Made by a program: the position numbers and the translations under genes | Notes under the pieces: generated by a model | What the model was told of the DNA's origin: nothing | Database searches by the model: none | Seen by the model: the letters and a program-made list of their open reading frames with translations, nothing else | Shown here: one piece after another, positions 1-64,000 of the stretch | Position numbering within the stretch: position 1 is the first letter of the stretch | Layout of the letters: the number at the start of each line of letters is the position of its first letter | Source: an uncultured Clostridium sp. | Lineage (GTDB): Bacteria; Bacillota; Clostridia; TANB77; CAG-508 | DNA: 64,000 nt | Assembly: GCA_902492105.1 (NCBI GenBank) | Contig: CABUKD010000002.1 | Location: 9,155 to 73,154, forward strand | Direction of reading: 5' to 3'

Positions 1-416
1 CCTAGCAATAATGTAACAATGGATAAAATAAGCATTATCCACCAGCCTTTCACATTTGCAAATTTTAGTCCCATTGCTAATTGAATAGTAATAATACTTT
101 GAATGATAATCCATATAGAAAACATAATAGGAAGAAATGCTATTAAAGCATTACTACTAATCATAATAATAAGTGCTGCTAATATGCTTAAAATTCCTTC
201 TGCTAATCCAAAATTCATCATTCGCATTTGTGCATCTGTTCTAAAATATTGAATTAGTTTAATAATTCCATTTACTAAAATAATAATGGCAAATAATATA
301 ATGAAAGTGCTAAGAGATTCTAACGGTCTAAAAATAAGAAAAATTGCTAATAAAAACATTAAAGCTGATACAATTAATGACCATTTTTGATATTTTTCAA
401 AAAATTGACTAAACAT
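1..416 (-). CDS. DUF308/HdeD-like small membrane protein (3' end lies beyond window edge)
   Basis: ATG at 416-414 sits 7 nt downstream of a GGAGG RBS (424-428, minus). The frame is open to position 1. The translation MFSQFFEKYQKWSLIVSALMFLLAIFLIF...GILSILAALIIMI... consists of consecutive hydrophobic helices typical of DUF308 repeats. It is absent from the ORF track because it is truncated. Confidence 0.5.
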   Translation of the reverse strand, partial: MFSQFFEKYQKWSLIVSALMFLLAIFLIFRPLESLSTFIILFAIIILVNGIIKLIQYFRTDAQMRMMNFGLAEGILSILAALIIMISSNALIAFLPIMFSIWIIIQSIITIQLAMGLKFANVKGWWIMLILSIVTLLL

Positions 417-526
417 AAAAATTCCTCCTTTTGCATTTGATTATATGCTAGATTTTTATTTTAGTCAATTCTAGAATTCAAGAAAAAATTCATTTTAATA
501 TACCATCTTTTATAATATTACTTATA

Positions 527-762
527 TTATGGATTAAAATTAGAGTTAAAATTTTGTTTTGTATGAAAGATAGAAATAACTTTTACTTTTTGCTCTTGAA
601 CTGTATAAAATATTATATGGTTCGATTAATATAACTTTCTCCAAACATATACTTTATCGCTTGTTCTTCATTATAGAACTCTACTTTATGTTCTTTTTCA
701 CCTTTTTCATATTCTGCTAGTTCCTTATCAATTCTTTTTTCTAGTTGTTTACTAATTTTCAT
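527..762 (-). pseudogene. Possible RelE/ParE-family toxin remnant (49-codon ORF 613-762 plus out-of-frame C-terminal fragment)
   Basis: The ORF MKISKQLEKRIDKELAEYEKGEKEHKVEFYNEEQAIKYMFGESYINRTI stops at 613. In another frame the sequence continues as IIFYTVQEQKVKVISIFHTKQNF, ending at 527. That resembles the conserved C-terminal strands of RelE/ParE toxins. No intact partner gene is present. Confidence 0.3.
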
Positions 763-913
763 GATTTATCACCTCTTTATTTTATTAAAACATATCTCTA
801 GTAGAAAATCAATATATTTCGTATGCTAAAATTCGACAAAAATTGATTGTAGATTATTCTCTATATAAAATATAGTAACTCCAAAATTTTTATTTTGAAG
901 TTACTATATCATT

Positions 914-2933
914 TTAATTTATTTTCTCAAACCCTATTGTTACCTTAAATAAATCTCCATCTAAATAAATATGAAATTTACCCTTTTGAAGTTCTGTTAA
1001 GCTAGATGCAATAGAAAGTCCGAAGACCGCTTCCTTCTGTATTTCTAGAGGCCTCTCCTCTTACAAATCTTTGCATTAACTCATCTGCTGTAATATTTAA
1101 TTTTTCTTGTGAAATATTTTTCATTTGAATGACTACACTTTTTTCTGTAGAAACCACATCTAAATAAACTCTTGAATTTTCTAAGGCATATTTGGCACAA
1201 TTAGAATATACATTTTCTAATACGCGGTATATATACCTTCCATCTGCCATAATAAAAATAGGTTCTTCTGGTAATGTCATAATCTCTTCTAATCCTCTTG
1301 TATGGAAGCGATCTTCGAATTCGCCAGAAACTTGTTTTACTAATTCTATTACATTAATTTTTTCCATTTGTAATTTAATGTTTCCAGAAGATGCTTTAGA
1401 TGCTTCTACTAAGTCTTCAGTTAGTCTTTTTAGTCTTTGTGATTTATTCTCCAAAATCATTAAATATTCGGTTGCTTTTTCATTTGGCATTTTCTCTTTT
1501 TTTAGTAAATCCACATAGTTAATAATGGAAGTAAGTGGTGTTTTAATATCATGTGATACATTTGTAATAAGTTCTGTTTTGAGTCTTTCACTTTTTAAAC
1601 TTTGTTCTACTGCATTAGAAAGTCCTCCTGCTATGTCTTCTACATAAATAGCTAGTCGTTTTAGAACTCCTTTCATTTCATTTGAATTTAGCTTGATGTT
1701 AGTATTTCCTTCATAGATATTTTTTAAAGCATTTTGAATGTTTTCAAATTCTTTTAATTTTTTAAATAAGTAGCAAAAAGTTAATATTCCTATGGTAGCT
1801 AATAAAACAAACCAAAATAAGGAAGAAGCTGAAGAATAGGAATTAAATAAACCTGCTGTAGCAATGACTCCTATTAAGCAAAAACCTCCATAAGCTAATA
1901 CTAATTTTGTAGTAATTTTTCGATTTACAATTAGTAATTTAATATAATGTCCGATAGCATAAAGAATTGTGGATTTCCATACTGTGTGAGTCTTAATTCG
2001 TTTTACTATTGTTTCTAACATTAGAATACAGCTTAAATACATAAAGCAAATTCCAACTGTTACTCCTGTTAGAATAATGGAACGAATATTAGAGTCAATA
2101 CTTGCAAAAAAAGCAACTCCTATTAAAAATATGCTAACTCCAATTAATATTACAATTTCTAATTTCCATTTATCAAACCAGTTTAGATAAATTCCTTCTT
2201 GTTTAGCAGTTTTTCCTATTCCATGAAAAATAACTAATGCTAATACAATTAATACAACAATGCTAATAGGAATTAATACTGGTGCCATATCATTTGCTTT
2301 CATGGCTAAGTCATAGCCTAATTTTGCCATAGCGTATTCATCATTATATGGCATACCATCTACCAAGGATGTATAAGTATCTAGATAAGAAGATTTTTTC
2401 ATCATAGATTCAAAAGTAGAATCATATCGAATATTTTCCATACTCAAGTTAGGAATACTTGTATTAATCTTTCCATTTTCATAATTCCAATAAATACTGT
2501 TTTTGCCTAACTCTTGTTTAATTTCTTCTATGGTATCTGTTTTCATAGTATGGTTTACATTTGTTCTGGCTATACCATGTTCTTCGTCAATCACCAAATA
2601 ACGAAAGTTTGGCGTGGATGTTGACTCATAGTAAATAAATCCTTGTTTTCCATTGATATCTACATTTTGTTGAACATCACTGCTTATATAATAGTCATAA
2701 TATAGTTCTTCACTGGCAACTTCATCACTAGTTACAATAGAATAAGTATGATAAGCATCCATAAAGTAATTGTTAGAAAATAAAGTAGTTTCATAATAGT
2801 TTGTCGTATTTTTTATTCCTATATTAGAATCTATAAGTAGAATTCCTGCAACAGAAGTAATTAATAAAAATAAAAATATAGGTACTAAAAAATAGGAAAT
2901 ATTTTTAGCAATTCTTGCCCAACATAATTTCAT
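914..2933 (-). pseudogene. Sensor histidine kinase, frameshifted in the G2 box near the 3' end
   Basis: The protein has two TM regions, an H-box (SHDIKTPLTSI) and an N/G1 region. The ORF track ends at 1002 with ...TEGSGLRTFYCI*. Removing one base at about 1021-1022 (GGTCTTCGGACTT instead of GGTCTTGGACTT) restores GSGLGLSIASSLTELQKGKFHIYLDGDLFKVTIGFEKIN*, with the stop at 914-916. Confidence 0.75.
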
Positions 2934-3099
2934 TTTTATTTTCTCCTTTCATTCTATTATTTTTTGTACTTTTCATTCTGATATTTATTTGATTTATCTA
3001 TTTTATCTGTCCATTTACCTATCTTTTCATTTGTATTTTTGCTTCTGTTATTAATTTTTTCTTGATGACAATGGCTTTTTTATTGTTCTTTACTGTATT

Positions 3100-3807
3100 T
3101 TAATCTAAATTTTCAATTTTATAGCCAATTCCCCAAATTACCTTTAAATATTTAGGCTCCTTTGGATTAATCTCTATTTTTTCTCTAATATGCCTTATAT
3201 GTACAGCTATAATATTTTCTGCTCCATAGCATTCTTCTTCCCATACATTTTCGTAAATCTGTTCAATAGAATAAACAATCCCTTTATTTTTCGTTAAAAA
3301 TTTTAGGATGTTATATTCTGTTGGAGTAAGTTTTACTTCTTTTCCTTCAACTTCTACTTGTTTGGTATTATCATTAATAATTAAATCCCCAGAACGATAA
3401 ATATTTTCGCCTTCTTGTACCTTATCTGCTATAGAACCTAAGGTTGTATATCTTCGTATTTGAGAATTTACCCTTGCAATTAATTCTAATGGATTAAAAG
3501 GTTTGGTAACATAGTCGTCTGCTCCATTATTTAATCCTGCAATTTTGTCATAATCTTCTGATTTTGCAGAAAGCATAATAATAGGAACTTTTTTGTCTTT
3601 ACGAATTAAATTGGCTGTACTAATTCCGTCCAATTTTGGCATCATGATATCTAAAATAACTAGGTGAATATCATCTCTTTCTTTCATAATTTTTAGAGCT
3701 TCCATTCCATTATAGGCTTTTAAAATATTATAACCTTCTTTGCTTAAATAAATTTCTATTGCATTTACAATTTCCTTATCATCATCTACTACTAAAATAT
3801 TATACAT
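3100..3807 (-). CDS. OmpR/PhoB-family response regulator
   Basis: The receiver domain (VVDDD...LDIMMPKLDG...SAK) is followed by a winged-helix C-terminus (LTPTEYNILKFL...IWGIGYK). It lies immediately upstream of the kinase on the same strand. Confidence 0.9.
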   Translation of the reverse strand: MYNILVVDDDKEIVNAIEIYLSKEGYNILKAYNGMEALKIMKERDDIHLVILDIMMPKLDGISTANLIRKDKKVPIIMLSAKSEDYDKIAGLNNGADDYVTKPFNPLELIARVNSQIRRYTTLGSIADKVQEGENIYRSGDLIINDNTKQVEVEGKEVKLTPTEYNILKFLTKNKGIVYSIEQIYENVWEEECYGAENIIAVHIRHIREKIEINPKEPKYLKVIWGIGYKIENLD

Positions 3808-3940
3808 CTCTTTATTTTCCTTCCTTGAAGTATCATTTTTAGTTATTATACCATAATTCGTCTATTTATGCTACATGTATAGTATAACATGAATTTATTA
3901 AGAAAAAAGAAGTTAAATTATTAAGATTTTATTAAATAGT

Positions 3941-4023
3941 GTCAATGGGGACGGAGAATTTTGACAACTTTTCGATTTAAAAGTTGTCAAAATTCTCCGT
4001 CCCCATTGACAGTCCCCATTGAC
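3941..4023. repeat. 32-bp perfect-stem hairpin plus tandem GTCCCCATTGAC copy; probable terminator of the permease gene and member of the GTCCC repeat family
   Basis: 3941-3972 (gtcaatggggacggagaattttgacaactttt) is the reverse complement of 3979-4010. GTCCCCATTGAC is repeated at 3999-4010 and 4012-4023. The hairpin lies directly 3' of the minus-strand gene that ends at 4031. Confidence 0.6.
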
Positions 4024-4030
4024 ATTAACA

Positions 4031-5188
4031 TTATTTTAGTGCTTGCTTATGCTCATTTTGATAATCTATATATTCTTCTATTAATAATTTAATAACCGTA
4101 AAAATTGGTACTGCTAAGAACATGCCCAATACTCCAAAATAGGCTCCTCCTACTGTCACTGCAAAAATAACCAATAAAGGACTGATAGATAAAGAGTTTC
4201 CAATAATTTTAGGGTTAATAATATTGGCATCAATTTGTTGCAGAATAATAACTATAATGGCCATAAGAACTGCCTGACCTAGTCCTCCTGTAAATAAAGT
4301 AATAATAATTGCAACAATGACAGCAATAATTGCTCCAAAATAAGGAATAAGGTTAAATAATCCTATCATAAAGCCTAATAATACTGCATATTTTACACCA
4401 AGAATTGACATCGCAACAGATGTTAAAATTCCTACTACTATTGCATCTAATACTTGCCCTGCCACAAATTTAAAAAATACTTCATTTGATTTATTAAAAT
4501 ACCTGCCTACTAATTGGTAAGTATCTTTGTTAAATAAAGCACTAGAAAGCCTTTTCAAAAAATTCAAAATTCTTTTTCTTTCTGCTAACAAATAAACCGA
4601 AACAATGAAAGACACAAAAATATCAAAAATGCTATTAACTACATTAATAGCTCCTTTTGCATATTGTGCTAATCTTTCTAAGTTAAAAAATTGTTTTAAA
4701 TCAATTTCACTAATATTCTGAACTAAATTTAAAATCACATCACTTTTCCAAAAGGAATCTTCTGGTAATTCCTGAATGGTTGCCATAGTATTATTATAAT
4801 AGTTCCCAAAATTATTTACAAAATCCACAATACTTCTACTAATAGTAGGAATCACAAAATTAAGAGCCAAAATTAATAACAAAATAGCAATAATATACAC
4901 TGTAATAATAGATAGTATCCTTGCTTTTTTTGAAATCCATTTTGGCTTTTTTACTTTTCGATAGATACTTTCTATTTTTTTGCAAGGAAGATAAAATAAA
5001 TATGCTATTAGTAAACCAATAATAAATGGCATTAAAATATCTAGCAAGTTATGAATCCAACTTGTAATTTGAGAAAAATTATCTAACAACTTATAAACTG
5101 TTATAATGGCTACACCTAGTAAAAAATAATAAATCCATTTTGTAAAACCTTTTTTCTTTTCCTCCATATTTTTCCTTTCTTCAGCCAT
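4031..5188 (-). CDS. AI-2E family transporter (PerM/YtvI-like permease)
   Basis: The protein is 385 aa with about 8 TM helices. Its C-terminal half (GLFNLIPYFGAIIA...NIINPKIIGNSLSISPLLVIFAV) matches the AI-2E/UPF0118 signature. Confidence 0.8.
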   Translation of the reverse strand: MAEERKNMEEKKKGFTKWIYYFLLGVAIITVYKLLDNFSQITSWIHNLLDILMPFIIGLLIAYLFYLPCKKIESIYRKVKKPKWISKKARILSIITVYIIAILLLILALNFVIPTISRSIVDFVNNFGNYYNNTMATIQELPEDSFWKSDVILNLVQNISEIDLKQFFNLERLAQYAKGAINVVNSIFDIFVSFIVSVYLLAERKRILNFLKRLSSALFNKDTYQLVGRYFNKSNEVFFKFVAGQVLDAIVVGILTSVAMSILGVKYAVLLGFMIGLFNLIPYFGAIIAVIVAIIITLFTGGLGQAVLMAIIVIILQQIDANIINPKIIGNSLSISPLLVIFAVTVGGAYFGVLGMFLAVPIFTVIKLLIEEYIDYQNEHKQALK

Positions 5189-5375
5189 TAGGGACGTTCC
5201 TTGTTGGCTGATTTTCAGCCAGAAGGGACACTCCTTGTCGGGCTAACTTATAGTCATAAGAAACATCATGATTTGCTAACTTTCAAACAGAAGAAGCAGT
5301 ATTGTTAAATCATTTTCAACTGAAGAGGACTGTCCCCAGTGGCTGATTTTCAACCAAAAAGGAACGTCCCTAATG
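5181..5375. repeat. Nested palindromic GGGACGTTCC / GGCTGA-TTT-TCAGCC repeat cluster (BIME- or MITE-like)
   Basis: 5188-5220 (ttagggacgttccttgttggctgattttcagcc) matches the reverse complement of 5341-5373 at 28 of 33 positions. A second degenerate unit lies inside each arm. The cluster ends overlap the permease start codon and the xth stop codon. Confidence 0.7.
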
Positions 5376-6137
5376 GTCGATTTCTAATCCAATAGGGCAA
5401 TGGTCACTTCCCAGAATATTCGAATAGATAATACTTGCTCTTATATTTTTTTCTATTGATTTTGATACAATAAAGTAGTCAATTCTCCAACCTACATTTT
5501 TTTCTCTTGCATGAAACATATAGGACCACCAAGTATAGGCATTTTCTTGATTTGGATATAGATAACGGAAGGAGTCTGTAAATCCTTCTGATAATAATTG
5601 TGTCATTTTTTCTCTTTCTTCGTCTGTAAAGCCTGCACTATGATGATTTGTTTTTGGATTTTTTAAGTCAATTTCTTCATGGGCCACATTAAAATCACCA
5701 CAATAAATAACTGGTTTTACGGTATCTAATTGTTTTAAATATTGTCTAATTTCGTCTTCCCATATCATGCGATAGGATAAACGTTCTAGTTCTCTTTTAG
5801 AGTTTGGTGTATAACAATTTACTAAGTAAAAAGTTTCAAATTCTAGAGTGATAATTCTTCCTTCTTGGTCATGCTCTTCTTTGCCAATTCCATAGGTAAC
5901 ATTTAATGGTTTTTGTTTTGTAAATACTGCTGTTCCAGAATATCCTTTTCTGATAGCACTATTCCAATAAGAATGATAGTTTTGAAACAGATTTTGTATA
6001 GATATATCGATTTGGTCTTCTTGCATTTTTGTTTCTTGAATACAAAAGATGTCAGCATCCGCTTGTTTAAAAAAATCACTAAATCCTTTTTGCATAGCTG
6101 CTCTTAATCCATTTACATTCCATGAAATTAATTTCAT
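5370..6137 (-). CDS. xth: Exodeoxyribonuclease III (AP endonuclease)
   Basis: MKLISWNVNGLRA...FCIQETK...GDFNVAH...WRIDYF...GSDHCPI are the canonical ExoIII/EEP family motifs. Confidence 0.92.
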   Translation of the reverse strand: MKLISWNVNGLRAAMQKGFSDFFKQADADIFCIQETKMQEDQIDISIQNLFQNYHSYWNSAIRKGYSGTAVFTKQKPLNVTYGIGKEEHDQEGRIITLEFETFYLVNCYTPNSKRELERLSYRMIWEDEIRQYLKQLDTVKPVIYCGDFNVAHEEIDLKNPKTNHHSAGFTDEEREKMTQLLSEGFTDSFRYLYPNQENAYTWWSYMFHAREKNVGWRIDYFIVSKSIEKNIRASIIYSNILGSDHCPIGLEIDH

Positions 6138-6202
6138 TTTTATTCTCCTATTTTTTTATTTTCGTATTCTATCATAACACATTATGTTGATTTTTTCAAG
6201 CA

Positions 6203-6340
6203 AGGAGTGTCCCTTTTGGTAAATTTTCAGCCACTAGGGACGTTCTTTTTTGGTTGAATTTCAGCCATTAAGGAACGTCCCTAGTGGTCGAAAATCGACC
6301 AAAAAGGAACGTCCCCAATGGCTGATTGAGGACGTTTCTT
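6203..6340. repeat. Array of about four ~33-nt units (GGRACGTYCC palindrome plus 6-bp-stem hairpin) in mixed orientation
   Basis: The units are ggagtgtccc..ggtaaattttcagcc, tagggacgttc..tggttgaatttcagcc, aaggaacgtccc..tggtcgaaaatcgacc and aaggaacgtcccc..tggctgattgagg. The array lies between the hydrolase stop and the xth start. Confidence 0.7.
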
Positions 6341-6352
6341 TTTTACATTTTA

Positions 6353-7357
6353 TTACATTGGGTTGAAATATACATTACCGCCGATATTTACACCGCTTGC
6401 ACAACCTGCTGCTCTAAATGATAAGTAATTGTGATTTCTTTTTCCGTTTAAAGCATCAATAACTGCTTGTTTTACATAGGATGGATAATTTCCATTTAAT
6501 CTTTTTCTCCAATGGTTATCAATTGTATAACAGAATTGATTTTTTGCTTTATATTGACTTAATGGGTCTGTTCCGTTATATCTCCATTTCCTACTTTCGG
6601 CTCTGTTACATGCAGTAGTAATAACTGCTAATGCACCATTATAACTTGAACCACATTCTTGTGCAGTAATAGCACATAAAAGGTCTAATTCAGAATCTGA
6701 ATAGCTCCATTTTCCTGCATATCTAACTTTTGTTCCACTTCTTGATGTAATTTGTTGCTTATTTCTAACTTCGACAATTTTGTCTACTGGTTTACGAATA
6801 ATTTTAGATGAGATTTCTTTTTTCTCAATTTCTTTTTCGTTTTGATATTTTACTTTATAAGTAACTTCTTTTAATCCATCTACACCATATTGTACAATTT
6901 TATCTTGTTTTTTACCAGAACCTTTTGCTACATTTTTAGTAATAGTTTCATATGGTATTTTTACTTTTTCTACCTCTATTTTTTCAATAATAGTGCCATA
7001 ACTATCTAGAATTTCTTCTGCTGTAACATTAGTAGAGGTTTCTACCACTTCTGGTGTTTCAATTTCTTCTTCTGTTTTTTTGGTAATTTTAATTGTGTTA
7101 TTATCAGATAGTTCTGAATCTAAATCTGGAACTACCTTTTCATCTTCTAGTAATATAATATGATTTTCGTCAAGAATCTCTGCTACAGTTTTCTTGCTAG
7201 TTAATACATTCATTTCATATCCACTTGCAAGACTAATTTTTACATTGTTTAATTTTACATTACCAGCAGTTACTGCCACTGCCATGATGAAAATAAATAA
7301 TATACTAATGCAAATAATTTTTTTCAGCGAGATTGATGCTTTATCATCATTTTTCAT
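6353..7357 (-). CDS. Membrane-anchored cell-wall hydrolase (DUF348 + G5 + SleB-type hydrolase domain)
   Basis: There is an N-terminal TM helix. The DUF348-like segment is TVAEILDENHIIL...TIKITK. The G5-like segment is IPYETITK...QYGVDGLKEVTYKVKYQNEKE. The C-terminus (LLCAITAQECGSS...QFCY) resembles SleB/CwlJ Hydrolase_2. Confidence 0.75.
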   Translation of the reverse strand: MKNDDKASISLKKIICISILFIFIMAVAVTAGNVKLNNVKISLASGYEMNVLTSKKTVAEILDENHIILLEDEKVVPDLDSELSDNNTIKITKKTEEEIETPEVVETSTNVTAEEILDSYGTIIEKIEVEKVKIPYETITKNVAKGSGKKQDKIVQYGVDGLKEVTYKVKYQNEKEIEKKEISSKIIRKPVDKIVEVRNKQQITSRSGTKVRYAGKWSYSDSELDLLCAITAQECGSSYNGALAVITTACNRAESRKWRYNGTDPLSQYKAKNQFCYTIDNHWRKRLNGNYPSYVKQAVIDALNGKRNHNYLSFRAAGCASGVNIGGNVYFNPM

Positions 7358-7609
7358 ACTAAATTTGTTCCCTCCTTTAAAAGCAACATCTATATTATAC
7401 CATTTTTGATAATGAATGTCAAATTTTGGTCTGTTTTGGAAAACAGTTGGTACAACTTTGTTTTATAAAATTATGCTGAAACTTTATTTTTGCAAACTCT
7501 TCTATTTACTATATTATATGTAAGCTTGTACAAAAATAGAACAATTTTTTAAATTTTTTTCATTTCCATTGTATTCTAGGTATAATTATGTTATGATTGG
7601 AGTAAATTA

Positions 7610-8191
7610 ATGAAAAGGAGTGAAATTTTTATGTGGTGGTTATGGATTATTTTAGCCATTGTAGTAATTCTTATTATTGCTGTTATTGCTATTTACAATA
7701 GTTTAGTAACATTAAGATTAAGAGTAAAAAATGCGTGGAGCCAAATTGATGTACAATTACAAAGAAGATTTGATTTAATTCCTAATTTAGTAGATACTGT
7801 AAAAGGTTATATGACTCATGAACAAGAAACTTTGACAAAAGTAACAGAACTTCGTTCTTCTTGGGCGCAAGCTGAAACAGTAGGACAAAAAGCTTTATTA
7901 GATAACCAATTATCAGAAGCTTTAAAATCTATTATGGCATTATCAGAAAATTATCCTGATTTAAAAGCGAGCCAAAACTTTTCTGAATTACAAGAAGAAT
8001 TAAGAAATACAGAAAATAAAATTTCTTATTCTAGACAATTCTATAATGATACAGTTACTAGATACAATACTAAATTGGAATTGTTCCCATCTAACTTTAT
8101 TGCATCTATGTTCCATTTTACAGCTGAAACTTTATTTGAAGCTGACAATGATGAAGCTAGAAAAAATGTAAAGGTTGATTTTAATAAATAA
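7610..8191 (+). CDS. lemA: LemA family protein
   Basis: An N-terminal TM helix is followed by [29 protein letters not shown]...YPDLKA...RYNT, the typical LemA signature. Confidence 0.9.
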
Positions 8192-8270
8192 TCGAAAAAT
8201 ATGCTTTTGTTAGAGGAATAAAATAACAAAAGCATTTTTATCTATATTAAGAAAAGGATGATTCAATAAC

Positions 8271-9167
8271 ATGTATGACGATATTAGAAAAAACAAATTA
8301 AAAACCGCACTAATTGTAGGTATTTTTATTTTAGTTATTACCTTAATTGTATATTACGTTTGTATGGCATTTGACTTAGGAGCATTTTCTATTGTCATTG
8401 CACTACTTGTTTCTATTTTATCTGCTTGGAGCTCTTATTATTATAGCGATAAAATTATTCTATCTTTAAATAAAGCTCGTCCTGCAACTCCGGAGGAGAA
8501 TTTGCAATTAGTGAATATTTTAGATGGACTAATGGTATCTTCTGGTTTGCAAGCAAGACCTAGATTATATGTAGTAGATGACCCTCAGCCTAATGCTTTT
8601 GCTACAGGTAGAAATCCAGAAAATGCTGTTATTTGTGTTACTTCTGGTCTTTTAGAAAAACTAGATTATTATGAATTAGAAGGTGTAGTAGCTCATGAAC
8701 TTGCCCATGTAAAAAATTATGATATTCGTTTATCTGCTATTGTTACTGTTATGGTAGGTTTAGTAGTAATGCTTTCTGATTTTGTTTCTAGAATGTTGTT
8801 CTGGGGACATGACCGAGATAATGACAGTGGAAAAGGAAATGCTATTTTAATGCTTCTTGGTTTAATTGCTGTTATTTTAGCACCTATCTTTGGTCAATTA
8901 ATGAAACTTGCCATTTCTAGAAAAAGAGAATATTTGGCAGATGCTACTGCTATAGAATTTACCAGAAATCCTGATGGATTAATTTCTGCACTAGAAAAAA
9001 TAGATGGCGACTCTAATCAATTAAAAACGGCTAATAAATCTACTGCACATATGTATTTTGCCAATCCTTTTAAAAGAGGACATAATAGTAAGAAAAAGGC
9101 TACCAATATTTGGTCTACACATCCTGCTACAGAAGATAGAATTGCAGCATTAAGAAATTTAAAATAA
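8271..9167 (+). CDS. htpX: HtpX-like M48 zinc metalloprotease
   Basis: It has four TM segments, the HELAHVKNYD (HExxH) motif, NAFATG and a C-terminal STHP. It is paired with lemA, a common arrangement. Confidence 0.9.
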   Translation: MYDDIRKNKLKTALIVGIFILVITLIVYYVCMAFDLGAFSIVIALLVSILSAWSSYYYSDKIILSLNKARPATPEENLQLVNILDGLMVSSGLQARPRLYVVDDPQPNAFATGRNPENAVICVTSGLLEKLDYYELEGVVAHELAHVKNYDIRLSAIVTVMVGLVVMLSDFVSRMLFWGHDRDNDSGKGNAILMLLGLIAVILAPIFGQLMKLAISRKREYLADATAIEFTRNPDGLISALEKIDGDSNQLKTANKSTAHMYFANPFKRGHNSKKKATNIWSTHPATEDRIAALRNLK

Positions 9168-9234
9168 AATAATAGATCTCAAAAAATATATTTTTATTAT
9201 AATTATTAATTCAAACAACATTAATCTTAGTATA

Positions 9235-9284
9235 CGAAAAAACGCAAAGCATATTTCCTACCAAATTTGGAAGATATGCTTTGC
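9235..9284 (-). terminator. Rho-independent terminator overlapping the tatD stop codon
   Basis: An 11-bp stem pairs gcaaagcatat (9244-9254) with atatgctttgc (9274-9284). On the minus strand the hairpin is followed by GTTTTTTCG. Confidence 0.6.
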
Positions 9285-10163
9285 ATTTTCATAAGTAGCT
9301 TTTGCTACTTCTTCTGTGGATATTTGTTTCACTTTTGCTATTTTTTCTGCCATATAGATGACATTGCTAGAATCATTTCTAGTACCACGTAATGGTTCTG
9401 GTGCTAAATATGGGCTATCTGTTTCGATTAAAATTTTATCCAACGGAACTACTTTTATTGCTTCTTCTGCATTTTTAGAGTTTTTAAAGGTAATTGGTCC
9501 TGCAAAAGATATATAAAATCCTAATTTTAACCCTTCTTTTATTAAATCTAAATTAAGTGGACAACAATGAAAAACTCCTTTTTTGTTAGGACAAATTTCT
9601 TGTTTTAAAATGGCTAATGTATCAAAAATAGCTTCTCTAGTATGAATAACAATTGGTAAATTCAGTTTATTGGCAAGTTCTATTTGTTTTATAAATGCTT
9701 CTTTTTGCTCTTCTTTGTTTTCTTGATTCCAATGATAATCTAATCCTATTTCTCCTATAGCAACCACTTTAGGCAAGTTTGCTAAAATTTCAATTTCTTT
9801 TAGCTGTTCTGCTAATTCTTTTTCAAAATTATCATTTTTTCGTATTTGCCCTTGTTCTAATCCTTCTATTCTAGTATTATCTGGTATTGCATAAAAACTT
9901 ACCTCTTTATTTTCTATGTTTTGTCTCTCTTCTGTATTTTGTAATTTACTTACTTGTGGAATATCATTTGGAGAAATTCCAACAGTAGCATATATGAAAT
10001 CGTGCTTTCGTGCAATTTCTACTGCTTTTTTAGAAGATGAAAGATGATATCCTGCACATACAAGCTTTGTTACTCCACTTCCATATACTTTTCTTAAAAT
10101 TTCTTCTCTATCTTGTTCAAATTTTTCATCATTATAATGAGCATGAGAATCAAATAACTCCAT
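9258..10163 (-). CDS. tatD: TatD family metal-dependent hydrolase (with an internal insertion of about 45 aa)
   Basis: MELFDSHAHYND..., GEIGLDYHW, PIVIHTREA, GVFHCC, ETDSPYLAP are the TatD motifs. At 301 aa it is longer than the usual ~255 aa. Confidence 0.88.
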   Translation of the reverse strand: MELFDSHAHYNDEKFEQDREEILRKVYGSGVTKLVCAGYHLSSSKKAVEIARKHDFIYATVGISPNDIPQVSKLQNTEERQNIENKEVSFYAIPDNTRIEGLEQGQIRKNDNFEKELAEQLKEIEILANLPKVVAIGEIGLDYHWNQENKEEQKEAFIKQIELANKLNLPIVIHTREAIFDTLAILKQEICPNKKGVFHCCPLNLDLIKEGLKLGFYISFAGPITFKNSKNAEEAIKVVPLDKILIETDSPYLAPEPLRGTRNDSSNVIYMAEKIAKVKQISTEEVAKATYENAKHIFQIW

Positions 10164-10177
10164 TTTTCTACCTTTCT

Positions 10178-10552
10178 TTATTTAAATAAAATGGTAAAAG
10201 AAGCTACTGCATAATCTTGTAAATGAGAAATACTTAAATCCATAGTTTCTATATTTTGTATTCCCAATTCTTTTATATTAACAATTGGCTTTCCATTTTC
10301 TTCTTTTAAGATTTCAATTTTTGTTAAAATATTGTCTTCTTTTTCTGAAATAGCAAAAGAAATGGCTTTATAAATAGCTTCTTTTGCAGCAAATCTTGCA
10401 GCATAATGTTGATATTTCATTTTGTTGGTTTTTTCACAATATTCTATTTCTTTTGGCGTATATACAGTTTGTAAAAAACGTTTTCCTTGCTTTTCTATAG
10501 CTTCTTCTATTCTTTTTACTTCTATGATATCTATTCCAGTTTGAATTTTCAT
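10178..10552 (-). CDS. acpS: Holo-[acyl-carrier-protein] synthase
   Basis: The 124-aa protein has GIDIIEVKRIE...FAAKEAIYKA...ISHLQDYAVA, the AcpS 4'-phosphopantetheinyl transferase pattern. Confidence 0.9.
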   Translation of the reverse strand: MKIQTGIDIIEVKRIEEAIEKQGKRFLQTVYTPKEIEYCEKTNKMKYQHYAARFAAKEAIYKAISFAISEKEDNILTKIEILKEENGKPIVNIKELGIQNIETMDLSISHLQDYAVASFTILFK

Positions 10553-10675
10553 TTTGCTCTCTTTCTATGGGTTTATTCTAACTTTCCCTATTCTGCTTAT
10601 CCTTTTTTATATTTATTACATTGTTTATTTTTTTATTATGGACATAGTTTTTTTGGCATTGAGCTCTATTTTTGG

Positions 10676-11911
10676 CTAATGATTTCCAAAAATAAAAACT
10701 AAATTAATAATATTTATAACAAGCATAATAGCAATAATAGCTATAATCCATTTATTGCTTTTATTTGTTTTCTTTATTTCATATTCTTTATATAGCAAGT
10801 CATATTCACTTTTTAGTTTTAGAAAAGTATCTTCCAAATTCTGCTCTTTGCGATAATACTTTTCTAAAATCATTCCTTTTGGATCTGTAGTTGCCTCGTA
10901 AATCCAATCTCTTTTTGCAAAACTTAGAAATTCTTCCTTGATATTTTCAAACTTTTTAGATTGTACAAATTCATAATTTAATTTTTTTAAATATAATTTT
11001 TGATAAAGGCGATATAAAGCATGATATAATTGCTCATTCTCATATTGAAATAATAGTTTTGTATAATTATTTACATTATTTTCTGTAGTTAAAAGGACCG
11101 TACTATTAGCAGAAAATCCATAATATATATATTTTTCTTGGTAGCAATTTTCTTTTTGTGAAATACTATCATTTATTTGTTCTCCTGCTGGCCTAATATA
11201 ACAATATTTCATAAACTCTTTTTCTAACATGGTAAGATCTGTATGTTCGTTCCAACTTGCCGCATCTAAACAAGTATAACTATAAGTAAAAAATCGATTT
11301 GTATCAATATTCATCTTATTGGCTAAAATGTTAGGACCTACTATTGCTTTTAAAAACTCCGAAAAATTTTGCATGTTATTTAGTTTATTCGTTTGTATTT
11401 TAATCATGTCATATTCTTTAGAATGTCCTGTTTTAGACTGAATGTCTCTAAATTTATAATTAAAATTTAAAACATCTTCGAAATTAGAATTTGCATTTAA
11501 AGCTGTTTTCATTAATAAAAAACAAATTCCTGTACGAAAACATACAATTTCTACTTTAGTAATGTCAAAAAAGATACCATTTTTTTCTCCTACCTTACCT
11601 GGAATATCTTTTTCCAAGGCATAATCAAAAATATTACATGCTTTTTGAGCTAAAAGAGTAGATTTCATTTTTAAATCTAATTTTTCATAGTCTCTAATTG
11701 CTTCTTTACTAAGATCTAATGACCAGAATATTTTTTCTTTTATTTCTGGCAAAAAGTAAGAGTCTATTTCAATATCTTTGTTTCTATCAAACCATTTTAA
11801 AGTACACTGTTTTTTTCTTAACAGTTGGTATAAATAACTTTGATAGTTTTTCTGCTCTATCACAAATGGATAGAGAAAATAAGTATATTGATATTTTGTC
11901 TTTAGTTCCAT
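10676..11911 (-). CDS. Hypothetical protein with C-terminal TM anchor
   Basis: This is a long ORF. The start is more likely MELKTKYQ at 11911 (GAAGGG 6 nt upstream) than the track start at 11968. It has a single C-terminal TM helix (WIIAIIAIMLVINIINLVFIF). I do not recognise a family with confidence. Confidence 0.6.
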   Translation of the reverse strand: MELKTKYQYTYFLYPFVIEQKNYQSYLYQLLRKKQCTLKWFDRNKDIEIDSYFLPEIKEKIFWSLDLSKEAIRDYEKLDLKMKSTLLAQKACNIFDYALEKDIPGKVGEKNGIFFDITKVEIVCFRTGICFLLMKTALNANSNFEDVLNFNYKFRDIQSKTGHSKEYDMIKIQTNKLNNMQNFSEFLKAIVGPNILANKMNIDTNRFFTYSYTCLDAASWNEHTDLTMLEKEFMKYCYIRPAGEQINDSISQKENCYQEKYIYYGFSANSTVLLTTENNVNNYTKLLFQYENEQLYHALYRLYQKLYLKKLNYEFVQSKKFENIKEEFLSFAKRDWIYEATTDPKGMILEKYYRKEQNLEDTFLKLKSEYDLLYKEYEIKKTNKSNKWIIAIIAIMLVINIINLVFIFGNH

Positions 11912-11999
11912 TGTTTTCCCTTCTTTTTTATGATGTTTTTCTCTATTTTGATTGTTTTTAGTGATCATTTAAGCCACGCACACTATATTCTTACTAATT

Positions 12000-13526
12000 T
12001 TATTGGTCTGTATAATAATCTAAATTTAAATCTTCTCCTCTATGCCATTTTCCAATAAATTCAATCATAGAATTATTTACTAATTGGTAAGCAGGTGCAA
12101 TTACTACTTTTCCTGTAGAATCAATGCATCCCCACATTCCATTTTGCTTTACACTACTATAACCAAATACATTTTGTTCTGTAGCATCATCATAAATATA
12201 ATCCACTACTACTATGCCATCTTTATTCACATAACCATATTTTCCATCTTTTTTGTCTAAGAAGAGAGTATTACCAGTTAATAATTCCCTATTTGTTTTT
12301 TCTTCAAAGCGGAAATTATAGTATTTGTATTCTCCATCTACTCTAATTTTCATATAGCCACTTTCTGTGTTTATCTCTGATAAAATACCAGATACTTTTA
12401 CTTGAAAATCATTTCCGATAAAGTCTGTATTAATAGCATCTTTTTTACTACCTTCTAAAAATCCTGCGTCTTTCCTATAAATTAAGCTTTCATATTCTGG
12501 TTTTAAAACAGTTTCTCCTGCTAAATTCATAACGCCATATTTCTTGTCCTTTTTAAAAATGTAGTTATCATTGAAGGTATAACTCATATCTTCATACTTT
12601 AATCCAATTCTAGTTTCTCCCTCCAAAGTCATTACTCCACATTTTTTATCTTTTTGAACAATAACATTGTTTCCATTAATAGAAAGTACTTTGTCGAATT
12701 TATCTTTTAAATATACATTGCCTTCAGTGTCCACAATTTGCCATTTACCATCTTCTTTTACCACATATTTGCCATCACCATAAAGTTGCTTAATATCTTG
12801 GTATTGTGGTTTTATTGCAATTGTTTTGTCATAATTAATAACTCCGGCTTTGTCTTTTGAATCTACTACAATGTATCCATTTTCGTTTTTATCAGAAATA
12901 GGTTTAATAGATTTATAATTAGTTTCTGCTATAAAAGCTCCAATATTATCTACTAATCCATATAGGTCTCCTTTTTTCGTTAAAATACTATTTTGTACGC
13001 CCTTCAAAGTTTCAATTTTGTCATATTCACATGGTAGAAGTTCTTTTCCATTAAAGTCCACTAAGCCATATTTTCCTTCTTTAGAAACTACTAATACATC
13101 ATCTTCATACCATAAATTGTTACTTTCATCATAATTTTCTAAAGCTTGTATGGTGTCATAACCTGTAATAATTTCTTCTGCTTTTTTATTAATTACTCTT
13201 GTTTTGTAAGTTCCATCCGCATAGTTTACGTCATAAGTGCACAAAAATACGTCTTTACTGTGGTCTGGAATAATAATAGTTTCCTCATAAGTTGGGTCTA
13301 TAACAGTTTCTCCTTTGGAATTAATAACTCCCCATTTGCCTCCTGTATATACTGCATAGTAGCTATTGGCAACGGTTCTTTCTTGTACTTTTCCTCCACC
13401 TTGTGCAAGTTTGGTAATTCCTATTACTACCATAATAATAACTGCAAGAGCAATAATCACTGCAATTACTTTTTTAACATTTAGCTTTGGTGTTCCGCCT
13501 TCGTATCTACGACCTTTATTTGCCAT
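12000..13526 (-). CDS. WG-repeat (KWG) protein with N-terminal membrane anchor
   Basis: The GKWGVINSKGETVIDPTYE / GKYGLVDFNGKELLPCEYD / GKYGYVNKDGIVVVDYIYD units are repeated. The start is probably MANKGRRY at 13526, with GGAGG 7 nt upstream. Confidence 0.8.
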   Translation of the reverse strand: MANKGRRYEGGTPKLNVKKVIAVIIALAVIIMVVIGITKLAQGGGKVQERTVANSYYAVYTGGKWGVINSKGETVIDPTYEETIIIPDHSKDVFLCTYDVNYADGTYKTRVINKKAEEIITGYDTIQALENYDESNNLWYEDDVLVVSKEGKYGLVDFNGKELLPCEYDKIETLKGVQNSILTKKGDLYGLVDNIGAFIAETNYKSIKPISDKNENGYIVVDSKDKAGVINYDKTIAIKPQYQDIKQLYGDGKYVVKEDGKWQIVDTEGNVYLKDKFDKVLSINGNNVIVQKDKKCGVMTLEGETRIGLKYEDMSYTFNDNYIFKKDKKYGVMNLAGETVLKPEYESLIYRKDAGFLEGSKKDAINTDFIGNDFQVKVSGILSEINTESGYMKIRVDGEYKYYNFRFEEKTNRELLTGNTLFLDKKDGKYGYVNKDGIVVVDYIYDDATEQNVFGYSSVKQNGMWGCIDSTGKVVIAPAYQLVNNSMIEFIGKWHRGEDLNLDYYTDQ

Positions 13527-13579
13527 ATGTTTTACCTCCAATTGGTATCTATAAAATTTACTTTATTATATAAATAAAT

Positions 13580-13609
13580 ATAGTATAGCCTATTTTATAG
13601 CTATACTAT
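13580..13609 (-). terminator. Putative terminator hairpin after the 721-aa pilin-like gene
   Basis: A 10-bp perfect stem pairs atagtatagc (13580-13589) with gctatactat (13600-13609). The trailing sequence on the minus strand is AT-rich. Confidence 0.4.
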
Positions 13610-13665
13610 ATCATATTTGTGTACATAATTACAAGGTATTTAATTAAGTTTTATGAGATTTTGTA

Positions 13666-15831
13666 CTAGGTACCTAATGTGTATGGATCATCTGATGTTC
13701 CACTTCCCCCTGTTACTTTGATTCCAGTTTTTAGTGTAAATATTGGACGAATGCCATAAGTAGCACTAATTGAACTAATACCACCTGCTTTCACAGTGCA
13801 CAAGTCGCTAGCATTGCTTATACTGCCACTACCGCTTGCATATATTATACCAAAATAGCAACCATATGAGCTTGCATCTATAGTACGCGATGCTACCCAG
13901 TAAGTATCACCTATACCATATATTCCTAGTGCTCTCATTTGATTCCAATCTATTTGATGTTTATTATCTGCATTTTTAAACTTTCCGTTATAATTTTTCA
14001 TAAAACTTTCACTACTTGTAAACATTCCGGCTCCATCATAATTTGGATCATTTGGAACACTTCCTACACTTCTTACCTTATCTGCATAAGTTGTATTTAT
14101 ATATTTAGTTCCTGCATTATTTAGTATCGTTATTGCATTATTATATGAATTCATTGCTGTATTAAAATCACTACTTCCTAAAGTTACATCTCCTAACGTT
14201 TCCATTGTAATTATTTGTATTCCATAACTTGAATAATTTGCATTTTCTGGTCCATATAATACTACACATTTTATTGTTTGACCTGTTCCATCCTCATAAT
14301 ATACATATTTTCCTTCCTTTAATACTTCATTTATACTTGGAAGCGCAGGATTTACTGTTACACTACATGTTGCTTGCATGTTGCTTCCGTCATTTGCTTT
14401 TACTGTTATTGTTGTTGTTCCTTCTGTTTTGGCTGTTACTAAGCCTGTATTACTTACTGTTGCAATATTATTATTGTTACTACTCCAAGTTACTGATTTA
14501 TTATTTGCATTATTTGGTGTTATTGTTACGCTTAATTGTTTTGTTTGTCCTTCTTCTAATATCACACTAGTTGGACTTACTGTTATTCCTGTTACTAATT
14601 GTGTTACGCTTATTCCTTGTGATATGCTTTCTATTTTATTTCCTGCTTTGTCTACTGTTAATACATGTAAATAGTAAGTTCCTGGCGTACTTGCATTTAA
14701 TGTAATTGGCTGATCATTGCTAAATGCATTGGTATAACTACTTTCTTCTGTTCCTATTGGATTTTGGTTCATGTTATATATCCATTTACATTTTGTAAGT
14801 TCTACTCCACTTTCATTATCTGTATGAGTTACTGTAGCTGTTATACTTCCTGTTGTTGTAACACTTGTTCCACTTAATTCTATTTTTGCTTGTTGCGGTT
14901 TTTGGTTATCTAAAATATTTATACTTGTATACTCTGTTATATTTGTTCCATCACTTAATACCGCATATACCACATCTCCATATTTCAAGCCTGTTATTCC
15001 CTGTGTATCATCATAAGGAAGGTATGTTCCCTCTATATTATTTATTTGATATAAAATATTTACATTTTGCACTTGTGTTTCTAAATGGATAGTTGCTGTT
15101 CTATTATTCCATTGTGTTTCTCCTTTTTGAGTAATAATTCCTTTTAATTCTCCTATTAGCACTTCTGTTACTTTTTCTGTTGTTCCATTTTCGTTGGTTG
15201 CTTCCACTTTTATTTCATATGTTGTTTTATCTGTTAGTCCTGTTATACTTACTGTTAAGTCTGTTGTGTCTCCTTTTACTAGTTGATAGTTTTCGCTTGG
15301 TTCATCTTTTTGTTTATAATAATAGCTTAATGTCCCTCCATTTAATCTACTTACACTTACTTGTAATTCTACGCTATTTGTTGTTTGGCTTATTACTGTT
15401 ATTTCTTTAATATATGGTAATAAATTATCTTCTTTTCCTATGTAGTCTACCTCTACATCATCATATTCATTGATATGAATGTGAAATTTATATCCTTCTG
15501 GTACAGTAATGATATAATTTCCATTATCATCCATTTTTTCTACATCTTTATCTTTGTTTTCTATAATTCCTGCATTTTGCATATCTTGCCATAGATCATC
15601 TACTGTTACTGTATCATCTAATTGCCTCTTTAATGACCAATTGATTCCTACAATTCCTATTCTATCTTTGTAGCTTGCTATCAGTTGCTCTTCTTTAGAT
15701 TGTTTTGCTAAGTCTATAATTCCACCATCTCCAATGGCAGTTTGAATAGTTATTCCTGCTAAAATTAGCAAAATTACAATAGTTACTACTAGTGCAATTA
15801 GTGTAATTCCCTTTTCTTGTATTTTTTTCAT
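13666..15831 (-). CDS. Surface protein with prepilin-like N-terminus (no Glu+5), FN3-like and Big_2 domains, and a WxASR...GxRPxFTLK C-terminal module
   Basis: MKKIQEKG|ITLIALVVTIVILLILAGITI resembles a class III signal, but position +5 is Ala. The Big_2 segment is VTGITVSPTSVILEEGQTKQL...TITVKANDGS. The RBS GGGGG lies 8 nt upstream. It is a paralog of 16278..18473. Confidence 0.85.
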   Translation of the reverse strand: MKKIQEKGITLIALVVTIVILLILAGITIQTAIGDGGIIDLAKQSKEEQLIASYKDRIGIVGINWSLKRQLDDTVTVDDLWQDMQNAGIIENKDKDVEKMDDNGNYIITVPEGYKFHIHINEYDDVEVDYIGKEDNLLPYIKEITVISQTTNSVELQVSVSRLNGGTLSYYYKQKDEPSENYQLVKGDTTDLTVSITGLTDKTTYEIKVEATNENGTTEKVTEVLIGELKGIITQKGETQWNNRTATIHLETQVQNVNILYQINNIEGTYLPYDDTQGITGLKYGDVVYAVLSDGTNITEYTSINILDNQKPQQAKIELSGTSVTTTGSITATVTHTDNESGVELTKCKWIYNMNQNPIGTEESSYTNAFSNDQPITLNASTPGTYYLHVLTVDKAGNKIESISQGISVTQLVTGITVSPTSVILEEGQTKQLSVTITPNNANNKSVTWSSNNNNIATVSNTGLVTAKTEGTTTITVKANDGSNMQATCSVTVNPALPSINEVLKEGKYVYYEDGTGQTIKCVVLYGPENANYSSYGIQIITMETLGDVTLGSSDFNTAMNSYNNAITILNNAGTKYINTTYADKVRSVGSVPNDPNYDGAGMFTSSESFMKNYNGKFKNADNKHQIDWNQMRALGIYGIGDTYWVASRTIDASSYGCYFGIIYASGSGSISNASDLCTVKAGGISSISATYGIRPIFTLKTGIKVTGGSGTSDDPYTLGT

Positions 15832-15954
15832 TTCTTGTTCCCCCTAAGCTTTAGTTATTTTTAGCATTTTTCTATTTTTTATTCTTTTGATTAGTTGATT
15901 TATAAATTTTCGTTTGTATTTTTTATTTCATTATACTATTCTTTTATTTCTATG

Positions 15955-16196
15955 TAAAGAAAAAAGAAGATGAATTATGTATTTTTCCTACATAACCCAT
16001 CTTTTAAATTCTGATATTTTATATATAATTTTGGTACAACAAATAAAACTAAATATTCTTCAGTTGTTGGTTTAAAAGTTAACTCTCTCTCTCTCTCTCT
16101 CTTACTGTTTCAATACCTTCAAGCATTTTTGTTTTTTCTCCTTCGCTCTTTTCTTTTTTCTACCTCCATTATACCAATATGCATTTTATTTTTCAA
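15955..16196 (-). promoter_or_regulatory. Leader module copy 1: sigmaA promoter, leader ORF with (AG)10, intrinsic terminator
   Basis: The promoter reads, on the minus strand, TTGAAA (16196-16191), N17, TGgTATAAT (-10 at 16173-16168). The RBS GGAG (16141-16138) precedes ATG 16126-16124. The terminator pairs 16003-15989 with 15981-15967 and is followed by CUUUUUUCUUU. Positions 7 and 8 of the stem are G-U pairs only in the minus-strand RNA. Confidence 0.7.
16083..16102. repeat. (CT)10 / (AG)10 dinucleotide microsatellite
   Basis: Counted directly: 10 CT units between gttaa and tactg. Confidence 0.97.
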
Positions 16197-16277
16197 GTAA
16201 TTTTTTATGTTCCTTATGCTGATTAAAAACCTATATTACTTATGAAAATTTAATATATTCTCCCAATATATTGTTAA

Positions 16278-18473
16278 CTATATTCCCAATGTGTATGGAT
16301 CATCTGATGTTCCACTTCCCCCTGTTACTTTGATTCCAGGTTTTAGTGTAAAAACAGGTCTTAGCCCATGAGTAAAGCTATTTGAGCTAAAAGTTCCCGT
16401 ATCATAGATATAACATAAATTTTCATTTGTTAAATTACCAGTAGTACCCATATAGTATATATCAAAATAAACATCTTCCTTGTGTGAAGTTACATGACGA
16501 GAAGCTAACCAATAATTCTGATCGGAAGCTGCTATTCCTAATTTTGTCATCTGTTCGCGATCTGTTAAGTAGTTATTATCTCCTTTTAAAAATGAACCAC
16601 TATATTTTTGTGAAAATGATATATATTGGTATTCAGTAGCTTGGGAATTTTTATTATTTGGTACACTTCCGACACTCCTTACATCATTTGCATAAGTTGT
16701 ATTTAAGTATGTTTCTGCTTTTTTATTTAGTATATAAATTATTGCGGTATTATATGAATTCATTGCTGTATTAAAATAAGTTTCATCTTTATATTGATCA
16801 CTGCCTGTTCCATTTCCCAACTCTACATCTTCAACTGTATCTTTTGTAATAATTTGCACTCCATAACTTGAATAATTTGAATTTTCTGGTCCATATAATA
16901 CAATACATTTTCTAGTTACTCCTGTTCCGTCTACATATTGCACATAGTTTCCTTCTTTTAAAGTATTTTCTACTAAGAGTGGTTTTTTTATAGTTACTGT
17001 ACATGTTGCTTGCATGTTGCTTCCATCATTTGCTTTTACTGTTATTGTTGCTGTTCCTTCTGTTTTGGCCGTTACTAAGCCTGTACTACTTACTGTGGCT
17101 ATATTTGTATTATTACTACTCCAACTTACTGCTTTGTTACTTGCATTGTCTGGTGTTATGCTTGCTGTTAATTGCTGTGTTTGTCCTTCTTCTAAAGTTA
17201 AACTTGTTGGACTTACTGTTATTCCCGTTACTAATTGTGTTACTGTTACCCCTTGTGATATACTTTCTAATTTATTTCCTACTTTATCTGCTGTTAATAC
17301 ATGTAAATAATAGGTTCCTACTGTACTTGCACTTAATGTTATTTTTTCTCCATCACTACTAAAACTATTTGTATAATTACTTGCTTCTGTTCCTATTGGG
17401 TTTGAATTTGTGTTATATTCCCATTTACAATTTCCAATATCTACTCCAGTTTCATTATCTATATGCGTTACCGTTGCTATGATACTTCCTGTTGTATTCG
17501 TAGTATTTCCACTTAATTCTATTTGTGCATTTTGTGGATTTATTTGGTCTAAAATATCAATACTAGTATATCCACTTTGATTGATTCCATCTGTTATTAG
17601 TGCATATACAGTTTGACCATGATTTAGTCCTGTAATTGGTCCTTTATAATCTAGCCATTGTCCTTCTGTTCCTCCTACTTGATATTGAATAGTTACTCCT
17701 GTTTCTGTTGTTTCTAATTCTATTGTTGCTGTTCCATTACTCCATACTGTTTCTCCTTTTTGGTTAACTGCTCCTGTTAATTCACCTGTTGTTACATTGA
17801 TTACTTTTTCAGCTGTTCCGTTTTCATCTTCTACTACTACTTTTATATTATACACTTTTTGTTGTTCTAAGCCTGTAAAATCTGCTGTTAAGTCTTTTAC
17901 TCCTTCTTTGGATGCTACATAACTACTATCTGGTTCTCCATCTTTTTTATAATAATAGCTTAAACTTACTTCTCCTTCTGATCTTGTAATTTCTACTTCT
18001 ATATGAATACTATTACTTCCACTAGTTGAAGTAATTTCTCCTATTTTTGGTGGCAAACTATCTCCTTTTACCACATCTCCTATACTAACATTTCCATCTG
18101 GACTCACAATAATTTCTACAATATATCCTTCATTTGTTGTTAATTCGTATCTATCATTTTCTCCATCTTTTTCTGGTCCTGCTACATCTTCATCTGGATT
18201 ATCGATTATATCTGCATCTACCATTTTGTCCCATAAATCATCTACTGTTACAGTTGGATCTACTGCTCTTCCTATACTCCAATCTGCTATTACATTATTG
18301 ATTCTATCTTTCAATGCCCCTATTTCATGTTCTATTTTTGCTTGATTTGCTATGTCAAAAATGCCTCCATTGCTAAATAGTAGATTGATGGTTATTCCTG
18401 CTAATATGAGTAATACTACTATAGTTACTACTAGTGCTATTAAAGTGATACCTTTCTCATTTTTTTCTTTCAT
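16278..18473 (-). CDS. Surface protein with prepilin-like N-terminus, FN3-like and Big_2 domains (paralog of 13666..15831)
   Basis: The N-terminus is MKEKNEKG|ITLIALVVTIVVLLILAGITI. The Big_2 segment is VTGITVSPTSLTLEEGQTQQL... The C-terminus LRPVFTLKPGIKVTGGSGTSDDPYTLG is almost identical to its paralog's. Confidence 0.85.
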   Translation of the reverse strand: MKEKNEKGITLIALVVTIVVLLILAGITINLLFSNGGIFDIANQAKIEHEIGALKDRINNVIADWSIGRAVDPTVTVDDLWDKMVDADIIDNPDEDVAGPEKDGENDRYELTTNEGYIVEIIVSPDGNVSIGDVVKGDSLPPKIGEITSTSGSNSIHIEVEITRSEGEVSLSYYYKKDGEPDSSYVASKEGVKDLTADFTGLEQQKVYNIKVVVEDENGTAEKVINVTTGELTGAVNQKGETVWSNGTATIELETTETGVTIQYQVGGTEGQWLDYKGPITGLNHGQTVYALITDGINQSGYTSIDILDQINPQNAQIELSGNTTNTTGSIIATVTHIDNETGVDIGNCKWEYNTNSNPIGTEASNYTNSFSSDGEKITLSASTVGTYYLHVLTADKVGNKLESISQGVTVTQLVTGITVSPTSLTLEEGQTQQLTASITPDNASNKAVSWSSNNTNIATVSSTGLVTAKTEGTATITVKANDGSNMQATCTVTIKKPLLVENTLKEGNYVQYVDGTGVTRKCIVLYGPENSNYSSYGVQIITKDTVEDVELGNGTGSDQYKDETYFNTAMNSYNTAIIYILNKKAETYLNTTYANDVRSVGSVPNNKNSQATEYQYISFSQKYSGSFLKGDNNYLTDREQMTKLGIAASDQNYWLASRHVTSHKEDVYFDIYYMGTTGNLTNENLCYIYDTGTFSSNSFTHGLRPVFTLKPGIKVTGGSGTSDDPYTLGI

Positions 18474-18547
18474 CTGTTGTTCCTCCCATAATTTTTTACT
18501 TATCTTTTCCTTTTCTGCCTATTTTTATTCTTGTTTTTTCTATTTCA

Positions 18548-18699
18548 AATTGCTAAGATATATTTTCGCATTTTTCATAATTGAGGACCATTTGTTTAAT
18601 AGATATTTTGATTTTTGTATTCGTTTTAAAGAAAGTGTGTTGTTATTCACAAGCCTATGGGACGAGCTTATGAAAAAAAGAAAATATATCTTAGCAATT
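18548..18699 (-). repeat. Family-1 hairpin-bounded element, copy B (inverted relative to A and C; inserted in the leader of 16278..18473)
   Basis: A 20-bp perfect terminal inverted repeat pairs aattgctaagatatattttc (18548-18567) with gaaaatatatcttagcaatt (18680-18699). The interior contains the reverse complements of TCGTCCCATAGGCTTGTGAAT and ACAAATGGTCCTCAA. The paralogous leader of 13666..15831 lacks this element. Confidence 0.75.
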
Positions 18700-18749
18700 A
18701 GGTTATTAAAGCATTTTTATTTCATTATACTATTCTTTTATTTCTATGT

Positions 18750-18982
18750 AAAAAAAAAAGAAGATGAATTATGTATTTTTTACATAACTCATCTTTTATG
18801 TTTTTATTCTTAATATATAATTTTGGTACAACAAATAAAACTAAAATTTTTTTAGTTGTTGGTTTAAATGTTAACTCTCTCTCTCTCTCTCTCTCTTAGT
18901 GTTTCAATGTTTTTCAATTTTATCCTCTTTTCTTTTACTTTTTTACTATTTTTAGTATAATATAACTTTATTTTATTTGCAA
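18750..18982 (-). promoter_or_regulatory. Leader module copy 2: promoter, (AG)11, intrinsic terminator
   Basis: On the minus strand the promoter is TTGCAA (18982-18977), N17, TATACT (18959-18954). The terminator arms are 18795-18781 and 18775-18761, followed by a run of nine U residues. The leader ORF here has only a TTG start (18917-18915). Confidence 0.65.
18875..18896. repeat. (CT)11 / (AG)11 microsatellite
   Basis: Counted directly: 11 CT units between gttaa and tagtg. Confidence 0.97.
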
Positions 18983-19080
18983 TAGTTTTACTATTTTTTC
19001 CTTATTATAATTAATATGACATTTAGTGTCAATACAAAATTATGACAATCTATGACATAATTTTAGTGGTGATAATATAT

Positions 19081-19290
19081 ATGATAAGTGAGAAAAGAAA
19101 GCAACTAGGTTATACACAAGAAAAAATGGCTTTATTGCTGAATATTAGCTTAAGGCAATATGTTAGAATAGATAAAGAAATTTGTTTTCCACGAGTCGAT
19201 ATATTAGAAAAGTTAATTCATACATTAAGTTTAATCAATGAAGAAATAGGACAATATGTTCATGAATTTATACAAAAAAAGTCAGGCTAG
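19081..19290 (+). CDS. Small XRE-family helix-turn-helix protein
   Basis: SEKRKQLGYTQEKMALLLNISLRQYVRIDKE is a typical HTH_3 motif. The track start is 19042, but the internal Met at 19081 gives the usual N-terminal spacing. The 3' end overlaps the spoIIE stop convergently. Confidence 0.65.
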   Translation: MISEKRKQLGYTQEKMALLLNISLRQYVRIDKEICFPRVDILEKLIHTLSLINEEIGQYVHEFIQKKSG

Positions 19291-21794
19291 GCTGACTTTT
19301 TCTTATTTACTTTTGCTACAATTACGGTCATGTCGTCTTTTTGCATTCCAAATTGATGGTCTACTGCTTCATTTACAATCATGTTTGCAATTTGTTGTGC
19401 ATCATCAGTTTGTATGTCTTCTAACAAATATTTTACCCATAATTCTTTGTTAATGTATTCTTGATTGGCATCTATAATGCCATCTGTACACATTACTATA
19501 ATATCTCCATCTTCTAAATCATAGTCATAAACAACTAAGTCATTTTGCTCTAAAATGCCTGTTGGAAGTGTTACAGATTTTAGTAATTGTACTTCTTTAT
19601 TTCGTTTAATAAAGGTAGGACATGCCCCATTTTTAATAAATTCCATATTACCTGCATATAGGTCTAGAATTTGTAAGTCTAGTGTAGCATACATGTCTTC
19701 TTTGGAATTTGCTACTAAGGTAGAGTTGATTAGTTTTAAGGATACTTCTTTATCAAATCCTGCTTTTAATAGTCTTTCTAGCATCTTTAATGCTATTTTG
19801 CTACTTTTCATAGCTTCTGGTCCTGATCCCATTCCATCACTTAGTGCTAATAAATATTTGCCATCTTCTAGCTTTGTTTCTACATGGCTATCTCCAGAAA
19901 CAGGTGAGCCCACTTTAGTAGTTGTTGCTACTCCTACTTGTAATTTGTATTTATCTTCTGAATAATAAGTAAATTTACAAGATGTTTTTTGTTCTCTTAA
20001 TCCACATTCTTGTCCTTGTATACTAAATTTATCTTGTAATACTTTTTCCAAAATTCTAGCAATTTTCTTAATAGCACATTGTTTTCCTTCTATATCATCA
20101 CAAAGAGAAGTATATACTTCTACAAAATATCTGCCTGAAGAGTTTTGTTTTATTTTTATTTGCTCAATATTTTCAATTTCTTTTTGTTTTAGTAAATTTA
20201 AAATTTCTTGCTTTTGCATCGCAAATGGGTCTTTTTCTTCTTGTTTCATCTCTTCTACCATTTGTGAAATAGCTTCTGATACACCTTCTAGTTGAGAAGA
20301 TACATTCTTTTTGTTTTCTTCTAATTTTCTTTTCCAAATAAAGTTTACTTTGCTAATACGATAAGAATAGTTAATTGCTTTTATCATTTGAGAAACATCT
20401 TCCATGGCCTGTCCATTTTTTTCTTCTAGTCCCATAATGTATTGGTTATGATGTTCTAAAATAGCTACTAATTCTTTTTCTGTAATTATTTCATTTTTTA
20501 ATAAATGGTGGAAAATTTCATCTATAATACCATCTTCATTTTCTGCAATTGGTTCATACACTAAATTATTTTCCAATGCTTCTAGATTTAATTCTAGTTC
20601 TTGTTTAAAAATTTCTTCATTAGAAGTTTCTTGTTGCTGAATATCTTTTTCTTCTAACACTGTGCTTGCTGCTTCTTCATAGCTTTTTGCCAAATCACTA
20701 ATGGTTTCTGACATACTATTTAGTTTGAAAATAGTATCTTGATTTTCTGTTAATCTTCTCTCTGTAGTTTCTGGAAGTAATTTATGTTTTCCATATAAGT
20801 CTTCAATATTAATTTCAAATCTTTTTGGTACTGCTAAAAGTCCTAAAGAAGCAATTAAAATTTCTTGGATTAAAATAACAGGTACCGTATTGCCATTTGC
20901 TACATAAGTTAGAATAATATTTCCTAAAATAAAACCTGCTATAACCCCAATTCTTCCTAAACGATAAAATACCCCTGCAATAAGTCCAGAAATAGCATAA
21001 GAAGCTACCATAATAGGTTCTCCATTTCCAATAATACCAAGTACTACACCAATGGTAATTCCTCCCGTTGCTCCCACTAACATACCGTTTTTCCAGCCTA
21101 AAATTAGGACAAGTAAAATACTTAAAATATTACGCAAACTATAACCAAAAATAGTAAAATCTCCTAAAGCGCATAAACTAATGGTAAGAAGTAAACTAGT
21201 TCCCATTACTTCTTCTATAGAAAATACCTTTTTGTTTCCAAATTCTCTTATCATTAAAATGGAATTACTAAAAATTTTGTAAAATACATAACTTGCAATA
21301 GAAAGAGCAATACTAGTTAAAAAGTCATACATATAAAAGGTGCTAAAAAACATTGGCACAATTTGTACCATAAGTACAGCTAACAATAAGTGAATACCTA
21401 GTCTTCTTTCTTCGTTTACCCCTTCTTGTTCTTTTGGTCTTTTTAGTAAAATAAAAACGAAAAATACTAGAGTAGTTAAAAAATAAATTAATAAGCTATT
21501 GGTGCCAAAAGAAATAAAAGTACCTATTAAAGTTAATATATATACAATTCCTATAGGCATACGGTTACTAAGCATAGCTGCTAAAAAGCTAATAGCAAAT
21601 GGGCTAATACTTAAAATAAAGTTTTGACTACGAAAGCCAACCATAGAAATCATAAATGCTATTACATAAATAGCAATATTTTGGAAGCTAAATAAATCCT
21701 TTAAAATTGTTTTTATATTCTTTTTATTTATTTTTCTTTGTTCTTCGTTTTGTTCTTGTTCTACATTAAAATCTTTTTGTATATTTTGAAACAC
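19287..21794 (-). CDS. spoIIE: Stage II sporulation protein E (membrane PP2C phosphatase)
   Basis: The 835-aa protein has about 10 N-terminal TM helices, a central region and a C-terminal PP2C domain (GDSHVE...LALSDGMGSG...CTDGI...DDMTVIVAKV). Confidence 0.9.
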   Translation of the reverse strand: MFQNIQKDFNVEQEQNEEQRKINKKNIKTILKDLFSFQNIAIYVIAFMISMVGFRSQNFILSISPFAISFLAAMLSNRMPIGIVYILTLIGTFISFGTNSLLIYFLTTLVFFVFILLKRPKEQEGVNEERRLGIHLLLAVLMVQIVPMFFSTFYMYDFLTSIALSIASYVFYKIFSNSILMIREFGNKKVFSIEEVMGTSLLLTISLCALGDFTIFGYSLRNILSILLVLILGWKNGMLVGATGGITIGVVLGIIGNGEPIMVASYAISGLIAGVFYRLGRIGVIAGFILGNIILTYVANGNTVPVILIQEILIASLGLLAVPKRFEINIEDLYGKHKLLPETTERRLTENQDTIFKLNSMSETISDLAKSYEEAASTVLEEKDIQQQETSNEEIFKQELELNLEALENNLVYEPIAENEDGIIDEIFHHLLKNEIITEKELVAILEHHNQYIMGLEEKNGQAMEDVSQMIKAINYSYRISKVNFIWKRKLEENKKNVSSQLEGVSEAISQMVEEMKQEEKDPFAMQKQEILNLLKQKEIENIEQIKIKQNSSGRYFVEVYTSLCDDIEGKQCAIKKIARILEKVLQDKFSIQGQECGLREQKTSCKFTYYSEDKYKLQVGVATTTKVGSPVSGDSHVETKLEDGKYLLALSDGMGSGPEAMKSSKIALKMLERLLKAGFDKEVSLKLINSTLVANSKEDMYATLDLQILDLYAGNMEFIKNGACPTFIKRNKEVQLLKSVTLPTGILEQNDLVVYDYDLEDGDIIVMCTDGIIDANQEYINKELWVKYLLEDIQTDDAQQIANMIVNEAVDHQFGMQKDDMTVIVAKVNKKKSA

Positions 21795-21999
21795 TTTCCC
21801 ATCACCCCTACTTTTTTAATTTGTATCTCTATTGTAGTACAAGCTATTTAAATTTTTTGTCGTTTTGGATACTAAAATTAAAAAAGTTTTCTCTCTTTTT
21901 TGCCATCTTTTGTGTTCTTTTTTCTTTTTTAAACTTTTTCTTTCTACTATTTTATCGTAAATTGTGGGAAAATACAATATTTTTATGAATTAAATAAAT

Positions 22000-22581
22000 C
22001 TATATTTTTTTTGCAATAACATCGTATATATGCCAATGTTTTTCTTCTCCTGATACTATCTTTACATCTTTTTCAATTTCATTAAATTGAATTAATTCAA
22101 AATCAGTAAATAAATCTTTTACTTCATTTTCAGATAAAAATATTAAATATTTCTTCTGTTTTACCCATGAATCCTTTTTGCCAAAAAAATTCCCAACAAA
22201 ATATCCTCCTTTTAATAAAGAGTTATTAATCTTATTCCAAATAAAATTGAAATATTCTTTTTTTGAAAAGGGTAAACTAAAATTAGCTACAATTAAATTT
22301 GCTTTTGGTAAATTCATTTTTCCAAACACAGATTTCAAAAATTTAAATCTTCGTTGTTCTTCTTTGGTTAGTTGTTCCTTAATTATAGCTTCAGTATCTT
22401 CTTTATCAATAGCTAAAACGTTCCAATTATATTTTAACAAAGCTATAGTATCTCGACCAGCGCCACAGCCTAAATCTATAGCTGTCGTTGGATCTATATT
22501 TAATTTTAAAAAATTTACTACATTTGCATGTGGTCTTGAATTTTTTGTAATATTATAATATTTTTCTATGCTATTCTCCAT
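22000..22581 (-). CDS. Class I SAM-dependent methyltransferase
   Basis: Motif I is AIDLGCGAGRDT. It has a small Rossmann-type fold at 193 aa. The RBS AAAGGAGGA lies upstream. Confidence 0.8.
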   Translation of the reverse strand: MENSIEKYYNITKNSRPHANVVNFLKLNIDPTTAIDLGCGAGRDTIALLKYNWNVLAIDKEDTEAIIKEQLTKEEQRRFKFLKSVFGKMNLPKANLIVANFSLPFSKKEYFNFIWNKINNSLLKGGYFVGNFFGKKDSWVKQKKYLIFLSENEVKDLFTDFELIQFNEIEKDVKIVSGEEKHWHIYDVIAKKI

Positions 22582-22602
22582 AGATTTTCCTCCTTTAATA
22601 AA

Positions 22603-22734
22603 TTACTGAATTTTTAGTTCAAATCTTAAATTTTTGATACTCATACCCAAATTTTTATAAAATTTTATAGCATTTTCATTAAATCCCCATACCACAAGTT
22701 CTATATTATCAATATTTTTTTCTTTTTCATCCAT
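22603..22734 (-). pseudogene. GNAT acetyltransferase C-terminal remnant (43 codons)
   Basis: MDEKEKNIDNIELVVWGFNENAIKFYKNLGMSIKNLRFELKIQ contains only the last GNAT motif (N..A..FY..LGF). No N-terminal acetyl-CoA-binding part is present. Confidence 0.4.
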
Positions 22735-22942
22735 TTCTATTTCTCCAATCTATTTCTTATTTTGATATTATAATTGTTTATTATTCTCAATCCAATTACA
22801 AAAATCTTCTTTTGTTATTTTAGTATCTCTATACAATTTCAATTGGTCTCTTACTTTGTCTTTCCATATTTTAAATTCTTTTTTATGTTTAATATTTTTC
22901 TAATATTATAGCATTTTTTCAACTATTTTTCATTATAAATTG

Positions 22943-22990
22943 AAAAAAAGATGAATTGTAATTTTATTATTTACAATTCATCTTTTTTAC
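22943..22990 (-). terminator. Rho-independent (bidirectional) terminator after the 1729-aa gene
   Basis: A 14-bp perfect stem pairs aagatgaattgtaa (22948-22961) with ttacaattcatctt (22971-22984), flanked by A and T runs. The stem base AAGATGAATT is shared with the four leader terminators. Confidence 0.8.
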
Positions 22991-23016
22991 AATTAGCTTC
23001 AATTACTTTTTCAAAA

Positions 23017-26000
23017 CTACTTCTTTTTCATAACCTTTTTCTTAATAACCACAATTCCAGCAACAAGAAGTATTCCTACTAAAATTCCAATTCCATAATA
23101 TAAGTATGCTTGTCCAAATGGTGGTAATATCACTACCTTTTCTGCTCTACTACTATCTACTTCTGTTGGAGTTTTGGTTGGATCTTGATTTCCTACTACA
23201 GAATATGCCATTCTTCTTCCTGCAGTATTAGAAGTTTGTACAATTTCGGCAATATTTTCATAGGTTTTATCATCTTGGCTGTCGCTAGTAGTAATTAATT
23301 GTGTAAGGATTAATTGTTTGCTTACTTTTTCTCCTGGTTTTAAACTATTAGATAATTGTTCTGTTTGTAAAATAGTATTATAAGAACCAATTTGTTCTGT
23401 TAAACTATTATTTACTAATCTGTCATTAATATGTGCATTATCATTATTGGTTAAGTCATTTGTATTAACTACTTTCCATCCTTCATTGTCCGTTTCTCTA
23501 TATTGTAAATTATTTGCTACATAGTCTAATACTAAGTTTGCAGTTGTAGTTACTTTACTTTCTTCAGATGCACCTGTTGCTTTGTAGTAGAAGTCTTTGC
23601 CTGTATAATCTGTTTCGCCAGCATTGGTTACTGTTAATTCATATGTAATTTGAATCGTTGCACCATGCATTAGTTCTACATCTAGTATTGGTTGGATTAA
23701 TCCGTTTTGCCCACCTTGGTATAAACTTGCAATTAATTTATCAATTTCGGTTCTGTATGAATAACGGTTGTAGTTTACATCTTCCTTACTTTCCTCATAA
23801 TATGCTTCATATTGATCTTTGTCCATTTTACTACTTAAGTCATAAGGCTTGCCAGATACCCAAATTAAGTTTGGAACTGACTTACTTGCATCAAATGCAA
23901 TGTTTCCATTAGCTAAAGTGATTTTTACATTACTTACTTTTTTGTCTAAAGTAAGCTGTGCTTTTGGTCTTTCGGTAAGTCCAAAGTCTACACAATTTAA
24001 TGTATAATTTCCATTTTTGTCATTATTGTATAAGTATTTATCTGTTCCATTACTTTGGCTATTTAAACCATCTGTATTGGTTCTGTTATATTCTCCTTCT
24101 ATTACAATAATAGCAGTTTGCGCAGTCATATGTGTATTTTGCATTAATTCTTGTACCAAGCTATTATCAATAGAAGCCATATATGGTGATGCTAAAACTT
24201 CTGCTTTATGGTTATTTACATTAGAAGTACTATAAGCATTTACATTGGTTCTACCTTGATATGTTTCGTTTTGGTAGTTAGTTTTACTATTCTGTGTTCT
24301 TCCAGTATTGATGGTTTGATTTTCCCATAAATCTTTTGCATCTGATAAGTCTGTTTTTCCATTTGCGCTTAGTTCGTCTGCTTTTTGAATATTGTAATAT
24401 TCATCTGTATAGTTTGCAATAGATTGGTTATTTTTTAGGTCTTGTTGATATACAGTTGATTTAAAGTCTTGACCATTGTAGGATACTGCATTTTTGCCAC
24501 CATTGTTAGCAGTTAAAACGGTTTCTTGGTTATTTCCATATTGAAATCTTACCACATAGTTACCTGGTATAAAGTCACTAAATTCATAATATCCCTTTTC
24601 ATTTGTCGTCGTTGTTTGCCATACATATTCTTTACCATCTTTCATGATCTCTACTAGTTCTACAGTAACTCCTGCAATTCCAATTTCGTCTTTTTGTCTA
24701 ATACCATCTCCTAAAACGGATTTGCTTATAGATTGTGTTCTTTCATCTTCCCAAGCAGTACCATTTATTTTACGAATAGCACTTTGCTCTAAGTATACTT
24801 TAATGCTTTTTGCTCTATCAGTATCATCTTCAAAGTTCTTTTCGTATTTTTCACCTTCTAAATCATCTAAGCTTAAGTTTCCTGGTGTTGAGTTATTATC
24901 GATAATTCCTGCAGGTGTTTTATTATTTTTGATTGTTTGTTTATTTGGAAGTTTTTCTCCTTCTGCATAATAGTTTTCGTAGCCATTAATTTCTGCATAA
25001 TTTTCTTTTAAACTTTGGTCGTTATCTATAATAACTGGTCCTTGATTATCTGAATTTACTTTAAATGTTAAGTAAATATAAGCATTTTCTCCTGTTGCTA
25101 GTTTTTTACCATCTAATCCACGAACATAAACTGAGTTTAGTTCTTCTTCTATATCTTGTTTAGAATCTTCTCCATAAATACTATCTCCACAGTAGTTTCC
25201 ATTTCTGTCTTCACTAATTCCATAACTACTGTTAATGTTTCTAGCATAGGCAATTTGGCTTAAATCTAAGTTATGTATCATATTATAGTAGGCTTCATCT
25301 GTAATTGCTACTTTTTCGTTGCCATCTCTATTACTATCTTTATACATTACCCAAGATAAGTCTGGCATATAGGTATAATCTTTATCATAGTAGTCTACTA
25401 CTTCTGTAATTTCATTTAGAATATTTTGTGAAGAGTTTCTAATGGTAATTTTATAAGTTACATATAATTCTAAATTACTTCCATAAAGGTTGGTATCTTC
25501 TGCTCTATATTCATAATCTGCTGGGTATAATTCTCTATTATAGTTTGTTCCATAATAGTTGTAGTAGTCTTGCATTCTGATTTGAATTTCCCAATATTTA
25601 TCATCTTCTGAACGTTTATCATATTCATATACTTCTGTTTTTCCATTAATTTTGGTTGCTGCACGATAAATATCTTTTCTTAAAGATAAATTATTTTCTT
25701 GTCTTCTCCATAAGCCGGCATTTACATAGTATTGACCATCATAAATTGGTGGTTTTGTACCTACTCCTGGAATTACCATTTTTTTATTGCCAATTACAAA
25801 GTCATCATATACAGGGTATAGGTCTATTTCTCCATCTTCAAAAGGAGAACCAGTATAAGCTTGCATTTTACAATCTTCTATAAATTGTAGTTTTTTCCAA
25901 AGTTCTTCTTTTTGCTTTGCTGTTCTTGCAAAATCATTTACAATATCTTCATAGATGTCAAGCATTGCTCTTTCATCTGGATATTCTAAATAGCGATCCA

Positions 26001-28206
26001 TATATCTTTGGATTTTTTTACTAATTTCGCCTTCTTGAATTTTGTCTGTTTCTACAATGTTGCCTTTTCTGTCGATTTTGTAAAATCCATCTATTAGTTG
26101 TACATCAGTCTGTTCATATTCTCCATCTTCGTTTAGGGTAAATCCCATTAAATCATTAATAGAAAATGTTTCATTATAGTAGTTTCTACCATCTTTTAAT
26201 AACTCTCCGCTTCTTAAAGAATTGCTAGAAATATAGTTTTTTGGTGCTGAACCAATTTCTTCAAATTGTTCATTATATTCTTCCCTTGTCATTTCTAGTT
26301 TTGTATCATTTTCCCCACCATCTTGTAATTCAGTTACTTTAGAGGTAGCTTCCCAAATTTCGGTATTATATAGTTTGGCATTATATACCATGTCTGTTAC
26401 AGAATCTTGGTGTACTAGGTTTCCATTCTTTTTTTGGTCAGTTACTAAATATTCTGTTGGTAAATAAATTTGGCCATTATATTCAAATGTGACATAATAT
26501 TTGCTTTCAGAATTTAATCCATCAAATTCATAATATCCATTTTCGTCTGTTAAGGTTGGGTTCATTCTATAAGCAATTTCTCTATCTGTTAAACTTTCTT
26601 TATCTGCTTCAGATAATAGGTCTGCTACATAACTTACTAATTTGCCATTTCTATATTGTAAATTTCCATTTTCATCTAATGGACATTCATATAAAGTAAC
26701 TTTTACATTTGGAAGTACTCTATCATTTGCCTCTCCATTATATAAATCAGAGTGAATACCATCTGCTATATTTTGTTTGGTATCTTTTACATCTTCCCAT
26801 ACATAACCACCTAAATTCATGGTGATATCTAATTTTTGGTCTCCTCCACCAGTTAAATTAATAGTTAGTTTGTATAGGTTTCTTTCTCCCCAAGCATCCA
26901 TCATAAATTGTTGTGGTACAGGATATTCTGTTACTTTCCAACGATAGTTTACGCTACAAGAAGTTAAATCTCCGTCTTTGTTATAACTATCGTGGTGTCC
27001 TGTTTCAATTGGTGTTGCTACTAATTGGTGTCCTTCTAATTCACAAGCAATAGCATAAGTAGTCATATAGGAATACTCTACACTAATGTCTATATATCTT
27101 ACTGCATCATTGCTGTCTAATACTCCTTGGTTTGGATTTTCTATTTTTAAGTAAAATTCTTGTCCACTTACTGGGTAAGATTGCTCTGTTCTATCTACAT
27201 ATCCTTCTTCTTCTAATGGTGTAAAAAAGTCTAATTTCTTTTCTTCTCCATTTTGGATATAGCTTATAATGTTAGCATCTTTAATATATTGCGTTTTATC
27301 TTTATCATTGTAACCTTTTACTGTCATGTTAGAAATTCCTGCAAATTTAGCAGTAGCAGAATTTCCTTCTACATAATCCATTTTATATGGTCCAATAATT
27401 AAGTATTGTTCTTCTTGATTTACATTGATTTGTACCTTTTCTGTTGTGGTTTCTTTAATTGGATTATCTACATTATTTTTTAGTTCTTCTTCATAATCTC
27501 TATAATCCATAGATTCTTCTTTTAATTGTTCTGCCATATCTAGATAAGTAAATTTTGCTCCACTTGCTTCAAAAGATTCTCCTCTATTTACTTCCATATT
27601 AAGCCAAATAGCTACTTGTTTTACTTCTTGGCTAATGTTTTCTCCCTTTTTAAAATAAGTAGTAGATTTTCCATATACATAGCTTCCATCTGTTGGTGCA
27701 ATAAAGTTATTTGGTGCAGTTACTGTATAAGCACCTGATGGTACTAGTTCTGTGTGATTATTGACACAAATATAATAGGTATTGGAATAACGTTTTGCAG
27801 GTAAGGAAGCTTTGTGAGAACCTGAACTTACACTACCTGTTGTTCCATCTAGTGCTTTAATAGTAGCTACTAGATTTTCGTTCATTTCTACTGATACTCC
27901 TTTTTGGATACAGTAAAGCTGAATATCTCCAATGGAAGGACAAAATACTTTATTTACTTGGCTTGGTAATGCTTCATAATAGAAACTTCCATTTTGATAA
28001 AAAGCTGGGCTATCGTGAGCACCTTGTGTAACTAGAGTTCCATCTGCTACAGAGCCATTTACTGCTAAAGCTTCTTTAGTAAGTTTTGCAACTTGTTGTA
28101 TTGGGCTTTCTTCATATTTTATCAAAGAAGAAATAGTAACAACTAATGCGACAAATAAAAGTATAAGACCCAATACGAAAAGTGTAATTTTTCTTTTACC
28201 TTTCAT
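23017..28206 (-). CDS. Giant surface adhesin, module 1 gene B: N-terminal anchor/signal, thioester-domain signature, SdrD-B/Cna-B-like and isopeptide-type domains, C-terminal sorting-like signal
   Basis: LYCIQKG (Cys99, nt 27910-27912) and VKQVAIW (Gln197, nt 27616-27618) match the YCxE/TQxA(I/V)W thioester pattern. GGYVWEDVKD...TDENGYYEFDGL and GTAWEDERT...NEKGYYEFSDFIPGNYVVRF are SdrD-B-like. The C-terminus is VVILPPFG, then a hydrophobic helix, then KKKVMKKK. Confidence 0.85.
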   Translation of the reverse strand: MKGKRKITLFVLGLILLFVALVVTISSLIKYEESPIQQVAKLTKEALAVNGSVADGTLVTQGAHDSPAFYQNGSFYYEALPSQVNKVFCPSIGDIQLYCIQKGVSVEMNENLVATIKALDGTTGSVSSGSHKASLPAKRYSNTYYICVNNHTELVPSGAYTVTAPNNFIAPTDGSYVYGKSTTYFKKGENISQEVKQVAIWLNMEVNRGESFEASGAKFTYLDMAEQLKEESMDYRDYEEELKNNVDNPIKETTTEKVQINVNQEEQYLIIGPYKMDYVEGNSATAKFAGISNMTVKGYNDKDKTQYIKDANIISYIQNGEEKKLDFFTPLEEEGYVDRTEQSYPVSGQEFYLKIENPNQGVLDSNDAVRYIDISVEYSYMTTYAIACELEGHQLVATPIETGHHDSYNKDGDLTSCSVNYRWKVTEYPVPQQFMMDAWGERNLYKLTINLTGGGDQKLDITMNLGGYVWEDVKDTKQNIADGIHSDLYNGEANDRVLPNVKVTLYECPLDENGNLQYRNGKLVSYVADLLSEADKESLTDREIAYRMNPTLTDENGYYEFDGLNSESKYYVTFEYNGQIYLPTEYLVTDQKKNGNLVHQDSVTDMVYNAKLYNTEIWEATSKVTELQDGGENDTKLEMTREEYNEQFEEIGSAPKNYISSNSLRSGELLKDGRNYYNETFSINDLMGFTLNEDGEYEQTDVQLIDGFYKIDRKGNIVETDKIQEGEISKKIQRYMDRYLEYPDERAMLDIYEDIVNDFARTAKQKEELWKKLQFIEDCKMQAYTGSPFEDGEIDLYPVYDDFVIGNKKMVIPGVGTKPPIYDGQYYVNAGLWRRQENNLSLRKDIYRAATKINGKTEVYEYDKRSEDDKYWEIQIRMQDYYNYYGTNYNRELYPADYEYRAEDTNLYGSNLELYVTYKITIRNSSQNILNEITEVVDYYDKDYTYMPDLSWVMYKDSNRDGNEKVAITDEAYYNMIHNLDLSQIAYARNINSSYGISEDRNGNYCGDSIYGEDSKQDIEEELNSVYVRGLDGKKLATGENAYIYLTFKVNSDNQGPVIIDNDQSLKENYAEINGYENYYAEGEKLPNKQTIKNNKTPAGIIDNNSTPGNLSLDDLEGEKYEKNFEDDTDRAKSIKVYLEQSAIRKINGTAWEDERTQSISKSVLGDGIRQKDEIGIAGVTVELVEIMKDGKEYVWQTTTTNEKGYYEFSDFIPGNYVVRFQYGNNQETVLTANNGGKNAVSYNGQDFKSTVYQQDLKNNQSIANYTDEYYNIQKADELSANGKTDLSDAKDLWENQTINTGRTQNSKTNYQNETYQGRTNVNAYSTSNVNNHKAEVLASPYMASIDNSLVQELMQNTHMTAQTAIIVIEGEYNRTNTDGLNSQSNGTDKYLYNNDKNGNYTLNCVDFGLTERPKAQLTLDKKVSNVKITLANGNIAFDASKSVPNLIWVSGKPYDLSSKMDKDQYEAYYEESKEDVNYNRYSYRTEIDKLIASLYQGGQNGLIQPILDVELMHGATIQITYELTVTNAGETDYTGKDFYYKATGASEESKVTTTANLVLDYVANNLQYRETDNEGWKVVNTNDLTNNDNAHINDRLVNNSLTEQIGSYNTILQTEQLSNSLKPGEKVSKQLILTQLITTSDSQDDKTYENIAEIVQTSNTAGRRMAYSVVGNQDPTKTPTEVDSSRAEKVVILPPFGQAYLYYGIGILVGILLVAGIVVIKKKVMKKK

Positions 28207-28242
28207 TTTTAATCATATTCCTTTCTTAAGGTTCAATCTTGA

Positions 28243-28272
28243 TTGAAAAAGAATTTTGTAATTCTTTTTCAA
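28243..28272 (-). promoter_or_regulatory. Intercistronic stem-loop between module 1 genes A and B
   Basis: A 12-bp perfect stem pairs ttgaaaaagaat (28243-28254) with attctttttcaa (28261-28272). No U tract follows on the minus strand. The equivalent junction of module 2 (42194-42215) has no hairpin. Confidence 0.45.
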
Positions 28273-28287
28273 CCTCTCCCTCTCCTT

Positions 28288-31200
28288 TTAATTTTCTCTC
28301 TTTTTACTTAACACATTTCTTTTAATTACTATAATTCCAATTATTAGTAAGAATAAAATTGCTAATGTTAAGCTTACATAAAGTACAATTTTTCCTGTTA
28401 CTACGGATAATACAATATCTGCTGTTGACATATCATCTTCATTTTGTGCGCTATTTGCTTCTTGAGAGTCAATATCTGTTAACCCTTGTTCGTTATAGAT
28501 TTCATAAATTTCTGCATTGTTATTTACTACAGTACCAATATTTTCATCTGTAATGGTAACACTTAAAATTAAGCTTACTTCTTTGCTTTCTCCTGGCTGA
28601 AGTTCTACATTTTCTAGGCTAGTATTATAAACACGGTCATTTTCGTCTGATAAGTACCAATCTTCGTTTAGTTCTGAACTAAATTTAGCACCTTCTGGTA
28701 AGTAATCTACTATTTTCTTTACATAGCCTGGTACTTGTCCTTCATTGGTAACTACCATTTTGTATTCTACTACAATGCTACTTTTACCAATATTTTGAGA
28801 TAGAACTTCTATTTTTTGAAGTTTTTCGTTGTTATAGTTATATACTTTTGTGCCAATGGTTGGAGTAGTTAAAGTAATTTTACTAATATATTTATCTAAT
28901 TTTAAATCAAAGTTTTGAGATTCAATTAGTCCAATGTCAATATCTCTTACATTTCCGTCTGTTACAGAAATAGTATCTGTTACACCTGCATAAGTTTGTT
29001 TTCCATTTAACATAATTTTCATTGCATATACATCTGAGTTATAACTTTGGCTAATACCTTGTTTTTGATATTCTGTTACGGTGTAACTACCTGCATCATA
29101 TAGGAAAATAACTAAATATTCATCTGGTTGTAAGCCCGTAAATTCATAACTTCCATTATCTGCTGTTGTTACTATTTTTTGACTGCCATTTTCATCTATT
29201 ACAATTTCATTATTGGATTTTTTAAGTAACATAACTTGAATACCAGATAATACTTGTTCGGTTTCCTCTCTTTGTCCATTTTTGTTACTGTCTAGCCATG
29301 CAGTACCTGTAATTTTATAAGTTCCTGATGGGGTATTTGTATTATCTCCATCATTTCCAGATTCTCCTTCATATAGTTTAGGATTGTATTCAATAATAGT
29401 ATTAATTGCGTTAGATTCTTGTTTTTGAGTTCCTTGTGCTTCTATGCTTCCTACATTAGTTACTGTTTTGTCTTGTTTATCTTCTGGTAAAAGATCTGCT
29501 TTTGCTATTACTTTTACAGTAGCTTCTGCCCCTTTTTCAAAATTAGTCCATCTTACTTTTGCAGTATTATTAAGGGTAGAGGTAACTACTTCTGTTTGTC
29601 CTTGATAGGTATATTCTAATTTTTGGAAGGTAAGTCCTTCTGGTAATACATCTTCAAAAACAACATCATTTGCGTCTGCATCCCCTGTATTTTTAATGGT
29701 AAATTCATAAGTGATTTGTTCTGCTTCTTTGATATATCTTTCAGAAGTAGTAGTTTGTGTAATTTCAAAACTTGGATTTCCTACATGATAAATTAGTTGA
29801 TTAGAATAATGTGTTTCCATTCCACTTGCTTCTGCTTTTGCTTGATATTGGAAATCTCCTTTAAAGTCTTGTATTTGAAGCTGTAGACTAATACTTTCTA
29901 AGTAACCTGCTTGTAATTGTGGGATTGTTACAATTACTTGGTTATTTTGTATTTGTATATAGTTTTGTTCTTGTCCATTACTATCTTTGTAAGTAGTGCC
30001 ATTAATTTGAATCCCTGCTGGTATGTCGATGGTTACTTTAACATTATTTAGAGTTTCTTTGCTTTCTAATAAAATAGTACTATATAGAATATCTCCTTTG
30101 TGAAGAGATGTTTCTAAATCTCTTGGAACTAATAATGTTAAATTCATTTTTGCTGCTACTTTGTTTAAAACATATTCATTAGAAGCTACACCTGTGGTAA
30201 AATCTTCTGCTGCTACTCTTACTTGATGTTTTATTTCTCCTAATGTGCCTTGATTCATTTTTAGTTCATAAGTAGCATTTGCAGTTTCTCCTACTGCTAA
30301 ATTTCCTAAAGCAATTAGTGGTTTTTCTTCGTTACTATCTACATAAGCTTGATTTGCAGAATCATATTGTGTATAAATAGTTCCTTCTGGCACAGGAACA
30401 TTAATTGTTACACTTTTTGCTTCTTCATTTCCTACATTTTTTACTTGTACAAAAAATCTAACAATTTGTCCTTCTGTTACATTACTGTTTTGTTCCATAT
30501 TGGAACTTAAGGTCACTTCTAATTCTGATCCTTGTCCTGTGGTTAAACCTAATATTGCTGATGTTTTAGTTTCTCCAATAGTTGCTGTTTGTGTTTTATT
30601 ATCATAAGATACTTGGTACATTTGGTAACAGCTGTTGTTATGTGCTAAGTTTCCTGGTAATTCTACTTTATAGCTAAACTGTAATTTTGCACCAGAGTTT
30701 ACTTCTCCAGTTACTACAATTAAATAGCTTTTCATACTAGTAAGATCTTGAGGATTTTCTTGCCATCCATTTGCTGTATTCATTAAGTCTTTATTTGCTT
30801 TTGCATTACTGCTATAATAAATCTTTATTTTGCTAGCATCTATACCAGAAGTAGTTATTTTTTCTTTTAAAAGCATAGCAAAGTTACTTCCTAGGCTTTC
30901 TTCTGTTTCAATATTGGTATTATCGGCAAATGGTAATCTTCCTAAAATCATAACATTTTCAATTGGATTACTATAATTATTTGTGATAATTCCTGTTATT
31001 GTTACTTCTTGTTTACTGCTATGAGTTGGAATGATTGCTTCTTGTTTTTGGTTGCTTATGCTAGTTAATTCAGAAGGTGTTCCGTTGTATCCTGTCATGC
31101 TGTTAGAAGCAATTACCCCTGTTGGTGCTACTAAATTAAGTTCTGTAGTAGCTACTCCTTTTTCTGCTTTAGCTTGTACTGCTCTTGCTTTACTTTGTCC

Positions 31201-33288
31201 TCCGGTATATGGGTTTTCGTAAAGATTGGTATTTTCGTTAGTGTAATACATAATAAGTTGCTCTGTTGCGGTTGTTGCAAGGTCATTTAGAGTAATATCT
31301 GTATTTAAAATAATATTAGCACCTTTTGTAATAACATTTTTTTGGGTTGTTTTTCTTATTTGTTCATCTAAGTATTTGGTTTGTGTCCCTTCTAATGTAA
31401 TTTGAATGACTTTTTTACCATTTTTTGTTACTACTTTTGCTTCTTTTAATGTTAGCTCTTTTTCTAAGAAAAGATTAACATCTTTAATTTCAATATTTTC
31501 TACTTGTTCTGGTAATTCAATTTCAAAAGTAGGATTTTTGTACAAAGCATTTTCTGTACTAGAAGTATCTAGTACAATTCTAATTTGTACATCTTTATTT
31601 TCTACTACTGTGGATAAATTTTCTTTGCCTTCTATAATAGCAATTTCTGCTTTACTAACAGGTTCTGTTAAAGAAATGCTAGTTTTTTCTGTAATTTCGG
31701 CATTTCCTGTACTTTGCATATTCTGTGCAGCTTGTGTAATCTTGTTTTGATTAGTTACTCCTAGCGTTATTTTTGAGAAAGATTCTAATTGTTCTTTTTC
31801 ATAATTTTGTATTGTTAATACCTTTTCCATGGTAATTGGTAAAATACCTTCTGTAATAGGTTTTGTAGTTGTTAGCATAACTGTATTTACTTCTGAATTT
31901 GAAAGATCTAGTGTATAGTTTTCATTTTCCTTACTAGATTCTTTATTGATGGTTCCAAGTGTAGTACCATCTTCTGAAGCAATTTGAATACTTCCGTCTT
32001 GTCCTAATAATTTTTCAAAAGCTAAAACAGGTATGGTTATATTTTTTATTTTTTCTTGGTTTCCAATTGTATATTCTTTATTATTTTCATCTACAAAAAC
32101 AGATGGCATCGTTTGCAATTGGATTTTTTCTGTTAAAGAACTATCATTTACTTGTGCATAATAGGTAGTAGTATAAGGTGTTTCTTGTTTTGTATAAAGA
32201 GTTCCTTTGCTTAAAGTTGCATTACTATTTAGGTCTATTTGTGTTAGAGTATCTTGCTTGGTTGCATTTTCTTCTATATTACTATTGGCTTCTAAAACAG
32301 TAGCATTGGTATCTGGAAGGATTGCTTTTCCATTTATGTTCATACTAACTGGAACACTATTTTCTAATGCCCATTGATAACTTTCTTCTCCTACATAAAA
32401 TAGGTTAATTACATATTGGTCTTGTCCATTTTCATTCCATGCTATCATATCATTTTCTAAATTTTGAGTACGAATGGTTAGGCTTCCACTTTCTTGGTTA
32501 TATTCATAATTTGCACTAGTAAAAGAAACACCAGTGTTATTGTTTCCAGTAGCTGTTATTTGCTTTGCAACAACAGTTACTCTTTGTGGTGCTTGTCCAT
32601 TTACTTGTGGTACTTGCATGGTAAGTTCTGTTTCAGAAATAGGCATAAGTGCTTTTGCTAGTTTACTAGTAAGGGTAGTTTGCACCATAACGCCATATTC
32701 TCCGTTTTGTATATATGGTACATAAGTTACCCCTTGTTTTGACAAAACAAGTTCATCTTCTACTTGCCAAATTACTTGATTATTCATAGTTTTACTAATT
32801 TCTTTTTCGTTTCCGTTTCCATCCACATAAGTTGCCTCAAATTCTACAGTAGATGTTTTAGAAAAATAATCAGTAGAAATAGTTTCTTGTTTTTTTATTT
32901 GAATTGGAACTTCTAATACCACTTCTTCATTTTGTTTAATTTGTTTTAAGGAAATGCTATTTTCCGTAGCACTTTGTACCTTTTCTGATTCTAATTTTTC
33001 TGTAGCAATTTCATAATTTGCATCAGAAATACGGACTATTCCCTCTTTTAAATAGCCTGCATTTTTTATTTTTAAATTGATATATAAAGTTGCTCCTTGT
33101 TCTATATTAAAATTTTTGGTATAGGTATTTCCTTCGAAATAACTATCAAATTCTACATTTTGATTGTTCGTCTTACTGTTTTGGCTTGTTAAATTTGCCG
33201 CAATTACTTGGTTCCCTAAGGTGATAAGGTTCATCCCTATGAGCATAATTATCATTAGTACAGCTAAGATTTTCTCTTTTATTTTCAT
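28288..33288 (-). CDS. Giant surface protein, module 1 gene A: signal peptide, many DUF11-like repeats, SdrD-B-like domain, isopeptide-type C-terminal domain, sorting-like signal
   Basis: The signal peptide is MKIKEKILAVLMIIMLIGMNLITLGNQVIAA. DUF11-like segments include ITYEFTIKNTGDADANDVVFEDVLPEGLTF. TGTAWLDSNKNGQRE...ADNGSYEFTGLQPDEYLV is SdrD-B-like. The C-terminus is ADIVLSVVTGK, then a TM helix, then KRNVLSKKREN. Confidence 0.85.
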   Translation of the reverse strand: MKIKEKILAVLMIIMLIGMNLITLGNQVIAANLTSQNSKTNNQNVEFDSYFEGNTYTKNFNIEQGATLYINLKIKNAGYLKEGIVRISDANYEIATEKLESEKVQSATENSISLKQIKQNEEVVLEVPIQIKKQETISTDYFSKTSTVEFEATYVDGNGNEKEISKTMNNQVIWQVEDELVLSKQGVTYVPYIQNGEYGVMVQTTLTSKLAKALMPISETELTMQVPQVNGQAPQRVTVVAKQITATGNNNTGVSFTSANYEYNQESGSLTIRTQNLENDMIAWNENGQDQYVINLFYVGEESYQWALENSVPVSMNINGKAILPDTNATVLEANSNIEENATKQDTLTQIDLNSNATLSKGTLYTKQETPYTTTYYAQVNDSSLTEKIQLQTMPSVFVDENNKEYTIGNQEKIKNITIPVLAFEKLLGQDGSIQIASEDGTTLGTINKESSKENENYTLDLSNSEVNTVMLTTTKPITEGILPITMEKVLTIQNYEKEQLESFSKITLGVTNQNKITQAAQNMQSTGNAEITEKTSISLTEPVSKAEIAIIEGKENLSTVVENKDVQIRIVLDTSSTENALYKNPTFEIELPEQVENIEIKDVNLFLEKELTLKEAKVVTKNGKKVIQITLEGTQTKYLDEQIRKTTQKNVITKGANIILNTDITLNDLATTATEQLIMYYTNENTNLYENPYTGGQSKARAVQAKAEKGVATTELNLVAPTGVIASNSMTGYNGTPSELTSISNQKQEAIIPTHSSKQEVTITGIITNNYSNPIENVMILGRLPFADNTNIETEESLGSNFAMLLKEKITTSGIDASKIKIYYSSNAKANKDLMNTANGWQENPQDLTSMKSYLIVVTGEVNSGAKLQFSYKVELPGNLAHNNSCYQMYQVSYDNKTQTATIGETKTSAILGLTTGQGSELEVTLSSNMEQNSNVTEGQIVRFFVQVKNVGNEEAKSVTINVPVPEGTIYTQYDSANQAYVDSNEEKPLIALGNLAVGETANATYELKMNQGTLGEIKHQVRVAAEDFTTGVASNEYVLNKVAAKMNLTLLVPRDLETSLHKGDILYSTILLESKETLNNVKVTIDIPAGIQINGTTYKDSNGQEQNYIQIQNNQVIVTIPQLQAGYLESISLQLQIQDFKGDFQYQAKAEASGMETHYSNQLIYHVGNPSFEITQTTTSERYIKEAEQITYEFTIKNTGDADANDVVFEDVLPEGLTFQKLEYTYQGQTEVVTSTLNNTAKVRWTNFEKGAEATVKVIAKADLLPEDKQDKTVTNVGSIEAQGTQKQESNAINTIIEYNPKLYEGESGNDGDNTNTPSGTYKITGTAWLDSNKNGQREETEQVLSGIQVMLLKKSNNEIVIDENGSQKIVTTADNGSYEFTGLQPDEYLVIFLYDAGSYTVTEYQKQGISQSYNSDVYAMKIMLNGKQTYAGVTDTISVTDGNVRDIDIGLIESQNFDLKLDKYISKITLTTPTIGTKVYNYNNEKLQKIEVLSQNIGKSSIVVEYKMVVTNEGQVPGYVKKIVDYLPEGAKFSSELNEDWYLSDENDRVYNTSLENVELQPGESKEVSLILSVTITDENIGTVVNNNAEIYEIYNEQGLTDIDSQEANSAQNEDDMSTADIVLSVVTGKIVLYVSLTLAILFLLIIGIIVIKRNVLSKKREN

Positions 33289-33320
33289 AGAAACCTCCTA
33301 AATTTTATTCCTACATCTCT

Positions 33321-33349
33321 ATTATACGACGTTTTTCCACAATTTTCAA
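33321..33349 (-). promoter_or_regulatory. sigmaA-type promoter of giant module 1
   Basis: On the minus strand it reads TTGAAA (33349-33344), N17, TATAAT (33326-33321), about 35 nt upstream of the AGGAGG RBS and the ATG at 33288. Confidence 0.65.
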
Positions 33350-33643
33350 TGGATTTTGAAAGATTTTTCCATTTTATGTGAATTTTGTAAATTTTAGGTC
33401 TATCTATTATGTGAATTAAAATGAAAAATATAATAATAATTTGGACCTTTTTGTTACATTTATTTTTATGATAAAAGTATTTTAATTGTGAATTATACCA
33501 TTTTACCAAATTTTGTAAATTTTTTAAAATCTATTGATTTGTATTAACTTTTGTGTTAGAATATAATTAATTAAGATAAAATTTAATTTTATTTTAATTA
33601 TTGCATATAATATAAATAATATTAGTAGTCATCTATTAATATA

Positions 33644-33740
33644 GAAAGTTTACCACTGACCGATATGTGGTATATAAATGGTCGGGTTGAAAGTTTTCCG
33701 CTGACCAATATGCGGTATATAAATGGTTGGGTTGAAAGTG
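33644..33740 (+). ncRNA. Type III antitoxin RNA: 2 tandem 45-nt repeats plus a 7-nt partial third (ToxI/CptI-like)
   Basis: Repeat 1 (33644-33688) and repeat 2 (33689-33733) are identical at 40 of 45 positions. The changes at positions 12 and 25 are compensatory (ccAc...gTgg versus ccGc...gCgg). The repeats lie directly upstream of a terminator and a ToxN/AbiQ-like ORF. Confidence 0.8.
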
Positions 33741-33775
33741 GTTCTTCATCAGCATATGATGAAGAACTATCCATT
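33741..33775 (+). terminator. Rho-independent terminator between antitoxin repeats and toxin gene
   Basis: A 10-bp perfect stem pairs gttcttcatc (33741-33750) with gatgaagaac (33758-33767). The loop is 7 nt and is followed by tatccatttta. This is the canonical type III TA layout. Confidence 0.75.
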
Positions 33776-33825
33776 TTATAGCAAAACAATATATAATTAC
33801 TTTTATCATAAAGGAAGTATGTAAG

Positions 33826-34308
33826 TTGATTGAAAGAGGATTTTATATCATAAAAGATAAGTTTTTTCAAGAAATGCAAGATCCATATCTAAAAGGTAAT
33901 AAAGAAGCTAATAGACCACATTATTATTGTTTTAGAGAAGAAAAAACTGGTTTATTTTGGATGATTCCATTAAGTAGTAAAATAGATAAATATAAGAAAA
34001 TAATGAACCAAAAATTAAAAAGTGGAAAATCTTGTGATATTTTACATATTATAAGACTAGATAATGGAAAAGAAAGCGTTTTTTTAATACAGGATATGTT
34101 TCCAATTACTGAAGAATACATAGAAAGAAAATATACAATAGGTCATAATCACTTAATATTAACTAGTGAACATTCTGCAATAGAAATTGAGAAAAAAGCA
34201 AAAAAAGTAATGAATATGTTAAAAAAGGGAATTAAATTTACACCAACACAACCAGATGTCAAAAAAATAATTAGTAAACTAATAAAAAACTCAATTAATC
34301 TATTTTAA
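33826..34308 (+). CDS. Type III toxin-antitoxin system toxin, ToxN/AbiQ/CptN-like endoribonuclease
   Basis: The 160-aa ORF has a TTG start 8 nt after AAGGAAG. The N-terminus GFYIIKDKFFQEMQDPYL...WMIPLSSKIDKYKK resembles ToxN/AbiQ-family toxins. The genomic context (repeats plus terminator) is diagnostic. Confidence 0.75.
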   Translation: MIERGFYIIKDKFFQEMQDPYLKGNKEANRPHYYCFREEKTGLFWMIPLSSKIDKYKKIMNQKLKSGKSCDILHIIRLDNGKESVFLIQDMFPITEEYIERKYTIGHNHLILTSEHSAIEIEKKAKKVMNMLKKGIKFTPTQPDVKKIISKLIKNSINLF

Positions 34309-34374
34309 TCTTTGCAATTAATTTACATTCTAGATTAATTGAGTTTTATAGTTTATTTTTTATTTTAACAGATA

Positions 34375-36186
34375 TTAGCCAACAACTTTCTTAAGTTCTG
34401 TTTGGTCAATATAATTATCTCTTTGTGCTTCTCTTAGCTTTTTCATAAATGGTAAATAGTAAGAATCATCATAGTCTACATAGTCATCTTTGGTAATACC
34501 GTAATGGTTACTAATAATAGAATTTTGGTCTTTAAAGCTTTGGTCTATGGCATTTGCAATTTCTTCATCAAATAAAATAGAAATATAATACATTGCTTTT
34601 GCATGGTCATTTAATTTATCCATAGCACAAGCATAATAGTATACTGCTTTTACCATGATTTTTTCTAGTGGATTGGATAGCATTTGTTCTGTTAAAAAGT
34701 TTAAATTTTCTAATGTTTTAGCGGCTTTGTAATATTCTTTATTTGCAATATAGCAAATAGCTAAGAAATATTTTGCTCCCATTCCCATACTTTCACAAGG
34801 AAGGATAGAAGTATCTTTTAAACTAATAAGAAGAGATAATTTTTCATATCCTACTGTATTTACAATTGTTTCCATCATTTTAGTTACTTGTGCTATATTT
34901 TGTGAATTGATATTTTCTAAATCCATTAATAGTTTTTGCATCGTAATAAAAAGAGAAAAATAAGTTGCATTAGGATCAAAAGTAGCTTCACTCATTCCAG
35001 GTACTGCAATACTGTAAGATGGAAAACCTAATATGGATACATCTCTTACTAGAATATCTTTTCCTTCTTTTAAAATGGTTTGAATAAGCTGTGTTAAAAT
35101 CGTTTTATTATCTTCATTTGATACATCTTTTATTGGAGTAAAGCTATATTGTGGTTTTTCTCCTATTACTTCATAAGGAGCTGCTGATAAATCGGTAAAT
35201 AAAAATTCTACTAGATTTTTATGAGTGTTTTGTTCTTCTCCTGCATAAAAATCAAATAAGCATCTTTGTGCATATTCGTAAATATCTCTTCCCTGGGATG
35301 CTTCTGTAAAACATCTTTCCATAGCAATTCCATAGTCTGGATGTGCTCCTAATTTGAATCCGAACTTTCCTGTATTTTTTTCTATCATATATAATCCTGC
35401 TACTGGATATTTTCCGCCTAAAGAACAATCTACTAGTCTATACCAATAGGTTGGATTTTGTTTTAACATATCTACCATTTTTTGTACTTTTGGAAATTTT
35501 GCTATATATTCTTCTGGTATTTCTGGTAAGGTAATTTTCTTTTTTAAAATTTGAAAACCTACATATCTTTCTAAAATCTCCGATAAGCCTTCTATTAAAG
35601 CTTCTTCTGGGGAGTTTCCTGCACACATTCCATTGGTGTCATAAAGATAACTAAATAGGCGGTCCGGAACATAGGTAATTTGATTGTGTTTTACACTATA
35701 ATAAGGAAGGCATGCAAATTTTTCTTTATCCACTAAAGTGGATTTTTCATTCAAAACTTCTTGAATGTAGGCTAATTGTTCTTCTTTACTACTATTTTGC
35801 TTTCCATTTGCTTCTAAAATATGTTCAAAAAAACTGTTAGGTGTTTTCATCAATTCTTCTGCATTCATATATTTTTCATCTGGAGAGTTGCTAAATGGAA
35901 TTTCTTTGGTTGGTTTTTCCATGCGAAAACGGAACATTCCATTTTGAAATCTTTCAAAAAATTCGGCATAAGCACTTGCCATAGCAAATTCTTTGGTCAT
36001 TCCTTTTCCATTTTGACCAATATCGGTTCCTTTAATACGTAAACGTAAAGAATAGGTGCCTACACTACTTGGTTTTCTCCAATCTTCTTCTACTTGAATG
36101 TCTGCTTTTTTTAATAGTTCTTTTAATTTTTTTACTGTTTCTTCTGGGGTTACTTCTTTATATCTTCTCTCTTGTAATTTACTCAT
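34375..36186 (-). CDS. YcaO-domain protein with C-terminal TPR-like region (orphan)
   Basis: GKGMTKEFAMASAYAEFFERFQN and NGMCAGNSPEEALIEGLSEILERYV are canonical YcaO ATP/Mg-binding motifs. The C-terminal ~170 aa is helical-repeat-like. The likely start is ATG 36186, with GAGGA 8 nt upstream; the track start is a GTG at 36210. Confidence 0.85.
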   Translation of the reverse strand: MSKLQERRYKEVTPEETVKKLKELLKKADIQVEEDWRKPSSVGTYSLRLRIKGTDIGQNGKGMTKEFAMASAYAEFFERFQNGMFRFRMEKPTKEIPFSNSPDEKYMNAEELMKTPNSFFEHILEANGKQNSSKEEQLAYIQEVLNEKSTLVDKEKFACLPYYSVKHNQITYVPDRLFSYLYDTNGMCAGNSPEEALIEGLSEILERYVGFQILKKKITLPEIPEEYIAKFPKVQKMVDMLKQNPTYWYRLVDCSLGGKYPVAGLYMIEKNTGKFGFKLGAHPDYGIAMERCFTEASQGRDIYEYAQRCLFDFYAGEEQNTHKNLVEFLFTDLSAAPYEVIGEKPQYSFTPIKDVSNEDNKTILTQLIQTILKEGKDILVRDVSILGFPSYSIAVPGMSEATFDPNATYFSLFITMQKLLMDLENINSQNIAQVTKMMETIVNTVGYEKLSLLISLKDTSILPCESMGMGAKYFLAICYIANKEYYKAAKTLENLNFLTEQMLSNPLEKIMVKAVYYYACAMDKLNDHAKAMYYISILFDEEIANAIDQSFKDQNSIISNHYGITKDDYVDYDDSYYLPFMKKLREAQRDNYIDQTELKKVVG

Positions 36187-36381
36187 TTGCTTATTCCTCA
36201 CTTTCTCCACTTTTATTACAAATTTATTAAATAGACAAAAATTTTCTATCTAATATAAAATATCATTTTTCGACAAAATTCACTAGAGTATTTTACAAAA
36301 AATGCTTTTTTTATTATAAACTATTTTTGTTAAATTTTTATATCGTTTTTTTATAGTTTTCTAAATTTAAATTTTTATTTT

Positions 36382-36540
36382 ATAGCTTTCCAGTATATAT
36401 TTTCTTTTTTTCATTGGTTCGTCCCATAGGCTTGTGAATTACAGCACACTTTCTCTTGTATAAATTTCAATGTTCTGACTATGTACTAAACAAATGGTCC
36501 TCAACAACTCAAAATGCGAAAATATATACCGGAAAGCTAT
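36382..36540 (+). repeat. Family-1 hairpin-bounded element, copy A
   Basis: The terminal stem pairs atagctttccagtatatattttc (36382-36404) with gaaaatatataccggaaagctat (36518-36540) with 1 mismatch. The interior has TCGTCCCATAGGCTTGTGAAT, CACACTTTCT and ACAAATGGTCCTCAA. The inner helix P2 is disrupted in this copy. Confidence 0.7.
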
Positions 36541-36597
36541 TGTATCAATAAAAATGATAAATGAATAATAGAAATAAAAATAATAAAAAAATTCAAG

Positions 36598-36641
36598 AAA
36601 AAAACAGCTCTTTAAGTTTTTTTCTTAAAAAGCTGTTTTTA
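36598..36641 (-). terminator. Bidirectional Rho-independent terminator after the 1824-aa gene
   Basis: A 17-bp stem (aaaaacagctctttaag / cttaaaaagctgttttt, 1 mismatch) has a T7 loop and flanking A and T runs. Confidence 0.75.
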
Positions 36642-36718
36642 TTTTTCATTTCTTATCTTTTATATTTTATCTTTTGTTTTTTATCTCTTATGCTTTATCC
36701 TTTGTTACTTTAGTATTT

Positions 36719-39700
36719 TTAGAATCTTCCCTTATTGAGTACCGTTTTCTTAATAACTACAATACTAATTCCTAACATTGCTGCGATTAACACTGCTAAA
36801 CCAATATATAGGTAAGTTGCACCAAATGGTGGTAAAATTACTACTCTTTCTGCCATACTACTGTCTGGTTCTGTTGGTGCATCTTTAGGGTTTTGGTTAC
36901 CTTGTACAGAGTATGCCATTCTTCTACCTACATCATTTGAAATTTTTACAATTTCTCCAATGTTATCATAGGTTAAATCGTCATCCTCATTTTGAGAAGT
37001 AATTAATTGTGTTAAAATTAATTGAACCTCATCTTGTGTTTCTGCACTATCTTTTGTACTTTCTGTTAATGGGATTAATTTTTCATTTAATGCTTCGGTA
37101 GTAATAATTGTGTTATAATCTTTTAATACTCCTTGTACTTCTGTATTTACATAGTTATTATTTTGAATTTCTTGTTCTGTAATAGTACTCCAATCCCATG
37201 CGTCTTGGTTACTTTGTGTTCTAAATTGTAAGTTATTTGCTACATAATCCATTACAACATCTGCTGAAGTTCTTACAATAGTTTCTGGATTATTTACTTT
37301 ACCAATGTAATAGAATTGTGTTTCGTTATAGTCTACTTCACCCATGTTAGTTACTGTTACATCATAAGTAATTTGAATAGTTGCACCATGCATTAATTCT
37401 TGGTCCATTGTAGGTTGAATTAATCCTTTTTCTTTTGTTACCAATGTATGAATTCTATCTAGTACTTTATTTCTAAACTCGTTGTAATCTTGTACTCTGT
37501 TTTCTTGATCCTTATTCGTATCTATGTCTTTATATCCTGCATAATCACTGTAAACATTTTGTCCACCATTGCGGTTTCCTTCTTGTTTATCTATATCAGT
37601 ATTAGTTTTCATTTCATTAATGTTATATGGTGTTTTTGGTTGCCATGTTAAGTTATTTACAGTTTGATTTGCATCAAATAATACAGTTTGGTTAGCTAAA
37701 GTAATTCTTACATTGTGAACTTGTTTATTTAATTCTAATCCTGCTTTTGGTCTTTCTTCTAATCCAAAGTCTACGTCTTGTAAGTAGTAATTTTGGTTGG
37801 TATTATCTTTATAGTCAATAACATTTCTATCACCTTCTGGACGGTAACCATCGTTGTTATAAGTATTATTACCAGTTGCAGCTTGTCTGTTATATTCAAA
37901 TTCCATACGGATGGCACCTGTTTCTGCTACCATTTGGGTACTACTATTTGGTGTAGTATTTTGGTTTAATGTATTTGCTTTATCATAGGTTACACCAGAA
38001 TAATTGTTACTACTGTAATTATTTACATTTTCTCTGTTTTGAGAAATTTGTTCACTACTGTAAATATCTTTTGCATCTGATACATTTATTTTGTTTCCTT
38101 TTTCATCTACAAATTCATCTGATTTAAAGATATTATATCCAAAGGTTGCTGTATCATTTTGTTTTTCATAATCTGTATAGCCGTTGTATCCAAAGTGATC
38201 TTTTCCGCTGACATCTGTTCTACCATTTTGGTCAATTGCTGTATTATTTATATGGTTGTATTGATAACTGGTTGATTTATAGTCTTGTCCATTATAGTAA
38301 GCATTACAGTCATAGGTTTGTCCATTATAGGTGTAGCTTTCGTCTCCACCATAGATAAATCTTACTACATAATCTCCTGGAATATATCCTTCAAAGTAAT
38401 AATATCCTTTTTCGTCTGTTACTGTTGCTGCATCTATCCAAGTATTAGTGTCTTTATTCCATACTTTTGCAATATTTTCTTGTGTTACACCATCTATTAC
38501 TTCATGTAATTCTACTCGAACACCGGAGATGGTTACTTCATTATCTTCTCTTACACCGTTGCCCACTAAGGCATCTGTAGTACTATTTCCGTTCATGGTA
38601 GGCGCTTGATAGTTTCTCTTATCTTCCCATACAGTACCATCTAGTTGTCTTACTAAAGAAGCATCTACATATACATTAATTCCTCTTGCTCTATCTGCAT
38701 CATCTTCGAAGTTTTGCTCGTAACGTGTAGTTCCTGCTGTATTATTTAAAGCATCTCTATCAAAGTTACCTGGGTTAGAGTCTTGGTCAATTAATCCTGC
38801 TACATCATTAGAATTTTTTCTAATGCCGTTTGGTAATTCAGTGCCATCTGCATAGTATGTCATATAACCATTAATTTCTGCTATGTTTTGTTTTCCTGGT
38901 CCGGTATTATCGTTTTCTATTACTAAATTTGAACCAACACCATTAATTTTGAAAGTTAAGTATAAGTATGCTGTTTCTCCAGTTTCTAGTTTATGGTCAC
39001 TTAAACCATTTACATATAAAGTTTTATACTCACTGCCTAAACTAAATTGTGTATTTTCTGCATACATACCTGTTGTAGTATTATATCGATTACCAAGTGT
39101 TACATCTCTATACTTTTCTTGTCCTGTTGTATCTTTGCTACCTTCATGCATAATATCGTAATATTCTTGATCTGTTACTTGTACATCTCTATTACTTACA
39201 TGATCTCCTCTGTACATTGCCCAAGATAAGTTTGGTTCAAAGGTGTAATCTGAGTCATAGTAATCTACTACTTCCTGAATTTGAGCTAAAATACTTTGAG
39301 ATTGGTTTCTAATGGTAATTTTATAGGTTATATAAGCTTCTAATTGGTTTGTTCCTGTATAATTTCTTTCTGATGGATAAATTTCTCTTGAATAGGTTTC
39401 TCCATAATAGCTTGCATAGTTTGGTCCTATAATTCTTGCTTGAATATCCCAGAATTTGTTTTCTAATTCTAATTGATAATTCAAGTATTCTACACTATCT
39501 CTACCATATTCTTTTTCTAGTCTTTTTAATTCTGCTCTTTCTTCATCTGTAATAATTTCTCTTTCGTTATATTCATAAATTTCGGTTTTGCCATTGATTT
39601 TTAAGGTTGCTTTAAATACATCTTTCTTTAGAGATACATCATATTCTTGTCTTCTCCATAGCCCTTGATTAATCATTAATTGTCCAGCATAAACATTTTT

Positions 39701-42193
39701 ATATACGACATTAATGTCACTTTGCATATAGTTATGGTAAATATAATGTGGATTTCCAATAACATTATGCCAAATTCTGTATTGTAACATGTTTCTGTTA
39801 CCAGTTGCTTTCATTACAGTGTCTGCATAAGTACTTGCTTTATCATTATAAGTTCCGCGTTCATAGCTATTATTTGGATATAAATTTCCACTTGCTACAA
39901 ATGTTGTAAATTGATTATACACAGGATATAAATCATATTCTTTTTCGCGGTCTGCATCTTGATTTTTGGTATAAGATTGTATTTTACAATCTTCTATAAA
40001 TTGTAGTTTTTTCCAAGTTTCATCATTATTTCTTGCAATATCTTCATAAATTTGTGTTTTTAAATTAGTTGGATATTTTCTATTTCTTTTAATATAATCT
40101 CTAATTTTTTCACTAATAATTCCTTCTGTTAATTCTGGATGGTTAGTTTCTGCAGTATTAATTACATATCCATTTTCTACTTTGTAGTAACTGTCTATTA
40201 ATTGTTCTCTAGGATTATATTCATATTCACCTTGTGGATTTAAGCTAATTCCTGATAAAGTATAAATAGAAAATGTTTCGTTATAATAGTCTCCGTCTAC
40301 TCTTTCTAAAGCTCCTGATCTTAAAGAATTATCGGAAATATAGTTATTTGGTGATGAACCAATTTCTGCAAAAGACTCATCATAAGCGTCTCTTTCATCT
40401 GTAAGTTCGGTACCTTTTGATGTTTCTTGCCAATCTCTATTTCTGGTAGCTCCATCATAATCTCCTTTGTCTACCATTTCTTTGACATCATCTGCTTTAG
40501 TATCGCTTAAGTATTCTGTTGCTGTATAGGTTTGACCATTATAGGTAAATTGTACATAATATTTTTTCTCTCTACTTACTCCTCTAAATTCGTAATATCC
40601 ATTTTCATCTGTTAAAGTAGGGTTAATTCTTCTACCATAATCATCTAAGTCATTAATTTCTCCACTACTTGCATTTGGGTTTTCTTCTTGTAAAGTAGTT
40701 AAATGTGCAAGTTTTCCTGTTTCTGCATCATATAAAGCAACTTCGATATTTTTTAAGTTAATATCATTTTCATCTTTTCTACCATTTGCAATATCTTCTT
40801 TGGTTTGTGGAATGTCTTCAAAAACAAATCCACCAACTTTCATTCTTGCAGACATATATGGGTTTCCGAAAATTTCAATTTCAAGGCTTTCTTGAATTAG
40901 TCTTCTGTCTGCTCTTACAATATATACACCATTTTGCATGTGGTCAATTACTACTTTTGAAGTTCTTCTACAGTCAGTACATGGTACTGGGAATCCCATT
41001 ACTGTCTTCATATGAGTTGTATGTGTATGTGAATATTCACTTACTCTTTTACTTTTACCTTCACGAATACAAATTTCTGTTGTACATTCTAAATATTGGA
41101 AGTCAACATGTAATTTTAGAGAACCAACATCTTCTCCTAAGTAATCTATTTCTACATAGAATTCTTCTCCTGGGTTTGGATAATATTTTGTCCAATCCCA
41201 ATAATCTACACAGTTAGGGTTGTAAATTTGGTAACCTTCATCATAATTGCTAAAGAATCTTGGACTACTTAAATCATAATTAACTGGATAATTTTGATTA
41301 GTTGTTTGTGGTTGTCTGTTTGGCATTACAAAGTTGACAATATCAATTCTATTTCCGTTATTATCTATTAAGTACATATCGGAAATTCCACCAAATGCTT
41401 TTCCTTGAGAATATTTTCCATTCACATAATTTAATTTAAAAGGTCCTATTGTATGAAGCTGAGTTTCTTGGTTGGTATTCCATTTTACTTCATTAGAATT
41501 TGTCAAGTTTTGAGGCTTCATTCCCTTTTCACCTTCCATGATTTTTTCATAGAAGTCTTGATATTCTAAAGATTGATTTCTTAGATTTTCTCCTTCTGCT
41601 CTTGCAGAACCTCTACCTGGATCACCTTTTTGAGATAATGGTGACATCCAAATAGCTTGTTGTTTAGAATCTGCCCAAGTTTCGTAACTTTCTGAACCAG
41701 ATATTGAGTCTTGACCTGGTTGTGGATAGAAAGAAGTTATATAAGCTACATCATATAGGTTATCTACCCTTTTTCCGTAAAGACGAGTACTACTTTCTGT
41801 ATAATGTTCATTTTGGCATTCATAATAGGTAGTACTATATAATCCATATCCTGGAGGTGATCCCGCACAAGCAGGGCAAGATTTACCTGTTCTTCTTCCT
41901 TCATATTGTTGAATGTCTTCTGGAGTATATTCACTAATTCTTACTGGAGAACCTGGCTCCACACAATAAATATCATCATGTCCACTAGTAGATATTGGCC
42001 TCCATAAATCTGATCCTACTTTTCTTTCTTCTTTAATTAAAATTCTTTGACATCCCGAAAAAGCCAGTGTTGAATTACCATTTTTCTCTAGATTAGCCAT
42101 TGGTAAATTAATGGCGATGGCTGTTGCAATTGCTGCAGTAATACCTGTGGTGCCTATTGTAATTCCTAATACCTTTAGTATTTTCTTTATCAT
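36719..42193 (-). CDS. Giant surface adhesin, module 2 gene B (paralog of 23017..28206) with thioester-domain signature
   Basis: IYCVEPG (Cys77, nt 41963-41965) and SKQQAIW (Gln178, nt 41660-41662) give the thioester signature. SdrD-B-like segments include GGFVFEDIPQ...TDENGYYEFRGV. The C-terminus is VVILPPFG, then a TM helix, then KKTVLNKGRF. Confidence 0.85.
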   Translation of the reverse strand: MIKKILKVLGITIGTTGITAAIATAIAINLPMANLEKNGNSTLAFSGCQRILIKEERKVGSDLWRPISTSGHDDIYCVEPGSPVRISEYTPEDIQQYEGRRTGKSCPACAGSPPGYGLYSTTYYECQNEHYTESSTRLYGKRVDNLYDVAYITSFYPQPGQDSISGSESYETWADSKQQAIWMSPLSQKGDPGRGSARAEGENLRNQSLEYQDFYEKIMEGEKGMKPQNLTNSNEVKWNTNQETQLHTIGPFKLNYVNGKYSQGKAFGGISDMYLIDNNGNRIDIVNFVMPNRQPQTTNQNYPVNYDLSSPRFFSNYDEGYQIYNPNCVDYWDWTKYYPNPGEEFYVEIDYLGEDVGSLKLHVDFQYLECTTEICIREGKSKRVSEYSHTHTTHMKTVMGFPVPCTDCRRTSKVVIDHMQNGVYIVRADRRLIQESLEIEIFGNPYMSARMKVGGFVFEDIPQTKEDIANGRKDENDINLKNIEVALYDAETGKLAHLTTLQEENPNASSGEINDLDDYGRRINPTLTDENGYYEFRGVSREKKYYVQFTYNGQTYTATEYLSDTKADDVKEMVDKGDYDGATRNRDWQETSKGTELTDERDAYDESFAEIGSSPNNYISDNSLRSGALERVDGDYYNETFSIYTLSGISLNPQGEYEYNPREQLIDSYYKVENGYVINTAETNHPELTEGIISEKIRDYIKRNRKYPTNLKTQIYEDIARNNDETWKKLQFIEDCKIQSYTKNQDADREKEYDLYPVYNQFTTFVASGNLYPNNSYERGTYNDKASTYADTVMKATGNRNMLQYRIWHNVIGNPHYIYHNYMQSDINVVYKNVYAGQLMINQGLWRRQEYDVSLKKDVFKATLKINGKTEIYEYNEREIITDEERAELKRLEKEYGRDSVEYLNYQLELENKFWDIQARIIGPNYASYYGETYSREIYPSERNYTGTNQLEAYITYKITIRNQSQSILAQIQEVVDYYDSDYTFEPNLSWAMYRGDHVSNRDVQVTDQEYYDIMHEGSKDTTGQEKYRDVTLGNRYNTTTGMYAENTQFSLGSEYKTLYVNGLSDHKLETGETAYLYLTFKINGVGSNLVIENDNTGPGKQNIAEINGYMTYYADGTELPNGIRKNSNDVAGLIDQDSNPGNFDRDALNNTAGTTRYEQNFEDDADRARGINVYVDASLVRQLDGTVWEDKRNYQAPTMNGNSTTDALVGNGVREDNEVTISGVRVELHEVIDGVTQENIAKVWNKDTNTWIDAATVTDEKGYYYFEGYIPGDYVVRFIYGGDESYTYNGQTYDCNAYYNGQDYKSTSYQYNHINNTAIDQNGRTDVSGKDHFGYNGYTDYEKQNDTATFGYNIFKSDEFVDEKGNKINVSDAKDIYSSEQISQNRENVNNYSSNNYSGVTYDKANTLNQNTTPNSSTQMVAETGAIRMEFEYNRQAATGNNTYNNDGYRPEGDRNVIDYKDNTNQNYYLQDVDFGLEERPKAGLELNKQVHNVRITLANQTVLFDANQTVNNLTWQPKTPYNINEMKTNTDIDKQEGNRNGGQNVYSDYAGYKDIDTNKDQENRVQDYNEFRNKVLDRIHTLVTKEKGLIQPTMDQELMHGATIQITYDVTVTNMGEVDYNETQFYYIGKVNNPETIVRTSADVVMDYVANNLQFRTQSNQDAWDWSTITEQEIQNNNYVNTEVQGVLKDYNTIITTEALNEKLIPLTESTKDSAETQDEVQLILTQLITSQNEDDDLTYDNIGEIVKISNDVGRRMAYSVQGNQNPKDAPTEPDSSMAERVVILPPFGATYLYIGLAVLIAAMLGISIVVIKKTVLNKGRF

Positions 42194-42215
42194 CTGTTAT
42201 TTGCCCTCCTTTCTT

Positions 42216-45200
42216 CTATTGTTTCTTTTTAAAAACTTTTTTCTGGATGAATATAATTCCTGTAATTAGCATTGCTAAAATTACAATTCCTAAAATAGAG
42301 TACATCACAATCTTACCTGTTACAACAGAAAGTACAATATCTGCTTTAGACATATCGTCTTCTTGTTCTGCTTGATTTGCTTCTGTTGAGTCTATATCTG
42401 TTAATCCTTGTTCATTATATGTTTCATAAATTTCAGCATTGTTGTTTACAATATTTCCTATGTTTTCGTCTGTAATAGTTAAGCTTAATACTAATTCTAC
42501 TTCTTTGCTTTCTCCTGGATTAATTTTGGTATTTTCTAGGCTAGTATTAAACACAGTTCTATTATTATCGGAAATATACCAGTCTTGATTAATTTCGGAA
42601 TTAAAACTTGTTCCTTCTGGTAAATAATCAATAATTTTCTTTACATATCCAGGAACTTGTCCTTCGTTAGTAACTACTATTTTATATTTAATAATAATGT
42701 TACTTTTATTAACATTTTGTGCTAAAATTTCTACTCTTTCTAGTTGAGAATCTCTATAAGTATAAGTATGGGTTCCAATAGTTGGAGTTGTTAAAGTAAT
42801 TTCTGTTACATATTTATCTAACCTCATATCAAATTTTTCTGCTGTGTATAATCCAATGTCAATATTTCTTTGATTTTGGTTGGTAACTCTTATGGTGTCT
42901 GTTACACCAGCATTTCTTTGTTCTCCATTTAATATGACTTTCATACTAATAGCATCATTATTAAAATTATCATTTACATCTTGTTTTTGATATTCTGTAA
43001 TCGTGTATTTTCCAGAGTCATATAAAAATACTACTAAATACTCGTCTGAAATTAAATTACTAAATTCATAATAGCCATTTTCATTGGTTGTAGTTGTTTT
43101 ATTTTGTTTTGTGTCTACATCTTGTACAATTTGACTAGTTTGTTTGTCTAATAGCAATACTTCTATTCCAGAAAGTAAAGTTTCATTTTCTTCTCTTTGT
43201 CCGTTTTGATTGCTATCTAGCCATGCAGTACCTGTTATTTTGTAACGATTGTTTCCTGGTGTTTCTGGTTCTTGCTCATCCGAGTCATGTACATCATTAT
43301 TATAATGTAAGTACATAGTAACATCATTTAATTTTACTTGTTCAATGGCATCTGCATACATAATTGCACTATTTACAATTTGCTTTTCTGTTTCTCCACT
43401 TTGAAGTCTTCCTTTTACTTTAAATTTTACGTTAATAGTAGTGTTTGGAGCGATACTTTCCATTTTAAATGTAAGAATATTATCTTTTACTGTAGTAGCT
43501 GAAGCTCCATTATACATTCCTTCTGGTATTTCTACAATTTCTACTGTAGTATCTACATATTGAATTTCTTGTGGTAATGTATCTTCTAATACAAATCCAG
43601 TAACTCTTCCTTCTCCTTTTGTACTAATCGTAAACTGATATTCAAATTCTTCTCCTTCATCAACATCTAATTTACTTGGTTCTATTTGTTTTCCCGAAAT
43701 ACTAGAAGTTGCTACTAAATATACAAATCTTTCATTAGAATAATAGGTTTCATTCTCATTTGCAGTTGCTGTTATTCTAGTAGAAAAACTATCTACTGTT
43801 TTTTCTCCTAATTCAAACTGTACTACTAAAATTTTATCTTCTCCATAAGCCACTATATTTCCCATATGAGCAACTACTTGGTTTTCTTGTGTTTCTATTT
43901 GTGCTTCTATTTTATTATTGTTGATATCCATAACATAAGCTTCCTGTATAGTTGCATTTTTAGGAATTGGTACATTGGCAATAATATTGTTGATATCTGC
44001 ATGCCCCAAATTGCTAAAATAAATTTTATAAGTAATAACATCTCCTTGTGTATAAATTAATTGTTCTACACTAGAAGATCTATTTAGAATAGATAATCCT
44101 CCATTTGCAAGTTGCATATGATATTGATTAGAAGTTACATTGGTATTCAACTTATCTGCAGTTACAGTTACTTGTTGGTCAAAAGAAAGTGTTTCTTCTT
44201 CATTAGCTGATTTAACATACATTTCATAATCAATTGTTTCTGTTTCTCCTGCTTTTACTGTTGGAATAGTAAGTGTTAATTCTTCTCCTTCTACAGGAGT
44301 GTAGTTATTATTGTATTCTTCATATTCTACAAATTGTAGGTTAGAGTATTTTGATACTCCATCTTCTTGTTGAATTTCTTCCATAGGTAATTTTGCAGTT
44401 ACTTTTACATTTTGTGCATCTGCTTTTCCTTTATTTGTAACTTCTACATAATAACGAATATATTGTCCTGGTCTTACTACTGTATTTTCTGGGATACTTG
44501 CGGAAAGTTTTACTTCTAATTCTGGTCCTTCTCCTGTAGTTAAACCAATTACTCCTGCTTTTTTGGTTTCTCCTATTGTTGCCCCTGGTGCCTTATTATC
44601 ATAATAAACTTTGTAGTTGGCATAACTACTTTGATTAAAGCTTAAGTTTGCAGGTAAGCTTACTTTATAAGAGAATGACATTTGTGTATTTGCTGTTACT
44701 TCTCCTGAAATAACAATTAAGTAACTTTTTACTTTGCTTAAATCACTTGGATTTTCTGTCCATCCATTATTACTATCTATTAAGTCTCTAGTAGCTTCGC
44801 CATTTTCACTATAATAAATTTTTATATTACCACTATCAATTCCGCTTGTTGTAATTGTACTTGTCATTGGCATATCAAAGGTGCTTCCCAATTCTTCTGT
44901 TTCATCAATTGCTTTATTGCCTGTAAAAGGCACTCTTCCTAATACCATTACATTATCAATGGCATTGGTATAGTTATTTGTCATAATTCCTTCTACAGTA
45001 ACTTCTCTTTGGCTACCATAAGTTTCAACAGTAGCTGTTTGTGTTTCATCTCCTATGTTCATAAGTTCGGAGCCTTTTGCATCATATCCAGTCATACTAT
45101 TTGCTGTTACTACCCCTGTTGGTGCTACTAAGTTAATTGTTGTGCTAGCCATTCCCTTTTTTTGTGTGCTAGCTCTTGCTTTTTGCTGATATGTTTTTTC

Positions 45201-47339
45201 ATAAAGATCTGTGTTCTCATTTGTATAATATAGGTTAATGTTTTCTGTTGTACTTGGCGCTAATTGGTTTAAGGTAAGATCTGTTTTAATAATTAGATTT
45301 GCACCTTTTGTAATAACATTATTTTGTTCATCACTTTGTTCTTGATAATTTGTATACTTTGTTTGTGTTCCTTGTAAAGTAACAATAATTACTTTTTTAC
45401 CATTTCTATTTTCTACTTTTGCTTCTTTTACTTTTAATTCATCTTCTAGTAAAAGGTTGATATCTTTTACTTCTACTTTTTCAATTTGACTTGGTAATTC
45501 TATTTCAAAAGTAGGATTTTTAAATAATGCATTATAAGTACTAGAAGTATCTAATACGATTCTAATATCTACATCCTTGTTTACTATCATAGTAGATAAA
45601 TTTTGTTTATCTTCTTCTATGCTAATTTCTGCTTTGCTTACAGGTTCTTGCATTGCAATTTCTGCTTGAGCTGTTTTAGTTTCATTATTTGTTTTTGCAG
45701 TTACTCCTAGCGTAATTTTTGAAAAAGATTTCATTTTGTCTAAAGAATAGCTTTGTTCCGTTACTAATGCTTTTTCTACTCCAATTTCTAATTTTCCTTC
45801 CATAATTGGAGTAGAAGTTTTAATAACAATTTGATTTACTTTTGCTTCTTCTATGTTTAACACATAATTTCCTTGTGCATCTAGTGTAGTATCTTTAGTA
45901 ATTTCTCCCAATAGAGTTCCCTCTGAAGTTAATACTTGAATTTTACCTTCTTCTCCTAATATTTTTTGGAAAATTGTTTGCGCTATTTTTATTTGTTTGG
46001 TAATTGCATTTTTTCCTATTTCGTACTCATTTTCACCTGCTATATAATTTTGTTTATCTTCTTTAAATTGTATTTCTTTATTAATTCCTGCATCATAAAC
46101 GAAAGTAGCATAATTTAAAGTAAAAGTAGTTTCTTCTTTTTCTGTAGCTGTTTTTTCATAATTTGCATAAAGATATCCTTTACTTATTTTTTCACTTGCT
46201 ACTAAATCTATATCTGTTAAACTTCCTTTGAGATCTTCTATTGTATATGGTAAGCTACCATTAAAAGTAATATTTGTTTCTTCTCCATTATATAGGTTAA
46301 TATTTGCAACTACTTGAATATCCCCAGTAATAGCATTTTCGTTTCTCATTCCTGCTTCTTTTTGCTCTTTCGTTAACATAGTTTGTTTTGCTTTTTCTAA
46401 TTGTGCTACTGTAGAATCATAAGCTTCTTTTCCTACAAATACATAATTAATAAAATATTCATCATTTGCTTTTTCCCAGGCAATTTTTCCTTGCTCATTT
46501 GCTTGGTTTTGCGTTTGAATCGTAACTTTTCCTGTTTCTTTATTGTATTGATAATTTTTAGTTGTAAATGCATTGCCATTATCTACTCCATTGGTTCCTT
46601 TTGTAGAATTTGCAATTACAGTTACTCTTTCTGGATTTGCCCCATTAATTTGTGGTACACTAATTTCTAAATTAGTAGTTTGTATTGGTAAAACATAGTC
46701 TTTTACTCCACTATTAATTTTAGCTTGTACGAAAACACCATATTCTTCTCCTTGATGATAAGGAATATATTTTGTAATTTCTCCTGTTATTTTAGCACTT
46801 GCTTCTTTTTTCCAAGTAATTTGATTACTAATTTCTTTTTTTATTTCTACTTCTTTTCCATTTGCATTTACATAAGTTCCTTTTAATACTGCTTTAGAAA
46901 TTTTACTAAAGTTGTCTTGTGTAATTTGGTTTTGTTCTGTCATACGAATTGGAACTTCTATTGTTATTTCTTGGTTACTATTAATTTGTTTTAGTTGAAG
47001 TTTATTTTCTTCTACTTTTTGAATAGATTCTCCGCTAATTTTATTTGTTTCTACTTGATAATTGGCATCAACAAATTCGACTATTCCATTCTTTAAATAG
47101 CCGTTTTCTTTTACATGTAAATAAAGATATAATTTTGCTTCTTCTTTTTCAGAAAAAGTTTTATTATGTACTTCTCCTTCTAAATAACTATTAAATTCTA
47201 CATTTGCATGATTTGTTTGTTTGTTTTGCTTTTCTAATTCAGGGGCTGCTGCTATTACTTGTGCTCCTAAATTTAGTAAATTAGTGCCAACCAGAATGGT
47301 TGTCATCATAACTGCCATTATCTTTTGTCTTATTTTCAT
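42216..47339 (-). CDS. Giant surface protein, module 2 gene A (paralog of 28288..33288)
   Basis: It has a signal peptide (...LGAQVIAAAP), DUF11-like repeats, and the SdrD-B-like segment TGTAWLDSNQNGQRE...NENGYYEFSNLISDEYLV. The C-terminus is ADIVLSVVTGK, then a TM helix, then QKKVFKKKQ. Confidence 0.85.
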   Translation of the reverse strand: MKIRQKIMAVMMTTILVGTNLLNLGAQVIAAAPELEKQNKQTNHANVEFNSYLEGEVHNKTFSEKEEAKLYLYLHVKENGYLKNGIVEFVDANYQVETNKISGESIQKVEENKLQLKQINSNQEITIEVPIRMTEQNQITQDNFSKISKAVLKGTYVNANGKEVEIKKEISNQITWKKEASAKITGEITKYIPYHQGEEYGVFVQAKINSGVKDYVLPIQTTNLEISVPQINGANPERVTVIANSTKGTNGVDNGNAFTTKNYQYNKETGKVTIQTQNQANEQGKIAWEKANDEYFINYVFVGKEAYDSTVAQLEKAKQTMLTKEQKEAGMRNENAITGDIQVVANINLYNGEETNITFNGSLPYTIEDLKGSLTDIDLVASEKISKGYLYANYEKTATEKEETTFTLNYATFVYDAGINKEIQFKEDKQNYIAGENEYEIGKNAITKQIKIAQTIFQKILGEEGKIQVLTSEGTLLGEITKDTTLDAQGNYVLNIEEAKVNQIVIKTSTPIMEGKLEIGVEKALVTEQSYSLDKMKSFSKITLGVTAKTNNETKTAQAEIAMQEPVSKAEISIEEDKQNLSTMIVNKDVDIRIVLDTSSTYNALFKNPTFEIELPSQIEKVEVKDINLLLEDELKVKEAKVENRNGKKVIIVTLQGTQTKYTNYQEQSDEQNNVITKGANLIIKTDLTLNQLAPSTTENINLYYTNENTDLYEKTYQQKARASTQKKGMASTTINLVAPTGVVTANSMTGYDAKGSELMNIGDETQTATVETYGSQREVTVEGIMTNNYTNAIDNVMVLGRVPFTGNKAIDETEELGSTFDMPMTSTITTSGIDSGNIKIYYSENGEATRDLIDSNNGWTENPSDLSKVKSYLIVISGEVTANTQMSFSYKVSLPANLSFNQSSYANYKVYYDNKAPGATIGETKKAGVIGLTTGEGPELEVKLSASIPENTVVRPGQYIRYYVEVTNKGKADAQNVKVTAKLPMEEIQQEDGVSKYSNLQFVEYEEYNNNYTPVEGEELTLTIPTVKAGETETIDYEMYVKSANEEETLSFDQQVTVTADKLNTNVTSNQYHMQLANGGLSILNRSSSVEQLIYTQGDVITYKIYFSNLGHADINNIIANVPIPKNATIQEAYVMDINNNKIEAQIETQENQVVAHMGNIVAYGEDKILVVQFELGEKTVDSFSTRITATANENETYYSNERFVYLVATSSISGKQIEPSKLDVDEGEEFEYQFTISTKGEGRVTGFVLEDTLPQEIQYVDTTVEIVEIPEGMYNGASATTVKDNILTFKMESIAPNTTINVKFKVKGRLQSGETEKQIVNSAIMYADAIEQVKLNDVTMYLHYNNDVHDSDEQEPETPGNNRYKITGTAWLDSNQNGQREENETLLSGIEVLLLDKQTSQIVQDVDTKQNKTTTTNENGYYEFSNLISDEYLVVFLYDSGKYTITEYQKQDVNDNFNNDAISMKVILNGEQRNAGVTDTIRVTNQNQRNIDIGLYTAEKFDMRLDKYVTEITLTTPTIGTHTYTYRDSQLERVEILAQNVNKSNIIIKYKIVVTNEGQVPGYVKKIIDYLPEGTSFNSEINQDWYISDNNRTVFNTSLENTKINPGESKEVELVLSLTITDENIGNIVNNNAEIYETYNEQGLTDIDSTEANQAEQEDDMSKADIVLSVVTGKIVMYSILGIVILAMLITGIIFIQKKVFKKKQ

Positions 47340-47388
47340 AGTAACCTCCTAAAATTCTTCTTTTAGATACAAGTACTCTATATTATCA

Positions 47389-47416
47389 ATTGTAGCATTT
47401 TTACGAGATTTTTCAA
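47389..47416 (-). promoter_or_regulatory. sigmaA-type promoter of giant module 2
   Basis: On the minus strand it reads TTGAAA (47416-47411), N16, TGcTACAAT (-10 at 47394-47389). The position is homologous to the module 1 promoter. Confidence 0.6.
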
Positions 47417-47640
47417 TGGTAAGTTCTTTCCAAAAATGTCGAAAAATGGAAAATCCGTTACGGAAGTTGTTTTTTTGGGCGAAATATTAAATTTATATTA
47501 CAAAATAGGGCTTTTTTGTCATTTTTCTGTTAGTTTTGTTTTTAGTCTACATAATATTTTTATTTGTAATTATTTTTCATCGAATTTTATAATATTTAGT
47601 TCTTATTTTTCCTTATCTATTTACTTTTTTCTTATTTAAA

Positions 47641-47793
47641 CGGTAGAATACTATATTTTCTTTTTTGCATTGGTTCGTCCCATAGGCTTGTGAATTACGA
47701 CACACTTTCTTTTATATAAAATAGTAAGTTCTAAATGTGTACTGGACAAATGGTCCTCAACAATGCAAAATGCAAAAATATAGTATTCTACCG
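47641..47793 (+). repeat. Family-1 hairpin-bounded element, copy C
   Basis: A 19-bp perfect terminal stem pairs cggtagaatactatatttt (47641-47659) with aaaatatagtattctaccg (47775-47793). The 10-bp inner helix is ttttgcattg / caatgcaaaa. The conserved interior blocks are the same as in copies A and B. TTTTT follows on the plus strand. Confidence 0.75.
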
Positions 47794-47909
47794 TTTTTAG
47801 ATATAATTAATAATTAATATAAAATTTCTTTTCTTGTTTTAGTCACATTTTTTTCAAAAGTAGAATATATATAATTTAGAATTGTATTAAAGTATTGAGG
47901 TGAAAAAAT

Positions 47910-48080
47910 ATGGCAGAACAAAATAATATGGACATGATGAAATTAATGTCTATGCTTTCTAAAATGGATAAAACTCAGTTAGAGCAAGGTTTAGCAAAAG
48001 TAAATCAAATGCTTAGTTCAGAAGATAAAGAAAAATTAATGAATACTTTAAAACAAAATATGAATAACAACAAGCAATAA
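47910..48080 (+). CDS. Small hypothetical protein (56 aa)
   Basis: ATG lies 6 nt after GAGGTGA. The product is MAEQNNMDMMKLMSMLSKMDKTQLEQGLAKVNQMLSSEDKEKLMNTLKQNMNNNKQ. It falls below the ORF-track length cutoff. Its N-terminus is similar in style to the next gene's. Confidence 0.5.
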   Translation: MAEQNNMDMMKLMSMLSKMDKTQLEQGLAKVNQMLSSEDKEKLMNTLKQNMNNNKQ

Positions 48081-48132
48081 AAAATTAAAGTTAGATTTAG
48101 AAACAAAATTAATAAAGAAAAGAGGGCAATAT

Positions 48133-48573
48133 ATGGCTGAAGATATGTCTGATATTTTTCAAAAAATGAATGATATGTTAAAAAATAATCAAATACCAGA
48201 AGATGTGAAAAACATGTTAAATCAGTTTACTTCTGGCTCTTCTAATAATTCTTCTTCAGATGCTTCTACTAAAAATGACACATCTTCTTCCAATGAACCT
48301 GAAAGTTCTACTAGGGAAACAAGCTCTACAGACGATAATCAGACAGAAATTCCTAATTTTGATATTGGTACTATGTTAAAAATGAAATCTATTATTGATA
48401 GTATGAATAAACAACAAAACGATCCTAGAGCTAATTTACTAAGATCTTTAAAACCATATTTAAAAAATAGTAGAAAAGAAAAAGTAGATCAATATATTAA
48501 ATTATTTAGCATGGGAAAAGTATTTGAAATGATAAATCCTCTTGGAGGAGGGGACAAGAAAAATGATGTATAG
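48133..48573 (+). CDS. Hypothetical protein with Ser/Asn-rich linker
   Basis: The 146-aa ORF has an RBS (AGAGGG). The conserved-looking C-terminus is DPRANLLRSLKPYLKNSRKEKVDQYIKLFSMGKVFEM. I do not recognise a family with confidence. Confidence 0.6.
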   Translation: MAEDMSDIFQKMNDMLKNNQIPEDVKNMLNQFTSGSSNNSSSDASTKNDTSSSNEPESSTRETSSTDDNQTEIPNFDIGTMLKMKSIIDSMNKQQNDPRANLLRSLKPYLKNSRKEKVDQYIKLFSMGKVFEMINPLGGGDKKNDV

Positions 48574-48961
48574 TTATCCTTTTTTTAGCTTTCCACGTTT
48601 TAGAAGATATCCGGCTTCAACTACTCCTCCTGCACATGTTCCATATTCTAGCTATGTACCTCAACCTTCTTATGGAAATGTTTCTGCAAGTAATAGACCT
48701 TTTGTTCCTAGTTCTACTCCTTATGCACGTTCTAAGCCTAATTCTCCTACTTCTTCCAAATCAAAGAACGAAGAACGAGAAAATAGAGAAAAATCCGCTT
48801 ATAAAACGGATTTGAAAGAGGAAAATGTCTTATTTGAAATATTTGGAATAAAGTTATACTATGATGACATTTTGCTTATTTGCCTAATTTTCTTTTTATA
48901 TCAAGAAGAAGTAAATGATCCTTATTTATTTATTGCCTTAATTTTATTGTTGCTTAGCTAA
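48563..48961 (+). CDS. Hypothetical Pro/Ser-rich protein with C-terminal hydrophobic tail
   Basis: The likely start is ATG 48563, downstream of GGAGGAGGGG and overlapping the previous stop. The C-terminus is LFEIFGIKLYYDDILLICLIFFLYQEEVNDPYLFIALILLLLS. Confidence 0.55.
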   Translation: MMYSYPFFSFPRFRRYPASTTPPAHVPYSSYVPQPSYGNVSASNRPFVPSSTPYARSKPNSPTSSKSKNEERENREKSAYKTDLKEENVLFEIFGIKLYYDDILLICLIFFLYQEEVNDPYLFIALILLLLS

Positions 48962-49027
48962 AATGGTAATACATGCTAACACATATTACCATTTTAAAAA
49001 TTGTTTTTAATTTATTTGTTTTTTCTT

Positions 49028-50413
49028 CTATAAATTACTTGGTTTAGGTGTTGTTGTATTTGTACCACAATTTTCAAACATATAATTTGTGTTTTCTACA
49101 TTTGTTAAATCCCAATTATCTCCTACATAAATAGTAGTTAAATTTGTACAACTAGCAAACATAGCCTCCATTTCTTGCATACTACTTGTATCCAAACTAC
49201 TCAAATCCAAATTTGTTAAGCTAGAACAACTCAAGAACATCCAACCCGTACTTATAACATTACTTGTATCAAAACCGCTTAAATCTAAATTTGTTAGATT
49301 TGTGCAACCATTGAACATATGTTGCATATCTGTTGTTTTACTTGTATCAAAATTGCTTAAATCTAAGCTTGTTAAACCACTACAATTTTGAAACATAAAA
49401 TACATAACTACAACATTACTTGTATCAAAACCACTTAAATTCAAACTTGTTAAGCTAGAACAATTTGCAAACATAGCTGCCATATTTTCAACATTATTTG
49501 TATTAAAACTACTTAAATTCAAACTTGTTAAATTTGTGCAACTATTAAATATATTTTGCATATCTACAACATTGCTTGTATCAAAACCACTTAAATTCAA
49601 ACTTGTTAAGCTACTACAAGCATAAAACATTGATGCCATATCTTCTACTTTACCTGTATTAAAGTTTTCTAAGCCTAAAATCTCAGTTAAATTACCACAA
49701 TGTGCAAACATTGCTGCCATGTTTGTTACATTACTTGTATTAAAACTACTTAGGTCTAAAGTTGCTAAACTGCTACATGTATCAAACATACTCAACATGC
49801 TTTTAACTTCACTTGTATCTATCTTCTCAATATTTTCAAATTCAGTTAAGTTTATGCAACTGTCAAACCAACTAGACATTGATATTGGGACTATTTCATC
49901 TACTATACTTGCTTTTGTTATTAGTGATGCTTCGTTAAACCATGGGGTATCACTCATTCTGTTGTTAGCTGCATTTTCGTCTGTCCAACTCTTATATTCT
50001 TGTCCTTTTATATTTCCATACTGTTTTACTATTGTTTTTCCTTCTATAGGTTCACTTTGTGTTCCAAATGTTAATGTTCCATCATCATATAAAAATACAT
50101 ATATATCGGTTGCTCTTGAATTCTTTCCTAATTCTTCATTTAATTCATTTAATAAACTATTTAAACTTTCTTGTTCATTTGCTACTGCATTTTCCCATGT
50201 GTTTTTTGCTTCTTGGGCTGTTCTGATAATTCCATTTTCTCCTAATAACATATTAATTGTAATACCTGCTAAAATAAGTAGTATAATAATTGTTACTACT
50301 AGTGCTATTAATGTAATTCCTTTTTCTGCATATTTTTTTAAATTATTTTTTTCTTTTTTGCATAGCACAGTTCCTTGCTTTCCATTTTTTACTTTTTCTT
50401 GTGTTCCTTGCAT
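49028..50413 (-). CDS. Prepilin-like N-terminus fused to DUF285/BspA-type leucine-rich repeats
   Basis: The N-terminus ...KKYAEKG|ITLIALVVTIIILLILAGITINMLLGENGII has a 31-aa leader and Ala at +5. About 10 repeats follow the pattern L(D/N)LS.F(D/N)TSNV..M..MF..C..LT. The RBS is AGGAGGA. Confidence 0.85.
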   Translation of the reverse strand: MQGTQEKVKNGKQGTVLCKKEKNNLKKYAEKGITLIALVVTIIILLILAGITINMLLGENGIIRTAQEAKNTWENAVANEQESLNSLLNELNEELGKNSRATDIYVFLYDDGTLTFGTQSEPIEGKTIVKQYGNIKGQEYKSWTDENAANNRMSDTPWFNEASLITKASIVDEIVPISMSSWFDSCINLTEFENIEKIDTSEVKSMLSMFDTCSSLATLDLSSFNTSNVTNMAAMFAHCGNLTEILGLENFNTGKVEDMASMFYACSSLTSLNLSGFDTSNVVDMQNIFNSCTNLTSLNLSSFNTNNVENMAAMFANCSSLTSLNLSGFDTSNVVVMYFMFQNCSGLTSLDLSNFDTSKTTDMQHMFNGCTNLTNLDLSGFDTSNVISTGWMFLSCSSLTNLDLSSLDTSSMQEMEAMFASCTNLTTIYVGDNWDLTNVENTNYMFENCGTNTTTPKPSNL

Positions 50414-50624
50414 TCTTTATTCCTCCTACTTACTTCTTTATATAATTTTAATATTTAAACTAATAAAAATTGCAGTATTACCTTTATTTTTTCCATCTTT
50501 TTACTTTTTATTCTTATTCTATTAGTTTTGTATTCTTTTCTTTATTTATGTTCCTTGTTAATTGCTTTATTATTTAAAAGTTTGTTCTTAGTTTATTTCA
50601 TTATACTATTCTTTTATTTCTATG

Positions 50625-50867
50625 TAAAGAAAAAGAAGATGAATTATGTATTTTTTACATAATCCATCTTTTAAATTTTCATACTTGATATATAATCTGG
50701 GTACAACAAATAAAACTAAATTTACTTTAGTTGTTGGCTTAAATTGTAACTCTCTCTCTCTCTCTCTCTCTTACTATTTCAGTACTTTCAAGCATTTTAG
50801 CTATTTCTCCTTCGCTTTTTCTTCTTTTTTCTGTTCACATTATACCAATATCTCTTTTACTTTGCAA
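50625..50867 (-). promoter_or_regulatory. Leader module copy 3: promoter, leader ORF with (AG)11, intrinsic terminator
   Basis: On the minus strand the promoter is TTGCAA (50867-50862), N17, TATAAT (50844-50839). GGAG (50810-50807) lies 11 nt before ATG 50795-50793. The terminator arms are 50670-50656 and 50650-50636, followed by CUUUUUCUUU. Confidence 0.7.
50750..50771. repeat. (CT)11 / (AG)11 microsatellite
   Basis: Counted directly: 11 CT units between ttgtaa and tactat. Confidence 0.97.
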
Positions 50868-51078
50868 GTACTTTTTTCTCTTTTATTTTTCTTCTGTTTT
50901 TTCTCTTTTTATCTTCATTTTTTGTTGATATTTATGAATCCTCTAAACATGGTCAACAGCCTTATTTTCGTTCTGATTTATTAAAGCTTCATCTCTATGG
51001 CTATATCTCTGCTATTCGTTCTTCTCGTAAACTTTCTGCTGCTTGTCATTTTAAAAATTGTTTTTATTTTTTCTTCTA

Positions 51079-52371
51079 TCAATTACTTGGTTTAGGTGTT
51101 GTTGTATTTACACCACAATTTGCAAACATATTACTTGTATTTTCTACATTCGTTAAGTCCCAATTATCTCCTACATAAATTACAGTTAAATTTTCACAAC
51201 CTGCAAATATATGATTCATATCTGACACCCTACTCGTATCAAAAGTACTTACGTCTAGACTTGTTAAAGTTCTACAATTAAAAAACATATCTCCCATATT
51301 TGTAACTTTGCTTGTATTAAAACTACTTAGGTTTAAATTTTGCAAATTATTACATTCATAAAACATTGCTCTCATATCTGTAACGTTGCTTGTATCAAAT
51401 TTTTCTAGACCAGTAATTTCTGTTAAATTAATACAGTGGTCAAACATTCCATTCATACTTTTCACACTGCTTGTATCAAAATTACTTAAATCTAAATTTG
51501 TTAAACTAATACCAGCAAACATTGCTTTCATACTTTCTACATTACTTGTGTTAAAATTATTGAGATTTAGATTAGTTAAACTACCACAATTAGCAAACAT
51601 TATTTCCATATCTATTACATTACTTGTATCAAATTTTTCTAGACCAATAATCTCTATCAAGTTATCACAGTGGTTAAACATCCCATTCATATTTGTCACA
51701 TTACTTGTATCAAAACTACTTAAGTCTAAAGTTGCTAAACTACTACATGTATCGAACATCCCGCTCATACTTTTCACTTCACTTGTATCTATCTTCTCAA
51801 TATTTTCAAATTCAGTTAAGTTTATGCAACTATCAAACCAACTAGACATTGATGTTGGTACTATTTCATCTATTATACTTACTTTAGTTATTAGTGATGT
51901 TTCGTTAAACCATGGAGTATCACTCACTATATTGTTATCTTCATCTGCCCAACTCTTATATTCCTGTCCTTTTATATTTCCATATTCTTTTACTACTGTT
52001 TTTCCTTCTATTGGTTCACTTGCATTGCTAAATGCTAATGTTCCATCATCATATAAGTAAACATAGATATCTTTACTTTTATCTGTTAATATTTCATCTA
52101 ATTCGGCTATTAAACTGTTTAAATTCTCTTGGTCATTAATAATGGCATTCTCCCATGTGTTTTTTGCTTCTTGGGCTGTTCTGATAATTCCATTTTCTCC
52201 TAATAACATATTAATTGTAATACCTGCTAAAATAAGTAGTATTATAATTGTTACTACTAGTGCTATTAATGTAATTCCTTTTTCTGTATATTTTTTTGAA
52301 TTATTTTTTTCTTCTTTGCATAGCACAGTTCCTTGCTTTCCATTCTTTACTTTTTCTTGTGTTCCTTGCAT
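51079..52371 (-). CDS. Prepilin-like N-terminus fused to DUF285/BspA-type leucine-rich repeats (paralog of 49028..50413)
   Basis: The first ~130 aa and the last ~40 aa are nearly identical to the neighbouring paralog. The LRR units follow the same consensus. Confidence 0.85.
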   Translation of the reverse strand: MQGTQEKVKNGKQGTVLCKEEKNNSKKYTEKGITLIALVVTIIILLILAGITINMLLGENGIIRTAQEAKNTWENAIINDQENLNSLIAELDEILTDKSKDIYVYLYDDGTLAFSNASEPIEGKTVVKEYGNIKGQEYKSWADEDNNIVSDTPWFNETSLITKVSIIDEIVPTSMSSWFDSCINLTEFENIEKIDTSEVKSMSGMFDTCSSLATLDLSSFDTSNVTNMNGMFNHCDNLIEIIGLEKFDTSNVIDMEIMFANCGSLTNLNLNNFNTSNVESMKAMFAGISLTNLDLSNFDTSSVKSMNGMFDHCINLTEITGLEKFDTSNVTDMRAMFYECNNLQNLNLSSFNTSKVTNMGDMFFNCRTLTSLDVSTFDTSRVSDMNHIFAGCENLTVIYVGDNWDLTNVENTSNMFANCGVNTTTPKPSN

Positions 52372-52474
52372 TTTTTATTCCTCCTATTCGCTCTTTTATA
52401 TAATTTTAATATTTAAATTAATTCTTATTTTATTTCATTATCCTATTTTTTTATTTCTTCATAAACAAAAATTT

Positions 52475-52703
52475 AAGATGAATTATGTATTTTTTTACAT
52501 AACCCATCTTTTACATTTTGATATTTTATATATAATTTTGCTACAACAAATAAAACTAAATTTACTTTAGTTGTTGGTTTAAATTGTAACTCTCTCTCTC
52601 TCTCTCTCTCTTACTGTTTCAGGCATTTTGTGCATTATTCTACTTTCTCCTTTGCTTTTTTATTTTCTATATTCATTATAACAATATTTTTTTCAGTTTT
52701 CAA
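52475..52703 (-). promoter_or_regulatory. Leader module copy 4: promoter, leader ORF with (AG)11, hairpin
   Basis: On the minus strand the promoter is TTGAAA (52703-52698), N17, TATAAT (52680-52675). GGAG (52650-52647) lies 11 nt before ATG 52635-52633. The hairpin arms are 52510-52496 and 52489-52475. The U tract (AAAUUUUUG) is weaker than in the other copies. Confidence 0.65.
52590..52611. repeat. (CT)11 / (AG)11 microsatellite
   Basis: Counted directly: 11 CT units between ttgtaa and tactg. Confidence 0.97.
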
Positions 52704-52746
52704 TCATTTTTTCTTCTTTTATTTTTTATTTTGATAAAATAAAAAT

Positions 52747-53361
52747 TTATTCCAAAACAACCTCATCATTCTCGTTCACATATGCGCAGGTTTTTAAATT
52801 GCCTTCTATTTCTTCTTTTTCTATTTCTTTTACAATGTTAGCAATACGAACTTGTGGAGATTCTATAGAGGCTGCTGCAATAATTGCCTCTTTATTTCCT
52901 TTTGCTCCTGCATGAGCCATGCCTCTTAGAATACCAAGCACTACAATGTTTTCACCTGCTAGTACTTCAGCTCCTCCATTAACATCTCCTAAAATAACAA
53001 GACTTCCTTCAAATTCAATTTTTTGACCTGAACGTAGGGATCCTCTATGAAATTTAGTTTCTGATGTGGCAATTTCTTTGCTAAAACTTTTTTTGATTCC
53101 ATGCAATCCTAAGATTTTTGGACTATCAAATTCTATTTCTACAGGTATTACTTTTTGAATGATATCTTGAATTTGTTCCATTTCTGCATTTTTAAATACT
53201 TTTCCAGTTACTAAAATTGGTGTAGTATCTTCTTGATATAGTTTTTTTAGTTCTGGTAATTTTTTCTTTAAATCAGATAAAATTTGCTTTTGTTCTGCTT
53301 CTTCTTCAATTTTTAATACTACTTTGTCTTTTTTGGTTTGAATACTAATACAATTCTTCAT
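52747..53361 (-). CDS. minC: Septum site-determining protein MinC
   Basis: The C-terminal beta-helix motif is LRSGQKIEFEGSLVILGDVNGGAEVLAGENIVVLGILRGMAHAG. It follows the mre/PBP2 genes, as is usual in Clostridia. Confidence 0.88.
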   Translation of the reverse strand: MKNCISIQTKKDKVVLKIEEEAEQKQILSDLKKKLPELKKLYQEDTTPILVTGKVFKNAEMEQIQDIIQKVIPVEIEFDSPKILGLHGIKKSFSKEIATSETKFHRGSLRSGQKIEFEGSLVILGDVNGGAEVLAGENIVVLGILRGMAHAGAKGNKEAIIAAASIESPQVRIANIVKEIEKEEIEGNLKTCAYVNENDEVVLE

Positions 53362-53395
53362 TTTTTCGTCTCCATTCTTTTTATTTTTTTACTGC

Positions 53396-55495
53396 TTACC
53401 TTGCTGTTTGTGTACTTGGAATTGCTGTTACATCTTCTGTTACTTTTTTGGCATTCATGCCAAAATACGCTTGCATAATTTCTTTTGCAGTAGGTGCTGT
53501 ATTTCCACCAGATCCTGCATTTTCTATTAATACTACTACTGCTATTTCTGGATCATCATATGGTGCAAAACCAGTAAACCATCCATTAACTTTATTATCT
53601 TGTCCCGTTTCTGCAGAACCTGTTTTACCTGCTATGTCCATACCAAAATCTGAAAAAATATAGTAAGCTGTTCCTCCATATTCACTAGTAACACCTTTCA
53701 TTCCTTTACGGATAGTTGCCAATGTTTCTTCTTTTACATCTAAGCTTTTTACTGTAGTACTATTATCAATTCCTAATTTGCTATTGACAGTTTGTTCAAT
53801 TTTTTCTTTAGAAATTTGATTTCCTTCCGAATCCGTAATAGCTTTAATAAGTGTAACATCTATTTGTTTTCCTCCATTTGCTATCATACTAATATATCTT
53901 GCCATTTGGATTGGAGTATAAGAGTTATAGCTTTGTCCAATAACAGCAGATAATGTATCTCCAAATTGCCAGTCTACACCTGTAACGTCTTTGCAATAAT
54001 CTTTTAATTCTACAATACCGTCTTCTTCTCCTGAAAGTTCAATTCCTGTTTTATTACCTAGTCCAAATTTTTTAGCATATTCAATAACAGGATCTATTCC
54101 CATACGATAACCTAGTTCATAGAAGAAGTAATTGCAAGATTTTTGGATTGCTTGTTTAATATTTAAATAACCATGTCCATAATGATATTGGGTATAATAC
54201 CAACATGCTGGATGATAGCCCCTTGGATAAAGTCCTGTATCATTAATTTGTGTTTTGGTAGTAATGGTTCCTGTTTCTAGTGCTGCTGTTGCTACCACCA
54301 TTTTAAAAGTAGAACCCGGTGCATAAGTACCTGAAATTGCTCTATTGTATAAATTCTTACCTTTGTTATATTCTGCTAATTTTTTTTCACTAATACCATT
54401 AATAAAAAGTTCTGGCTCGTAATCTGGGTAACTTGCCAATGCTAAAATTTCTCCTGTTTTTACATTCATAACAATAGCAGCCCCTGCATTTGCATCATAC
54501 TTTTCCCCATATTTTCCACTTGCTAGTTTGTGAATATTATCTTTTAGAATTTTTTCTGTTTCCTTTTGCAAATTAGCATCAATGGTTAACGTAACATTGT
54601 TACCTGCAACCGCTTCTTTGGTAATATATTCTCCTGTAATAGTTCCATCTACAGACATATCTATTTGTCTAACACCATCTTGTCCTTTTAGATAATCCTC
54701 TAAAGTATACTGTATTCCTGTTTTTCCTATTATGTCGTTCATTTGGTAAGTTTCTTTTCTAGTTTCATATTCTTCTGCCGAAATGGCACTTACATATCCT
54801 AAAATATGAGAAGCTAGTGTTCCATATGGATATGTTACAATTGGTTCTGTAATAACTGCTGTTCCTGGGAAACGGTTACTTTGTTCTTTTATTTGGCTTA
54901 CACTAGTACTACTAATATCTTTTGCTATTGTAACAGGTTTAATATTACTAAATCCATTTTTCGTAATTTCATAACGAACTACCATAATTTTTCTAGCTTT
55001 TTTGGCATCATCTTCTTGTATTTCGTATTTTTCTTTCAATTTTTGAAAGGCTTCTTCTGCACTTGCATTTTCGTCTATTTCGTTTTCTCTTTTCCATTGT
55101 TTTTGAGTTTCTTCGTTTTTACTGGTAAAGGCATATGGTTCTACGGTAATTGGTAAATTATCTATGTAATTATCTTCATTTTTTTCTAATAATTCTATTA
55201 AGTTTAATATTGCAGTATTAAAAGTTTGATTATCTACTTTTGTTTTATATAATTCCAAACTAAATCCCGTTTTGGTTGTTACCAATTTATTTCCTAAAGC
55301 GTCTGTAATGTCACCTCTTGCTGCCTTTAAAGTGGATTCTCTAGATAATCTTGTATTGGAAGTTTCTCTATATTCTTCTCCATGCACCACTTGTAAATTA
55401 AAAAGTTGGATTAATAAAATGACTCCAACTATATATATGATAATGGTAATAATATTATATCGCAATTTTTCACTTCTGGTATTTTTATCTTCCAA
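53396..55495 (-). CDS. mrdA: Penicillin-binding protein 2 (class B transpeptidase, MrdA/SpoVD-like)
   Basis: It has an N-terminal TM helix, a PBP dimerisation region, and the motifs STFK (GSTFKMV), SCN and KTGSAE. Confidence 0.9.
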   Translation of the reverse strand: MEDKNTRSEKLRYNIITIIIYIVGVILLIQLFNLQVVHGEEYRETSNTRLSRESTLKAARGDITDALGNKLVTTKTGFSLELYKTKVDNQTFNTAILNLIELLEKNEDNYIDNLPITVEPYAFTSKNEETQKQWKRENEIDENASAEEAFQKLKEKYEIQEDDAKKARKIMVVRYEITKNGFSNIKPVTIAKDISSTSVSQIKEQSNRFPGTAVITEPIVTYPYGTLASHILGYVSAISAEEYETRKETYQMNDIIGKTGIQYTLEDYLKGQDGVRQIDMSVDGTITGEYITKEAVAGNNVTLTIDANLQKETEKILKDNIHKLASGKYGEKYDANAGAAIVMNVKTGEILALASYPDYEPELFINGISEKKLAEYNKGKNLYNRAISGTYAPGSTFKMVVATAALETGTITTKTQINDTGLYPRGYHPACWYYTQYHYGHGYLNIKQAIQKSCNYFFYELGYRMGIDPVIEYAKKFGLGNKTGIELSGEEDGIVELKDYCKDVTGVDWQFGDTLSAVIGQSYNSYTPIQMARYISMIANGGKQIDVTLIKAITDSEGNQISKEKIEQTVNSKLGIDNSTTVKSLDVKEETLATIRKGMKGVTSEYGGTAYYIFSDFGMDIAGKTGSAETGQDNKVNGWFTGFAPYDDPEIAVVVLIENAGSGGNTAPTAKEIMQAYFGMNAKKVTEDVTAIPSTQTAR

Positions 55496-55555
55496 CTTTT
55501 CACCTTCTTTTATGACTTATTTTTGATTTTTATATTTAATTTGCTTTAATTTTTA

Positions 55556-56089
55556 TTAAAAATATCTTGTGAGTACATTTTTGTTTTTAAAAATTCCTTC
55601 TACCATATATCCTACTTTTTGTAAAAGTGGATATATGATAATTACTAATATAACATTAAATAATGTTTCTATTGCTAATATTTTTATAAATGGTAATATT
55701 TCAATTGGTACTGACCATCTTATCATTTGGAAAATATAATATCCTATTTCATAAAATAGAGTACTTGCTATTACCATTAGCATCATAGTTATACGGCTAT
55801 CTTTTGAAAAATTTTTATCTACATATTCTGCTAAAAGTCCTATGATGCCTAGCATAAGCCCTGATATTCCAATTGATTTTCCTACCAAAAAATCTAAATA
55901 AATGCCAAAGATAATCCCAAAGATAAGTCCCATTTTTTTCCCAATAAATAAGCCTATAAATAAAATAAATATAACAAATAAGTTTGGCATTACTCCACTA
56001 ATTGTAAACCAGGTGAAAAAATTAGCTTGCAGAAAATAGAGAATAAAAAAAGTAAAAATAATGCCTAATACTACTAAAAATTTCTTCAC
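55556..56089 (-). CDS. mreD: Rod shape-determining protein MreD
   Basis: The 177-aa polytopic membrane protein lies immediately after mreC. Confidence 0.85.
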   Translation of the reverse strand: MKKFLVVLGIIFTFFILYFLQANFFTWFTISGVMPNLFVIFILFIGLFIGKKMGLIFGIIFGIYLDFLVGKSIGISGLMLGIIGLLAEYVDKNFSKDSRITMMLMVIASTLFYEIGYYIFQMIRWSVPIEILPFIKILAIETLFNVILVIIIYPLLQKVGYMVEGIFKNKNVLTRYF

Positions 56090-56109
56090 CAGTTCACCTA
56101 CTTTCTTTT

Positions 56110-56928
56110 TTAGTGATTTGTAATAACTAATACTGTTTCTAATTTTTCAAAATCTACTGCTGTTTCTATATAAGCATAACGATCAATTACATTTTTGGTA
56201 TTTACAATTTGTTTAATGGTTCCTATGTGAATACCTTTTGGATAAATTCCTCCAATACCAGATGTTTCTACACTATCGTTTTCTAATAAGGTAGCATCTG
56301 TTGGAATATAAGTAGCTTTTAAGGTATTGTTATTTTCTAAAGTACCATTTACAATAATGGTATCTCTAGAAGTGTTAATAATGCTACTTACAGAAGTGGA
56401 AGTATCAATAATTGTTTGTACTTTTGCCGTATTTTTGGTAGTAGAAAGTACATATCCTACTAGTCCTTTATCTGCAATTACTGTCATATTAGGTTTAATT
56501 CCGTCTTCCTCTCCTACATTAATTACAATGGTTTTGGTATAATTACTGATATCTCTATTAATAATGTAAGCTGGTATTGTTTCATATTCTGGATATTTAT
56601 CTTTTAAATTGACATATTCTTTTAATGTTTCATTTTCTGATTGAATAATTTCTAGTTCTCTTAGAGATTGCTCTAATTCACTGTTTTTTTGTTTTAAACT
56701 TTCATTTTCAGCTTTTAAAGTCTCCATATCTATAAAAAAATTTTCATTTCCAGCAATTTTATTTTTTAAATAAGTAAGACCACTTTGAATTGGCATTACA
56801 ATACTATTAAATATATTTTCTAAATAAGAAATTTTTTGAATATCGGTATTAGATAAAATAACTACTAAAATTAAAATAATTATTGTAATAATAATGCCAA
56901 TCATTCCAGTTTTCTTATTTTTATACAT
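56110..56928 (-). CDS. mreC: Rod shape-determining protein MreC
   Basis: It has an N-terminal TM helix, a coiled coil (LKAENESLKQKNSELEQSLRELE) and a C-terminal beta domain (VIADKGLVGYV...TSGIGGIYPKGIHIGTI). Confidence 0.9.
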   Translation of the reverse strand: MYKNKKTGMIGIIITIIILILVVILSNTDIQKISYLENIFNSIVMPIQSGLTYLKNKIAGNENFFIDMETLKAENESLKQKNSELEQSLRELEIIQSENETLKEYVNLKDKYPEYETIPAYIINRDISNYTKTIVINVGEEDGIKPNMTVIADKGLVGYVLSTTKNTAKVQTIIDTSTSVSSIINTSRDTIIVNGTLENNNTLKATYIPTDATLLENDSVETSGIGGIYPKGIHIGTIKQIVNTKNVIDRYAYIETAVDFEKLETVLVITNH

Positions 56929-56940
56929 AGTTTCTAGCTC

Positions 56941-57972
56941 CTATCTTCTTCTTCTTGAATTCATAAGTACAGTTCTTAGTTTTTCTAAGTCTTCTAATGT
57001 TTTTTCTGCTCCTCTTGCTACACATTCTAAAGGATTTTCTGCAATATATACAGGCATTTCTGTTTTTTCTGCTAATAATTGCTCTAAATTTTGGATGAGT
57101 GCTCCTCCACCTGCTAATACAATTCCTCTTTCCATAATGTCAGAAGCAAGTTCTGGTGGTGTTTTTTCTAAAGTTTGTTTTACAACATCTACAATTTTAT
57201 TAATGGATTCTTGCATTGCTTCTTGTACTTGTACAGAAGAAATTTTTAACGTTTGTGGTAGACCTGTAATTAAGTCTCTACCTCTAATTTCCATAATGCT
57301 TTCTGTCATTAATGGTTGTGCACATCCTATTGTTTTTTTCACTTGTTCTGCTGTTGTTTCTCCTATAGCTAAATTCATTTCTTTTTTAACATAATTAATA
57401 ATATCTTGGTCTAATTCGTCTCCTGCAATTCTTAAAGAATTGCTAATAACAATGCCACCTAAAGAAATAACTGCTACTTCTGTGGTTCCTCCACCAATAT
57501 CTACAATAATATTTCCTGTAGGTTCAGATACTTCTAAATTAGCACCAATGGCAGCAGCCATAGGTTCTTCTATTAGATAAACTTCTTTGGCACCTGCTTG
57601 TAAAATAGATTCTTCTACAGCTCTTTCTTCTACTTCTGTAATACCAGAAGGTACCCCTACTACTACTCTTGGTTTTCCTACATTATATCTTTGGCAAACT
57701 TTTTGAAGCATACTTTTTAGCATTAATTCTGTGGCGGAAAAATCTGCAATTACCCCGTCTTGCATTGGCCTAATTGCTAAAATATCTCCTGGTGTTCTTC
57801 CTAACATTTCTTTTGCTTCATTACCAGTACCCAAAATAGCTCCTGTCCTTCTTTCTATTGCTACTACTGATGGCTCATTTAATACAATTCCTTTTCCTTT
57901 TAATGTAATAATAATATTTGCAGTTCCTAAATCTATTCCAATATCTTTTGTTGTCCATCCTGTCAATTTCAT
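56941..57972 (-). CDS. mreB: Rod shape-determining protein MreB
   Basis: DIGIDLGTANIII...EPSVVA...VVGVPSGITEVEERA...DIGGGTTEVAVISLGGIV are the actin-like ATPase motifs. Confidence 0.95.
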   Translation of the reverse strand: MKLTGWTTKDIGIDLGTANIIITLKGKGIVLNEPSVVAIERRTGAILGTGNEAKEMLGRTPGDILAIRPMQDGVIADFSATELMLKSMLQKVCQRYNVGKPRVVVGVPSGITEVEERAVEESILQAGAKEVYLIEEPMAAAIGANLEVSEPTGNIIVDIGGGTTEVAVISLGGIVISNSLRIAGDELDQDIINYVKKEMNLAIGETTAEQVKKTIGCAQPLMTESIMEIRGRDLITGLPQTLKISSVQVQEAMQESINKIVDVVKQTLEKTPPELASDIMERGIVLAGGGALIQNLEQLLAEKTEMPVYIAENPLECVARGAEKTLEDLEKLRTVLMNSRRRR

Positions 57973-57973
57973 G

Positions 57974-58690
57974 TTATTCTTTCCTTCCTTTCTCTAACAA
58001 ATAAGCTTTAATGCTTGTATATTCATTATCTCCAATTACAATATGGTCTAACATTTGAATACCTAATAATTGTGAAGCTTCTTCCATTTTTCTGGTAAAT
58101 TCACAATCTTTTATACTTGGAGTAGAATCACCGCTTGGGTGATTATGTACTAAAATAATTTTAGGTGCCCCTCTTTTGATTGCTTCTATAAACACATCTT
58201 TTGGATCCACATGTGCGGAATTGGTAGATCCAAATGCAATGTTTTGTACTTTTATTACTACATTTTGGGAATTTAATATTACTACTTTCACTATTTCTCT
58301 TTTCTCTCTTTGTAATTCAGCCATTACTATATTTGCTGCGTCTTGGGGACATTTTACTTTTATTTTTAATGCTTCAATTGGCCTTGCCATTCGTCTAGTA
58401 AGTTCACAAACTGCTTTTAATTGAATAGCTTTTACTTTACCTATACCATGAATTTGCATTAATTCTTGTATCGATAATTCTTGTAAAAAATTCAAATTAT
58501 CTTGTTTACAATTTTTTTGTTTTCCTAGTGAAAGTATTTTTTGTGCTAGCGTTACTGAACTTTCTTCTTTTGTTCCACTTTTGATAATTATCGCTAGTAA
58601 TTCTGCATTAGATAATGTATTTTCTCCATACATTTCTAGTTTTTCATAAGGTCTTTCTGAAATTGGGAGCTCTTTCATTTTTATTGCCAT
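57974..58690 (-). CDS. radC: RadC-family JAB-domain protein
   Basis: It has an HhH region (IHGIGKVKAIQL) and the JAB/MPN motif ILVHNHPSGDSTPS. Confidence 0.9.
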   Translation of the reverse strand: MAIKMKELPISERPYEKLEMYGENTLSNAELLAIIIKSGTKEESSVTLAQKILSLGKQKNCKQDNLNFLQELSIQELMQIHGIGKVKAIQLKAVCELTRRMARPIEALKIKVKCPQDAANIVMAELQREKREIVKVVILNSQNVVIKVQNIAFGSTNSAHVDPKDVFIEAIKRGAPKIILVHNHPSGDSTPSIKDCEFTRKMEEASQLLGIQMLDHIVIGDNEYTSIKAYLLEKGRKE

Positions 58691-58902
58691 AGCATAACAT
58701 CCTTTCTTTTTTGGTAGTGCTCCCTTTAAATATTTTTTGAATAAAATAGATAAATTTAATCTTATTAAATAACAAAATTTTTAATTTTTTTATATATACA
58801 TTTACTTAACAATACTTCTAAATATATATATATTCAATTTTATTATTTTTTAAAATAGATTATAAATAAAGTATTTTCCCCTTTTTTCTTTTTATTCACT
58901 AT

Positions 58903-59160
58903 TTATATTTTTTTATAAATAAAAATAGCTAATACAATACCAATAATACTTGCTATATTAATTTTAAACATAAGTCCAAATGTTAGTGTAATTACATTTA
59001 AGTCTAATTGAATTGGGGTAGCTAGTCCAAATTCTTCTCCATAAGATAACCATGACAAAAAGCTAACATTAGAAGCAAGTTCTCCTAATAAACCTCCAAC
59101 TACAATTCCACTTAAAATAAATAAAATTAAAATCCATATATTTTTTTCTCTAGTAGCCAT
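58903..59160 (-). CDS. DUF4321-like small membrane protein
   Basis: The 85-aa protein has two TM helices and the segment GGLLGELASNVSFLSWLSYG. It has the typical location next to the radC/mre cluster. Confidence 0.7.
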   Translation of the reverse strand: MATREKNIWILILFILSGIVVGGLLGELASNVSFLSWLSYGEEFGLATPIQLDLNVITLTFGLMFKINIASIIGIVLAIFIYKKI

Positions 59161-59389
59161 GTTTTCCTCCTTAGTAGTTATTGTTTATTTTTTTACATGA
59201 TAGTATTATATATGCAAATTACATTTTTTTCAAGATGAATGCTATATTTTTCATAAAATATATTCCCTTTTCTATTTTTTTATGTTATATTAATTGGTAC
59301 TAAAAAAATTTTCCATAAATTGTTGGTTTCATTTATGAAACATTAGTAGTATAATAATAATAAATTGAAATGTATTTGGAGGCTTATGA

Positions 59390-60049
59390 ATGAAATTTGA
59401 AAAAATTAGTGAGAATAAAATTAGAATTACCTTAACTATCCAAGATTTAGCAGAAAAAGAAATAGATTTTCAGGTATTTATGTCTAATTCTATTGAATCA
59501 CAAGATATTTTGCTTTCTATGTTGGAAGAAGCAAAAAAGGAAACAGGTTTTGATCCAGGAGATTATAATTTAAAAGTAGAAGCTCTAGCGTTGGCAGATA
59601 CTAATTTTATTTTTACTATTACTAAAATAGTGCCAGAATTGGAGCAAAGAAAAGATGCAGAAAAAATAAAAGCTCCAAAAAGAAAATTTACGGTAAAGAG
59701 AAAAAGCTTTAATCCTACTAACACGGCGAATACCCAAATCGTTTATTCTTTTGCATGTTTTGAGGATTTTTGCCATTTTCTAGAATTTTTAGAAGAAAGT
59801 AACTTATTTTCTTCTACCAAGGAAATTGCAAAATCTATTTCACTTTATTGTTATAGAGAAAAATACTATTTATTAATGAATAAAGTAAACCCTGAAGCAG
59901 CTAAGAAAATGCAATTTTATACTAATATTACAGAATTTGCAAAGTATGTTACAAATTCTAAAGTTTTTGCTAGTAAGTTAGTAGAATGTGGAAATTTAAT
60001 TATGAAGGATAATGCCTTAGAAATTGGTTTCGAACATTTTGTGAAATGA
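59390..60049 (+). CDS. mecA: Adaptor protein MecA
   Basis: MKFEKISENKIRITLTIQDLAEKEIDF... is the characteristic MecA N-terminus. The protein is 219 aa. Confidence 0.85.
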   Translation: MKFEKISENKIRITLTIQDLAEKEIDFQVFMSNSIESQDILLSMLEEAKKETGFDPGDYNLKVEALALADTNFIFTITKIVPELEQRKDAEKIKAPKRKFTVKRKSFNPTNTANTQIVYSFACFEDFCHFLEFLEESNLFSSTKEIAKSISLYCYREKYYLLMNKVNPEAAKKMQFYTNITEFAKYVTNSKVFASKLVECGNLIMKDNALEIGFEHFVK

Positions 60050-60095
60050 AAATTAAAAAAGAATTTAGCTTAATACATAACAAAATTTATTTTTA

Positions 60096-60240
60096 TAAAG
60101 TATTAGAATTGTCTTTTTCAATTTTTAAAACCTTTCCCCTTTTGGACATCTGTAACTTAAGCATAAATGCCTTGAACAGCTGTCACAATGGTCACCCACG
60201 CAAGGTCTTAAAAATTTCAAAAGACAATTCTAATGCTTTA
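60096..60240 (+). repeat. Family-2 hairpin-bounded ~145-bp element, copy D1
   Basis: The ~33-bp imperfect terminal inverted repeat pairs aaagtattagaattgtctttttcaatttttaa with ttaaaaatttcaaaagacaattctaatgcttt. The interior is ...ggacatctgtaacttaagcataaatgccttgaacagctgtcacaatggtcacccacgcaagg. It overlaps the spurious ORF 60046..60300. Confidence 0.75.
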
Positions 60241-60273
60241 AAACTTTTTTATCATATTTTTCTTTTTATTTTT

Positions 60274-61269
60274 TTAATATACATAATTTTGTGGATTTAA
60301 AATAGTTCCATTTTTTCTTACTTCTAAATGTAAGTGTGGACCTGTAGAATTTCCTGTAGAACCTACTTTTGCTATTACTTGCCCTTGTGATACTTTTTGT
60401 CCCTGTGTTGCAATAAGTTGGCTACAATGAGCATATAAAGTTTCTACTCCATTTCCATGAGATATTTTTATCATGTATCCATAAGAGCCATTATAACCTG
60501 CAACAGTTACAGTTCCTGCTGCTGCTGCTTTTATTGGGGTACCAGTTGATGCTGCAATATCTAATCCTCTATGAGCAGAACTACGGATACTTTCTCTACT
60601 TCCAAATCTAGACATAATAATTCCTGAAATTGGTCTTATTAGTGTAATACCAATATCTACTTTTGCGCTGGATACACCAGATACTGTTCCAGATGAAGCA
60701 TAGGTATATGTAACTTTTGGTTTTGGTGCTTCATACAATTTAGAAACACATTTTTCTACAGAAGTAAATTCTTTTGTGGCAGTATCGTATTTTTCTACAA
60801 TACCAATATCATCTTCGTTTTGACTATTTTTATCTTTTAATTTTTCTATAACTTCTTCTGCTTCTTCAAAAGTAGCTACATATACTTTTTCTTCTTTATC
60901 GTCTGTAATTGCATAATATTTATAATATTGTGTTCCATTTTCTGTTACTTTGCTATAAATTTCATCATCATTAGTGATAATGTCTTTTTTAAGCAAACAT
61001 AATGTATATTCTGGTACAGAATCTATTTGTCTAAAAGCAATTCCTTCTTCTGTATTACCTTCCATGTATTGGTTAATTTTATTTTGTAACTCACTTTTAT
61101 TTTCAGTATAGCCTATTAATTCACCATTTAAAGATACTGCATATGTTGGTTTATAAAAAAATGCAATTGCCCCTATGATAAGAAATACAGATACGATTGT
61201 TAGTACAATTATTTTAATAGATGTTCGAAAGAACATGGCAAATTTTTTTAAACTACTAATGTTAAACAC
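60274..61269 (-). CDS. M23 family metallopeptidase with N-terminal membrane anchor
   Basis: The C-terminus HRGLDIAASTGTPIKAAAAGTV...YAHCS...GSTGNSTGPHLHLEV is the LytM/M23 signature. Confidence 0.9.
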   Translation of the reverse strand: MFNISSLKKFAMFFRTSIKIIVLTIVSVFLIIGAIAFFYKPTYAVSLNGELIGYTENKSELQNKINQYMEGNTEEGIAFRQIDSVPEYTLCLLKKDIITNDDEIYSKVTENGTQYYKYYAITDDKEEKVYVATFEEAEEVIEKLKDKNSQNEDDIGIVEKYDTATKEFTSVEKCVSKLYEAPKPKVTYTYASSGTVSGVSSAKVDIGITLIRPISGIIMSRFGSRESIRSSAHRGLDIAASTGTPIKAAAAGTVTVAGYNGSYGYMIKISHGNGVETLYAHCSQLIATQGQKVSQGQVIAKVGSTGNSTGPHLHLEVRKNGTILNPQNYVY

Positions 61270-61628
61270 TCCTATCTCTTTTTTTATTTCTTATCTATTT
61301 TATCTTAAATTTATTTTTTTGACAAGATATTTTTATATTTATTTTCTTCGTTTTTTCTTATTTCCGTAAGTAAATCTCTTGTTTTCTCACTTTTTTGCTT
61401 ATTTTTATCTTTTTCTTTTTTATTTTTCATAGTTGCATAGTTGCTTTTTCTATTCACTTTATTTATAAAGTATTTATGGTTCCTTTCTTTTTTATTTTTT
61501 CATTTTTCTTATTCATCAATAAAAAAATACCCTTACTATAATTTGTAAGGATATTTATTTTTCTATTTATAAAATTTATTCAATTTGTAGTAAAAACTTA
61601 TAATACACTTAGCATGTACTAAATACTT

Positions 61629-61874
61629 TTATTGTTCTAGTTGTGTTTTAACTGTTTGAATTTCAGTAACAGTTGCTTTTTGTGCAGGTTGATAGTATCC
61701 TTTGGTTTGTGCTACTTTGAACAATTCATATTGAAAACTTTCATCATTGTTTCTAATTTGTTGCAAGGTTTGTCTTAATTGCATATTTTCTGCTTCTGTA
61801 ATAGCTGTTTGGTAAGCTGTTAAATCTGATTTCACTCCTGCTAAAATATCATTTACCATTGTTTTTTCATCCAT
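61629..61874 (-). CDS. CotF-like spore coat protein
   Basis: The 81-aa protein has DILAGVKSDLTAYQTAITEAENMQLRQTLQQIRNNDESFQYELFKVA, typical of Coat F domain proteins. Confidence 0.75.
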   Translation of the reverse strand: MDEKTMVNDILAGVKSDLTAYQTAITEAENMQLRQTLQQIRNNDESFQYELFKVAQTKGYYQPAQKATVTEIQTVKTQLEQ

Positions 61875-61946
61875 GTTTTTATTTCCTCCTTATTTGTTTT
61901 ACAATATCGTCATTACACAATTTTTATTATCTTTTTGATTATTAAA

Positions 61947-62135
61947 TTAATTATTTAAAAATGATAATAATTTTTGTTTTGTATTTAAAGCATCTTGTGC
62001 AGATTTTGCAAACATTTGCTTAATTTGTGGATCTACTGCTTGTGATGAAAAAGTATTTAATTTTTGATAAGCAGTCTCATGAGCTCCTATTAAATGTCTT
62101 AAATGTTGTAATTCTAATTGATTTAAATTTGGCAT
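61947..62135 (-). CDS. Small helical protein, probable coat-protein partner
   Basis: The likely start is MPNLNQ at 62135, after AAGGAAGGA. The segment LELQHLRHLIGAHETAYQKLNTFSSQAVDPQIKQMF resembles the short proteins encoded next to CotF-like genes. Confidence 0.6.
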   Translation of the reverse strand: MPNLNQLELQHLRHLIGAHETAYQKLNTFSSQAVDPQIKQMFAKSAQDALNTKQKLLSFLNN

Positions 62136-62269
62136 AATTATCCTTCCTTTCTTAATCAATAATCTATTTATATTATGGAGCTTTTTGCTTGTTTTTATAC
62201 AATTTTTTTAAAATTTGAATAACAGAATAAAAAAAAGAAACTGTACTAAAAATATTGTAATGTATCATA

Positions 62270-62410
62270 AAAGTATTAGGATTGTCTTTTGAAATTTTTA
62301 AGCCTTGCGTGGGCAACCATTGTGACAGCTGTTCGAAGCATTTATGCCGAGTTACAGATGTCCAAAAGGGGAAAGGCTTTAAAAATTGAAAAAGACAATC
62401 CTAATACTTT
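62270..62410 (-). repeat. Family-2 hairpin-bounded element, copy D2 (inverted relative to D1)
   Basis: It is the reverse complement of D1 at roughly 90% identity. Both arms carry AGG/CCT where D1 carries AGA/TCT, which is a compensatory change. Confidence 0.75.
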
Positions 62411-62448
62411 ATTATATATTCTTATGTTTTAAGATATTTTCCTACTAG

Positions 62449-64000
62449 TTATAAAATTTCTAATACTACAAATTTTGCCATTAACCTTTTATGTCCAGAT
62501 TTATCAAACTGGATATCTAATTTATAGTCATCACCTTCTGGTTCTATTTTTTGAATCGTTCCTTCACCAAATTTTTTGTGATATACTCTTTGTCCTTCTT
62601 TATATTTGCTAATATCAAACTCTGTTTGGTTTTGTTTTTGATTTAAAGAATTTAAGAAGCTTTCTGCTGTTCTAAATTGGTAAGTAGTTTGCGTTTTTGG
62701 TTTTATGTTTACTGGTTCTTTTGCTGTATTGATGGAATAAGTAGTTACTTTACCTGCAGTTTGATAATTTTGTCCAAATGGGTTTGATTTTTTACTAAAG
62801 GAATTGCCATATTCCCATTGATATCCCATGTCATTAAATTTTTCTTCTTCATCATTATTAACAATTCCGTCTAATAAATTATCTGGAATTTCTTTTACAA
62901 AACGGGAAATAGCATTATAACTGGTAGAACCAAAAATAGTTCTATGTTTGCTACAAGTTAAATATAAAAATTGTTTTGCTCTTGTAATACCTACATAAAA
63001 TAAACGTCTTTCTTCTTCTAATTCTCTTGGTTCTCCCATGGATTGGTAACCAGGGAAAATACCTTCTTCCATTCCCACTAAGAAAACTACTGGAAACTCT
63101 AGCCCTTTTGCACTATGTAAGGTCATTAGTGTAACACTATTTTCACTATCTTCCATACCATCAATATCACTTGTTAAAGTAATACTTTCTAGAAATTCTG
63201 CTAAAGTATTATCTGCAGATTCTTCTTCAAATTCTATGGCGACAGTTAAAAATTCTTCTAAGTTTTGTAGTCTTGTTTCTGCCTCTACTGTATTTTCTAA
63301 TTCCAAGGCTTTTGTATAGCCTGATTTTTTTAATACTTGTTTAATTAATTCAGAAATACTAAGTTCTTCTCTTTTAACTCTTAGTTCTTCTATAAGTTCA
63401 ATAAATTCTTGTGCATTTGCTTTAATTCTGTTAAAACCAAACTCGTCTGCGTGTTTAATAATTTCATACATGGAAACCCCTTTTTCGTCAGATACTTGCT
63501 GAATATTATCTAAACTGGTTTTTCCTATGCCACGTTTTGGTTCATTAATAATTCTTTTTAGCGATAAATTATCAGATGGATTATGAATTAACCTTAAATA
63601 AGCAATAACATCCTTAATTTCTTTTCTTTCGTAGAATTTTACACCACCTACTACTTTATAGGGAATATTTTCTCTTCTTAAAATATCTTCTATTGCTCTA
63701 GACTGTGCATTCATACGATACAAAATAACAAAATCGGATGGTTTTAAATATTCTTCTGTTTTTAGGTGATTAATTTGCTGTACAATATAATTTGCTTCGT
63801 CATACTCATCTTCTGCTTGATATAAGCAAGGAAGGCTTCCTTCCTCGTTTTCAGTCCATAATTTCTTTTCATATTTATTTTCATTATGCTTAATAACAGC
63901 ATTTGCTGCTTTTAAAATATTACCGGTACAACGATAATTTTGCTCTAGCTTAATAATTTTAGTACCTGGAAAATCTTTTTCAAAATTTAAAATGTTAGTA
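62449..64000 (-). CDS. pcrA: ATP-dependent DNA helicase PcrA/UvrD (5' end beyond window)
   Basis: The frame stays open from 63723 to 64000 (...LEQNYRCTGNILKAANAVI..., motif IV). Motifs V and VI are VTLMTLHSAKGLEFPVVF and RRLFYVGITRAK. The C-terminus is a PcrA Tudor-like tail. Confidence 0.9.
   Translation of the reverse strand, partial: TNILNFEKDFPGTKIIKLEQNYRCTGNILKAANAVIKHNENKYEKKLWTENEEGSLPCLYQAEDEYDEANYIVQQINHLKTEEYLKPSDFVILYRMNAQSRAIEDILRRENIPYKVVGGVKFYERKEIKDVIAYLRLIHNPSDNLSLKRIINEPKRGIGKTSLDNIQQVSDEKGVSMYEIIKHADEFGFNRIKANAQEFIELIEELRVKREELSISELIKQVLKKSGYTKALELENTVEAETRLQNLEEFLTVAIEFEEESADNTLAEFLESITLTSDIDGMEDSENSVTLMTLHSAKGLEFPVVFLVGMEEGIFPGYQSMGEPRELEEERRLFYVGITRAKQFLYLTCSKHRTIFGSTSYNAISRFVKEIPDNLLDGIVNNDEEEKFNDMGYQWEYGNSFSKKSNPFGQNYQTAGKVTTYSINTAKEPVNIKPKTQTTYQFRTAESFLNSLNQKQNQTEFDISKYKEGQRVYHKKFGEGTIQKIEPEGDDYKLDIQFDKSGHKRLMAKFVVLEIL

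Follow-up and report, generated by a model that had tools for sequence, protein, structure and literature searches.

The locus investigated here raises the question of how a gene is expressed when a strong promoter in front of it is followed by a conserved intrinsic terminator. This arrangement occurs four times in the window (the whole stretch of 64,000 nucleotides of DNA that was analysed), each time upstream of a gene for a large surface protein with a pilin-like N-terminus. A strong promoter and then a conserved intrinsic terminator imply that readthrough must be controlled. The authors propose, with a probability of roughly 0.65, that the module in front of the gene is a phase-variable leader-peptide transcription attenuator in which the number of AG repeats modulo 3 serves as the switch. 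Judged by its sequence, it is a non-homologous, multi-copy version of a known but rarely documented mechanism and not a riboswitch.

The window consists of chromosomal DNA of a spore-former with ~28% G+C and contains spoIIE, minC, mreBCD and a PBP gene. Exactly four of its ORFs possess the N-terminal segment 'GITLIALVV' (in its shared form K/Q-G-ITLIALVVTI..LLILAGIT), and all four are located behind a module (Table 1), in agreement with what the first-pass annotation had claimed for the pilin-like genes. The putative class III signal motif is G-ITLIA, with Ala in place of Glu at +5. The label "pilin-like" is drawn from sub-threshold matches only: The controlled proteins reach 15.9–17.5 bits with Pfam N_methyl, for which the cutoff is 21.2, and E = 0.025–0.1 with the GspG N-terminus.

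The four modules (c1 to c4) are homologous, lie on the minus strand and can be aligned over ~270 nt, from the promoter P1 to ~40 nt beyond the terminator. The same four places were recovered independently as the direct-repeat families D3 and D14. The order of elements is P1, an A-rich stretch, a Shine-Dalgarno sequence, a start codon, 7–10 variable codons, (AG)10–11 and a spacer of 78 nt; then come a 15-bp hairpin, its U-rich tail and, in most cases, a second promoter P2. Repeats of (AG)8 or longer occur only at the four modules within the window, with 0 expected in shuffles. P1 is a near-consensus sigma-A promoter in all modules (TG extended −10 in three of them), and P2 (TTTACA-17-TATAAT) overlaps the terminator tail in c1, c2 and c3 and is degraded in c4. 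A pattern scan of GTDB species representatives yielded 11 further copies; they stem from three gut MAGs, one of which contains nine. A metagenome scan added 7 copies.

Table 1. Positions of the surface-protein genes, of the four modules with their parts and of a candidate invertible segment in the window.
Feature	Position	Strand	Remarks
Gene 1	13666..15831	−	721 aa, Big_2/Fn3-like, pilin-like hydrophobic N-terminus
Gene 2	16278..18473	−	731 aa, Big_2; N_methyl match sub-threshold
Gene 3	49028..50413	−	461 aa, DUF285/PARCEL-repeat surface protein
Gene 4	51079..52371	−	430 aa, DUF285/PARCEL-repeat surface protein
Module c1 (P1 to P2)	15930..16196	−	from alignment; 5' of gene 13666–15831
c1 P1	16168..16196	−	TTGAAA-17-TATAAT, TG extended −10
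c1 Shine-Dalgarno and mini-ORF	16079..16142	−	AGGAG 16142–16138; ATG 16126 to stop 16079, MLEGIETVRERERES-stop
c1 (AG)10	16083..16102	−	within mini-ORF
c1 long frame ("frame C") after repeat	15975..16082	−	LTFKPTTEEYLVLFVVPKLYIKYQNLKDGLCRKNT-stop; ends inside terminator hairpin
c1 small hairpin H1	16047..16065	−	AACUGAA/UUUAGUU, then U-rich run; RNAalifold
c1 predicted intrinsic terminator hairpin	15967..16003	−	15 bp, then CUUUUUUCUUU
c1 P2	15930..15958	−	TTTACA-17-TATAAT, overlaps terminator tail
Module c2	18724..18982	−	
c2 P1	18982..18954	−	TTGCAA-17-TATACT
c2 Shine-Dalgarno	18927–18923	−	GAGGA
c2 mini-ORF	18917 to 18864	−	TTG start 18917, stop 18864
c2 (AG)11	18896–18875	−	
c2 H1	18857–18839	−	
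c2 predicted terminator	18795–18761	−	15 pairs, T-rich tail
c2 P2	18752–18724	−	
Module c3	50600..50867	−	
c3 P1	50867..50839	−	TTGCAA-17-TATAAT
c3 Shine-Dalgarno	50811–50807	−	
c3 mini-ORF	50795 to 50739	−	ATG 50795, stop 50739
c3 (AG)11	50771–50750	−	
c3 H1	50732–50714	−	
c3 predicted terminator	50670–50636	−	15 pairs, T-rich tail
c3 P2	50628–50600	−	
Module c4	52437..52703	−	
c4 P1	52703..52675	−	TTGAAA-17-TATAAT
c4 Shine-Dalgarno	52651–52647	−	
c4 mini-ORF	52635 to 52579	−	ATG 52635, stop 52579
c4 (AG)11	52611–52590	−	
c4 H1	52572–52554	−	
c4 predicted terminator	52510–52475	−	15 pairs, T-rich tail
c4 P2, degraded	52465–52437	−	TTTATG-17-GATAAT
Candidate invertible DNA switch	18548..18699		c2 only, between P2 and gene; 27-nt inverted repeats 18548–18574 and 18673–18699, ~100-nt segment inside

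The first-pass annotation had already described four homologous leader copies, their near-consensus sigma-A promoters with 17-nt spacing and the 15-bp hairpin with U tract between promoter and start codon, and each of these elements was found again in all four copies. The boundaries given for the copies were too narrow, as the conserved block extends ~40 nt past the low-coordinate limit and includes P2. The distance from the hairpin to the ATG of the gene, which had been given as 125–280 nt, amounts to about 104–288 nt. Three features were absent from this earlier description, namely a mini-ORF with a Shine-Dalgarno sequence, the one frame after the repeat that stays open into or through the terminator, and P2.

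To judge the hairpin we compared 16 distinct homologous hairpins, in which 98.7% of the cells are paired, compared to ~40% in slid controls. Compensatory double changes occur at 3 pairs and in 17 cells of these hairpins; they are located at the three top pairs (GC/AU, CG/UA and AU/UA/CG). The variants GG, AG and GA at stem positions 7–8, for which pairing in the sense strand only had been suggested, are in line with this: Opposite these positions the 3' arm reads UU, which gives G-U or A-U pairs in the RNA of the minus strand, whereas a transcript of the other strand would contain A-C mismatches there. In the sense strand the hairpin is a real and structurally conserved RNA element, and its 15-bp stem with the U tract is predicted to act as an intrinsic terminator.

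Apart from the terminator, RNAalifold returned only the small hairpin H1 (AACUAAA/UUUAGUU, +18 to +36), behind which a U-rich run is located. A conserved alternative structure of the antiterminator type, pairing with the 5' arm of the terminator, was not found in the leader copies. The substitutions in H1 are A-to-G and affect one side only, so that the support for H1 is weak; as a speculation, it could represent a pause signal. Two further pairings were considered and dropped. An outer stem around H1 (CAACAA/UUGUUG) is broken by the diverged copies L013, L023, L024 and L025 as often as it is compensated, and a pairing of (AG)n with the CU-rich terminator tail, suggested by MFE folds, was abandoned because copies with AAUUUUGUGU tails are without the complement.

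In all four window copies and in all related copies a Shine-Dalgarno sequence (AAGGAG, in c2 GAGGA) and an in-frame start codon (ATG, in c2 TTG) open a mini-ORF which contains the repeat. The peptides of the four window copies are MLEGIETVRERERES, LKNIETLRERERERVNI, MLESTEIVRERERERVTI and MHKMPETVRERERERVTI, each followed by a stop codon. Between ATG and repeat there are 21, 24, 27 or 30 nt; since these distances are in frame every time, (AG)n is read as RERERE in all copies.

Behind the repeat the three reading frames differ markedly in length. With n = 10 or 13 translation meets a stop at +4 (ES-stop), and with n = 8, 11, 14 or 17 at +11 (RVxI-stop); one short frame of c3 and c4 stops at +28. 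Whenever n is a multiple of 3, the mini-ORF becomes joined to frame C (ELTFKPTT..LVLFVV.KLYIKY.N.KDGLC..), which is open into or past the hairpin. The terminator starts at a fixed distance of 78 nt after the repeat in every copy, with no indels. Frame C is free of stops over 102 nt or more in nearly all copies; its end, at +105 to +150, is located within the hairpin or shortly behind it. One copy, L010, stops at +72, with the hairpin start at +78. Among dinucleotide shuffles, 2–3% have one specified frame open over 102 nt or more, and ~20% have any frame open over at least 78 nt. A fused ORF of 47–62 aa is present in copies with n = 6, 9 or 12 (n = 12 joins the ATG to frame C in L006, L011, L024, L025 and L030), and the source annotators called a fused ORF of 47–51 aa as a gene in samples with these repeat numbers. 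Public protein data hold 33 clusters of fused ORFs, none of them with a family annotation.

The 78-nt spacer is strongly conserved at the nucleotide level, far beyond the need of merely staying open, and little or no variation is seen in the blocks CCAACAACUAA, UUUAGUU, UUUGUUGUA and AAAUUAUAUA. This can be explained in part by the stops of frame A and frame B (AGY-TAA, TTT-AAR), which are kept along with an open frame C. It is probable that gene conversion between the copies adds to the conservation, and H1 or another factor are possible further sources.

To investigate whether the repeat number varies in nature, the exact sequences of the four window proteins were looked up, which led to contigs from many human-gut metagenomes; each contig was counted once. 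At c1 the intergenic region of ~460 nt is identical across the samples except for the AG count and one T-to-A change beside the repeat (L015). The counts were 6, 9, 10 (eight times), 11, 12 and 14 at c1, 8 and 11 (three times) at c2, 10 (twice), 11 (six times) and 14 at c3, and 5, 7 (four times), 10 (twice) and 11 (twice) at c4. Loci with 100% identical proteins thus differ in their AG counts between metagenomes. Together with a count of 17 in L008, from a related species, the range over the four loci is 5 to 17. L008 was rejected as a same-species ortholog of c3 and assigned to a related species because its BLAST identity to c3 is only about 84%; the variability within the species rests on the exact-protein look-ups and not on this locus.

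The long frame accounts for only 3 of 36 consensus states, clearly less than one third, in samples which are not independent of each other. While one must keep in mind this non-independence, the counts are suggestive of the long-frame state usually being the minority. A rare "on" consensus fits costly surface antigens, but it fits other readings too. Some repeats have decayed or shrunk. All three independent copies of this kind are in frame C (chance probability ~0.04), namely the decayed repeat AGAGAGAGAAAG of L013/L037, the repeat of L023, which is interrupted by GGGAGGGAG, and the (AG)3 of L033. If the repeat acts as a switch, such decayed or very short repeats would be "locked on", which gives indirect support to a rise of downstream transcription in the long-frame state.

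A comparable system is known from experiment. In the pil1 and pil3 loci of Streptococcus gallolyticus, a premature terminator is preceded by a leader-peptide gene whose frame is shifted by GCAGA repeats (Danne et al. 2014, PMC3894217). A short leader peptide stops 39 nt before the terminator and pili are low, while longer peptides end within or after the hairpin, where ribosomes block the hairpin and transcription of pil1/pil3 rises; start-codon, stop-codon and terminator mutants confirmed this mechanism (PMC3894217). A full-text literature search found repeat-driven leader-peptide/terminator switching described only there (PMC3894217), for two loci of one Streptococcus species.

The module analysed by us shares with pil1/pil3 the promoter, the leader ORF with Shine-Dalgarno sequence and ATG, a repeat unit that is not a multiple of 3, the intrinsic terminator and the surface-appendage gene. 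In both systems the stop of the short frame precedes the hairpin by some tens of nt (39 nt in S. gallolyticus, about 50–75 nt in the present module), the longer frame terminates within the hairpin or shortly behind it, the repeat number differs between isolates or, here, samples, and there is more than one locus per genome. The differences are considerable as well. The repeat is an AG dinucleotide in 5–17 copies instead of a GCAGA pentamer in 13–23, only one of the three frames is long, the 78-nt spacer is highly conserved and contains a small hairpin, and the terminator is in most cases followed by a P2. The host is an uncultured, spore-forming gut Clostridia lineage with ~28% G+C, and the targets are large proteins with a pilin-like helix (Big_2 or DUF285/PARCEL) and not sortase pili. 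At least nine copies occur per genome, one of them stacked with a candidate invertible switch. Because of the repeat unit AG, the unrelated sequence and the different host class we regard the module as analogous to pil1/pil3 and not as homologous.

The authors start from four observations, namely the anatomy, the frame logic, a repeat number which is hypervariable in nature and a terminator whose structure is conserved, and the same logic is proposed here because the anatomy matches the experimentally established case of S. gallolyticus. The transcript from P1 would begin with the translated mini-ORF, i.e. Shine-Dalgarno sequence, ATG or TTG, 7–10 variable codons and (AG)n as Arg-Glu repeats, and slipped-strand mispairing would lengthen or shorten the repeat by 2 nt at a time. 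For two of the three frames, translation would halt 4 or 11 nt past the repeat (28 nt in one frame of c3 and c4), which is 50–75 nt before the terminator; the hairpin could form, P1 transcripts would end as an RNA of ~200 nt, and the gene would be off or at a basal level from P2. In the third frame, with n divisible by 3, the ribosome would cover the 5' arm so that no hairpin could form, and transcription from P1 would enter the surface-protein gene (on or high). Where P2 is present, it would be expected to maintain a low basal expression, and readthrough from P1 to raise this to a high level. We infer by analogy with pil1/pil3 that a ribosome translating the long frame suppresses termination, and likewise the direction in which the gene is affected.

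The main weakness of the attenuator model is P2, which could drive the gene whatever the state of the leader. It follows straight after the terminator in most copies, those of the window included, and its variants keep the critical −10 positions. A further point against the model is that transcription-translation coupling has been reported as loose in Bacillus subtilis. The leader reading is supported by six related elements from which P2 is absent and which run from the terminator to the Shine-Dalgarno sequence of the gene, ~50 nt further on. Two of these elements, L001 and L009, were scanned between terminator and gene, and no promoter-like site other than the upstream P1 was found.

The module may also be regarded as a portable, multi-copy phase-variation cassette (P1, mini-ORF with (AG)n, pause-like hairpin, terminator and P2) which gut Clostridia spread by recombination before many surface genes, some with an inverton, and whose spacer or peptide might act in cis. 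We consider this possible, though rather unlikely. In the leader chimeras L013 and L037 the c1 or c2 gene is found behind another upstream gene, after SpoIIIAH; going by their sequences, these chimeras show that the modules also serve as recombination substrates. The spacer together with the nascent peptide might represent an RNA polymerase pause or a ribosome-arrest element. If true, this would enforce ribosome occupancy of the terminator despite poor transcription-translation coupling in the lineage, and a cassette stacked with an invertible switch would provide combinatorial surface variation.

A potential function of the frame-C peptide itself leads to another explanation. The stretch from P1 to the terminator could be a self-contained, phase-variable gene for a small protein, the 47–62-aa product of frame C, with the surface gene being transcribed independently from P2. 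The conserved P2 right after the terminator is the main argument for this. In addition, the residues K20, P21, L27, F30 and K34 are among those invariant in the 33 peptide clusters, and some replacements look conservative, e.g. LVLFVV to LVIFVV or LVFFAV. The expected coding signal is absent: Variable sites in the 78-nt spacer are distributed 11/11/11 over the three codon positions, and pN/pS is 0.59 in frame C compared to 0.65 and 0.75 in the other frames. In the most diverged copies compared by eye, L023 and L024, almost every change alters the amino acid; in L024 this holds for all of the ~10 changes relative to the consensus. Searches of Pfam and NCBIfam gave no family match for the peptide, and an AF2 model from the 33-sequence alignment consists of two low-confidence helices (pLDDT 68). 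One copy per surface gene would be odd for a trans-acting product, a normal gene would rarely have its ORF end within the stem of its own terminator, and the six elements without P2 lead directly to the Shine-Dalgarno sequence of the gene. A small-protein gene is therefore unlikely in our view, and a functional frame-C peptide was judged improbable on the grounds of codon positions, pN/pS, missing family and low-confidence model. The absence of coding-type constraint, of a family and of a confident fold suggests that the act of translation, rather than its product, is the likely function of frame C.

The first-pass annotation had proposed conditional antitermination. In such a model a trans-acting protein or ligand on the leader RNA, e.g. 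on (AG)n or H1, would conditionally suppress termination upon a signal. The controlled terminator in a sense 5' leader stands, but (AG)n is contained in a mini-ORF with a Shine-Dalgarno sequence and is not simply an RNA feature of factor-dependent antitermination. The near-invariant blocks of the spacer would suit a ligand at the RNA or DNA level. AG repeats are also known as Hfq-binding sequences in Gram-positive bacteria, which speaks for a factor, and such a regulation could coexist with the repeat switch. A tract which swings from 5 to 17 between samples, in an otherwise near-identical region, and which persists in decayed form is hard to square with a defined binding site; the repeat number instead sets the stop of the mini-ORF. 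The missing antiterminator structure also argues against a factor, and the conserved Shine-Dalgarno sequence and start codon and the strict frame relations would be left unexplained. We therefore regard control by a factor as improbable.

The leader had also not been recognised as any known riboswitch or attenuator class. A search against Rfam had been suggested in this context and was carried out: Rfam 15 gave 0 matches at gathering score for the whole window, and even at E ≤ 10 the region 15800–16300 produced only a spurious miRNA match (E = 8.3). By comparison with RAT/BglG, ANTAR, TRAP and PyrR-type systems, there is neither an alternative structure nor a fixed binding array overlapping the terminator, as (AG)n varies from 5 to 17 and can decay. 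With respect to Rfam families this was right, but with respect to attenuators it was wrong, as the same logic has been demonstrated for pil1/pil3 of S. gallolyticus (PMC3894217).

A module that serves chiefly as a cassette for recombination or gene conversion, i.e. as a portable promoter block of a paralogous surface-gene family with neutral repeat variation, is highly improbable: The at least nine copies in one MAG, the chimeras mentioned above and leaders which are more alike than the coding regions downstream of them would fit, but Shine-Dalgarno sequence and start codon, frame relations, fixed spacing and terminator covariation would be unexplained, and both the three of three decayed repeats in the long frame and the bias away from n divisible by 3 (3/36) argue against neutrality.

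Returning to the phase-variable attenuator, three further known systems are related to it in single aspects. In the cwpV-type switch of Clostridioides difficile the 5' UTR contains an invertible element, one orientation of which gives rise to a terminator. Common to both would be the stochastic control of a Clostridia surface protein by a premature intrinsic terminator between a constitutive promoter and the gene. There DNA inversion makes or destroys the terminator and neither leader peptide nor repeat is involved, whereas here the terminator is always present and the frame of the mini-ORF varies; c2 adds a candidate invertible segment. The classical leader-peptide attenuators, trp and his in enterics and ermK and bmrB in Bacillus, share the proposed principle that the position of the ribosome on a leader ORF decides on the formation of the terminator hairpin. 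In these systems the position is set physiologically, by the supply of charged tRNA or by an antibiotic, via alternative antiterminator hairpins; here it would be set genetically by the repeat number, and an alternative hairpin was not found. In Helicobacter pylori, genes for outer-membrane proteins carry CT/AG dinucleotide repeats in the 5' part of their coding sequence. The repeat unit is identical and slipped-strand frame switching of surface proteins is proposed here too, but in H. pylori the repeat is located in the structural gene and acts on translation, while here it is part of a separate mini-ORF upstream of the terminator.

An independent, non-homologous version of the S. gallolyticus logic suggests a recurrent design and not a curiosity, with at least nine uses in one genome of an uncultured human-gut Clostridia. 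The AG count modulo 3 could be used as a sequence-only readout of switched-on surface proteins and applied to existing metagenomes. The pilin-like Big_2 and PARCEL-repeat proteins are thereby flagged as probable host- or phage-exposed antigens.

A further aspect concerns c2, where a segment enclosed by inverted repeats (Table 1) is a candidate for a second, inversion-based switch stacked on the repeat switch. Promoters and terminators inside the segment were searched for in both orientations with nothing convincing, and none of the window ORFs of at least 150 aa, most of which were scanned with Pfam, was found to be a recombinase gene. At the homologous locus L011 (MAG HGM13671) the inner segment is reverse-complemented with 97% identity and both flanks are co-linear; the two orientations are thus seen between related genomes (c2 and L011) and not within one species. 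Next to c2 a small HTH gene is encoded divergently; there are also a palindrome and a promoter of perfect consensus sequence, both directed toward c2.

Among the metagenome assemblies (homologous loci L012-L047, covering all four window loci), a long-frame consensus repeat state, with the leader mini-ORF open into or through the terminator, was found in 3 of 36, every one at the c1 locus. As this state is rare in the consensus, populations therefore seem to hold these surface genes mostly in the short-leader state, in which the mini-ORF stops early. In L025 the pilin-like gene behind a long-frame leader is apparently broken (positions 2780-2900) by a stop following an A-run (GGGAAAAAATAA). Either the long-read assembly contains a homopolymer sequencing error here, or the A-run is a second tract prone to slippage.

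Two samples carry a chimeric leader located after spoIIIAH, upstream of the c1 gene in L013 (1100-1500) and of the c2 gene in L037 (680-1200); its repeat has decayed and is locked in the long frame. The chimeric leader is predicted to drive the respective gene. These chimeras show that the leaders act as recombination points, by which surface genes are rearranged or deleted.

The comparison of c2 with the homologous locus L011 revealed that the inner segment between the inverted repeats (see the table) is reversed in L011 (372-525) at 97% identity, while the flanks are co-linear. Related segments, likewise bordered by inverted repeats, are also present in L003, L006 and L007. The c2 segment is a candidate inverton, stacked on the proposed repeat switch, i.e. 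phase variation by the AG count of the mini-ORF. The c2 module possesses the weakest opening promoter (P1) of the four modules.

The end of the conserved module coincides with the second promoter, P2. Some of the related elements form a subgroup that lacks P2 (L001, L009, L025, L027, L031 and L033).

Features of the leader modules and of the region with the HTH ORF next to c2 (window positions)
Feature	Position	Location	Details
Inverted-repeat-flanked segment	18548-18699	c2 5' UTR, between P2 and c2 gene	27-nt inverted repeats around ~100 nt
HTH (XRE-like) ORF	19042-19290	+ strand, divergent from c2	82 aa
Palindrome pair	19036-19064	region 19004-19290	12 nt
Perfect promoter	19032..19004	directed toward c2 module	TTGACA-17-TATAAT
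P2, near-consensus	15930-15958, 18724-18752, 50600-50628	directly 3' of terminator	TTTACA-17-TATAAT, conserved
P2, degraded copy	52437-52465		

Further repeats and surface genes were observed in the window. Repeats of ~34 nt (AGGAACGTCCC..GGCTGATTTTCA-type), dispersed as well as in tandem, occupy 5191-6327 and flank an Exo_endo_phos gene (5370-6137) on both sides. Very large paralogous surface-protein genes (1666-1824 aa, SdrD_B-like domain) form two tandem pairs (23017-33288 and 36719-47339), with a YcaO gene (34375-36210) between them. A 131-nt repeat of 86% identity (36396-36526 and 47652-47782) lies upstream of the YcaO gene and of the second large-gene pair, and a 45-nt tandem repeat of 2.1 copies is found at 33644-33739.

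Follow-up and report, generated by a model that had tools for sequence, protein, structure and literature searches.

Phase variation of a leader peptide ahead of a transcription terminator is known by experiment from the pil1 and pil3 loci of S. gallolyticus, where it is driven by a GCAGA repeat (Danne et al. 2014, PMC3894217). At these loci a promoter is followed by a short leader ORF that contains the repeat, then by an intrinsic terminator and the pilus locus. In the short frames translation ends well before the hairpin is reached, by 39 bp in the reference strain and by 28 nt or more in other strains, and in the long frames it ends inside or past the hairpin; ribosome transit has been demonstrated to prevent termination (PMC3894217). 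Our literature search turned up neither an account of the element reported here nor an example of this mechanism beyond S. gallolyticus, and a 2025 review of phase variation mentions neither S. gallolyticus nor leaders nor terminators. The first-pass annotation of the DNA analysed here had claimed that no described system combines simple-sequence-repeat phase variation with leader-peptide attenuation, a claim that pil1 and pil3 contradict (PMC3894217).

The window considered here, that is, the whole stretch of DNA analysed, comprises 64,000 nt from an uncultured Clostridium sp. (GCA_902492105.1, contig CABUKD010000002.1, positions 9,155-73,154 of the forward strand). It carries four copies of a cassette of about 270 nt, with all features on the minus strand and in the order promoter, GGAG, short ORF, (AG)10-11, small hairpin and 15-bp intrinsic terminator, and a gene for a prepilin-like surface protein lies downstream of each. 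Like pil1 and pil3, the cassettes place a simple-sequence repeat in a short leader ORF between a promoter and an adhesin-type gene, have an intrinsic terminator downstream of that ORF, stop the short frames well before the hairpin and the long frame inside or past it, occur at more than one locus per genome and belong to a gut-associated Firmicute (PMC3894217). The step shown by experiment for the pil loci, prevention of termination by the passing ribosome, is one that we infer for the Clostridium cassettes. One frame in three is long here, while at the pil loci one repeat more or fewer (21 or 23 versus 22) gave long peptides (PMC3894217). The two systems also differ in having no sequence homology, in their repeats (AG or CA here, GCAGA there), in their genomic setting (at least four cassettes within 64 kb on monocistronic prepilin-like genes, as against sortase-pilus operons), and in the extra conserved hairpin and second promoter-like box present here, and the likeness lies in the mechanism, not in common descent. 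We regard as well supported the proposal that the cassette is a further, non-homologous case of this rare type of phase variation, in which a leader repeat acts on a terminator.

Our reading is that each cassette is probably a stochastic, frame-dependent switch that controls the pilin-like gene following it. The control would be transcriptional, through ribosome-mediated antitermination at the intrinsic terminator, and the label of translational attenuator given by the first-pass annotation does not fit such control.

Several better known systems share parts of this logic. In E. coli pyrBI the leader ORF reportedly runs through the terminator, where a close ribosome blocks the hairpin, and in rph-1 a frameshift that stops translation early is said to raise termination before pyrE; a leader ORF through a terminator hairpin and an effect of frameshift on termination are what the cassette would have in common with them. 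The pyrBI signal is metabolic, being UTP-dependent polymerase pausing, whereas that proposed for the cassette is a heritable, reversible repeat frameshift. Repeats phase-vary surface proteins in Neisseria opa (CTCTT) and in Helicobacter pylori oipA, sabA and hopZ (CT/AG). As in the cassette, the frame is set by a hypermutable repeat, and H. pylori even uses the same dinucleotide; each gene of these multigene surface families has its own tract and switches independently, as the cassettes would. There, however, the repeat belongs to the structural gene itself, within the part that encodes the signal peptide, and truncates the protein, whereas the tract of the cassette lies in a separate upstream ORF, not in the regulated coding sequence, and its effect would be on transcription termination. 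Clostridioides difficile cwpV reportedly provides a Clostridial precedent for surface-protein phase variation via a 5'-leader terminator, which is present in one genetic state only, but it relies on recombinase-mediated DNA inversion instead of repeat slippage and involves no leader translation. In Mycoplasma gallisepticum a large surface-protein family, vlhA, likewise has a shared conserved upstream region with a variable repeat in each copy; that (GAA)n tract precedes the promoter and affects how transcription is initiated, with one permissive length, and unlike the cassette it has no ORF and no terminator logic.

The four tracts and the genes behind them are as follows.

16083..16102, minus strand: copy 1 (AG)10 tract; n = 6, 10 or 11 elsewhere, in assemblies with identical flanks
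18875..18896, minus strand: copy 2 (AG)11 tract; n = 6, 8, 11, 12 or 18 in other assemblies
50750..50771, minus strand: copy 3 (AG)11 tract; n = 10, 11 or 14 elsewhere, with identical flanks
52590..52611, minus strand: copy 4 (AG)11 tract; n = 5, 7, 10, 11 or 13 in other assemblies
13666..15831, minus strand: copy 1 gene, 721 aa, prepilin-like N-terminus (KGITLIALVV) and Big_2
16278..18473, minus strand: copy 2 gene, 731 aa, N_methyl and Big_2
49028..50413, minus strand: copy 3 gene, 461 aa, prepilin-like N-terminus and DUF285/LRR
51079..52371, minus strand: copy 4 gene, 430 aa, prepilin-like N-terminus and DUF285

The window holds no other (AG)n tract of such length, about 0.05 matches being expected by chance. 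The first-pass annotation had already seen that the copies differ in length (n = 10 in copy 1 against 11 in copies 2-4), and had suggested that repeat lengths be compared across strains. Assemblies from different people differ in n at the same locus while 400 nt of flanking sequence (150 upstream and 250 downstream) are identical, the sets found with identical flanks being 10/11/14, 7/11, 6/10/11, 11/12, 5/10 and 6/8, and n ranges from 5 to 18 over 62 unbiased locus-by-assembly observations. The tract is hypermutable.

Conservation across the four window copies is strong from the promoter to beyond the terminator, and every copy has the same 19-mer core (chance expectation 0.65 matches with 3 mismatches allowed). 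Pattern scans returned nine loci from the genome collection, one of them spurious, and nine from the metagenome collection; the cassette family is restricted to a narrow clade of gut MAGs. The cassette always adjoins one gene family, co-oriented and upstream, and 21 of 25 distinct downstream genes, including all four in the window, begin with the prepilin-like G-ITLIALVV. A scan of the whole window against Rfam 15 gave no covariance-model match at the gathering threshold to riboswitches, T-boxes or leaders.

Two promoter-like elements frame each cassette; P2 was overlooked by the first-pass annotation.

16168..16196, minus strand: copy 1 P1, TTGAAA-17-TATAAT, TG-extended; promoter scan 11/12; position conserved in all copies
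18954..18982, minus strand: copy 2 P1, weak, TTGCAA-17-TATACT; scan 9/12
50839..50867, minus strand: copy 3 P1, TTGCAA-17-TATAAT, TG-extended
52675..52703, minus strand: copy 4 P1, TTGAAA-17-TATAAT, TG-extended
15930..15958, minus strand: copy 1 P2 promoter-like box, TTTACA-17-TATAAT; scan 11/12
18724..18752, minus strand: copy 2 P2 box; scan 11/12
50600..50628, minus strand: copy 3 P2 box
52437..52465, minus strand: copy 4 degenerate P2-like box, TTTATG-17-GATAAT; missing from the hits of the promoter scan

Most copies have a near-consensus P2 box between terminator and gene, with a spacer no less conserved than its hexamers; both hexamers are degraded in copy 4, and six related copies have no P2, the ribosome-binding site of the gene following about 50 nt after the terminator. 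If active, P2 could free transcription of the gene from the attenuator and so bypass the switch. Between the tract and the start of the structural gene there are 219-402 nt, the terminator among them. The P1 -10 is about 65 nt away on the upstream side of the tract, and the P2 -35 about 125 nt away on the downstream side; the tract neither separates nor overlaps the hexamers of a promoter, as repeats of the promoter-spacer class do, and a repeat placed after the P1 -10 cannot alter the spacing of P1.

The leader ORFs enter the tract in frame.

16079..16126, minus strand: copy 1 leader ORF, MLEGIETV(RE)3S then stop; GGAG at 16141-16138; start in frame in related copies
18864..18917, minus strand: copy 2 leader ORF, (M)KNIETL(RE)3RVNI then stop; TTG start, GAGG at 18927-18924
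50739..50795, minus strand: copy 3 leader ORF, MLESTEIV(RE)3RVTI then stop; GGAG at 50810-50807
52579..52635, minus strand: copy 4 leader ORF, MHKMPETV(RE)3RVTI then stop; GGAG at 52650-52647
15975..16082, minus strand: extension of copy 1 for n = 0 mod 3, LTFKPTTEEYLVLFVVPKLYIKYQNLKDGLCRKNT then stop, the stop lying inside the 3' arm of the terminator

What the first-pass annotation had observed here was borne out in full. The ATG starts at 16126, 50795 and 52635 each follow GGAG by 11 nt, a long spacing, and copy 2 has only the TTG at 18917, with GAGG 6 nt upstream, its relatives likewise having TTG. Translation of the window copies reproduces the Arg-Glu reading of the tract and the four short peptides. 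All four copies are at present in a short frame, with stops 68-75 nt upstream of the terminator stem, while the third frame, said to be open for some 35-55 codons into the terminator, stays open for a further 35, 49, 47 and 38 codons in copies 1-4 and stops 26-68 nt past the first base of the stem. The openness of the n = 0 mod 3 frame among relatives, which had been put forward as a check, also holds: 61 of the 62 unbiased copies conform and reach the terminator in this frame, their stops lying 26-66 nt past the start of the stem. Over the 93 nt from tract to terminator arm the long frame is free of stops in 24 of 25 unique sequences, and the other two frames have 2-6 stops each. GGAG and ATG are kept in frame with AGA-GAG despite an N-terminal part of 7, 8, 9 or 10 codons.

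It might be argued that the microsatellite, although hypermutable, is neutral and merely travels with the conserved region, subject to recombination, that precedes the genes of a paralogous family, and that the open third frame is inherited and functionless. Since the copies are 80-95% identical, the openness of their third frames is not independent evidence, and chimeric leaders attest to recombination between paralogues. The long frame is currently set in 14 of the 62 unbiased copies, not far off the neutral expectation of 1/3, and the test of stop avoidance is weak (five stop-creating variants expected, four seen against the consensus and one realised; underpowered and not significant). Neutrality is nevertheless hard to reconcile with a tract that stays long, at n of at least 5, in 62 of 62 unbiased copies, with a frame preserved through changes of N-terminal length, with an ancestral open frame of 35-49 codons at about 20% G+C beside frames of 2-6 stops, which has a chance of a few percent, or with the reappearance of the architecture around another repeat and another terminator. 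We consider this reading quite improbable.

Downstream of the tract, each copy has two hairpins.

16047..16065, minus strand: copy 1 hairpin 1, 7-bp stem AACTGAA/TTTAGTT
18839..18857, minus strand: copy 2 hairpin 1
50714..50732, minus strand: copy 3 hairpin 1
52554..52572, minus strand: copy 4 hairpin 1
15957..16003, minus strand: copy 1 intrinsic terminator, 15-bp stem, 7-nt loop, CTTTTTTCTT tail; dG -16.3
18751..18795, minus strand: copy 2 terminator; long-frame stop at 18727-18725
50626..50670, minus strand: copy 3 terminator; long-frame stop at 50608-50606
52465..52510, minus strand: copy 4 terminator; the 3' arm ends right beside the long-frame stop, TAA (52475-52473)

The terminator consists of a 15-bp stem, with a dG of about -16 kcal/mol, and a T-run behind it, and covariation confirms the predicted hairpin: 98.7% of cells are paired, and three pairs carry double changes in 23 cells, a result equalled by none of 500 shuffles. 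For hairpin 1, 99.2% of cells are paired, with three double changes in a single lineage. The RNAalifold consensus of 29 leaders contains hairpin 1 and the terminator only, leaving the tract unpaired. In a single-sequence fold the purine-rich 5' leader pairs over a long range with the U-tract, an antiterminator-like alternative that is absent from this consensus, and an outer stem of hairpin 1 (ACAAC/GTTGT), compensated in some variants and broken in others, is not claimed.

Alternatively, P1, ORF and terminator might form a gene of their own, encoding in the long frame a phase-variable protein of 51-61 aa that works independently, with the pilin-like gene transcribed from P2 and the terminator ending the small gene. 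The near-consensus P2 of most copies would suit such an arrangement, as would the 107 distinct long-frame peptides called in metagenomes, with the consensus LxFKPTTKENLVLFVVxKLYIKY; the copy 1 long-frame peptide with (RE)4 (P0054) is called in five metagenome contigs. AlphaFold2 predicts two helices at pLDDT 70, but with a pTM of 0.32, and the called peptides have no precomputed Pfam domain. Some Leu and Lys changes are synonymous, yet amino-acid constraint is weak, the long-frame pN/pS of 0.47 being barely apart from the 0.57 of a non-coding frame, and variable sites fall 15/15/18 by codon position, without a third-position excess. Moreover, the peptide across the hairpin, its C-terminal third, varies together with compensatory changes in the stem, and its stop position drifts. 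A peptide that is weakly constrained and tracks stem changes fits selection for ribosome transit, not for a protein product. A separate gene would also have to accommodate the six copies that lack P2 and the placement of the unit, always directly upstream of one co-oriented gene family, and we regard it as unlikely. Long N-terminal extensions of some called peptides were set aside as gene-calling artefacts that start, in another frame, at an ATG within the P1 -10 (TATAATG).

Related strains bear on both the small protein and the switch: where (AG)n stands in the leader ORF, theirs have (CA)n, and apparently also (TA)n. One (CA)n leader has an unrelated terminator and an unrelated C-terminal peptide, which speaks against a conserved small protein, and keeps the same one-in-three geometry: with n = 13 or 16 its ORF is 80-82 aa long and stops 16 nt into the hairpin, and with n = 12, 14 or 15 it stops 85-90 nt upstream of the hairpin. 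This locus, too, differs between samples (n = 13 versus 15). The exchange of repeat, together with an unrelated terminator in the same geometry, suggests that the switch would depend on frame and not on AG sequence.

The same leaders weigh on the notion that the tract works by its length and not by frame, as a polypurine-polypyrimidine structure (H-DNA), as a protein-binding element of the RNA or as a spacer that tunes the output of P1 or P2 in the manner of the vlhA GAA repeat. The tract is indeed long, pure and polymorphic, the P2 -35 follows it at a distance of about 125 nt, and the single-sequence fold mentioned above engages the purine-rich 5' leader. The (CA)n of related leaders, however, rules out H-DNA or an AG-specific RNA or protein site as the main explanation, the consensus fold leaves the tract unpaired, and action by length leaves the in-frame start, the stops after the tract in two frames and the open third frame unexplained. 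We consider it very unlikely.

The frame-dependent switch that we favour might operate as follows. Transcription would start at P1, and a ribosome initiating after the Shine-Dalgarno sequence would read (AG)n as Arg-Glu repeats, n having been changed in replication, presumably by slipped-strand mispairing, of which the polymorphism is the observed outcome. Unless 2n is divisible by 3, the ribosome would meet a stop 1-10 codons past the tract, about 70 nt short of the terminator; the 15-bp hairpin would then form and most transcripts would end as an RNA of about 190 nt (OFF or low). With n = 0 mod 3 the ribosome would translate another 35-49 codons, which would carry it over hairpin 1 and then over the terminator's 5' arm and loop, or further still; it would physically block the hairpin, so that RNA polymerase would enter the gene (ON or high). 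These ON and OFF assignments are deduced from geometry. We speculate that the polymerase may pause at hairpin 1, with its U-rich tail, for long enough that the ribosome can catch up.

Some observations count against a switch. Occlusion requires a ribosome close behind the polymerase, and in Bacillus subtilis transcription is said largely to outrun translation. The 11-nt Shine-Dalgarno spacing in three copies, the TTG start and weak P1 of copy 2, the weak coding signal, the underpowered test of stop avoidance, the P2 box and a long-frame fraction near 1/3 belong here as well.

A broader reading is that the switch is modular and portable, assembled from a promoter, a leader ORF, any dinucleotide repeat (AG, CA and perhaps TA), a pause hairpin and one of at least two unrelated terminators, and present in this gut lineage on every member of a prepilin-like adhesin family; this we hold to be possible but doubtful. 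If it were true, ribosome-mediated antitermination alone would give a combinatorial, independently switching surface repertoire, with P2 setting a basal level and recombination between paralogous leaders reshuffling switch states.

Phase variation by a leader repeat and a terminator has so far been demonstrated in one species, and a second, unrelated case, in another class of Firmicutes, across a whole gene family and with interchangeable repeats, would show it to be a recurrent design. It also offers a search signature, a repeat in a short ORF of which one frame overlaps a terminator; gene callers will list such leaders as sporadic hypothetical small proteins. For the organism itself, the cassettes point to stochastic surface variation in an abundant, uncultured commensal of the human gut.

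Four minus-strand regions of the window share a common leader cassette, and alignment of these copies 1 to 4 showed strong conservation from the promoter through to beyond the terminator. The repeat tracts, with n the number of repeat units, lie exactly where the first-pass annotation had placed them:

16102-16083, minus strand: copy 1, (AG)10
18896-18875, minus strand: copy 2, (AG)11
50771-50750, minus strand: copy 3, (AG)11
52611-52590, minus strand: copy 4, (AG)11

Parts of the cassette, from 5' to 3'
1. P1, a near-consensus sigma-70-type promoter (TTGAAA or TTGCAA, 17 nt, TATAAT, TG upstream)
2. Purine-rich leader with GGAG
3. Start codon, ATG (TTG in copy 2)
4. 7-8 codons between start and tract
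5. Pure (AG)10 or (AG)11 tract
6. Motif YTARNNTTTAAR
7. Hairpin 1, 7 bp
8. AT-rich linker
9. 15-bp hairpin, then a T-run
10. P2, a second promoter-like box in most copies (TTTACA-17-TATAAT)
11. The gene, 65-250 nt further on

AG tracts of this kind occur only at these four places in the window, where about 0.05 would be expected by chance, and a 19-mer of the cassette core occurs exactly four times; Rfam gave no match anywhere in the window. We note that copy 2, which has a weak P1, is also without an ATG start, and that just upstream of this P1 lies a perfect 12/12 promoter match (TTGACA-17-TATAAT; 19004-19032, minus strand), divergent from a small Xre-type HTH gene (19042-19290, plus strand).

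The four downstream genes encode products of 721, 731, 461 and 430 aa, all beginning with a prepilin-like N-terminus (…KGITLIALVVTI…LLILAGIT; only weakly matched by N_methyl) and continuing into adhesin-type modules, Big_2 or DUF285/LRR, and this N-terminus is absent from every other gene in the window. Across all loci a G-ITLIALVV segment opens 21 of 25 distinct downstream genes, with one-residue variants in two more. The host is a spore-forming uncultured human-gut Clostridium, and SpoIIE, MreBCD and MinC are encoded in the window. The products of four very large genes (23017-33288 and 36719-47339; 1666-1824 aa) are surface proteins of the SdrD_B/CLIPPER type, each with an ordinary signal peptide, and none of these genes carries the AG-tract cassette. 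Other repeats are also present: a GTCCCCATTGACA tandem repeat (3999-4024), and GTCCCCAGTGGC and CGTCCCTAATGGTCG units related to it inside a 34-nt tandem repeat (5330-5380), are intergenic on either side of a 385-aa gene (4031-5188), near a response-regulator-like gene, and may represent an operator. A 45-nt unit (GAAAGTTTACCACTGACCAATATGCGGTATATAAATGGTCGGGTT) repeated 2.1 times at 90% identity (33644-33739) lies between a gene for a 1666-aa surface protein and a YcaO-domain gene (34375-36210).

Orthologous loci in other public assemblies were located by way of neighbouring proteins (MinC, SpoIIE and the 430-aa protein) that matched exactly. The first-pass annotation had proposed comparing repeat length between strains, and n indeed differs at all four loci. 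Over 62 locus-by-assembly observations chosen without regard to ORF length, it ranges from 5 to 18 with a mode of 11.

Repeat lengths observed at the four loci
Copy 1 locus: n = 6, 10, 11
Copy 2 locus: n = 6, 8, 11, 12, 18
Copy 3 locus: n = 10, 11, 14
Copy 4 locus: n = 5, 7, 10, 11, 13

Since n differs even among assemblies with identical flanks (150 nt upstream and 250 nt downstream), the tract changes far faster than by point substitution and is hypermutable. This variation is not an assembly artefact, because the tracts (10-36 nt) are shorter than the read length and each value recurs in several independent assemblies; we infer that slippage is its cause. The n = 0 mod 3 frame was found in 14 of the 62 observations. 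Two assemblies carry chimeric leaders at the locus orthologous to copy 2 (18723-18987 in the window; L026 9808-10068 and L031 9808-10064), copy-2 type 5' of the tract (…attgaaacacta) and copy-1 type 3' of it (ttaacttttaaaccaacaactgaagaatat…), a pattern that points to exchange between paralogous leaders, by recombination or gene conversion, at or close to the repeat.

DNA pattern and profile searches revealed, in every related copy that they recovered, a start codon that follows a Shine-Dalgarno sequence and is in frame with AGA-GAG. As the start stays in frame while the part before the tract varies from 7 to 10 codons, the indels there are multiples of three, and the leader is probably translated. 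The leader peptides predicted previously stand as they were, as do the stops 1-4 codons past the tract and the third frame, open here for 35-49 codons and reaching into or past the hairpin. Among window and related copies, one short frame stops within 4 codons of the tract in all those examined; the other stops within 2 codons in most and runs 9-11 codons in TTACAA variants (including copies 3 and 4) and in one TTCGAC copy (L023). In the 93 nt separating the tract from the terminator 5' arm, the third frame is stop-free in 24 of 25 unique sequences and the other two contain 2-6 stops each. That this long frame should remain open in related leaders was a further prediction, and in 61 of 62 copies it reaches the hairpin, ending 26-66 nt past the first stem base. 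The sole exception (L014 2383-2650) has a CAA to TAA change that closes the frame 12 nt before the stem, and may be a copy locked OFF; the frame is open in the near-identical L016 copy.

Querying gut metagenomes with a single long-frame peptide gave 107 different called proteins with (RE)1 to (RE)5, and therefore natural long-frame alleles exist with n = 3, 6, 9, 12 and 15. These peptides often end at a TAA abutting the 3' arm (…TCA TCT TAA). Those with a single Arg-Glu (P0094, P0098-P0102, P0104) imply n = 3; here the tract would be too short for ready slippage, leaving such alleles locked in the long frame. Other calls (P0006, P0021, P0036, P0074, P0082 and others) use another frame, starting at the ATG that the P1 -10 box contains (TATAATG), and this makes n = 1 mod 3 alleles look like long ORFs (…EPAKAWNSK-RERERE…); these are probably annotation artefacts. 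The long frame has a pN/pS of 0.47 and the two others 0.57 and 0.89, variable sites number 15, 15 and 18 by codon position, and the residues across the hairpin vary jointly with compensatory stem changes. AlphaFold2 modelled the long-frame peptide as two helices (pLDDT 70, pTM 0.32). The amino-acid sequence of the leader is thus only weakly constrained, the conserved feature being the open frame and not what it encodes; a substitution-based test of stop avoidance was underpowered and we do not lean on it.

A terminator scan detected the 15-bp hairpin in all four copies (dG about -16 kcal/mol). Across 21 distinct sequences 98.7% of cells are paired, and at three pairs both partners have changed, in 23 cells (ATGTA/TACAT, ATGCA/TGCAT, ATGCC/GGCAT, ATACTT/AAGTAT); none of 500 shuffles reached the terminator value, and sliding the partner by one column reduced pairing to about 37%. 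Such covariation confirms the terminator structure. Hairpin 1 pairs in 99.2% of cells and has three double changes, and we regard it as probably genuine, a lower grade given because all three come from one lineage; that it forms, with its U-rich tail, a pause site is speculative. Folding 29 leaders to a consensus gave these two hairpins and no others, with the AG tract unpaired and no antiterminator.

The explanation we favour is antitermination by the ribosome, controlled by the frame in which a slippage-prone repeat is read. Two of the frames would have the ribosome leave the RNA some 70 nt before the terminator, allowing the latter to form; in the third it would cover the 5' arm and loop as they emerge, and the polymerase would continue into the gene. 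Translation of the leader would thereby suppress termination, and the gene would be expressed by read-through. The main difficulty for this model is P2, which, if active, could transcribe the gene regardless of the switch: lying just past the T-run, it matches the consensus at 11 of 12 positions in copies 1-3 and most relatives. Its spacer, however, is conserved as much as its hexamers, both hexamers are degraded in copy 4, and the box is wholly absent from six related copies, where the gene's ribosome-binding site lies about 50 nt past the terminator. Antitermination set by frame, which the sequence comparisons support well, also needs a ribosome close behind the polymerase. In Bacillus subtilis such close following does not generally hold, yet ribosome-dependent attenuators are functional in Firmicutes.

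A related strain provides an independent replicate, its AG tract having decayed and a (CA)11 tract having been brought by an insertion in the same leader ORF, which is 77 aa long and passes through the usual terminator.

Leader ORFs with a decayed AG tract and a (CA)11-15 insertion
L045 10001-10234 and 13911-14153
L046, L047 5989-6231

Directly upstream of the L045 10001-10234 leader lies a transposase pair (DDE_Tnp_1 and DUF772). A third leader on the same contig shares the 5' part and a (CA)n tract and then continues in wholly different sequence, with another terminator-like hairpin (GACAGACTAT-loop-ATAGCCTGTC-ATTTTT), before another prepilin-like gene. Here an n of 13 or 16 gives an ORF of 80-82 aa with its stop 16 nt inside the hairpin, whereas an n of 12, 14 or 15 places the stop 85-90 nt upstream of it; n is 13 in two samples and 15 in one. 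The repeat is therefore interchangeable while the geometry, one long frame in three, is kept, even with an unrelated terminator, which argues against an AG-specific binding site or DNA structure, and we disfavour that candidate. A YIYIYI stretch in one called peptide (P0103) suggests a (TA)n tract.

It had been claimed that no described system combines a repeat with leader attenuation, and this is refuted by the pil1 and pil3 pilus loci of Streptococcus gallolyticus, where a leader ORF with GCAGA repeats and then a terminator lie upstream (Danne et al. 2014, PMC3894217). At 22 repeats the leader peptide ends 39 bp short of the hairpin and the majority of transcripts are terminated; one repeat added or deleted gives longer peptides that stop within or after the hairpin, and high expression, a model backed by start-codon, triple-stop and terminator-deletion mutants (PMC3894217). 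Our literature searches found no other example of the mechanism and no account of the present element, and a 2025 review of phase variation nowhere mentions S. gallolyticus, leaders or terminators. The present cassette shows every structural feature of that mechanism that sequence can reveal, yet shares no homology with the pil1 leader: its unit is AG or CA as compared to GCAGA, one frame in three is long, hairpin 1 and the P2 box are present in addition, and it serves a family of monocistronic prepilin-like genes. We propose that it would represent a non-homologous addition to a rare mechanism known from S. gallolyticus.

Follow-up and report, generated by a model that had tools for sequence, protein, structure and literature searches.

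The stretch of DNA analysed here (64 kb in all, referred to as the window) comes from an uncultured Clostridium and carries two pairs of very large genes, A and B, which raises the question of what kind of system they encode. An earlier note, made from the letters alone, had described a two-gene giant surface-adhesin module in two copies, with its architecture kept and its sequence diverged, and this core reading was upheld. The A–B pair is a variant of a known adhesin type and not a new kind of system, and we consider it probable, with moderate confidence, that the two genes of each module form an operon for paired giant Gram-positive fibrillar adhesins of the TIE type. The four ORFs were found where the note had placed them, all on the minus strand:

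23017-28206, minus strand: gene B1, thioester-domain (TED)-like head on a double stem, 1729 aa (ORF call)
28288-33288, minus strand: gene A1, stalk-type surface protein, 1666 aa (ORF call)
36719-42193, minus strand: gene B2, paralogue of B1, 1824 aa (ORF call)
42216-47339, minus strand: gene A2, paralogue of A1 with the same architecture, 1707 aa (ORF call)

Together they total 20,790 nt, or 32.5% of the window (20.8 kb and about one third had been claimed), and the distance between the modules is 3,430 nt (3.4 kb claimed).

The ORFs are arranged as two A→B operons. The gap between A1 and B1 is 81 nt and contains an AT-rich hairpin (28243-28272) and an RBS; judging from this layout, B1 would be co-transcribed with A1. 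B2 starts 22 nt past A2 with a strong RBS, and an AGGAGG RBS is found immediately 5' of the A1 ATG. A near-consensus promoter had been proposed for each module, and both sites were found, upstream of A and of the sigma-70 type:

33321-33349, minus strand: module 1 promoter, TTGAAA-17-TATAAT (11/12 in a consensus scan)
47389-47416, minus strand: module 2 promoter, TTGAAA-16-TGcTACAAT, with an extended -10 TG (10/12 in a consensus scan)

Consensus promoter matches are frequent by chance in AT-rich DNA like this window, and this source was ruled out for both promoters by orthologous footprinting. The promoters are probably real, since the -35, the -10 and the RBS of module 1 are unchanged across five orthologous upstream regions, including loci with an A protein just ~50-53% identical. 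The module 2 promoter is kept in two loci (L058 and L077).

Both A and B carry an N-terminal hydrophobic export signal. In A1 it is a Sec signal peptide at aa 1-31 (...VIA/A), and the remainder of the protein consists only of all-beta domains, which fall into three regions:

30529-33207, minus strand: A1 Ig-like beta-sandwich array, ~7-8 domains, aa 28-920 (AF2 and Foldseek)
29389-30528, minus strand: three tandem CLIPPER (DUF11) repeats of A1, aa 921-1300 (Pfam, TIGR01451, hhalign)
28291-29331, minus strand: A1 C-terminal stem (Pfam SdrD_B; hhalign against the B stem domains)

The first ~900 aa of A are confidently predicted, on the basis of the structural model, to form an Ig-like all-beta array. 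The AF2 model of A1 aa 28-920 is all beta with a pLDDT of 89.2 and a pTM of 0.69, and its top Foldseek matches were the Ig-like domains of PrgB (8BEG, E 9e-19), integrin alpha legs, the MG domains of alpha-2-macroglobulin and AgI/II BspA. This region has no Pfam match, hhalign self-comparison shows no internal repeats in it, and a PDB sequence search with A1 returned nothing relevant. Tandem Ig-like domains are what A has in common with PrgB and antigen I/II adhesins (8BEG, 5DZA), the best structural neighbours of the array. Sequence similarity to them is not detectable, the likeness goes no further than a generic chain of beta-sandwiches (TM 0.15-0.2), and neither a lectin-like nor a polymer-adhesin head domain can be recognised in A.

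By profile-profile self-comparison, the CLIPPER repeats of A1 span aa 921-1045, 1047-1170 and 1172-1300, and they match one another with 95-97.5% hhalign probability. Pfam DUF11/CLIPPER (PF01345) scored 66 bits in A1 and 43.5 bits in A2 against a gathering cut-off of 24.6, and TIGR01451 scored 60 and 71 bits, respectively, against a cut-off of 24. Beyond the three repeats, one C-terminal domain of A is related to CLIPPER by hhalign. The earlier count of about ten DUF11-like repeats in A was therefore too high: sequence gives three CLIPPER repeats and one related C-terminal domain, and the Ig-like character of the remaining ~900 aa comes from the predicted fold only, their sequence not being DUF11. 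Overall, A is a chain of ~12-13 beta-sandwich domains besides the stem, nearly free of Cys (A1 has a single one).

The C-terminal stem of A1 is composed, in order, of an SdrD_B domain (aa ~1320-1450), a CnaA-like domain (aa ~1450-1640) with the triad K1466/D1528/N1590, the motif SVVTG, a TM helix and a KR-rich tail. In B1 the stem is doubled:

23137-26829, minus strand: B1 double stem (Pfam; hhalign between A and B stem domains)

It runs from a first SdrD_B domain (aa 460-830), with an insert of ~210 aa that is helical by sequence inspection only, through a first CnaA-like domain (aa 832-1140, triad K844/D938/N1069) and a second SdrD_B domain with an insert (aa 1141-1410) to a second CnaA-like domain (aa 1411-1690, triad K1422/D1561/N1651). 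SdrD_B (PF17210) scored 44.3 bits in A1, 63.9 in B1, 42.3 in A2 and 48.7 in B2, with a cut-off of 29.7, and in B it covers two stretches above the gathering score. The A stem matched the B stem domains with hhalign probabilities of 97.7% and 92.4%; A and B share a C-terminal stem that is, as judged by these profile matches, homologous. Among 65 pairs, the A triad is invariant (65/65) and the B triads are kept in 62-64. The SdrD-B and isopeptide-type domains that had been assigned to both proteins are supported by these scores, the stem homology and the conserved Lys/Asp/Asn triads.

CLIPPER and SdrD_B have been described as isopeptide domains of fibrillar-adhesin stalks (PMC12617251). These CLIPPER (DUF11) adhesins (structure 9IFR) resemble A in having tandem CLIPPER repeats in the stalk, and the stems of A and B in the Lys-Asp-Asn triad, which has the same order, and in the co-occurrence of SdrD_B as a CnaB-like isopeptide domain. 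In contrast to them, A has just 3 domains out of ~13 that can be recognised as CLIPPER, and the likeness of the triad-bearing stem domains to CLIPPER is no more than distant (hhalign 73-87%). The anchor differs as well: it consists of a TM segment plus a degenerate LPXTG and is neither OmpA-like nor a canonical LPXTG.

The C-terminal signals of both proteins were located as follows:

28393-28407, minus strand: SVVTG of A1, aa 1628-1632 (motif conserved across the A family)
23113-23127, minus strand: LPPFG of B1, aa 1694-1698 (C-terminal motif)
23020-23136, minus strand: B1 sorting signal, LPPFG followed by a TM helix and a KKKVMKKK tail (family consensus)

A2 ends likewise in SVVTG, TM and a K-rich tail, and B2 in LPPFG, TM and tail. 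The motif of A generalises as xVTG and the consensus of the B family is [IL]PP[FYT]G, both of them degenerate and LPXTG-like; in most B proteins, Phe takes the place of the Thr that sortases need, while some orthologues have LPPTG or IPPTG. In all A and B C-termini, the motif is followed by a hydrophobic segment and a positively charged tail, and A and B are each equipped with a membrane-anchoring sorting signal. The anchor model TIGR01167 matched neither A (SVVTG) nor B (LPPFG), and a canonical LPXTG is absent from them. An LPPTG orthologue scored 14.0 with this model against a cut-off of 15.9 (E 2e-4 to an LPXTG family), and B1 itself gave an E of 0.029.

Such signals raise the possibility of a pilus-like or heterodimeric fibre, in which a sortase encoded elsewhere in the genome would recognise them and join B, as the thioester tip, to A, as the shaft or base, and then to peptidoglycan. 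The motifs resemble the sorting signals of group A streptococcal pili (VPPTG, VVPTG, QVPTG and EVPTG; PMC7900414). This pilus (Cpa tip, FctA shaft, SrtC) also combines a thioester-domain protein, its tip subunit Cpa, with an Ig-like, isopeptide-stabilised partner, and its sorting signals (VPPTG, VVPTG) are atypical and LPXTG-like too. In addition, the obligate A→B pairing and co-inheritance described below fit joint assembly, both C-terminal motifs are more conserved than a plain membrane anchor requires, and the LPPTG orthologue nearly passes the LPXTG anchor model. However, no sortase was found among the annotated sizeable ORFs of the 64-kb window, nor by a crude TLxTC signature regex over 77 related loci (~1.7 Mb). 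Genes for pilus sortases normally accompany the genes of their substrates. The A–B locus differs from the streptococcal one in having no pilus sortase and no SipA-type chaperone, and a regex search of A1, A2, B1 and B2 gave neither the YPKN pilin motif, with its lysine, nor an E-box. Besides, Phe replaces the scissile Thr in most B proteins, and A and B each have a complete anchor and a size of ~185-200 kDa (~190 kDa subunits), several times that of a pilin. A fibre of this kind is unlikely. The absence of a sortase or pilin motif from the window had been stated before, and ORF annotation and regex agree on it; the comparison of the two proteins with the shaft and tip of sortase pili holds as an analogy only. 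A report of a TANB77 'pilin' was also considered as an account of these genes and rejected, as it concerns a Tad-type pilus and is unrelated.

The two modules are more similar than had been thought. Only the N- and C-terminal ~200 aa had been regarded as alignable between paralogues, which is wrong: A1 and A2 align end to end, with 45% identity over the full length by BLASTP and 47% by global alignment, and B1 and B2 nearly so, with 35% near full length by BLASTP and 43% of the aligned columns in a global alignment that has large indels. Conservation is weakest in A 300-400, A 900-1300 and B 1-500, and the lowest identity between A1 and A2 (18-33%) is found in the CLIPPER region, A1 aa 921-1300. 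The second module is an old paralogue. Since the B head and the CLIPPER repeats of A are the most diverged parts, the data suggest that modules 1 and 2 differ in ligand or antigenic specificity.

The A–B pair was found in 74 genome loci, all of them from MAGs of uncultured gut Clostridia (~68 species-level genomes), which probably belong to the TANB77/CAG-508 lineage, as judged only from the MAG names; the database records call these proteins just 'hypothetical' or 'DUF11 domain-containing'. Homologues of A and B occurring apart in other genomes had been named beforehand as an argument against a module. The pair withstood this check: A was found directly upstream of B in every locus with upstream DNA present, with 65 distinct full-length adjacent pairs and a median gap of ~19 nt. 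Distances among the A proteins correlate with those among the B proteins (r = 0.88, 65 pairs), a distant A homologue (P0085) is also adjoined by a B, as other distant relatives are, and tandem duplication of the pair recurs among the loci. In the window, the modules lie between mreBCD-PBP2-minC and spoIIE, and this flank synteny extends to 55 loci with spoIIE homologues and 47 with minC/PBP2.

This constancy would also fit a structural envelope component, such as a coat, a spacer or a division or sporulation scaffold, with a structural or enzymatic role for the Cys head. In the clade, ~68 species-level genomes have the pair; its chromosomal position, next to spoIIE and minC/PBP2, is conserved, its behaviour is that of a core locus with vertical inheritance, and known adhesin domains include no structural neighbour of the B head. 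On the other hand, CLIPPER, SdrD_B, Ig arrays, TED motifs and an LPXTG-derived tail are the make-up of fibrillar adhesins (PMC12617251; PMC4450167). Moreover, the fast divergence, focused on the distal head and the repeats, and the repeated tandem duplication are typical of host- or ligand-facing proteins and not of scaffolds, and we regard an envelope role as improbable.

For the B head, the following features were located in B1:

26842-28089, minus strand: thioester-domain-like head, aa 40-455 (motifs, AF2, profile link)
27910-27912, minus strand: Cys99 in LYCIQ (motif conservation)
27616-27618, minus strand: Gln197 codon, in the KQVAIW helix with Trp201 (motif conservation)
26911-26913, minus strand: Gln432, candidate bond-forming Gln (motif conservation)

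Three motifs recur across the family, namely [YF]C[IV][EQN] (the TED motif definition of PMC4450167 was used for the Cys motif), KQxA[IV]W and Q432. Among 79 sequences, the Cys is conserved in 75, Q197 in 76, W201 in 71 and Q432 in 69. The context of Gln432 in B1 is PQQFM, and the B2 head has IYCVEP, KQQAIW and MQNGV. In three paralogues elsewhere, Cys and Trp are jointly lost, and no third motif can be discerned either. In the AF2 model of the B1 head (pLDDT 87), the Cys is at a strand end, the QxxIW motif in helix 157-167 and Gln432 at the start of the last strand, with a Cys-to-Gln spacing of 333 aa.

Direct searches did not recognise this head. Pfam gave no TED match (PF08341) on the B1 and B2 heads even at E ≤ 10, and NCBIfam, including the TQXA model, gave no match on them. 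PDB sequence searches with B1, a relative (P0197) and two family profiles returned no TED and nothing relevant, and a word-indexed homologue search with the head profile gave only four close fragments and was uninformative. With Foldseek, which may miss a remodelled or slip-knotted fold, the B1 head model had nothing in the PDB at E < 1e-3 and no TED in the top 50; rotavirus VP5 and LTA4 hydrolase appeared as matches and were discarded as noise (TM ≤ 0.16). The TED claim was lowered, but not dropped, because of this lack of a match to solved TEDs. Across the family, Pfam TED was matched by 2 of 58 heads (best E 0.011), and it was the sole family matched by more than one of them. An exhaustive profile search linked the B head profile to P0197 (E 4e-9), which passes Pfam TED with 30.2 bits (GA 22) and is the one Pfam-TED-positive member found on scanning twenty distant matches. 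P0197 and the B profile match with 98.3% hhalign probability, and the alignment brings their Cys and QxxW motifs into register. Of the earlier claim of a thioester-type domain in B, the three motifs and this transitive profile link stand, and a direct HMM or fold match does not. From its sequence, it is plausible that the B head is a thioester domain.

TIE proteins (SfbI, CpTIE and PnTIE; in class II, BaTIE, SaTIE and EfmTIE86) have the same plan as B: an N-terminal export signal, a distal head with [YFL]C-Phi-zeta, TQxx-Phi-W and a downstream Gln motif, an isopeptide-type Ig-like stalk and a tripartite C-terminal sorting signal. B apparently also has, like class II TEDs, a beta-sandwich inserted ahead of the strand with the putative bond-forming Gln. 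B differs in that neither Pfam TED nor NCBIfam TQXA recognises its head, and Foldseek finds no solved TED that neighbours the head model. The Cys-to-Gln spacing is 129-204 in solved TEDs and 333 aa in B1, with a far larger insert, K/R-Q replaces T-Q, and LPPFG replaces LPXTG. Furthermore, B has 3-6 times the length of the solved examples, and its gene always follows that of a second giant protein.

These differences could mean that the B head is a new fold in which the invariant Cys is used otherwise, as in a Cys-His peptidase, a transglutaminase-like enzyme or a disulfide, with the TED-like motifs being convergent or a relic. Foldseek matches no TED despite the pLDDT of 87, B1 and B2 lack a direct HMM match, and further head residues are conserved among 15 homologues (His151 and Cys147 in ≥ 90% and Cys388 in all). 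The Cys residues of B cluster in the head, some members of the family having CxxC pairs there. Against this, the 98.3% hhalign match to the Pfam-TED-passing P0197 keeps the motifs in register, the three TED motifs occur in the right order and secondary-structure context, and the whole TIE architecture fits the thioester reading, so that a new fold seems quite unlikely.

It is equally doubtful, and well short of probable, that A and B assemble into a covalent hetero-fibre with no pilus sortase involved. Assembly could proceed in two ways: the thioester of B would attack a lysine, either in A or in an adjacent B, so that an intermolecular isopeptide link arises by self-assembly, or an undescribed transpeptidase would read the xVTG and LPPFG signals. 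Either route would account for genes that are never apart and for sorting motifs that are conserved though non-canonical. Finally, a mobile or horizontally acquired island was rejected, since GC content is flat across the window (0.27-0.32) and the flanks are syntenic in 47-55 loci.

According to the favoured reading of paired TIE-type adhesins, A and B would be exported by Sec and held at the surface through their LPXTG-derived C-terminal signals, either remaining in the membrane or being processed by a sortase whose gene lies elsewhere. The stalks, which could reach tens of nanometres, would be rigidified by intramolecular isopeptide bonds. In the B head, a Cys99-Gln432 thioester would capture a nucleophile on its ligand, be it of host, mucus, dietary or bacterial origin, resulting in covalent attachment, and A, anchored beside B, might, we infer, be a non-covalent binding or spacing partner.

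A high abundance of the order TANB77 has been linked to improved responses when cancer is treated by immunotherapy, and for one TANB77 surface protein an action on dendritic cells has been demonstrated (PMC11680825). The A–B pair is a conserved core locus in ~68 species-level genomes, and its conserved pairing and non-canonical sorting signals raise the question of how such proteins are anchored. If the reading of the B head is true, it would widen the sequence and structure range of thioester domains past current HMM detection, and should the head function as a thioester warhead, these commensals could bind host or dietary ligands covalently.

Each of the two modules is made of two giant surface-protein genes, a stalk-type A upstream of a B bearing a head on a double stem, and the four large ORFs described in the earlier note were all present on the minus strand. 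As it had also claimed, they cover 20,790 nt, about one third of the window, and 3.4 kb separates module 1 from module 2. GC content is flat along the whole window (0.27–0.32).

28288–33288, minus strand: A1, ORF of 1666 aa
23017–28206, minus strand: B1, ORF of 1729 aa
42216–47339, minus strand: A2, ORF of 1707 aa
36719–42193, minus strand: B2, ORF of 1824 aa

A B-profile scan over one genome per GTDB species gave 74 loci in about 68 assemblies, all of them MAGs of uncultured gut Clostridia, sampled from human, rabbit, mouse and roe-deer rumen and including Clostridium sp. CAG:508 and one closed 1.70-Mb chromosome. Judging from MAG names alone, the host lineage is probably TANB77/CAG-508. Wherever upstream DNA is available, an A homologue stands directly 5' of B and in the same orientation; the only two loci without A both begin inside B. 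There are 65 distinct full-length adjacent pairs, with a median gap of about 19 nt, and A–A and B–B distances are correlated (r = 0.88). Checks centred on A agree: behind P0085, an A homologue with 28% identity, lies a B-like protein, and behind a 2870-aa CLIPPER/SdrD_B protein a 2892-aa partner, known by its SdrD_B and SpaA domains alone. Therefore, the independent occurrence of A and B, which the earlier note held to count against the pairing, was not seen.

The A–B pair is a vertically inherited core locus. Its consideration as an island was rejected, with spoIIE flanking 55 loci and minC/PBP2 flanking 47. A second module occurs within 10 kb in about 20 loci, often as a direct AB-AB tandem. 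Since module 1 and module 2 are each nearer to relatives in other genomes than to one another, the duplication is judged to be old.

In the window, the modules are set in core chromosome, with mreB-mreC-mreD-PBP2-minC and two DUF285/PARCEL surface proteins on one flank, and a TehB-like methyltransferase, spoIIE, two Big_2 proteins and a WG-repeat protein on the other. The 3.4-kb spacer holds two non-module genes, encoding a YcaO-domain protein and a CptIN-family type III toxin.

33644–33739, plus strand: 45-nt tandem repeat, 2.1 copies, 5' of the toxin ORF
33738–33770, plus strand: terminator-like hairpin ahead of the toxin ORF
33826–34308, plus strand: CptIN-family type III toxin ORF (E 7e-53, 178 bits vs. 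a cut-off of 90)
34375–36210, minus strand: stand-alone YcaO-domain protein (TIGR00702, 128 bits)
48133–48961, plus strand: two small overlapping ORFs, 146 and 139 aa, divergent from A2
12000–18473 and 49028–52371, minus strand: further predicted surface proteins (WG-repeat; two paralogous Big_2, 721 and 731 aa; two DUF285/PARCEL-repeat)

Homologues of the 146-aa and 139-aa ORFs, which have no family match, adjoin the A–B pair in 48 and 39 loci, respectively, and are conserved neighbours of it. The YcaO gene is apparently an insertion confined to this species group, since homologues were found in only 5 of 77 related loci; neither a precursor peptide nor a partner enzyme was recognisable among the annotated window ORFs. 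A type III toxin–antitoxin locus lies between the modules (33644–34308, plus strand); its toxin ORF was missed by Pfam, and the 45-nt tandem repeat is likely the antitoxin RNA. With the two minus-strand regions listed last, the window is unusually rich in further predicted surface proteins.

Each module is a promoter-led operon read from A to B. A consensus scan recovered both promoter-like sites where they had been claimed. Such matches are about twice as common in this AT-rich DNA as in its shuffles, so a consensus match alone means little. The −35 ATTGAAAA, the −10 CGTATAAT (TGCTACAAT in module 2) and the RBS do not vary 5' of orthologous A genes, although the encoded proteins share only about 50% identity and the promoter flanks have drifted; both sites are regarded as real promoters. 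The 81-nt A1–B1 gap contains an AT-rich hairpin and an RBS, and the 22-nt A2–B2 gap a strong RBS and no inverted repeat. The hairpin could attenuate or stabilise the transcript, so shifting the A:B ratio of module 1. No terminator was found 3' of B1 or B2 by a simple scan.

28243–28272, minus strand: AT-rich inverted repeat TTGAAAAAGAAT-TACA-AAATTCTTTTTCAA in the A1–B1 gap
33374–33384 and 33407–33417, minus strand: 11-nt direct repeat AATTCACATAA, two copies 33 nt apart, 5' of the A1 −35
47454–47464, minus strand: perfect inverted repeat TCCGT-A-ACGGA, 5' of the A2 −35

The promoter-proximal copy of AATTCACATAA, at 33374–33384, is invariant across five orthologous loci and the distal one is kept only in the two closest relatives; TCCGT-A-ACGGA is conserved in the related locus L077 save one central base. 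These repeats are possible regulator binding sites.

The proposal that the paralogues are alignable only at their ends proved wrong: A1 and A2 align end to end (45% identity by BLASTP, 47% by global alignment), and B1 and B2 over nearly their full length, with large indels (35%, or 43% of aligned columns in the global alignment). Window-by-window identity profiles are mosaic. For A1/A2, identity is 42–60% at residues 1–300 and 500–900 and 54–73% at 1300–1666, falling to just 18–33% at 300–400 and 900–1300, the latter being the CLIPPER repeat region; for B1/B2, it is lowest in the first 500 residues (19–30%) and 35–53% elsewhere. The focus of divergence on the B head and on the CLIPPER repeats of A fits diversified ligand or antigenic specificity, as does the recurrent tandem duplication. 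That A and B are instead a structural envelope component, a role in keeping with a vertically inherited core locus and less so with this focused divergence, is improbable.

The 'about 10 DUF11-like repeats' ascribed to A did not hold by sequence. Pfam and TIGR01451 found two or three DUF11 stretches, and profile–profile self-comparison of a 65-sequence alignment gave exactly three CLIPPER repeats (921–1045, 1047–1170 and 1172–1300), a CLIPPER-related C-terminal domain (1507–1595, 78–87%) and no internal repeats in residues 30–920. The Ig fold did hold in the predicted structure. The AlphaFold2 model of A1 28–920 (49-sequence alignment, pLDDT 89.2) is all beta with about 60 strands, and Foldseek placed it among tandem arrays of Ig-like domains: those of PrgB (E 9e-19), integrin alpha legs, alpha-2-macroglobulin MG domains and AgI/II BspA. 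In the predicted layout of A, a signal peptide precedes about eight Ig-like domains, the three CLIPPER repeats, SdrD_B, a CnaA-like domain and an anchor.

B comprises a signal, the head (40–455), SdrD_B#1 with an insert of about 210 aa (helical by sequence inspection only), CnaA-like 1, SdrD_B#2 with an insert, CnaA-like 2 and an anchor. Profile–profile comparison showed that the C-terminal stem is common to A and B: the A SdrD_B matches both B SdrD_B domains at 97–98%, and the last A domain (1450–1640) matches the last (1406–1706) and middle (828–1115) B domains at 97.7% and 92.4%. A Lys-Asp-Asn triad recurs in all three CnaA/CLIPPER-like domains (A K1466/D1528/N1590; B K844/D938/N1069 and K1422/D1561/N1651); it is conserved in 62–65 of 65 pairs, and its order is that of the CLIPPER crystal structure. 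In PMC12617251, CLIPPER and SdrD_B are listed with the intramolecular isopeptide domains that build the stalks of fibrillar adhesins.

At the C-terminus, proteins of both families have a short conserved motif followed by a hydrophobic helix and a Lys/Arg tail. The B motif is [IL]PP[FYT]G, LPPFG in most and LPPTG or IPPTG in some orthologues. On the LPXTG anchor model, whose cut-off is 15.9, an LPPTG orthologue tail reached 14.0 bits; it gave E 2e-4 to an LPXTG surface-protein family (0.029 for the B1 tail). The A motif, [SG][LIV][VA]TG, matched no model. The tails are LPXTG-derived tripartite signals with degenerate pentapeptides, recalling the atypical signals VPPTG and VVPTG carried by the pilus subunits of streptococci (PMC7900414). 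A sortase-built hetero-fibre of A and B, which such pilus-like tails would suit, is nevertheless unlikely: no sortase was found in the window, as the earlier note had said, or in the 77 loci by a crude signature scan, and A1, A2, B1 and B2 have no YPKN or E-box motif.

Neither B1 nor B2 matched a Pfam/NCBIfam thioester domain (TED) even at E ≤ 10. A Foldseek search with the B1 36–470 model (pLDDT 87, pTM 0.82) returned nothing from the PDB at E < 1e-3, its 50 best matches included no TED, and profile searches of PDB sequences were empty. Three TED motifs are defined in the literature, and class II TEDs have a beta-sandwich inserted ahead of the strand that carries the bond-forming Gln (PMC4450167, PMC6194298). 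Of 79 B proteins, 75 have the Cys of [YF]C[IVT][EQN], 76 the Gln and 71 the Trp of KQxA[IV]W, and 69 have Gln432. In the B1 model, the Cys is at a strand end, the KQxA[IV]W residues are in a helix and Gln432 starts the last strand, past about 200 residues of beta structure. Cys is nearly absent from A proteins, and in B it clusters in the head. Pfam TED was the sole family matched by more than one of 58 heads, weakly (two matches, best E 0.011). When 1.84 billion representatives were searched exhaustively with a profile, only 119 relatives emerged, among them P0197 (E 4e-9), which passes Pfam TED (30.2 bits vs. GA 22, residues 84–168); hhalign of the B profile with P0197 (98.3%, E 1.7e-14) places YCIQ on YCID and KQVAIW on PQLAVW.

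Of the thioester-type domain claimed for B, the motifs and the P0197 link stand, but the head is kept out of the confirmed TED members because direct HMM recognition and a fold match were lacking. It is fairly probably a remodelled thioester domain; a non-thioester Cys head, compatible with the missing fold match and at odds with the motifs and P0197, is very unlikely. In three B paralogues, each a second copy in another genome, the Cys and Trp are gone and the third motif is not evident; the heads look 'disarmed' and the proteins otherwise intact.

L008:980–5806, L060:8456–14707 and L061:11045–17467: paralogues with head Cys replaced by Ser or Thr and the Trp of QxxIW lost

The B2 head has two CxxC pairs absent from B1, CPAC (aa 106–109) and CTDC (aa 405–408), and the homologous P0015, P0016 and P0197 carry very Cys/His-rich inserts at matching places; these may form a metal site or disulfides within the head.

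Both proteins have export signals, isopeptide-type beta-sandwich stalks and LPXTG-derived membrane-anchoring tails, and B a TED-motif head. They would stand on the cell surface as fibres reaching tens of nanometres, their stalks locked by Lys-Asn isopeptide bonds. A Cys99-Gln432 thioester in the B head would covalently capture a ligand nucleophile, with A as the co-displayed partner. TANB77/CAG-508 surface proteins have received attention in immunotherapy studies (PMC11680825), where the subject is a Tad-type pilus, unrelated to the A and B genes. The kind is already known, that of TIE-type, isopeptide-stabilised fibrillar adhesins. What is new is a B head outside current TED models and the PDB fold neighbourhood, conserved yet non-canonical sorting motifs with no linked sortase, a stem common to both partners and a pairing of the two genes that is obligate throughout an uncultured gut lineage.

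What the first reader, a model, noticed from the sequence alone, without database searches (positions are those of the whole stretch)
33601..34308. Type III toxin-antitoxin locus with a 2 x 45-nt RNA repeat (cptIN-like architecture), hidden under a spurious antisense ORF
- Two 45-nt tandem repeats (33644-33733, identical at 40 of 45 positions) are followed by a 10-bp terminator hairpin and a 160-aa ToxN/AbiQ-like ORF. This is the defining layout of type III TA and abortive-infection systems.
- The pair of differences at repeat positions 12 and 25 is compensatory (CCAC/GTGG versus CCGC/GCGG), which supports a folded antitoxin RNA.
- As I recall the literature, a 45-nt period with about 2 repeats matches the CptIN family from gut Firmicutes rather than 36-nt ToxI. 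I could not verify this.
- The ORF-track entry 33622..33879 (minus) is an artefact of translating the repeats.
- The locus sits between the two giant adhesin modules, next to the orphan YcaO.
Basis: partly seen in the sequence, partly recalled or inferred. Interest (0 to 1): 0.6.

Follow-up and report, generated by a model that had tools for sequence, protein, structure and literature searches.

The report
CptIN RNA-antitoxin toxin cassette

Summary
The observation and the interpretation both hold. Window 33644-33739 carries 2.1 tandem copies of a 45-nt unit. A terminator hairpin and a 160-aa ORF (33826-34308, +) follow.

- **Toxin.** The ORF matches the crystallised CptN toxin of Eubacterium rectale (PDB 4RMO_A, E 2.8e-70). 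It also matches NCBIfam NF047359 "CptIN family toxin" at 178 bits against a cut-off of 90.
- **Antitoxin RNA.** Repeat 1 (33646-33690) is identical at 45 of 45 bases to the crystallised CptI RNA. Repeat 2 differs at five positions. Four of these are two compensatory base-pair swaps, one in each stem of the known pseudoknot.
- **Other parts.** All three GA|AAG processing sites are present, as are a conserved promoter and both terminators.
- **Active site.** Er Ser51, Ser52, Ser85 and Tyr104 are conserved. Er Arg53 is Lys and Er Asp81 is Asn here, and both variants recur in relatives.
- **Genomic setting.** The cassette (about 0.95 kb, 33420-34374) replaces 136 bp in a same-genus genome. No close homologue turned up in 24 congeners.
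- **Antisense ORF.** It is spurious.

It is a new member of a known kind, of low interest. One side observation may be worth a look. The two repeats form a position-specific pair of isoforms, kept in 63 of 68 species.

The parts
33420..34374 (.). Cassette-bearing stretch that is absent from a same-genus genome. That genome (G001) has an unrelated 136-bp spacer here.
   Evidence: blastn of window 27000-38500 against G001:C107. The adhesin side aligns up to window 33419 and the YcaO side from 34375, at about 88% identity. In G001 the two are 136 bp apart, against 955 bp here.
33534..33562 (+). Predicted promoter P1: -35 TTGATT (33534-33539), 17-nt spacer, extended -10 TGtTAGAAT (33554-33562).
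   Evidence: Consensus scan. The site is conserved in the nearest relatives. It is homologous to the TATTGACTT..TGCTAGAAT promoter that directly precedes the repeats in most family loci. No transcript data were available.
33563..33645 (+). 83-nt AT-rich leader with two predicted hairpins (33568-33600 and 33619-33642). It ends in the first AGA|AAG processing site. About 70 nt of it is missing from the main family.
   Evidence: Alignment with L001-L010, the upstream listing and the fold. A perfect TATAAT at 33606-33611 could be an alternative -10.
33646..33690 (+). CptI antitoxin unit 1 (A-type), in the register of the processed RNA.
   Evidence: 45 of 45 identical to the crystallised CptI_Er repeat.
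33691..33735 (+). CptI antitoxin unit 2 (B-type). Differences from unit 1: A7U, A10G with U23C, and G17A with C38U.
   Evidence: Both double changes keep a Watson-Crick pair in stems S1 and S2.
33736..33738 (+). AAG start of a third unit. It supplies the 3' context of the last processing site (the '0.1' of 2.1 copies).
   Evidence: Rao 2015 needed 5'-GA and 3'-AAG around a repeat for processing. GA|AAG occurs at 33644-48, 33689-93 and 33734-38.
33738..33780 (+). Intrinsic terminator/attenuator between antitoxin and toxin: a 14-pair stem with a perfect 11-bp core, then CCAUUUUAUA.
   Evidence: It is conserved in relatives.
33811..33817 (+). Ribosome-binding site AAGGAAG, 8 nt before the TTG start.
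   Evidence: Sequence. The same AAGGAAGT motif occurs in relatives.
33826..34308 (+). cptN, a 160-aa endoribonuclease toxin with a TTG start.
   Evidence: 4RMO_A at E 2.8e-70, aligned from residue 1. NCBIfam NF047359 at 178 bits. Key residues are conserved.
34283..34366 (+). AT-rich hairpin (arms 34283-34302 and 34331-34350) followed by a T-run. It is the likely cptN terminator and faces the convergent YcaO gene.
   Evidence: Inverted repeat I2: 20 nt, 95% complementary.
33622..33879 (-). [quoted passage not shown]
   Evidence: It has no Pfam family. Two of the three antisense frames of the 45-nt unit are stop-free by sequence. The frame is neither open nor started in relatives L001-L008.

Best explanation
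The locus is a functional type III toxin-antitoxin cassette of the CptIN family, E. rectale subfamily.

**How it most likely works**
1. A sigma-70-type promoter near 33534-33562 drives a transcript through an 83-nt leader and two 45-nt CptI units.
2. Most transcripts stop at the hairpin terminator (33738-33780). A minority read through into cptN. The RNA antitoxin is therefore made in excess.
3. CptN is a ToxN/Kid-fold endoribonuclease. It cuts its own precursor after the A of each GA|AAG junction (after 33645, 33690 and 33735) and releases two 45-nt H-type pseudoknots.
4. Each pseudoknot keeps its 2',3'-cyclic-phosphate end in the active site of one CptN and binds a second CptN with its 5' tail. 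This closes an inactive 2 protein : 2 RNA ring.
5. When transcription stops or the labile RNA is lost, through phage attack or loss of the DNA, free CptN cleaves cellular RNA and arrests growth.

**What is shown and what is inferred**
- Shown here: the identity of the parts, identity of unit 1 to the crystallised RNA, two compensatory pairs, conserved RNA-contact and catalytic residues, and presence as an indel cassette.
- Inferred from the E. rectale work: processing, complex formation and toxicity.
- Open: the biological role. I put it roughly evenly between selfish stabilisation of the locus and phage defence.
For: **Toxin**
- 4RMO_A 'CptN Toxin' at E 2.8e-70, aligned 1-152.
- NCBIfam NF047359 CptIN equivalog at 178.4 bits against a cut-off of 90.
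- Er S51/S52/S85/Y104/R30/R102 correspond to window S50/S51/S84/Y103/R30/R101, invariant or almost so across 82 family members.
- The RNA-pocket residues named by Rao 2015 (I60, I73, L88, V129, M132, F139, I106) are identical in the alignment. I74 is Leu here.

**RNA**
- Unit 1 is 45 of 45 identical to CptI_Er.
- On 43 distinct units from 70 loci, the pseudoknot stems S1 (7-11 with 22-26) and S2 (15-19 with 36-40) are 99.1% paired. Slid controls give 20-45%. Pairs 10-23 and 17-38 change on both sides.

**Architecture**
- TRF gives 45 nt x 2.1 copies, within the cptIN ranges of 40-48 nt and 1.9-3.4 copies.
- The locus has a terminator, a conserved promoter and three GA|AAG sites.

**Integrity and mobility**
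- The genome holds one cptN and exactly two CptI units.
- The cassette is absent from the syntenic site of a same-genus genome. No close homologue turned up in 24 congeners.
- Family loci sit in unrelated contexts, some beside a Mob_Pre relaxase.

**Experimental precedent for the subfamily**
- Toxicity, rescue by a single repeat, a cyclic phosphate on A45 and plasmid stabilisation have all been shown.
Against: - No expression or processing data could be obtained.
- The catalytic triad Arg (Er R53) is Lys here, and the adenine-specifying Asp81 is Asn. Lys occurs in 7 of 82 family members and Asn in 19 of 82, and ToxN uses Lys in its triad. Activity of these variants has not been tested.
- The U-tract of the internal terminator is weak (CCAUUUUAUA).
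- The promoter is only a consensus match.
- Phage defence has never been shown for CptIN: more than 200 coliphages gave no effect.
Confidence: 0.9

Rival explanations
1. The cassette is a decaying or attenuated CptIN. The toxin is catalytically weakened (Arg53 to Lys, Asp81 to Asn), and the RNA persists only as a relic.
For: Two substitutions fall at named active-site positions. Short, probably dead CptN fragments are common in the family (Blower 2012) and in relatives, where some frames carry stops.
Against: - The ORF is full length and has an RBS.
- Asn at Er-81 is shared by all ten nearest relatives. Lys at Er-53 recurs in six other loci, including more distant relatives, so both look like tolerated variants.
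- ToxN's own triad uses Lys.
- Both repeats, all three processing sites, the promoter and the terminators are intact. That is not expected if the toxin no longer needed neutralising.
Confidence: 0.07
2. The repeats are a cis-regulatory leader (attenuator or riboswitch-like) of the downstream gene, or the real gene is the 85-aa antisense ORF. On either reading the locus is not a toxin-antitoxin pair.
For: A leader followed by a terminator resembles an attenuator. Gene callers can emit the antisense ORF. Rfam has no family for the RNA.
Against: - The RNA is identical to one crystallised in complex with the homologous protein.
- The antisense frame is not conserved and lacks a start codon in relatives. 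It has no Pfam family.
Confidence: 0.02

Closest known systems
CptIN of Eubacterium rectale (PDB 4RMO; Rao et al. 2015, PMC4627078; family defined by Blower et al. 2012, PMC3401426)
   Same: - The gene order is the same: promoter, 2 x 45-nt repeats, terminator, toxin.
- Repeat 1 is identical base for base.
- The toxin aligns end to end (E 2.8e-70).
- Ser-Ser, Ser85, Tyr104 and the named RNA-pocket residues are conserved.
- Both loci are chromosomal in a gut Clostridia bacterium.
   Different: - The toxin is only about 66% identical.
- Er Arg53 is Lys and Er Asp81 is Asn here.
- The start codon is TTG.
- An extra leader of about 70 nt, conserved and AT-rich, lies between promoter and repeats. 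It is shared only with a low-GC subgroup (L001-L010).
- The spacer between terminator and RBS is about 28 nt longer.
- Because unit 1 is identical, cross-neutralisation with CptI_Er is predicted. The 35-44%-identical systems tested by Rao showed none.
ToxIN (Pectobacterium atrosepticum, Bacillus thuringiensis) and AbiQ/antiQ (Lactococcus)
   Same: - All share the type III logic: a repeat RNA is processed by its own toxin into pseudoknots that inhibit it.
- A terminator sets the RNA:toxin ratio.
- The toxin has the ToxN/Kid fold.
   Different: - There is no Pfam ToxN-family hit and only a weak PADLOC AbiQ match (2e-5).
- Those systems use 34-36-nt repeats and heterohexamers.
- Abortive infection is proven for ToxIN and AbiQ but not for CptIN.
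TenpIN with two non-identical repeats (PMC13682666, 2026)
   Same: - Both have two repeats that differ in sequence yet can both form H-type pseudoknots.
- Both form a heterotetrameric 2:2 complex like CptIN.
   Different: - It is a different toxin family: NCBIfam TenpIN scores 19.8 bits against a cut-off of 90.
- TenpI repeats are so diverged that TRF misses them. Here the copies differ at five positions.

Membership tests
CptIN type III toxin-antitoxin family | The toxin is homologous to CptN (the family is defined by toxin sequence). | tested here: met
   NCBIfam NF047359.1 equivalog at 178.4 bits against a cut-off of 90. PDB 4RMO_A at E 2.8e-70 over residues 1-152.
CptIN type III toxin-antitoxin family | [quoted passage not shown] | tested here: met
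   45 nt x 2.1 copies at 33644-33739. The family ranges come from Blower 2012, Table 2.
CptIN type III toxin-antitoxin family | A short palindromic terminator lies between the repeats and the toxin gene. | tested here: met
   Stem at 33738-33770 plus a T-rich tail. It is the only such site in the region, against 0.1 expected. It is conserved in relatives. Its function is predicted, not measured.
CptIN type III toxin-antitoxin family | A promoter lies upstream of the repeats. | tested here: inconclusive
   A consensus match lies at 33534-33562. It is conserved in nine relatives and homologous to the main-family promoter.
CptIN type III toxin-antitoxin family | The repeat RNA folds as an H-type pseudoknot with an A-rich L2 (A-minor twist). 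| tested here: met
   Unit 1 is identical to the crystallised RNA. L2 (A27-G35, including A29 and U30) is unchanged in both units. Stems are 99.1% paired, with two covarying pairs.
CptIN type III toxin-antitoxin family | Active site: the Ser51-Ser52-Arg53 triad plus Asp81, Ser85 and Tyr104 (E. rectale numbering). | tested here: inconclusive
   Ser, Ser, Ser85 and Tyr104 are conserved. Arg53 is Lys and Asp81 is Asn, and both variants recur in relatives.
CptIN type III toxin-antitoxin family | The toxin arrests growth and the cognate repeats neutralise it. The precursor is cut after A45. | not testable with these tools
   This needs kill/rescue assays and RNA-end mapping. The GA|AAG sites are present three times.
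ToxIN / AbiQ family | ToxN-type toxin sequence (Pfam ToxN_toxin) with 34-36-nt repeats. | tested here: not met
   There is no Pfam ToxN hit. PADLOC AbiQ reaches only 22.9 bits, E 2e-5. The repeat period is 45 nt.
TenpIN family | TenpN-type toxin sequence. | tested here: not met
   NCBIfam NF047358 scores 19.8 bits against a cut-off of 90.
Abortive-infection (phage defence) systems | The system lowers phage plating efficiency through death of the infected cell. | not testable with these tools
   The literature is negative for CptIN_Er and CptIN_Rt in E. coli. Neighbours are surface-protein and YcaO genes, not a defence island.

The most novel reading that the evidence does not exclude
The two CptI repeats may not be redundant copies. 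They may be two position-specific isoforms whose stems are kept mutually 'orthogonal' by selection.

**Evidence**
- In 63 of 68 species carrying this subfamily (toxins 65-83% identical), the 5' unit has A10-U23 and the 3' unit G10-C23. In 62 of these the 5' unit also has G17-C38. The 3' unit has G10-C23 in all 68, with A-U or G-U at 17-38 in 65.
- Five loci carry G10-C23 in both units, and none carries the 5'-unit state (A10-U23) in both.
- Unrelated 48-nt CptI arrays in the same genus or order also differ between their two copies by compensatory S2 swaps.
- In silico, heterotypic dimers have a nested inter-repeat misfold that is 1-4 kcal/mol weaker than in homotypic dimers.

**Possible readings**
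- Heterotypy could prevent inter-repeat misfolding of the precursor.
- It could suppress slippage or recombination that would collapse the array.
- It could give an asymmetric N2-I(A)-I(B) complex.

**The neutral alternative**
An old divergence may simply be frozen by strong purifying selection. The longest identical run between the two types is only 14 nt, which may be too short for recombination to homogenise the copies. Unit 2 is also the less constrained copy.
Probability: 0.3. Interest if true: 0.5.

Novelty: new member of a known kind. Interest (0 to 1): 0.22.

Why it matters
- **Annotation.** Protein-only pipelines name the toxin at best. They miss the RNA antitoxin, because Rfam has no CptI family, and they may emit a false antisense gene.
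- **Acquisition.** The locus shows a minimal cassette of about 0.8-0.95 kb gained at a site that is empty in a same-genus genome.
- **Cross-talk.** An RNA antitoxin stays base-for-base identical while its toxin diverges to about 66% identity. This predicts cross-neutralisation between species, which matters for how these modules compete or coexist in gut communities.
- **Novelty.** None of this changes what is known about type III systems.

Tried and rejected
- **Rfam** (evalue mode, 33300-34400): only chance hits with E of 0.9 or more, and no CptI family.
- **Pfam** on the toxin: no real hit. PADLOC gave only a weak AbiQ match.
- **Supplementary table of Blower 2012**, wanted for the second repeat of E. 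rectale: not held. The E. rectale genome itself was not among the 80 loci; the best match to 4RMO was 79%. I therefore could not confirm that the crystallised system has the same B-type second repeat.
- **Phage collection**: no match. **Plasmids**: only 37-44%-identical relatives. No vehicle was identified.
- **Insertion signatures**: I looked for target-site duplications or terminal inverted repeats at the cassette borders. The 28-nt direct repeat D2 (33590-33617 and 34301-34328, 79% identical) lies inside the conserved leader, not at the border. I rejected it as a boundary signal.
- **Inter-repeat folding**: my hard-constraint attempt to isolate inter-repeat pairing in ViennaRNA returned empty structures and was discarded. 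Only the unconstrained MFE values were used.
- **Leader hairpin 1** (33568-33600): no convincing covariation among nine relatives on manual reading of alignment A1.
- **Kinship** of the nearest-relative host genomes to this genome: the tool does not report it.
Full report

Yes. Tandem Repeats Finder reports one array at 33644-33739: period 45, 2.1 copies, 90% matches, score 157. The repeat finder gives the two copies at 33644-33688 and 33689-33733, matching at 40 of 45 positions. Directly after the array lies the only terminator-like site in 33250-34450, against 0.1 expected from shuffles. Its stem spans 33738-33770 (14 pairs, with a perfect 11-bp core at 33741-33751 and 33757-33767), followed by CCATTTTATA. 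An ORF of 160 aa (33826..34308, +, TTG start) follows, 8 nt downstream of an AAGGAAG ribosome-binding site.

**2. What is the protein?**

- A search of PDB sequences returns a single hit, 4RMO chain A, 'CptN Toxin'. The E-value is 2.8e-70 and the alignment runs from residue 1 to 152.
- NCBIfam model NF047359.1, 'type III toxin-antitoxin system CptIN family toxin' (an equivalog), scores 178.4 bits against a cut-off of 90. The TenpIN model scores 19.8 bits against 90.
- Pfam has no family for the protein. PADLOC gives only a weak AbiQ match (E 2e-5).
- The protein is therefore a CptN, not a ToxN/AbiQ in the narrow sense.

I aligned 80 homologues from other species together with 4RMO. The residues that Rao 2015 and a 2026 TenpIN paper name for catalysis and adenine recognition are invariant or almost so, and are present in the window:

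| E. rectale residue | Window residue |
|---|---|
| Ser51 | S50 |
| Ser52 | S51 |
| Ser85 | S84 |
| Tyr104 | Y103 |
| Arg30 | R30 |
| Arg102 | R101 |

Two positions differ. The triad Arg53 is Lys here, as in 7 of 82 sequences. Asp81 is Asn, as in 19 of 82 sequences, including all ten nearest relatives. ToxN's own triad uses Lys. I therefore regard both as tolerated variants, but this is untested.

The hydrophobic pocket residues that hold the 5' tail of the RNA are identical in the alignment: I60, I73, L88, V129, M132, F139 and I106 (named). I74 is Leu here.

**3. What is the RNA?**

The reverse primer CptI-WT printed in Rao 2015 gives the E. rectale unit as AAGTTTACCACTGACCGATATGTGGTATATAAATGGTCGGGTTGA. 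This numbering fits the paper: G13 is L1, A27-G35 is L2, U30 is the kink, and A45 is the scissile base.

- **Unit 1.** In that register, window unit 1 (33646-33690) is identical at all 45 positions.
- **Unit 2.** Unit 2 (33691-33735) differs at A7U, A10G, G17A, U23C and C38U. Positions 10/23 pair in stem S1 and 17/38 pair in stem S2.
- **Loop L2.** L2 is shown to be essential by the A29U and deltaU30 mutants. It is unchanged in both units.
- **Processing sites.** Rao needed 5'-GA and 3'-AAG around a unit for processing. GA|AAG occurs three times, at 33644-48, 33689-93 and 33734-38. The '0.1' extra copy is the 3' context of the last cut, and the array yields exactly two full units.

I recovered 147 units (43 distinct) from the window and 70 of the related loci. 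Stems S1 (7-11 with 22-26) and S2 (15-19 with 36-40) are paired in 99.1% of cells. Controls with the partner slid by 1-3 columns give 20-45%. Pairs 10-23 and 17-38 change on both sides, and no shuffle reached the observed covariation score. Rfam has no family for this RNA.

**4. Transcription signals**

- **Main family.** In most family loci a clear promoter, TATTGACTT-N-TGCTAGAAT, ends 13 nt before unit 1.
- **This subgroup.** In the window and its nearest relatives (L001-L010, from genomes of 24-30% GC) the homologous promoter is TTGATT (33534) - 17 nt - TGtTAGAAT (33562). An extra, well-conserved leader of about 70 nt separates it from the repeats. The leader has two predicted hairpins, at 33568-33600 and 33619-33642.
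- **Alternative -10.** A perfect TATAAT at 33606-33611 could be an alternative -10, but it has a poor -35.
- **3' end.** Downstream of cptN, a 20-nt inverted repeat (34283-34302 with 34331-34350) followed by a T-run probably terminates the gene. It faces the convergent YcaO gene.

**5. The antisense ORF**

The ORF 33622..33879 (-) exists mechanically but has no Pfam family. Two of the three antisense frames of the 45-nt unit happen to lack stops, so long antisense frames are expected there. In the closest relatives (L001-L008) the window's frame closes about 52 nt before the toxin start and has no start codon. Lengths and ends vary freely across the family.

**6. Genomic setting**

- **Host genome.** The genome is 1.69 Mb in 67 contigs and 99% complete, with about 30% GC in this stretch of the window. 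It has one cptN and exactly two CptI units.
- **Indel.** In a same-genus genome (G001, about 88% nucleotide identity in the flanks) the adhesin side aligns up to window 33419 and the YcaO side from 34375. An unrelated 136-bp spacer separates them, against 955 bp here.
- **Congeners.** No close homologue turned up in 24 same-genus genomes. Some carry 36-44%-identical CptNs with their own 48-50-nt x 2 arrays.
- **Extent of homology.** Homology to the nearest relatives spans 33517-34300, which is a self-contained cassette of about 0.8 kb. I found no target-site duplication or terminal inverted repeats.
- **Family contexts.** Across the family the flanks are mostly unrelated: 68 of 128 flanks are singletons, and the window's flanks match none. 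One cluster lies beside a Mob_Pre relaxase.
- **Vehicles.** No close relative is on a known phage. Only distant relatives are on plasmids.
- **Neighbours.** They are giant surface proteins with DUF11 and SdrD_B domains and a YcaO gene, not a defence island.

**7. Mechanism and role**

The molecular mechanism is taken from the E. rectale system, which shares an identical RNA unit:
1. The precursor RNA is made in excess, because most transcripts stop at the internal terminator.
2. CptN cuts after A45 of each unit, leaving a cyclic phosphate.
3. Two pseudoknots bridge two toxin monomers in an inactive heterotetramer.
4. Loss of the labile RNA frees the RNase.

The parts are shown here. Processing, assembly and toxicity are inferred.

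The biological role is uncertain. CptIN_Er stabilised a plasmid completely in E. coli, but gave no protection against more than 200 coliphages. CptIN_Rt was also negative against a panel of six coliphages. 'Abortive infection' is therefore a hypothesis for this family, not a property.

Because unit 1 and the RNA-contact residues are the same as in E. rectale, I predict cross-neutralisation between the two systems. The 35-44%-identical CptIN systems that Rao tested did not cross-react.

**8. A side observation**

- **Position-specific isoforms.** Among 68 two-copy loci (one per species, toxins 65-83% identical to the window's), the 5' unit has A10-U23 in 63, with G17-C38 in 62 of these. The 3' unit has G10-C23 in all 68, with A-U (44), G-U (21) or G-C (3) at 17-38. 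Neither pair is ever unpaired. Five loci carry G10-C23 in both units, and four of these also have A17-U38 in both, so are fully B/B. None is A/A.
- **Conservation.** Unit 1 is identical to the crystallised RNA in 44 of 68 species. Unit 2 is more variable: pairwise diversity is 2.02 against 1.38, with hot spots at positions 7, 17, 33 and 43.
- **Other subfamilies.** Distant 48-nt CptI arrays also differ between their two copies by compensatory S2 changes, for example CCUAU/AUAGG against CCUGC/GCAGG.
- **Folding.** Nested-structure folding of two-unit precursors gives a long inter-repeat misfold. It scores -27.9 kcal/mol for A-A, -25.7 for B-B, and -24.0 to -24.8 for the native A-B.
- **Literature.** The papers I read treat cptI repeats as a consensus or as 'near identical, 1-2 nt'. 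Two non-identical functional repeats have been described for TenpIN.
- **Interpretation.** Heterotypy may be selected, against misfolding or array collapse, or for an asymmetric complex. It may equally be an old divergence frozen by purifying selection. I could not decide between these.

**9. Verdict**

The locus is a genuine, apparently intact CptIN type III toxin-antitoxin cassette. It is a new member of a known, structurally characterised family, and NCBI's pipeline would already name the toxin. Interest is low. The only points of modest novelty are the subgroup-specific leader and the conserved two-isoform repeat array.

Noticed in passing
window 33646-33735; loci L001-L080: The two CptI units form a conserved, position-specific pair of isoforms. 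The 5' unit has A10-U23 with G17-C38. The 3' unit has G10-C23 with A/G17-U38. This holds in 63 of 68 species. Unit 1 is base-for-base identical to the crystallised RNA in 44 species, while toxins diverge to 65% identity. Unit 2 evolves faster.
   Followed up: partly
window 33563-33645; L001-L010: A conserved AT-rich leader of about 70 nt, with two predicted hairpins and an internal perfect TATAAT, lies between the promoter and the repeats. It occurs only in the low-GC subgroup of this CptIN subfamily. In the main family the promoter ends 13 nt before unit 1. Its function is unknown.
   Followed up: partly
window 33492-33519 (- strand) and 33381-33395 / 33509-33523: The left end of the inserted stretch carries a strong outward-facing promoter-like site: TTTACA-16-TATAAT with TG, 11 of 12 matches. 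It points at the 1666-aa adhesin gene. It also carries a perfect 15-nt direct repeat (AATTTTGTAAATTTT) of a sequence in the adhesin's native upstream region. The insertion may have duplicated or replaced part of that gene's promoter.
   Followed up: no
L017:32-1138 and the cluster of 34 flanks: In many Lachnospiraceae genomes the same CptIN subfamily lies a few genes from a Mob_Pre relaxase. This suggests carriage on a mobilisable integrated element. The window's copy has no such neighbours.
   Followed up: partly
L082-L090 (same genus or order as the window): Congeners carry other CptIN subfamilies (toxins 36-44% identical) with 48-50-nt x 2 repeat arrays. Several of these toxin frames contain stop codons. 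One nearest-relative host (G048) holds five CptN paralogues.
   Followed up: partly
window 33826-33840: The first codons of cptN (TTG ATT GAA AGA) contain UUGA|AAG, the same sequence as the CptI processing junction. CptN might therefore cut its own mRNA just after the start codon. This was not examined in relatives.
   Followed up: no
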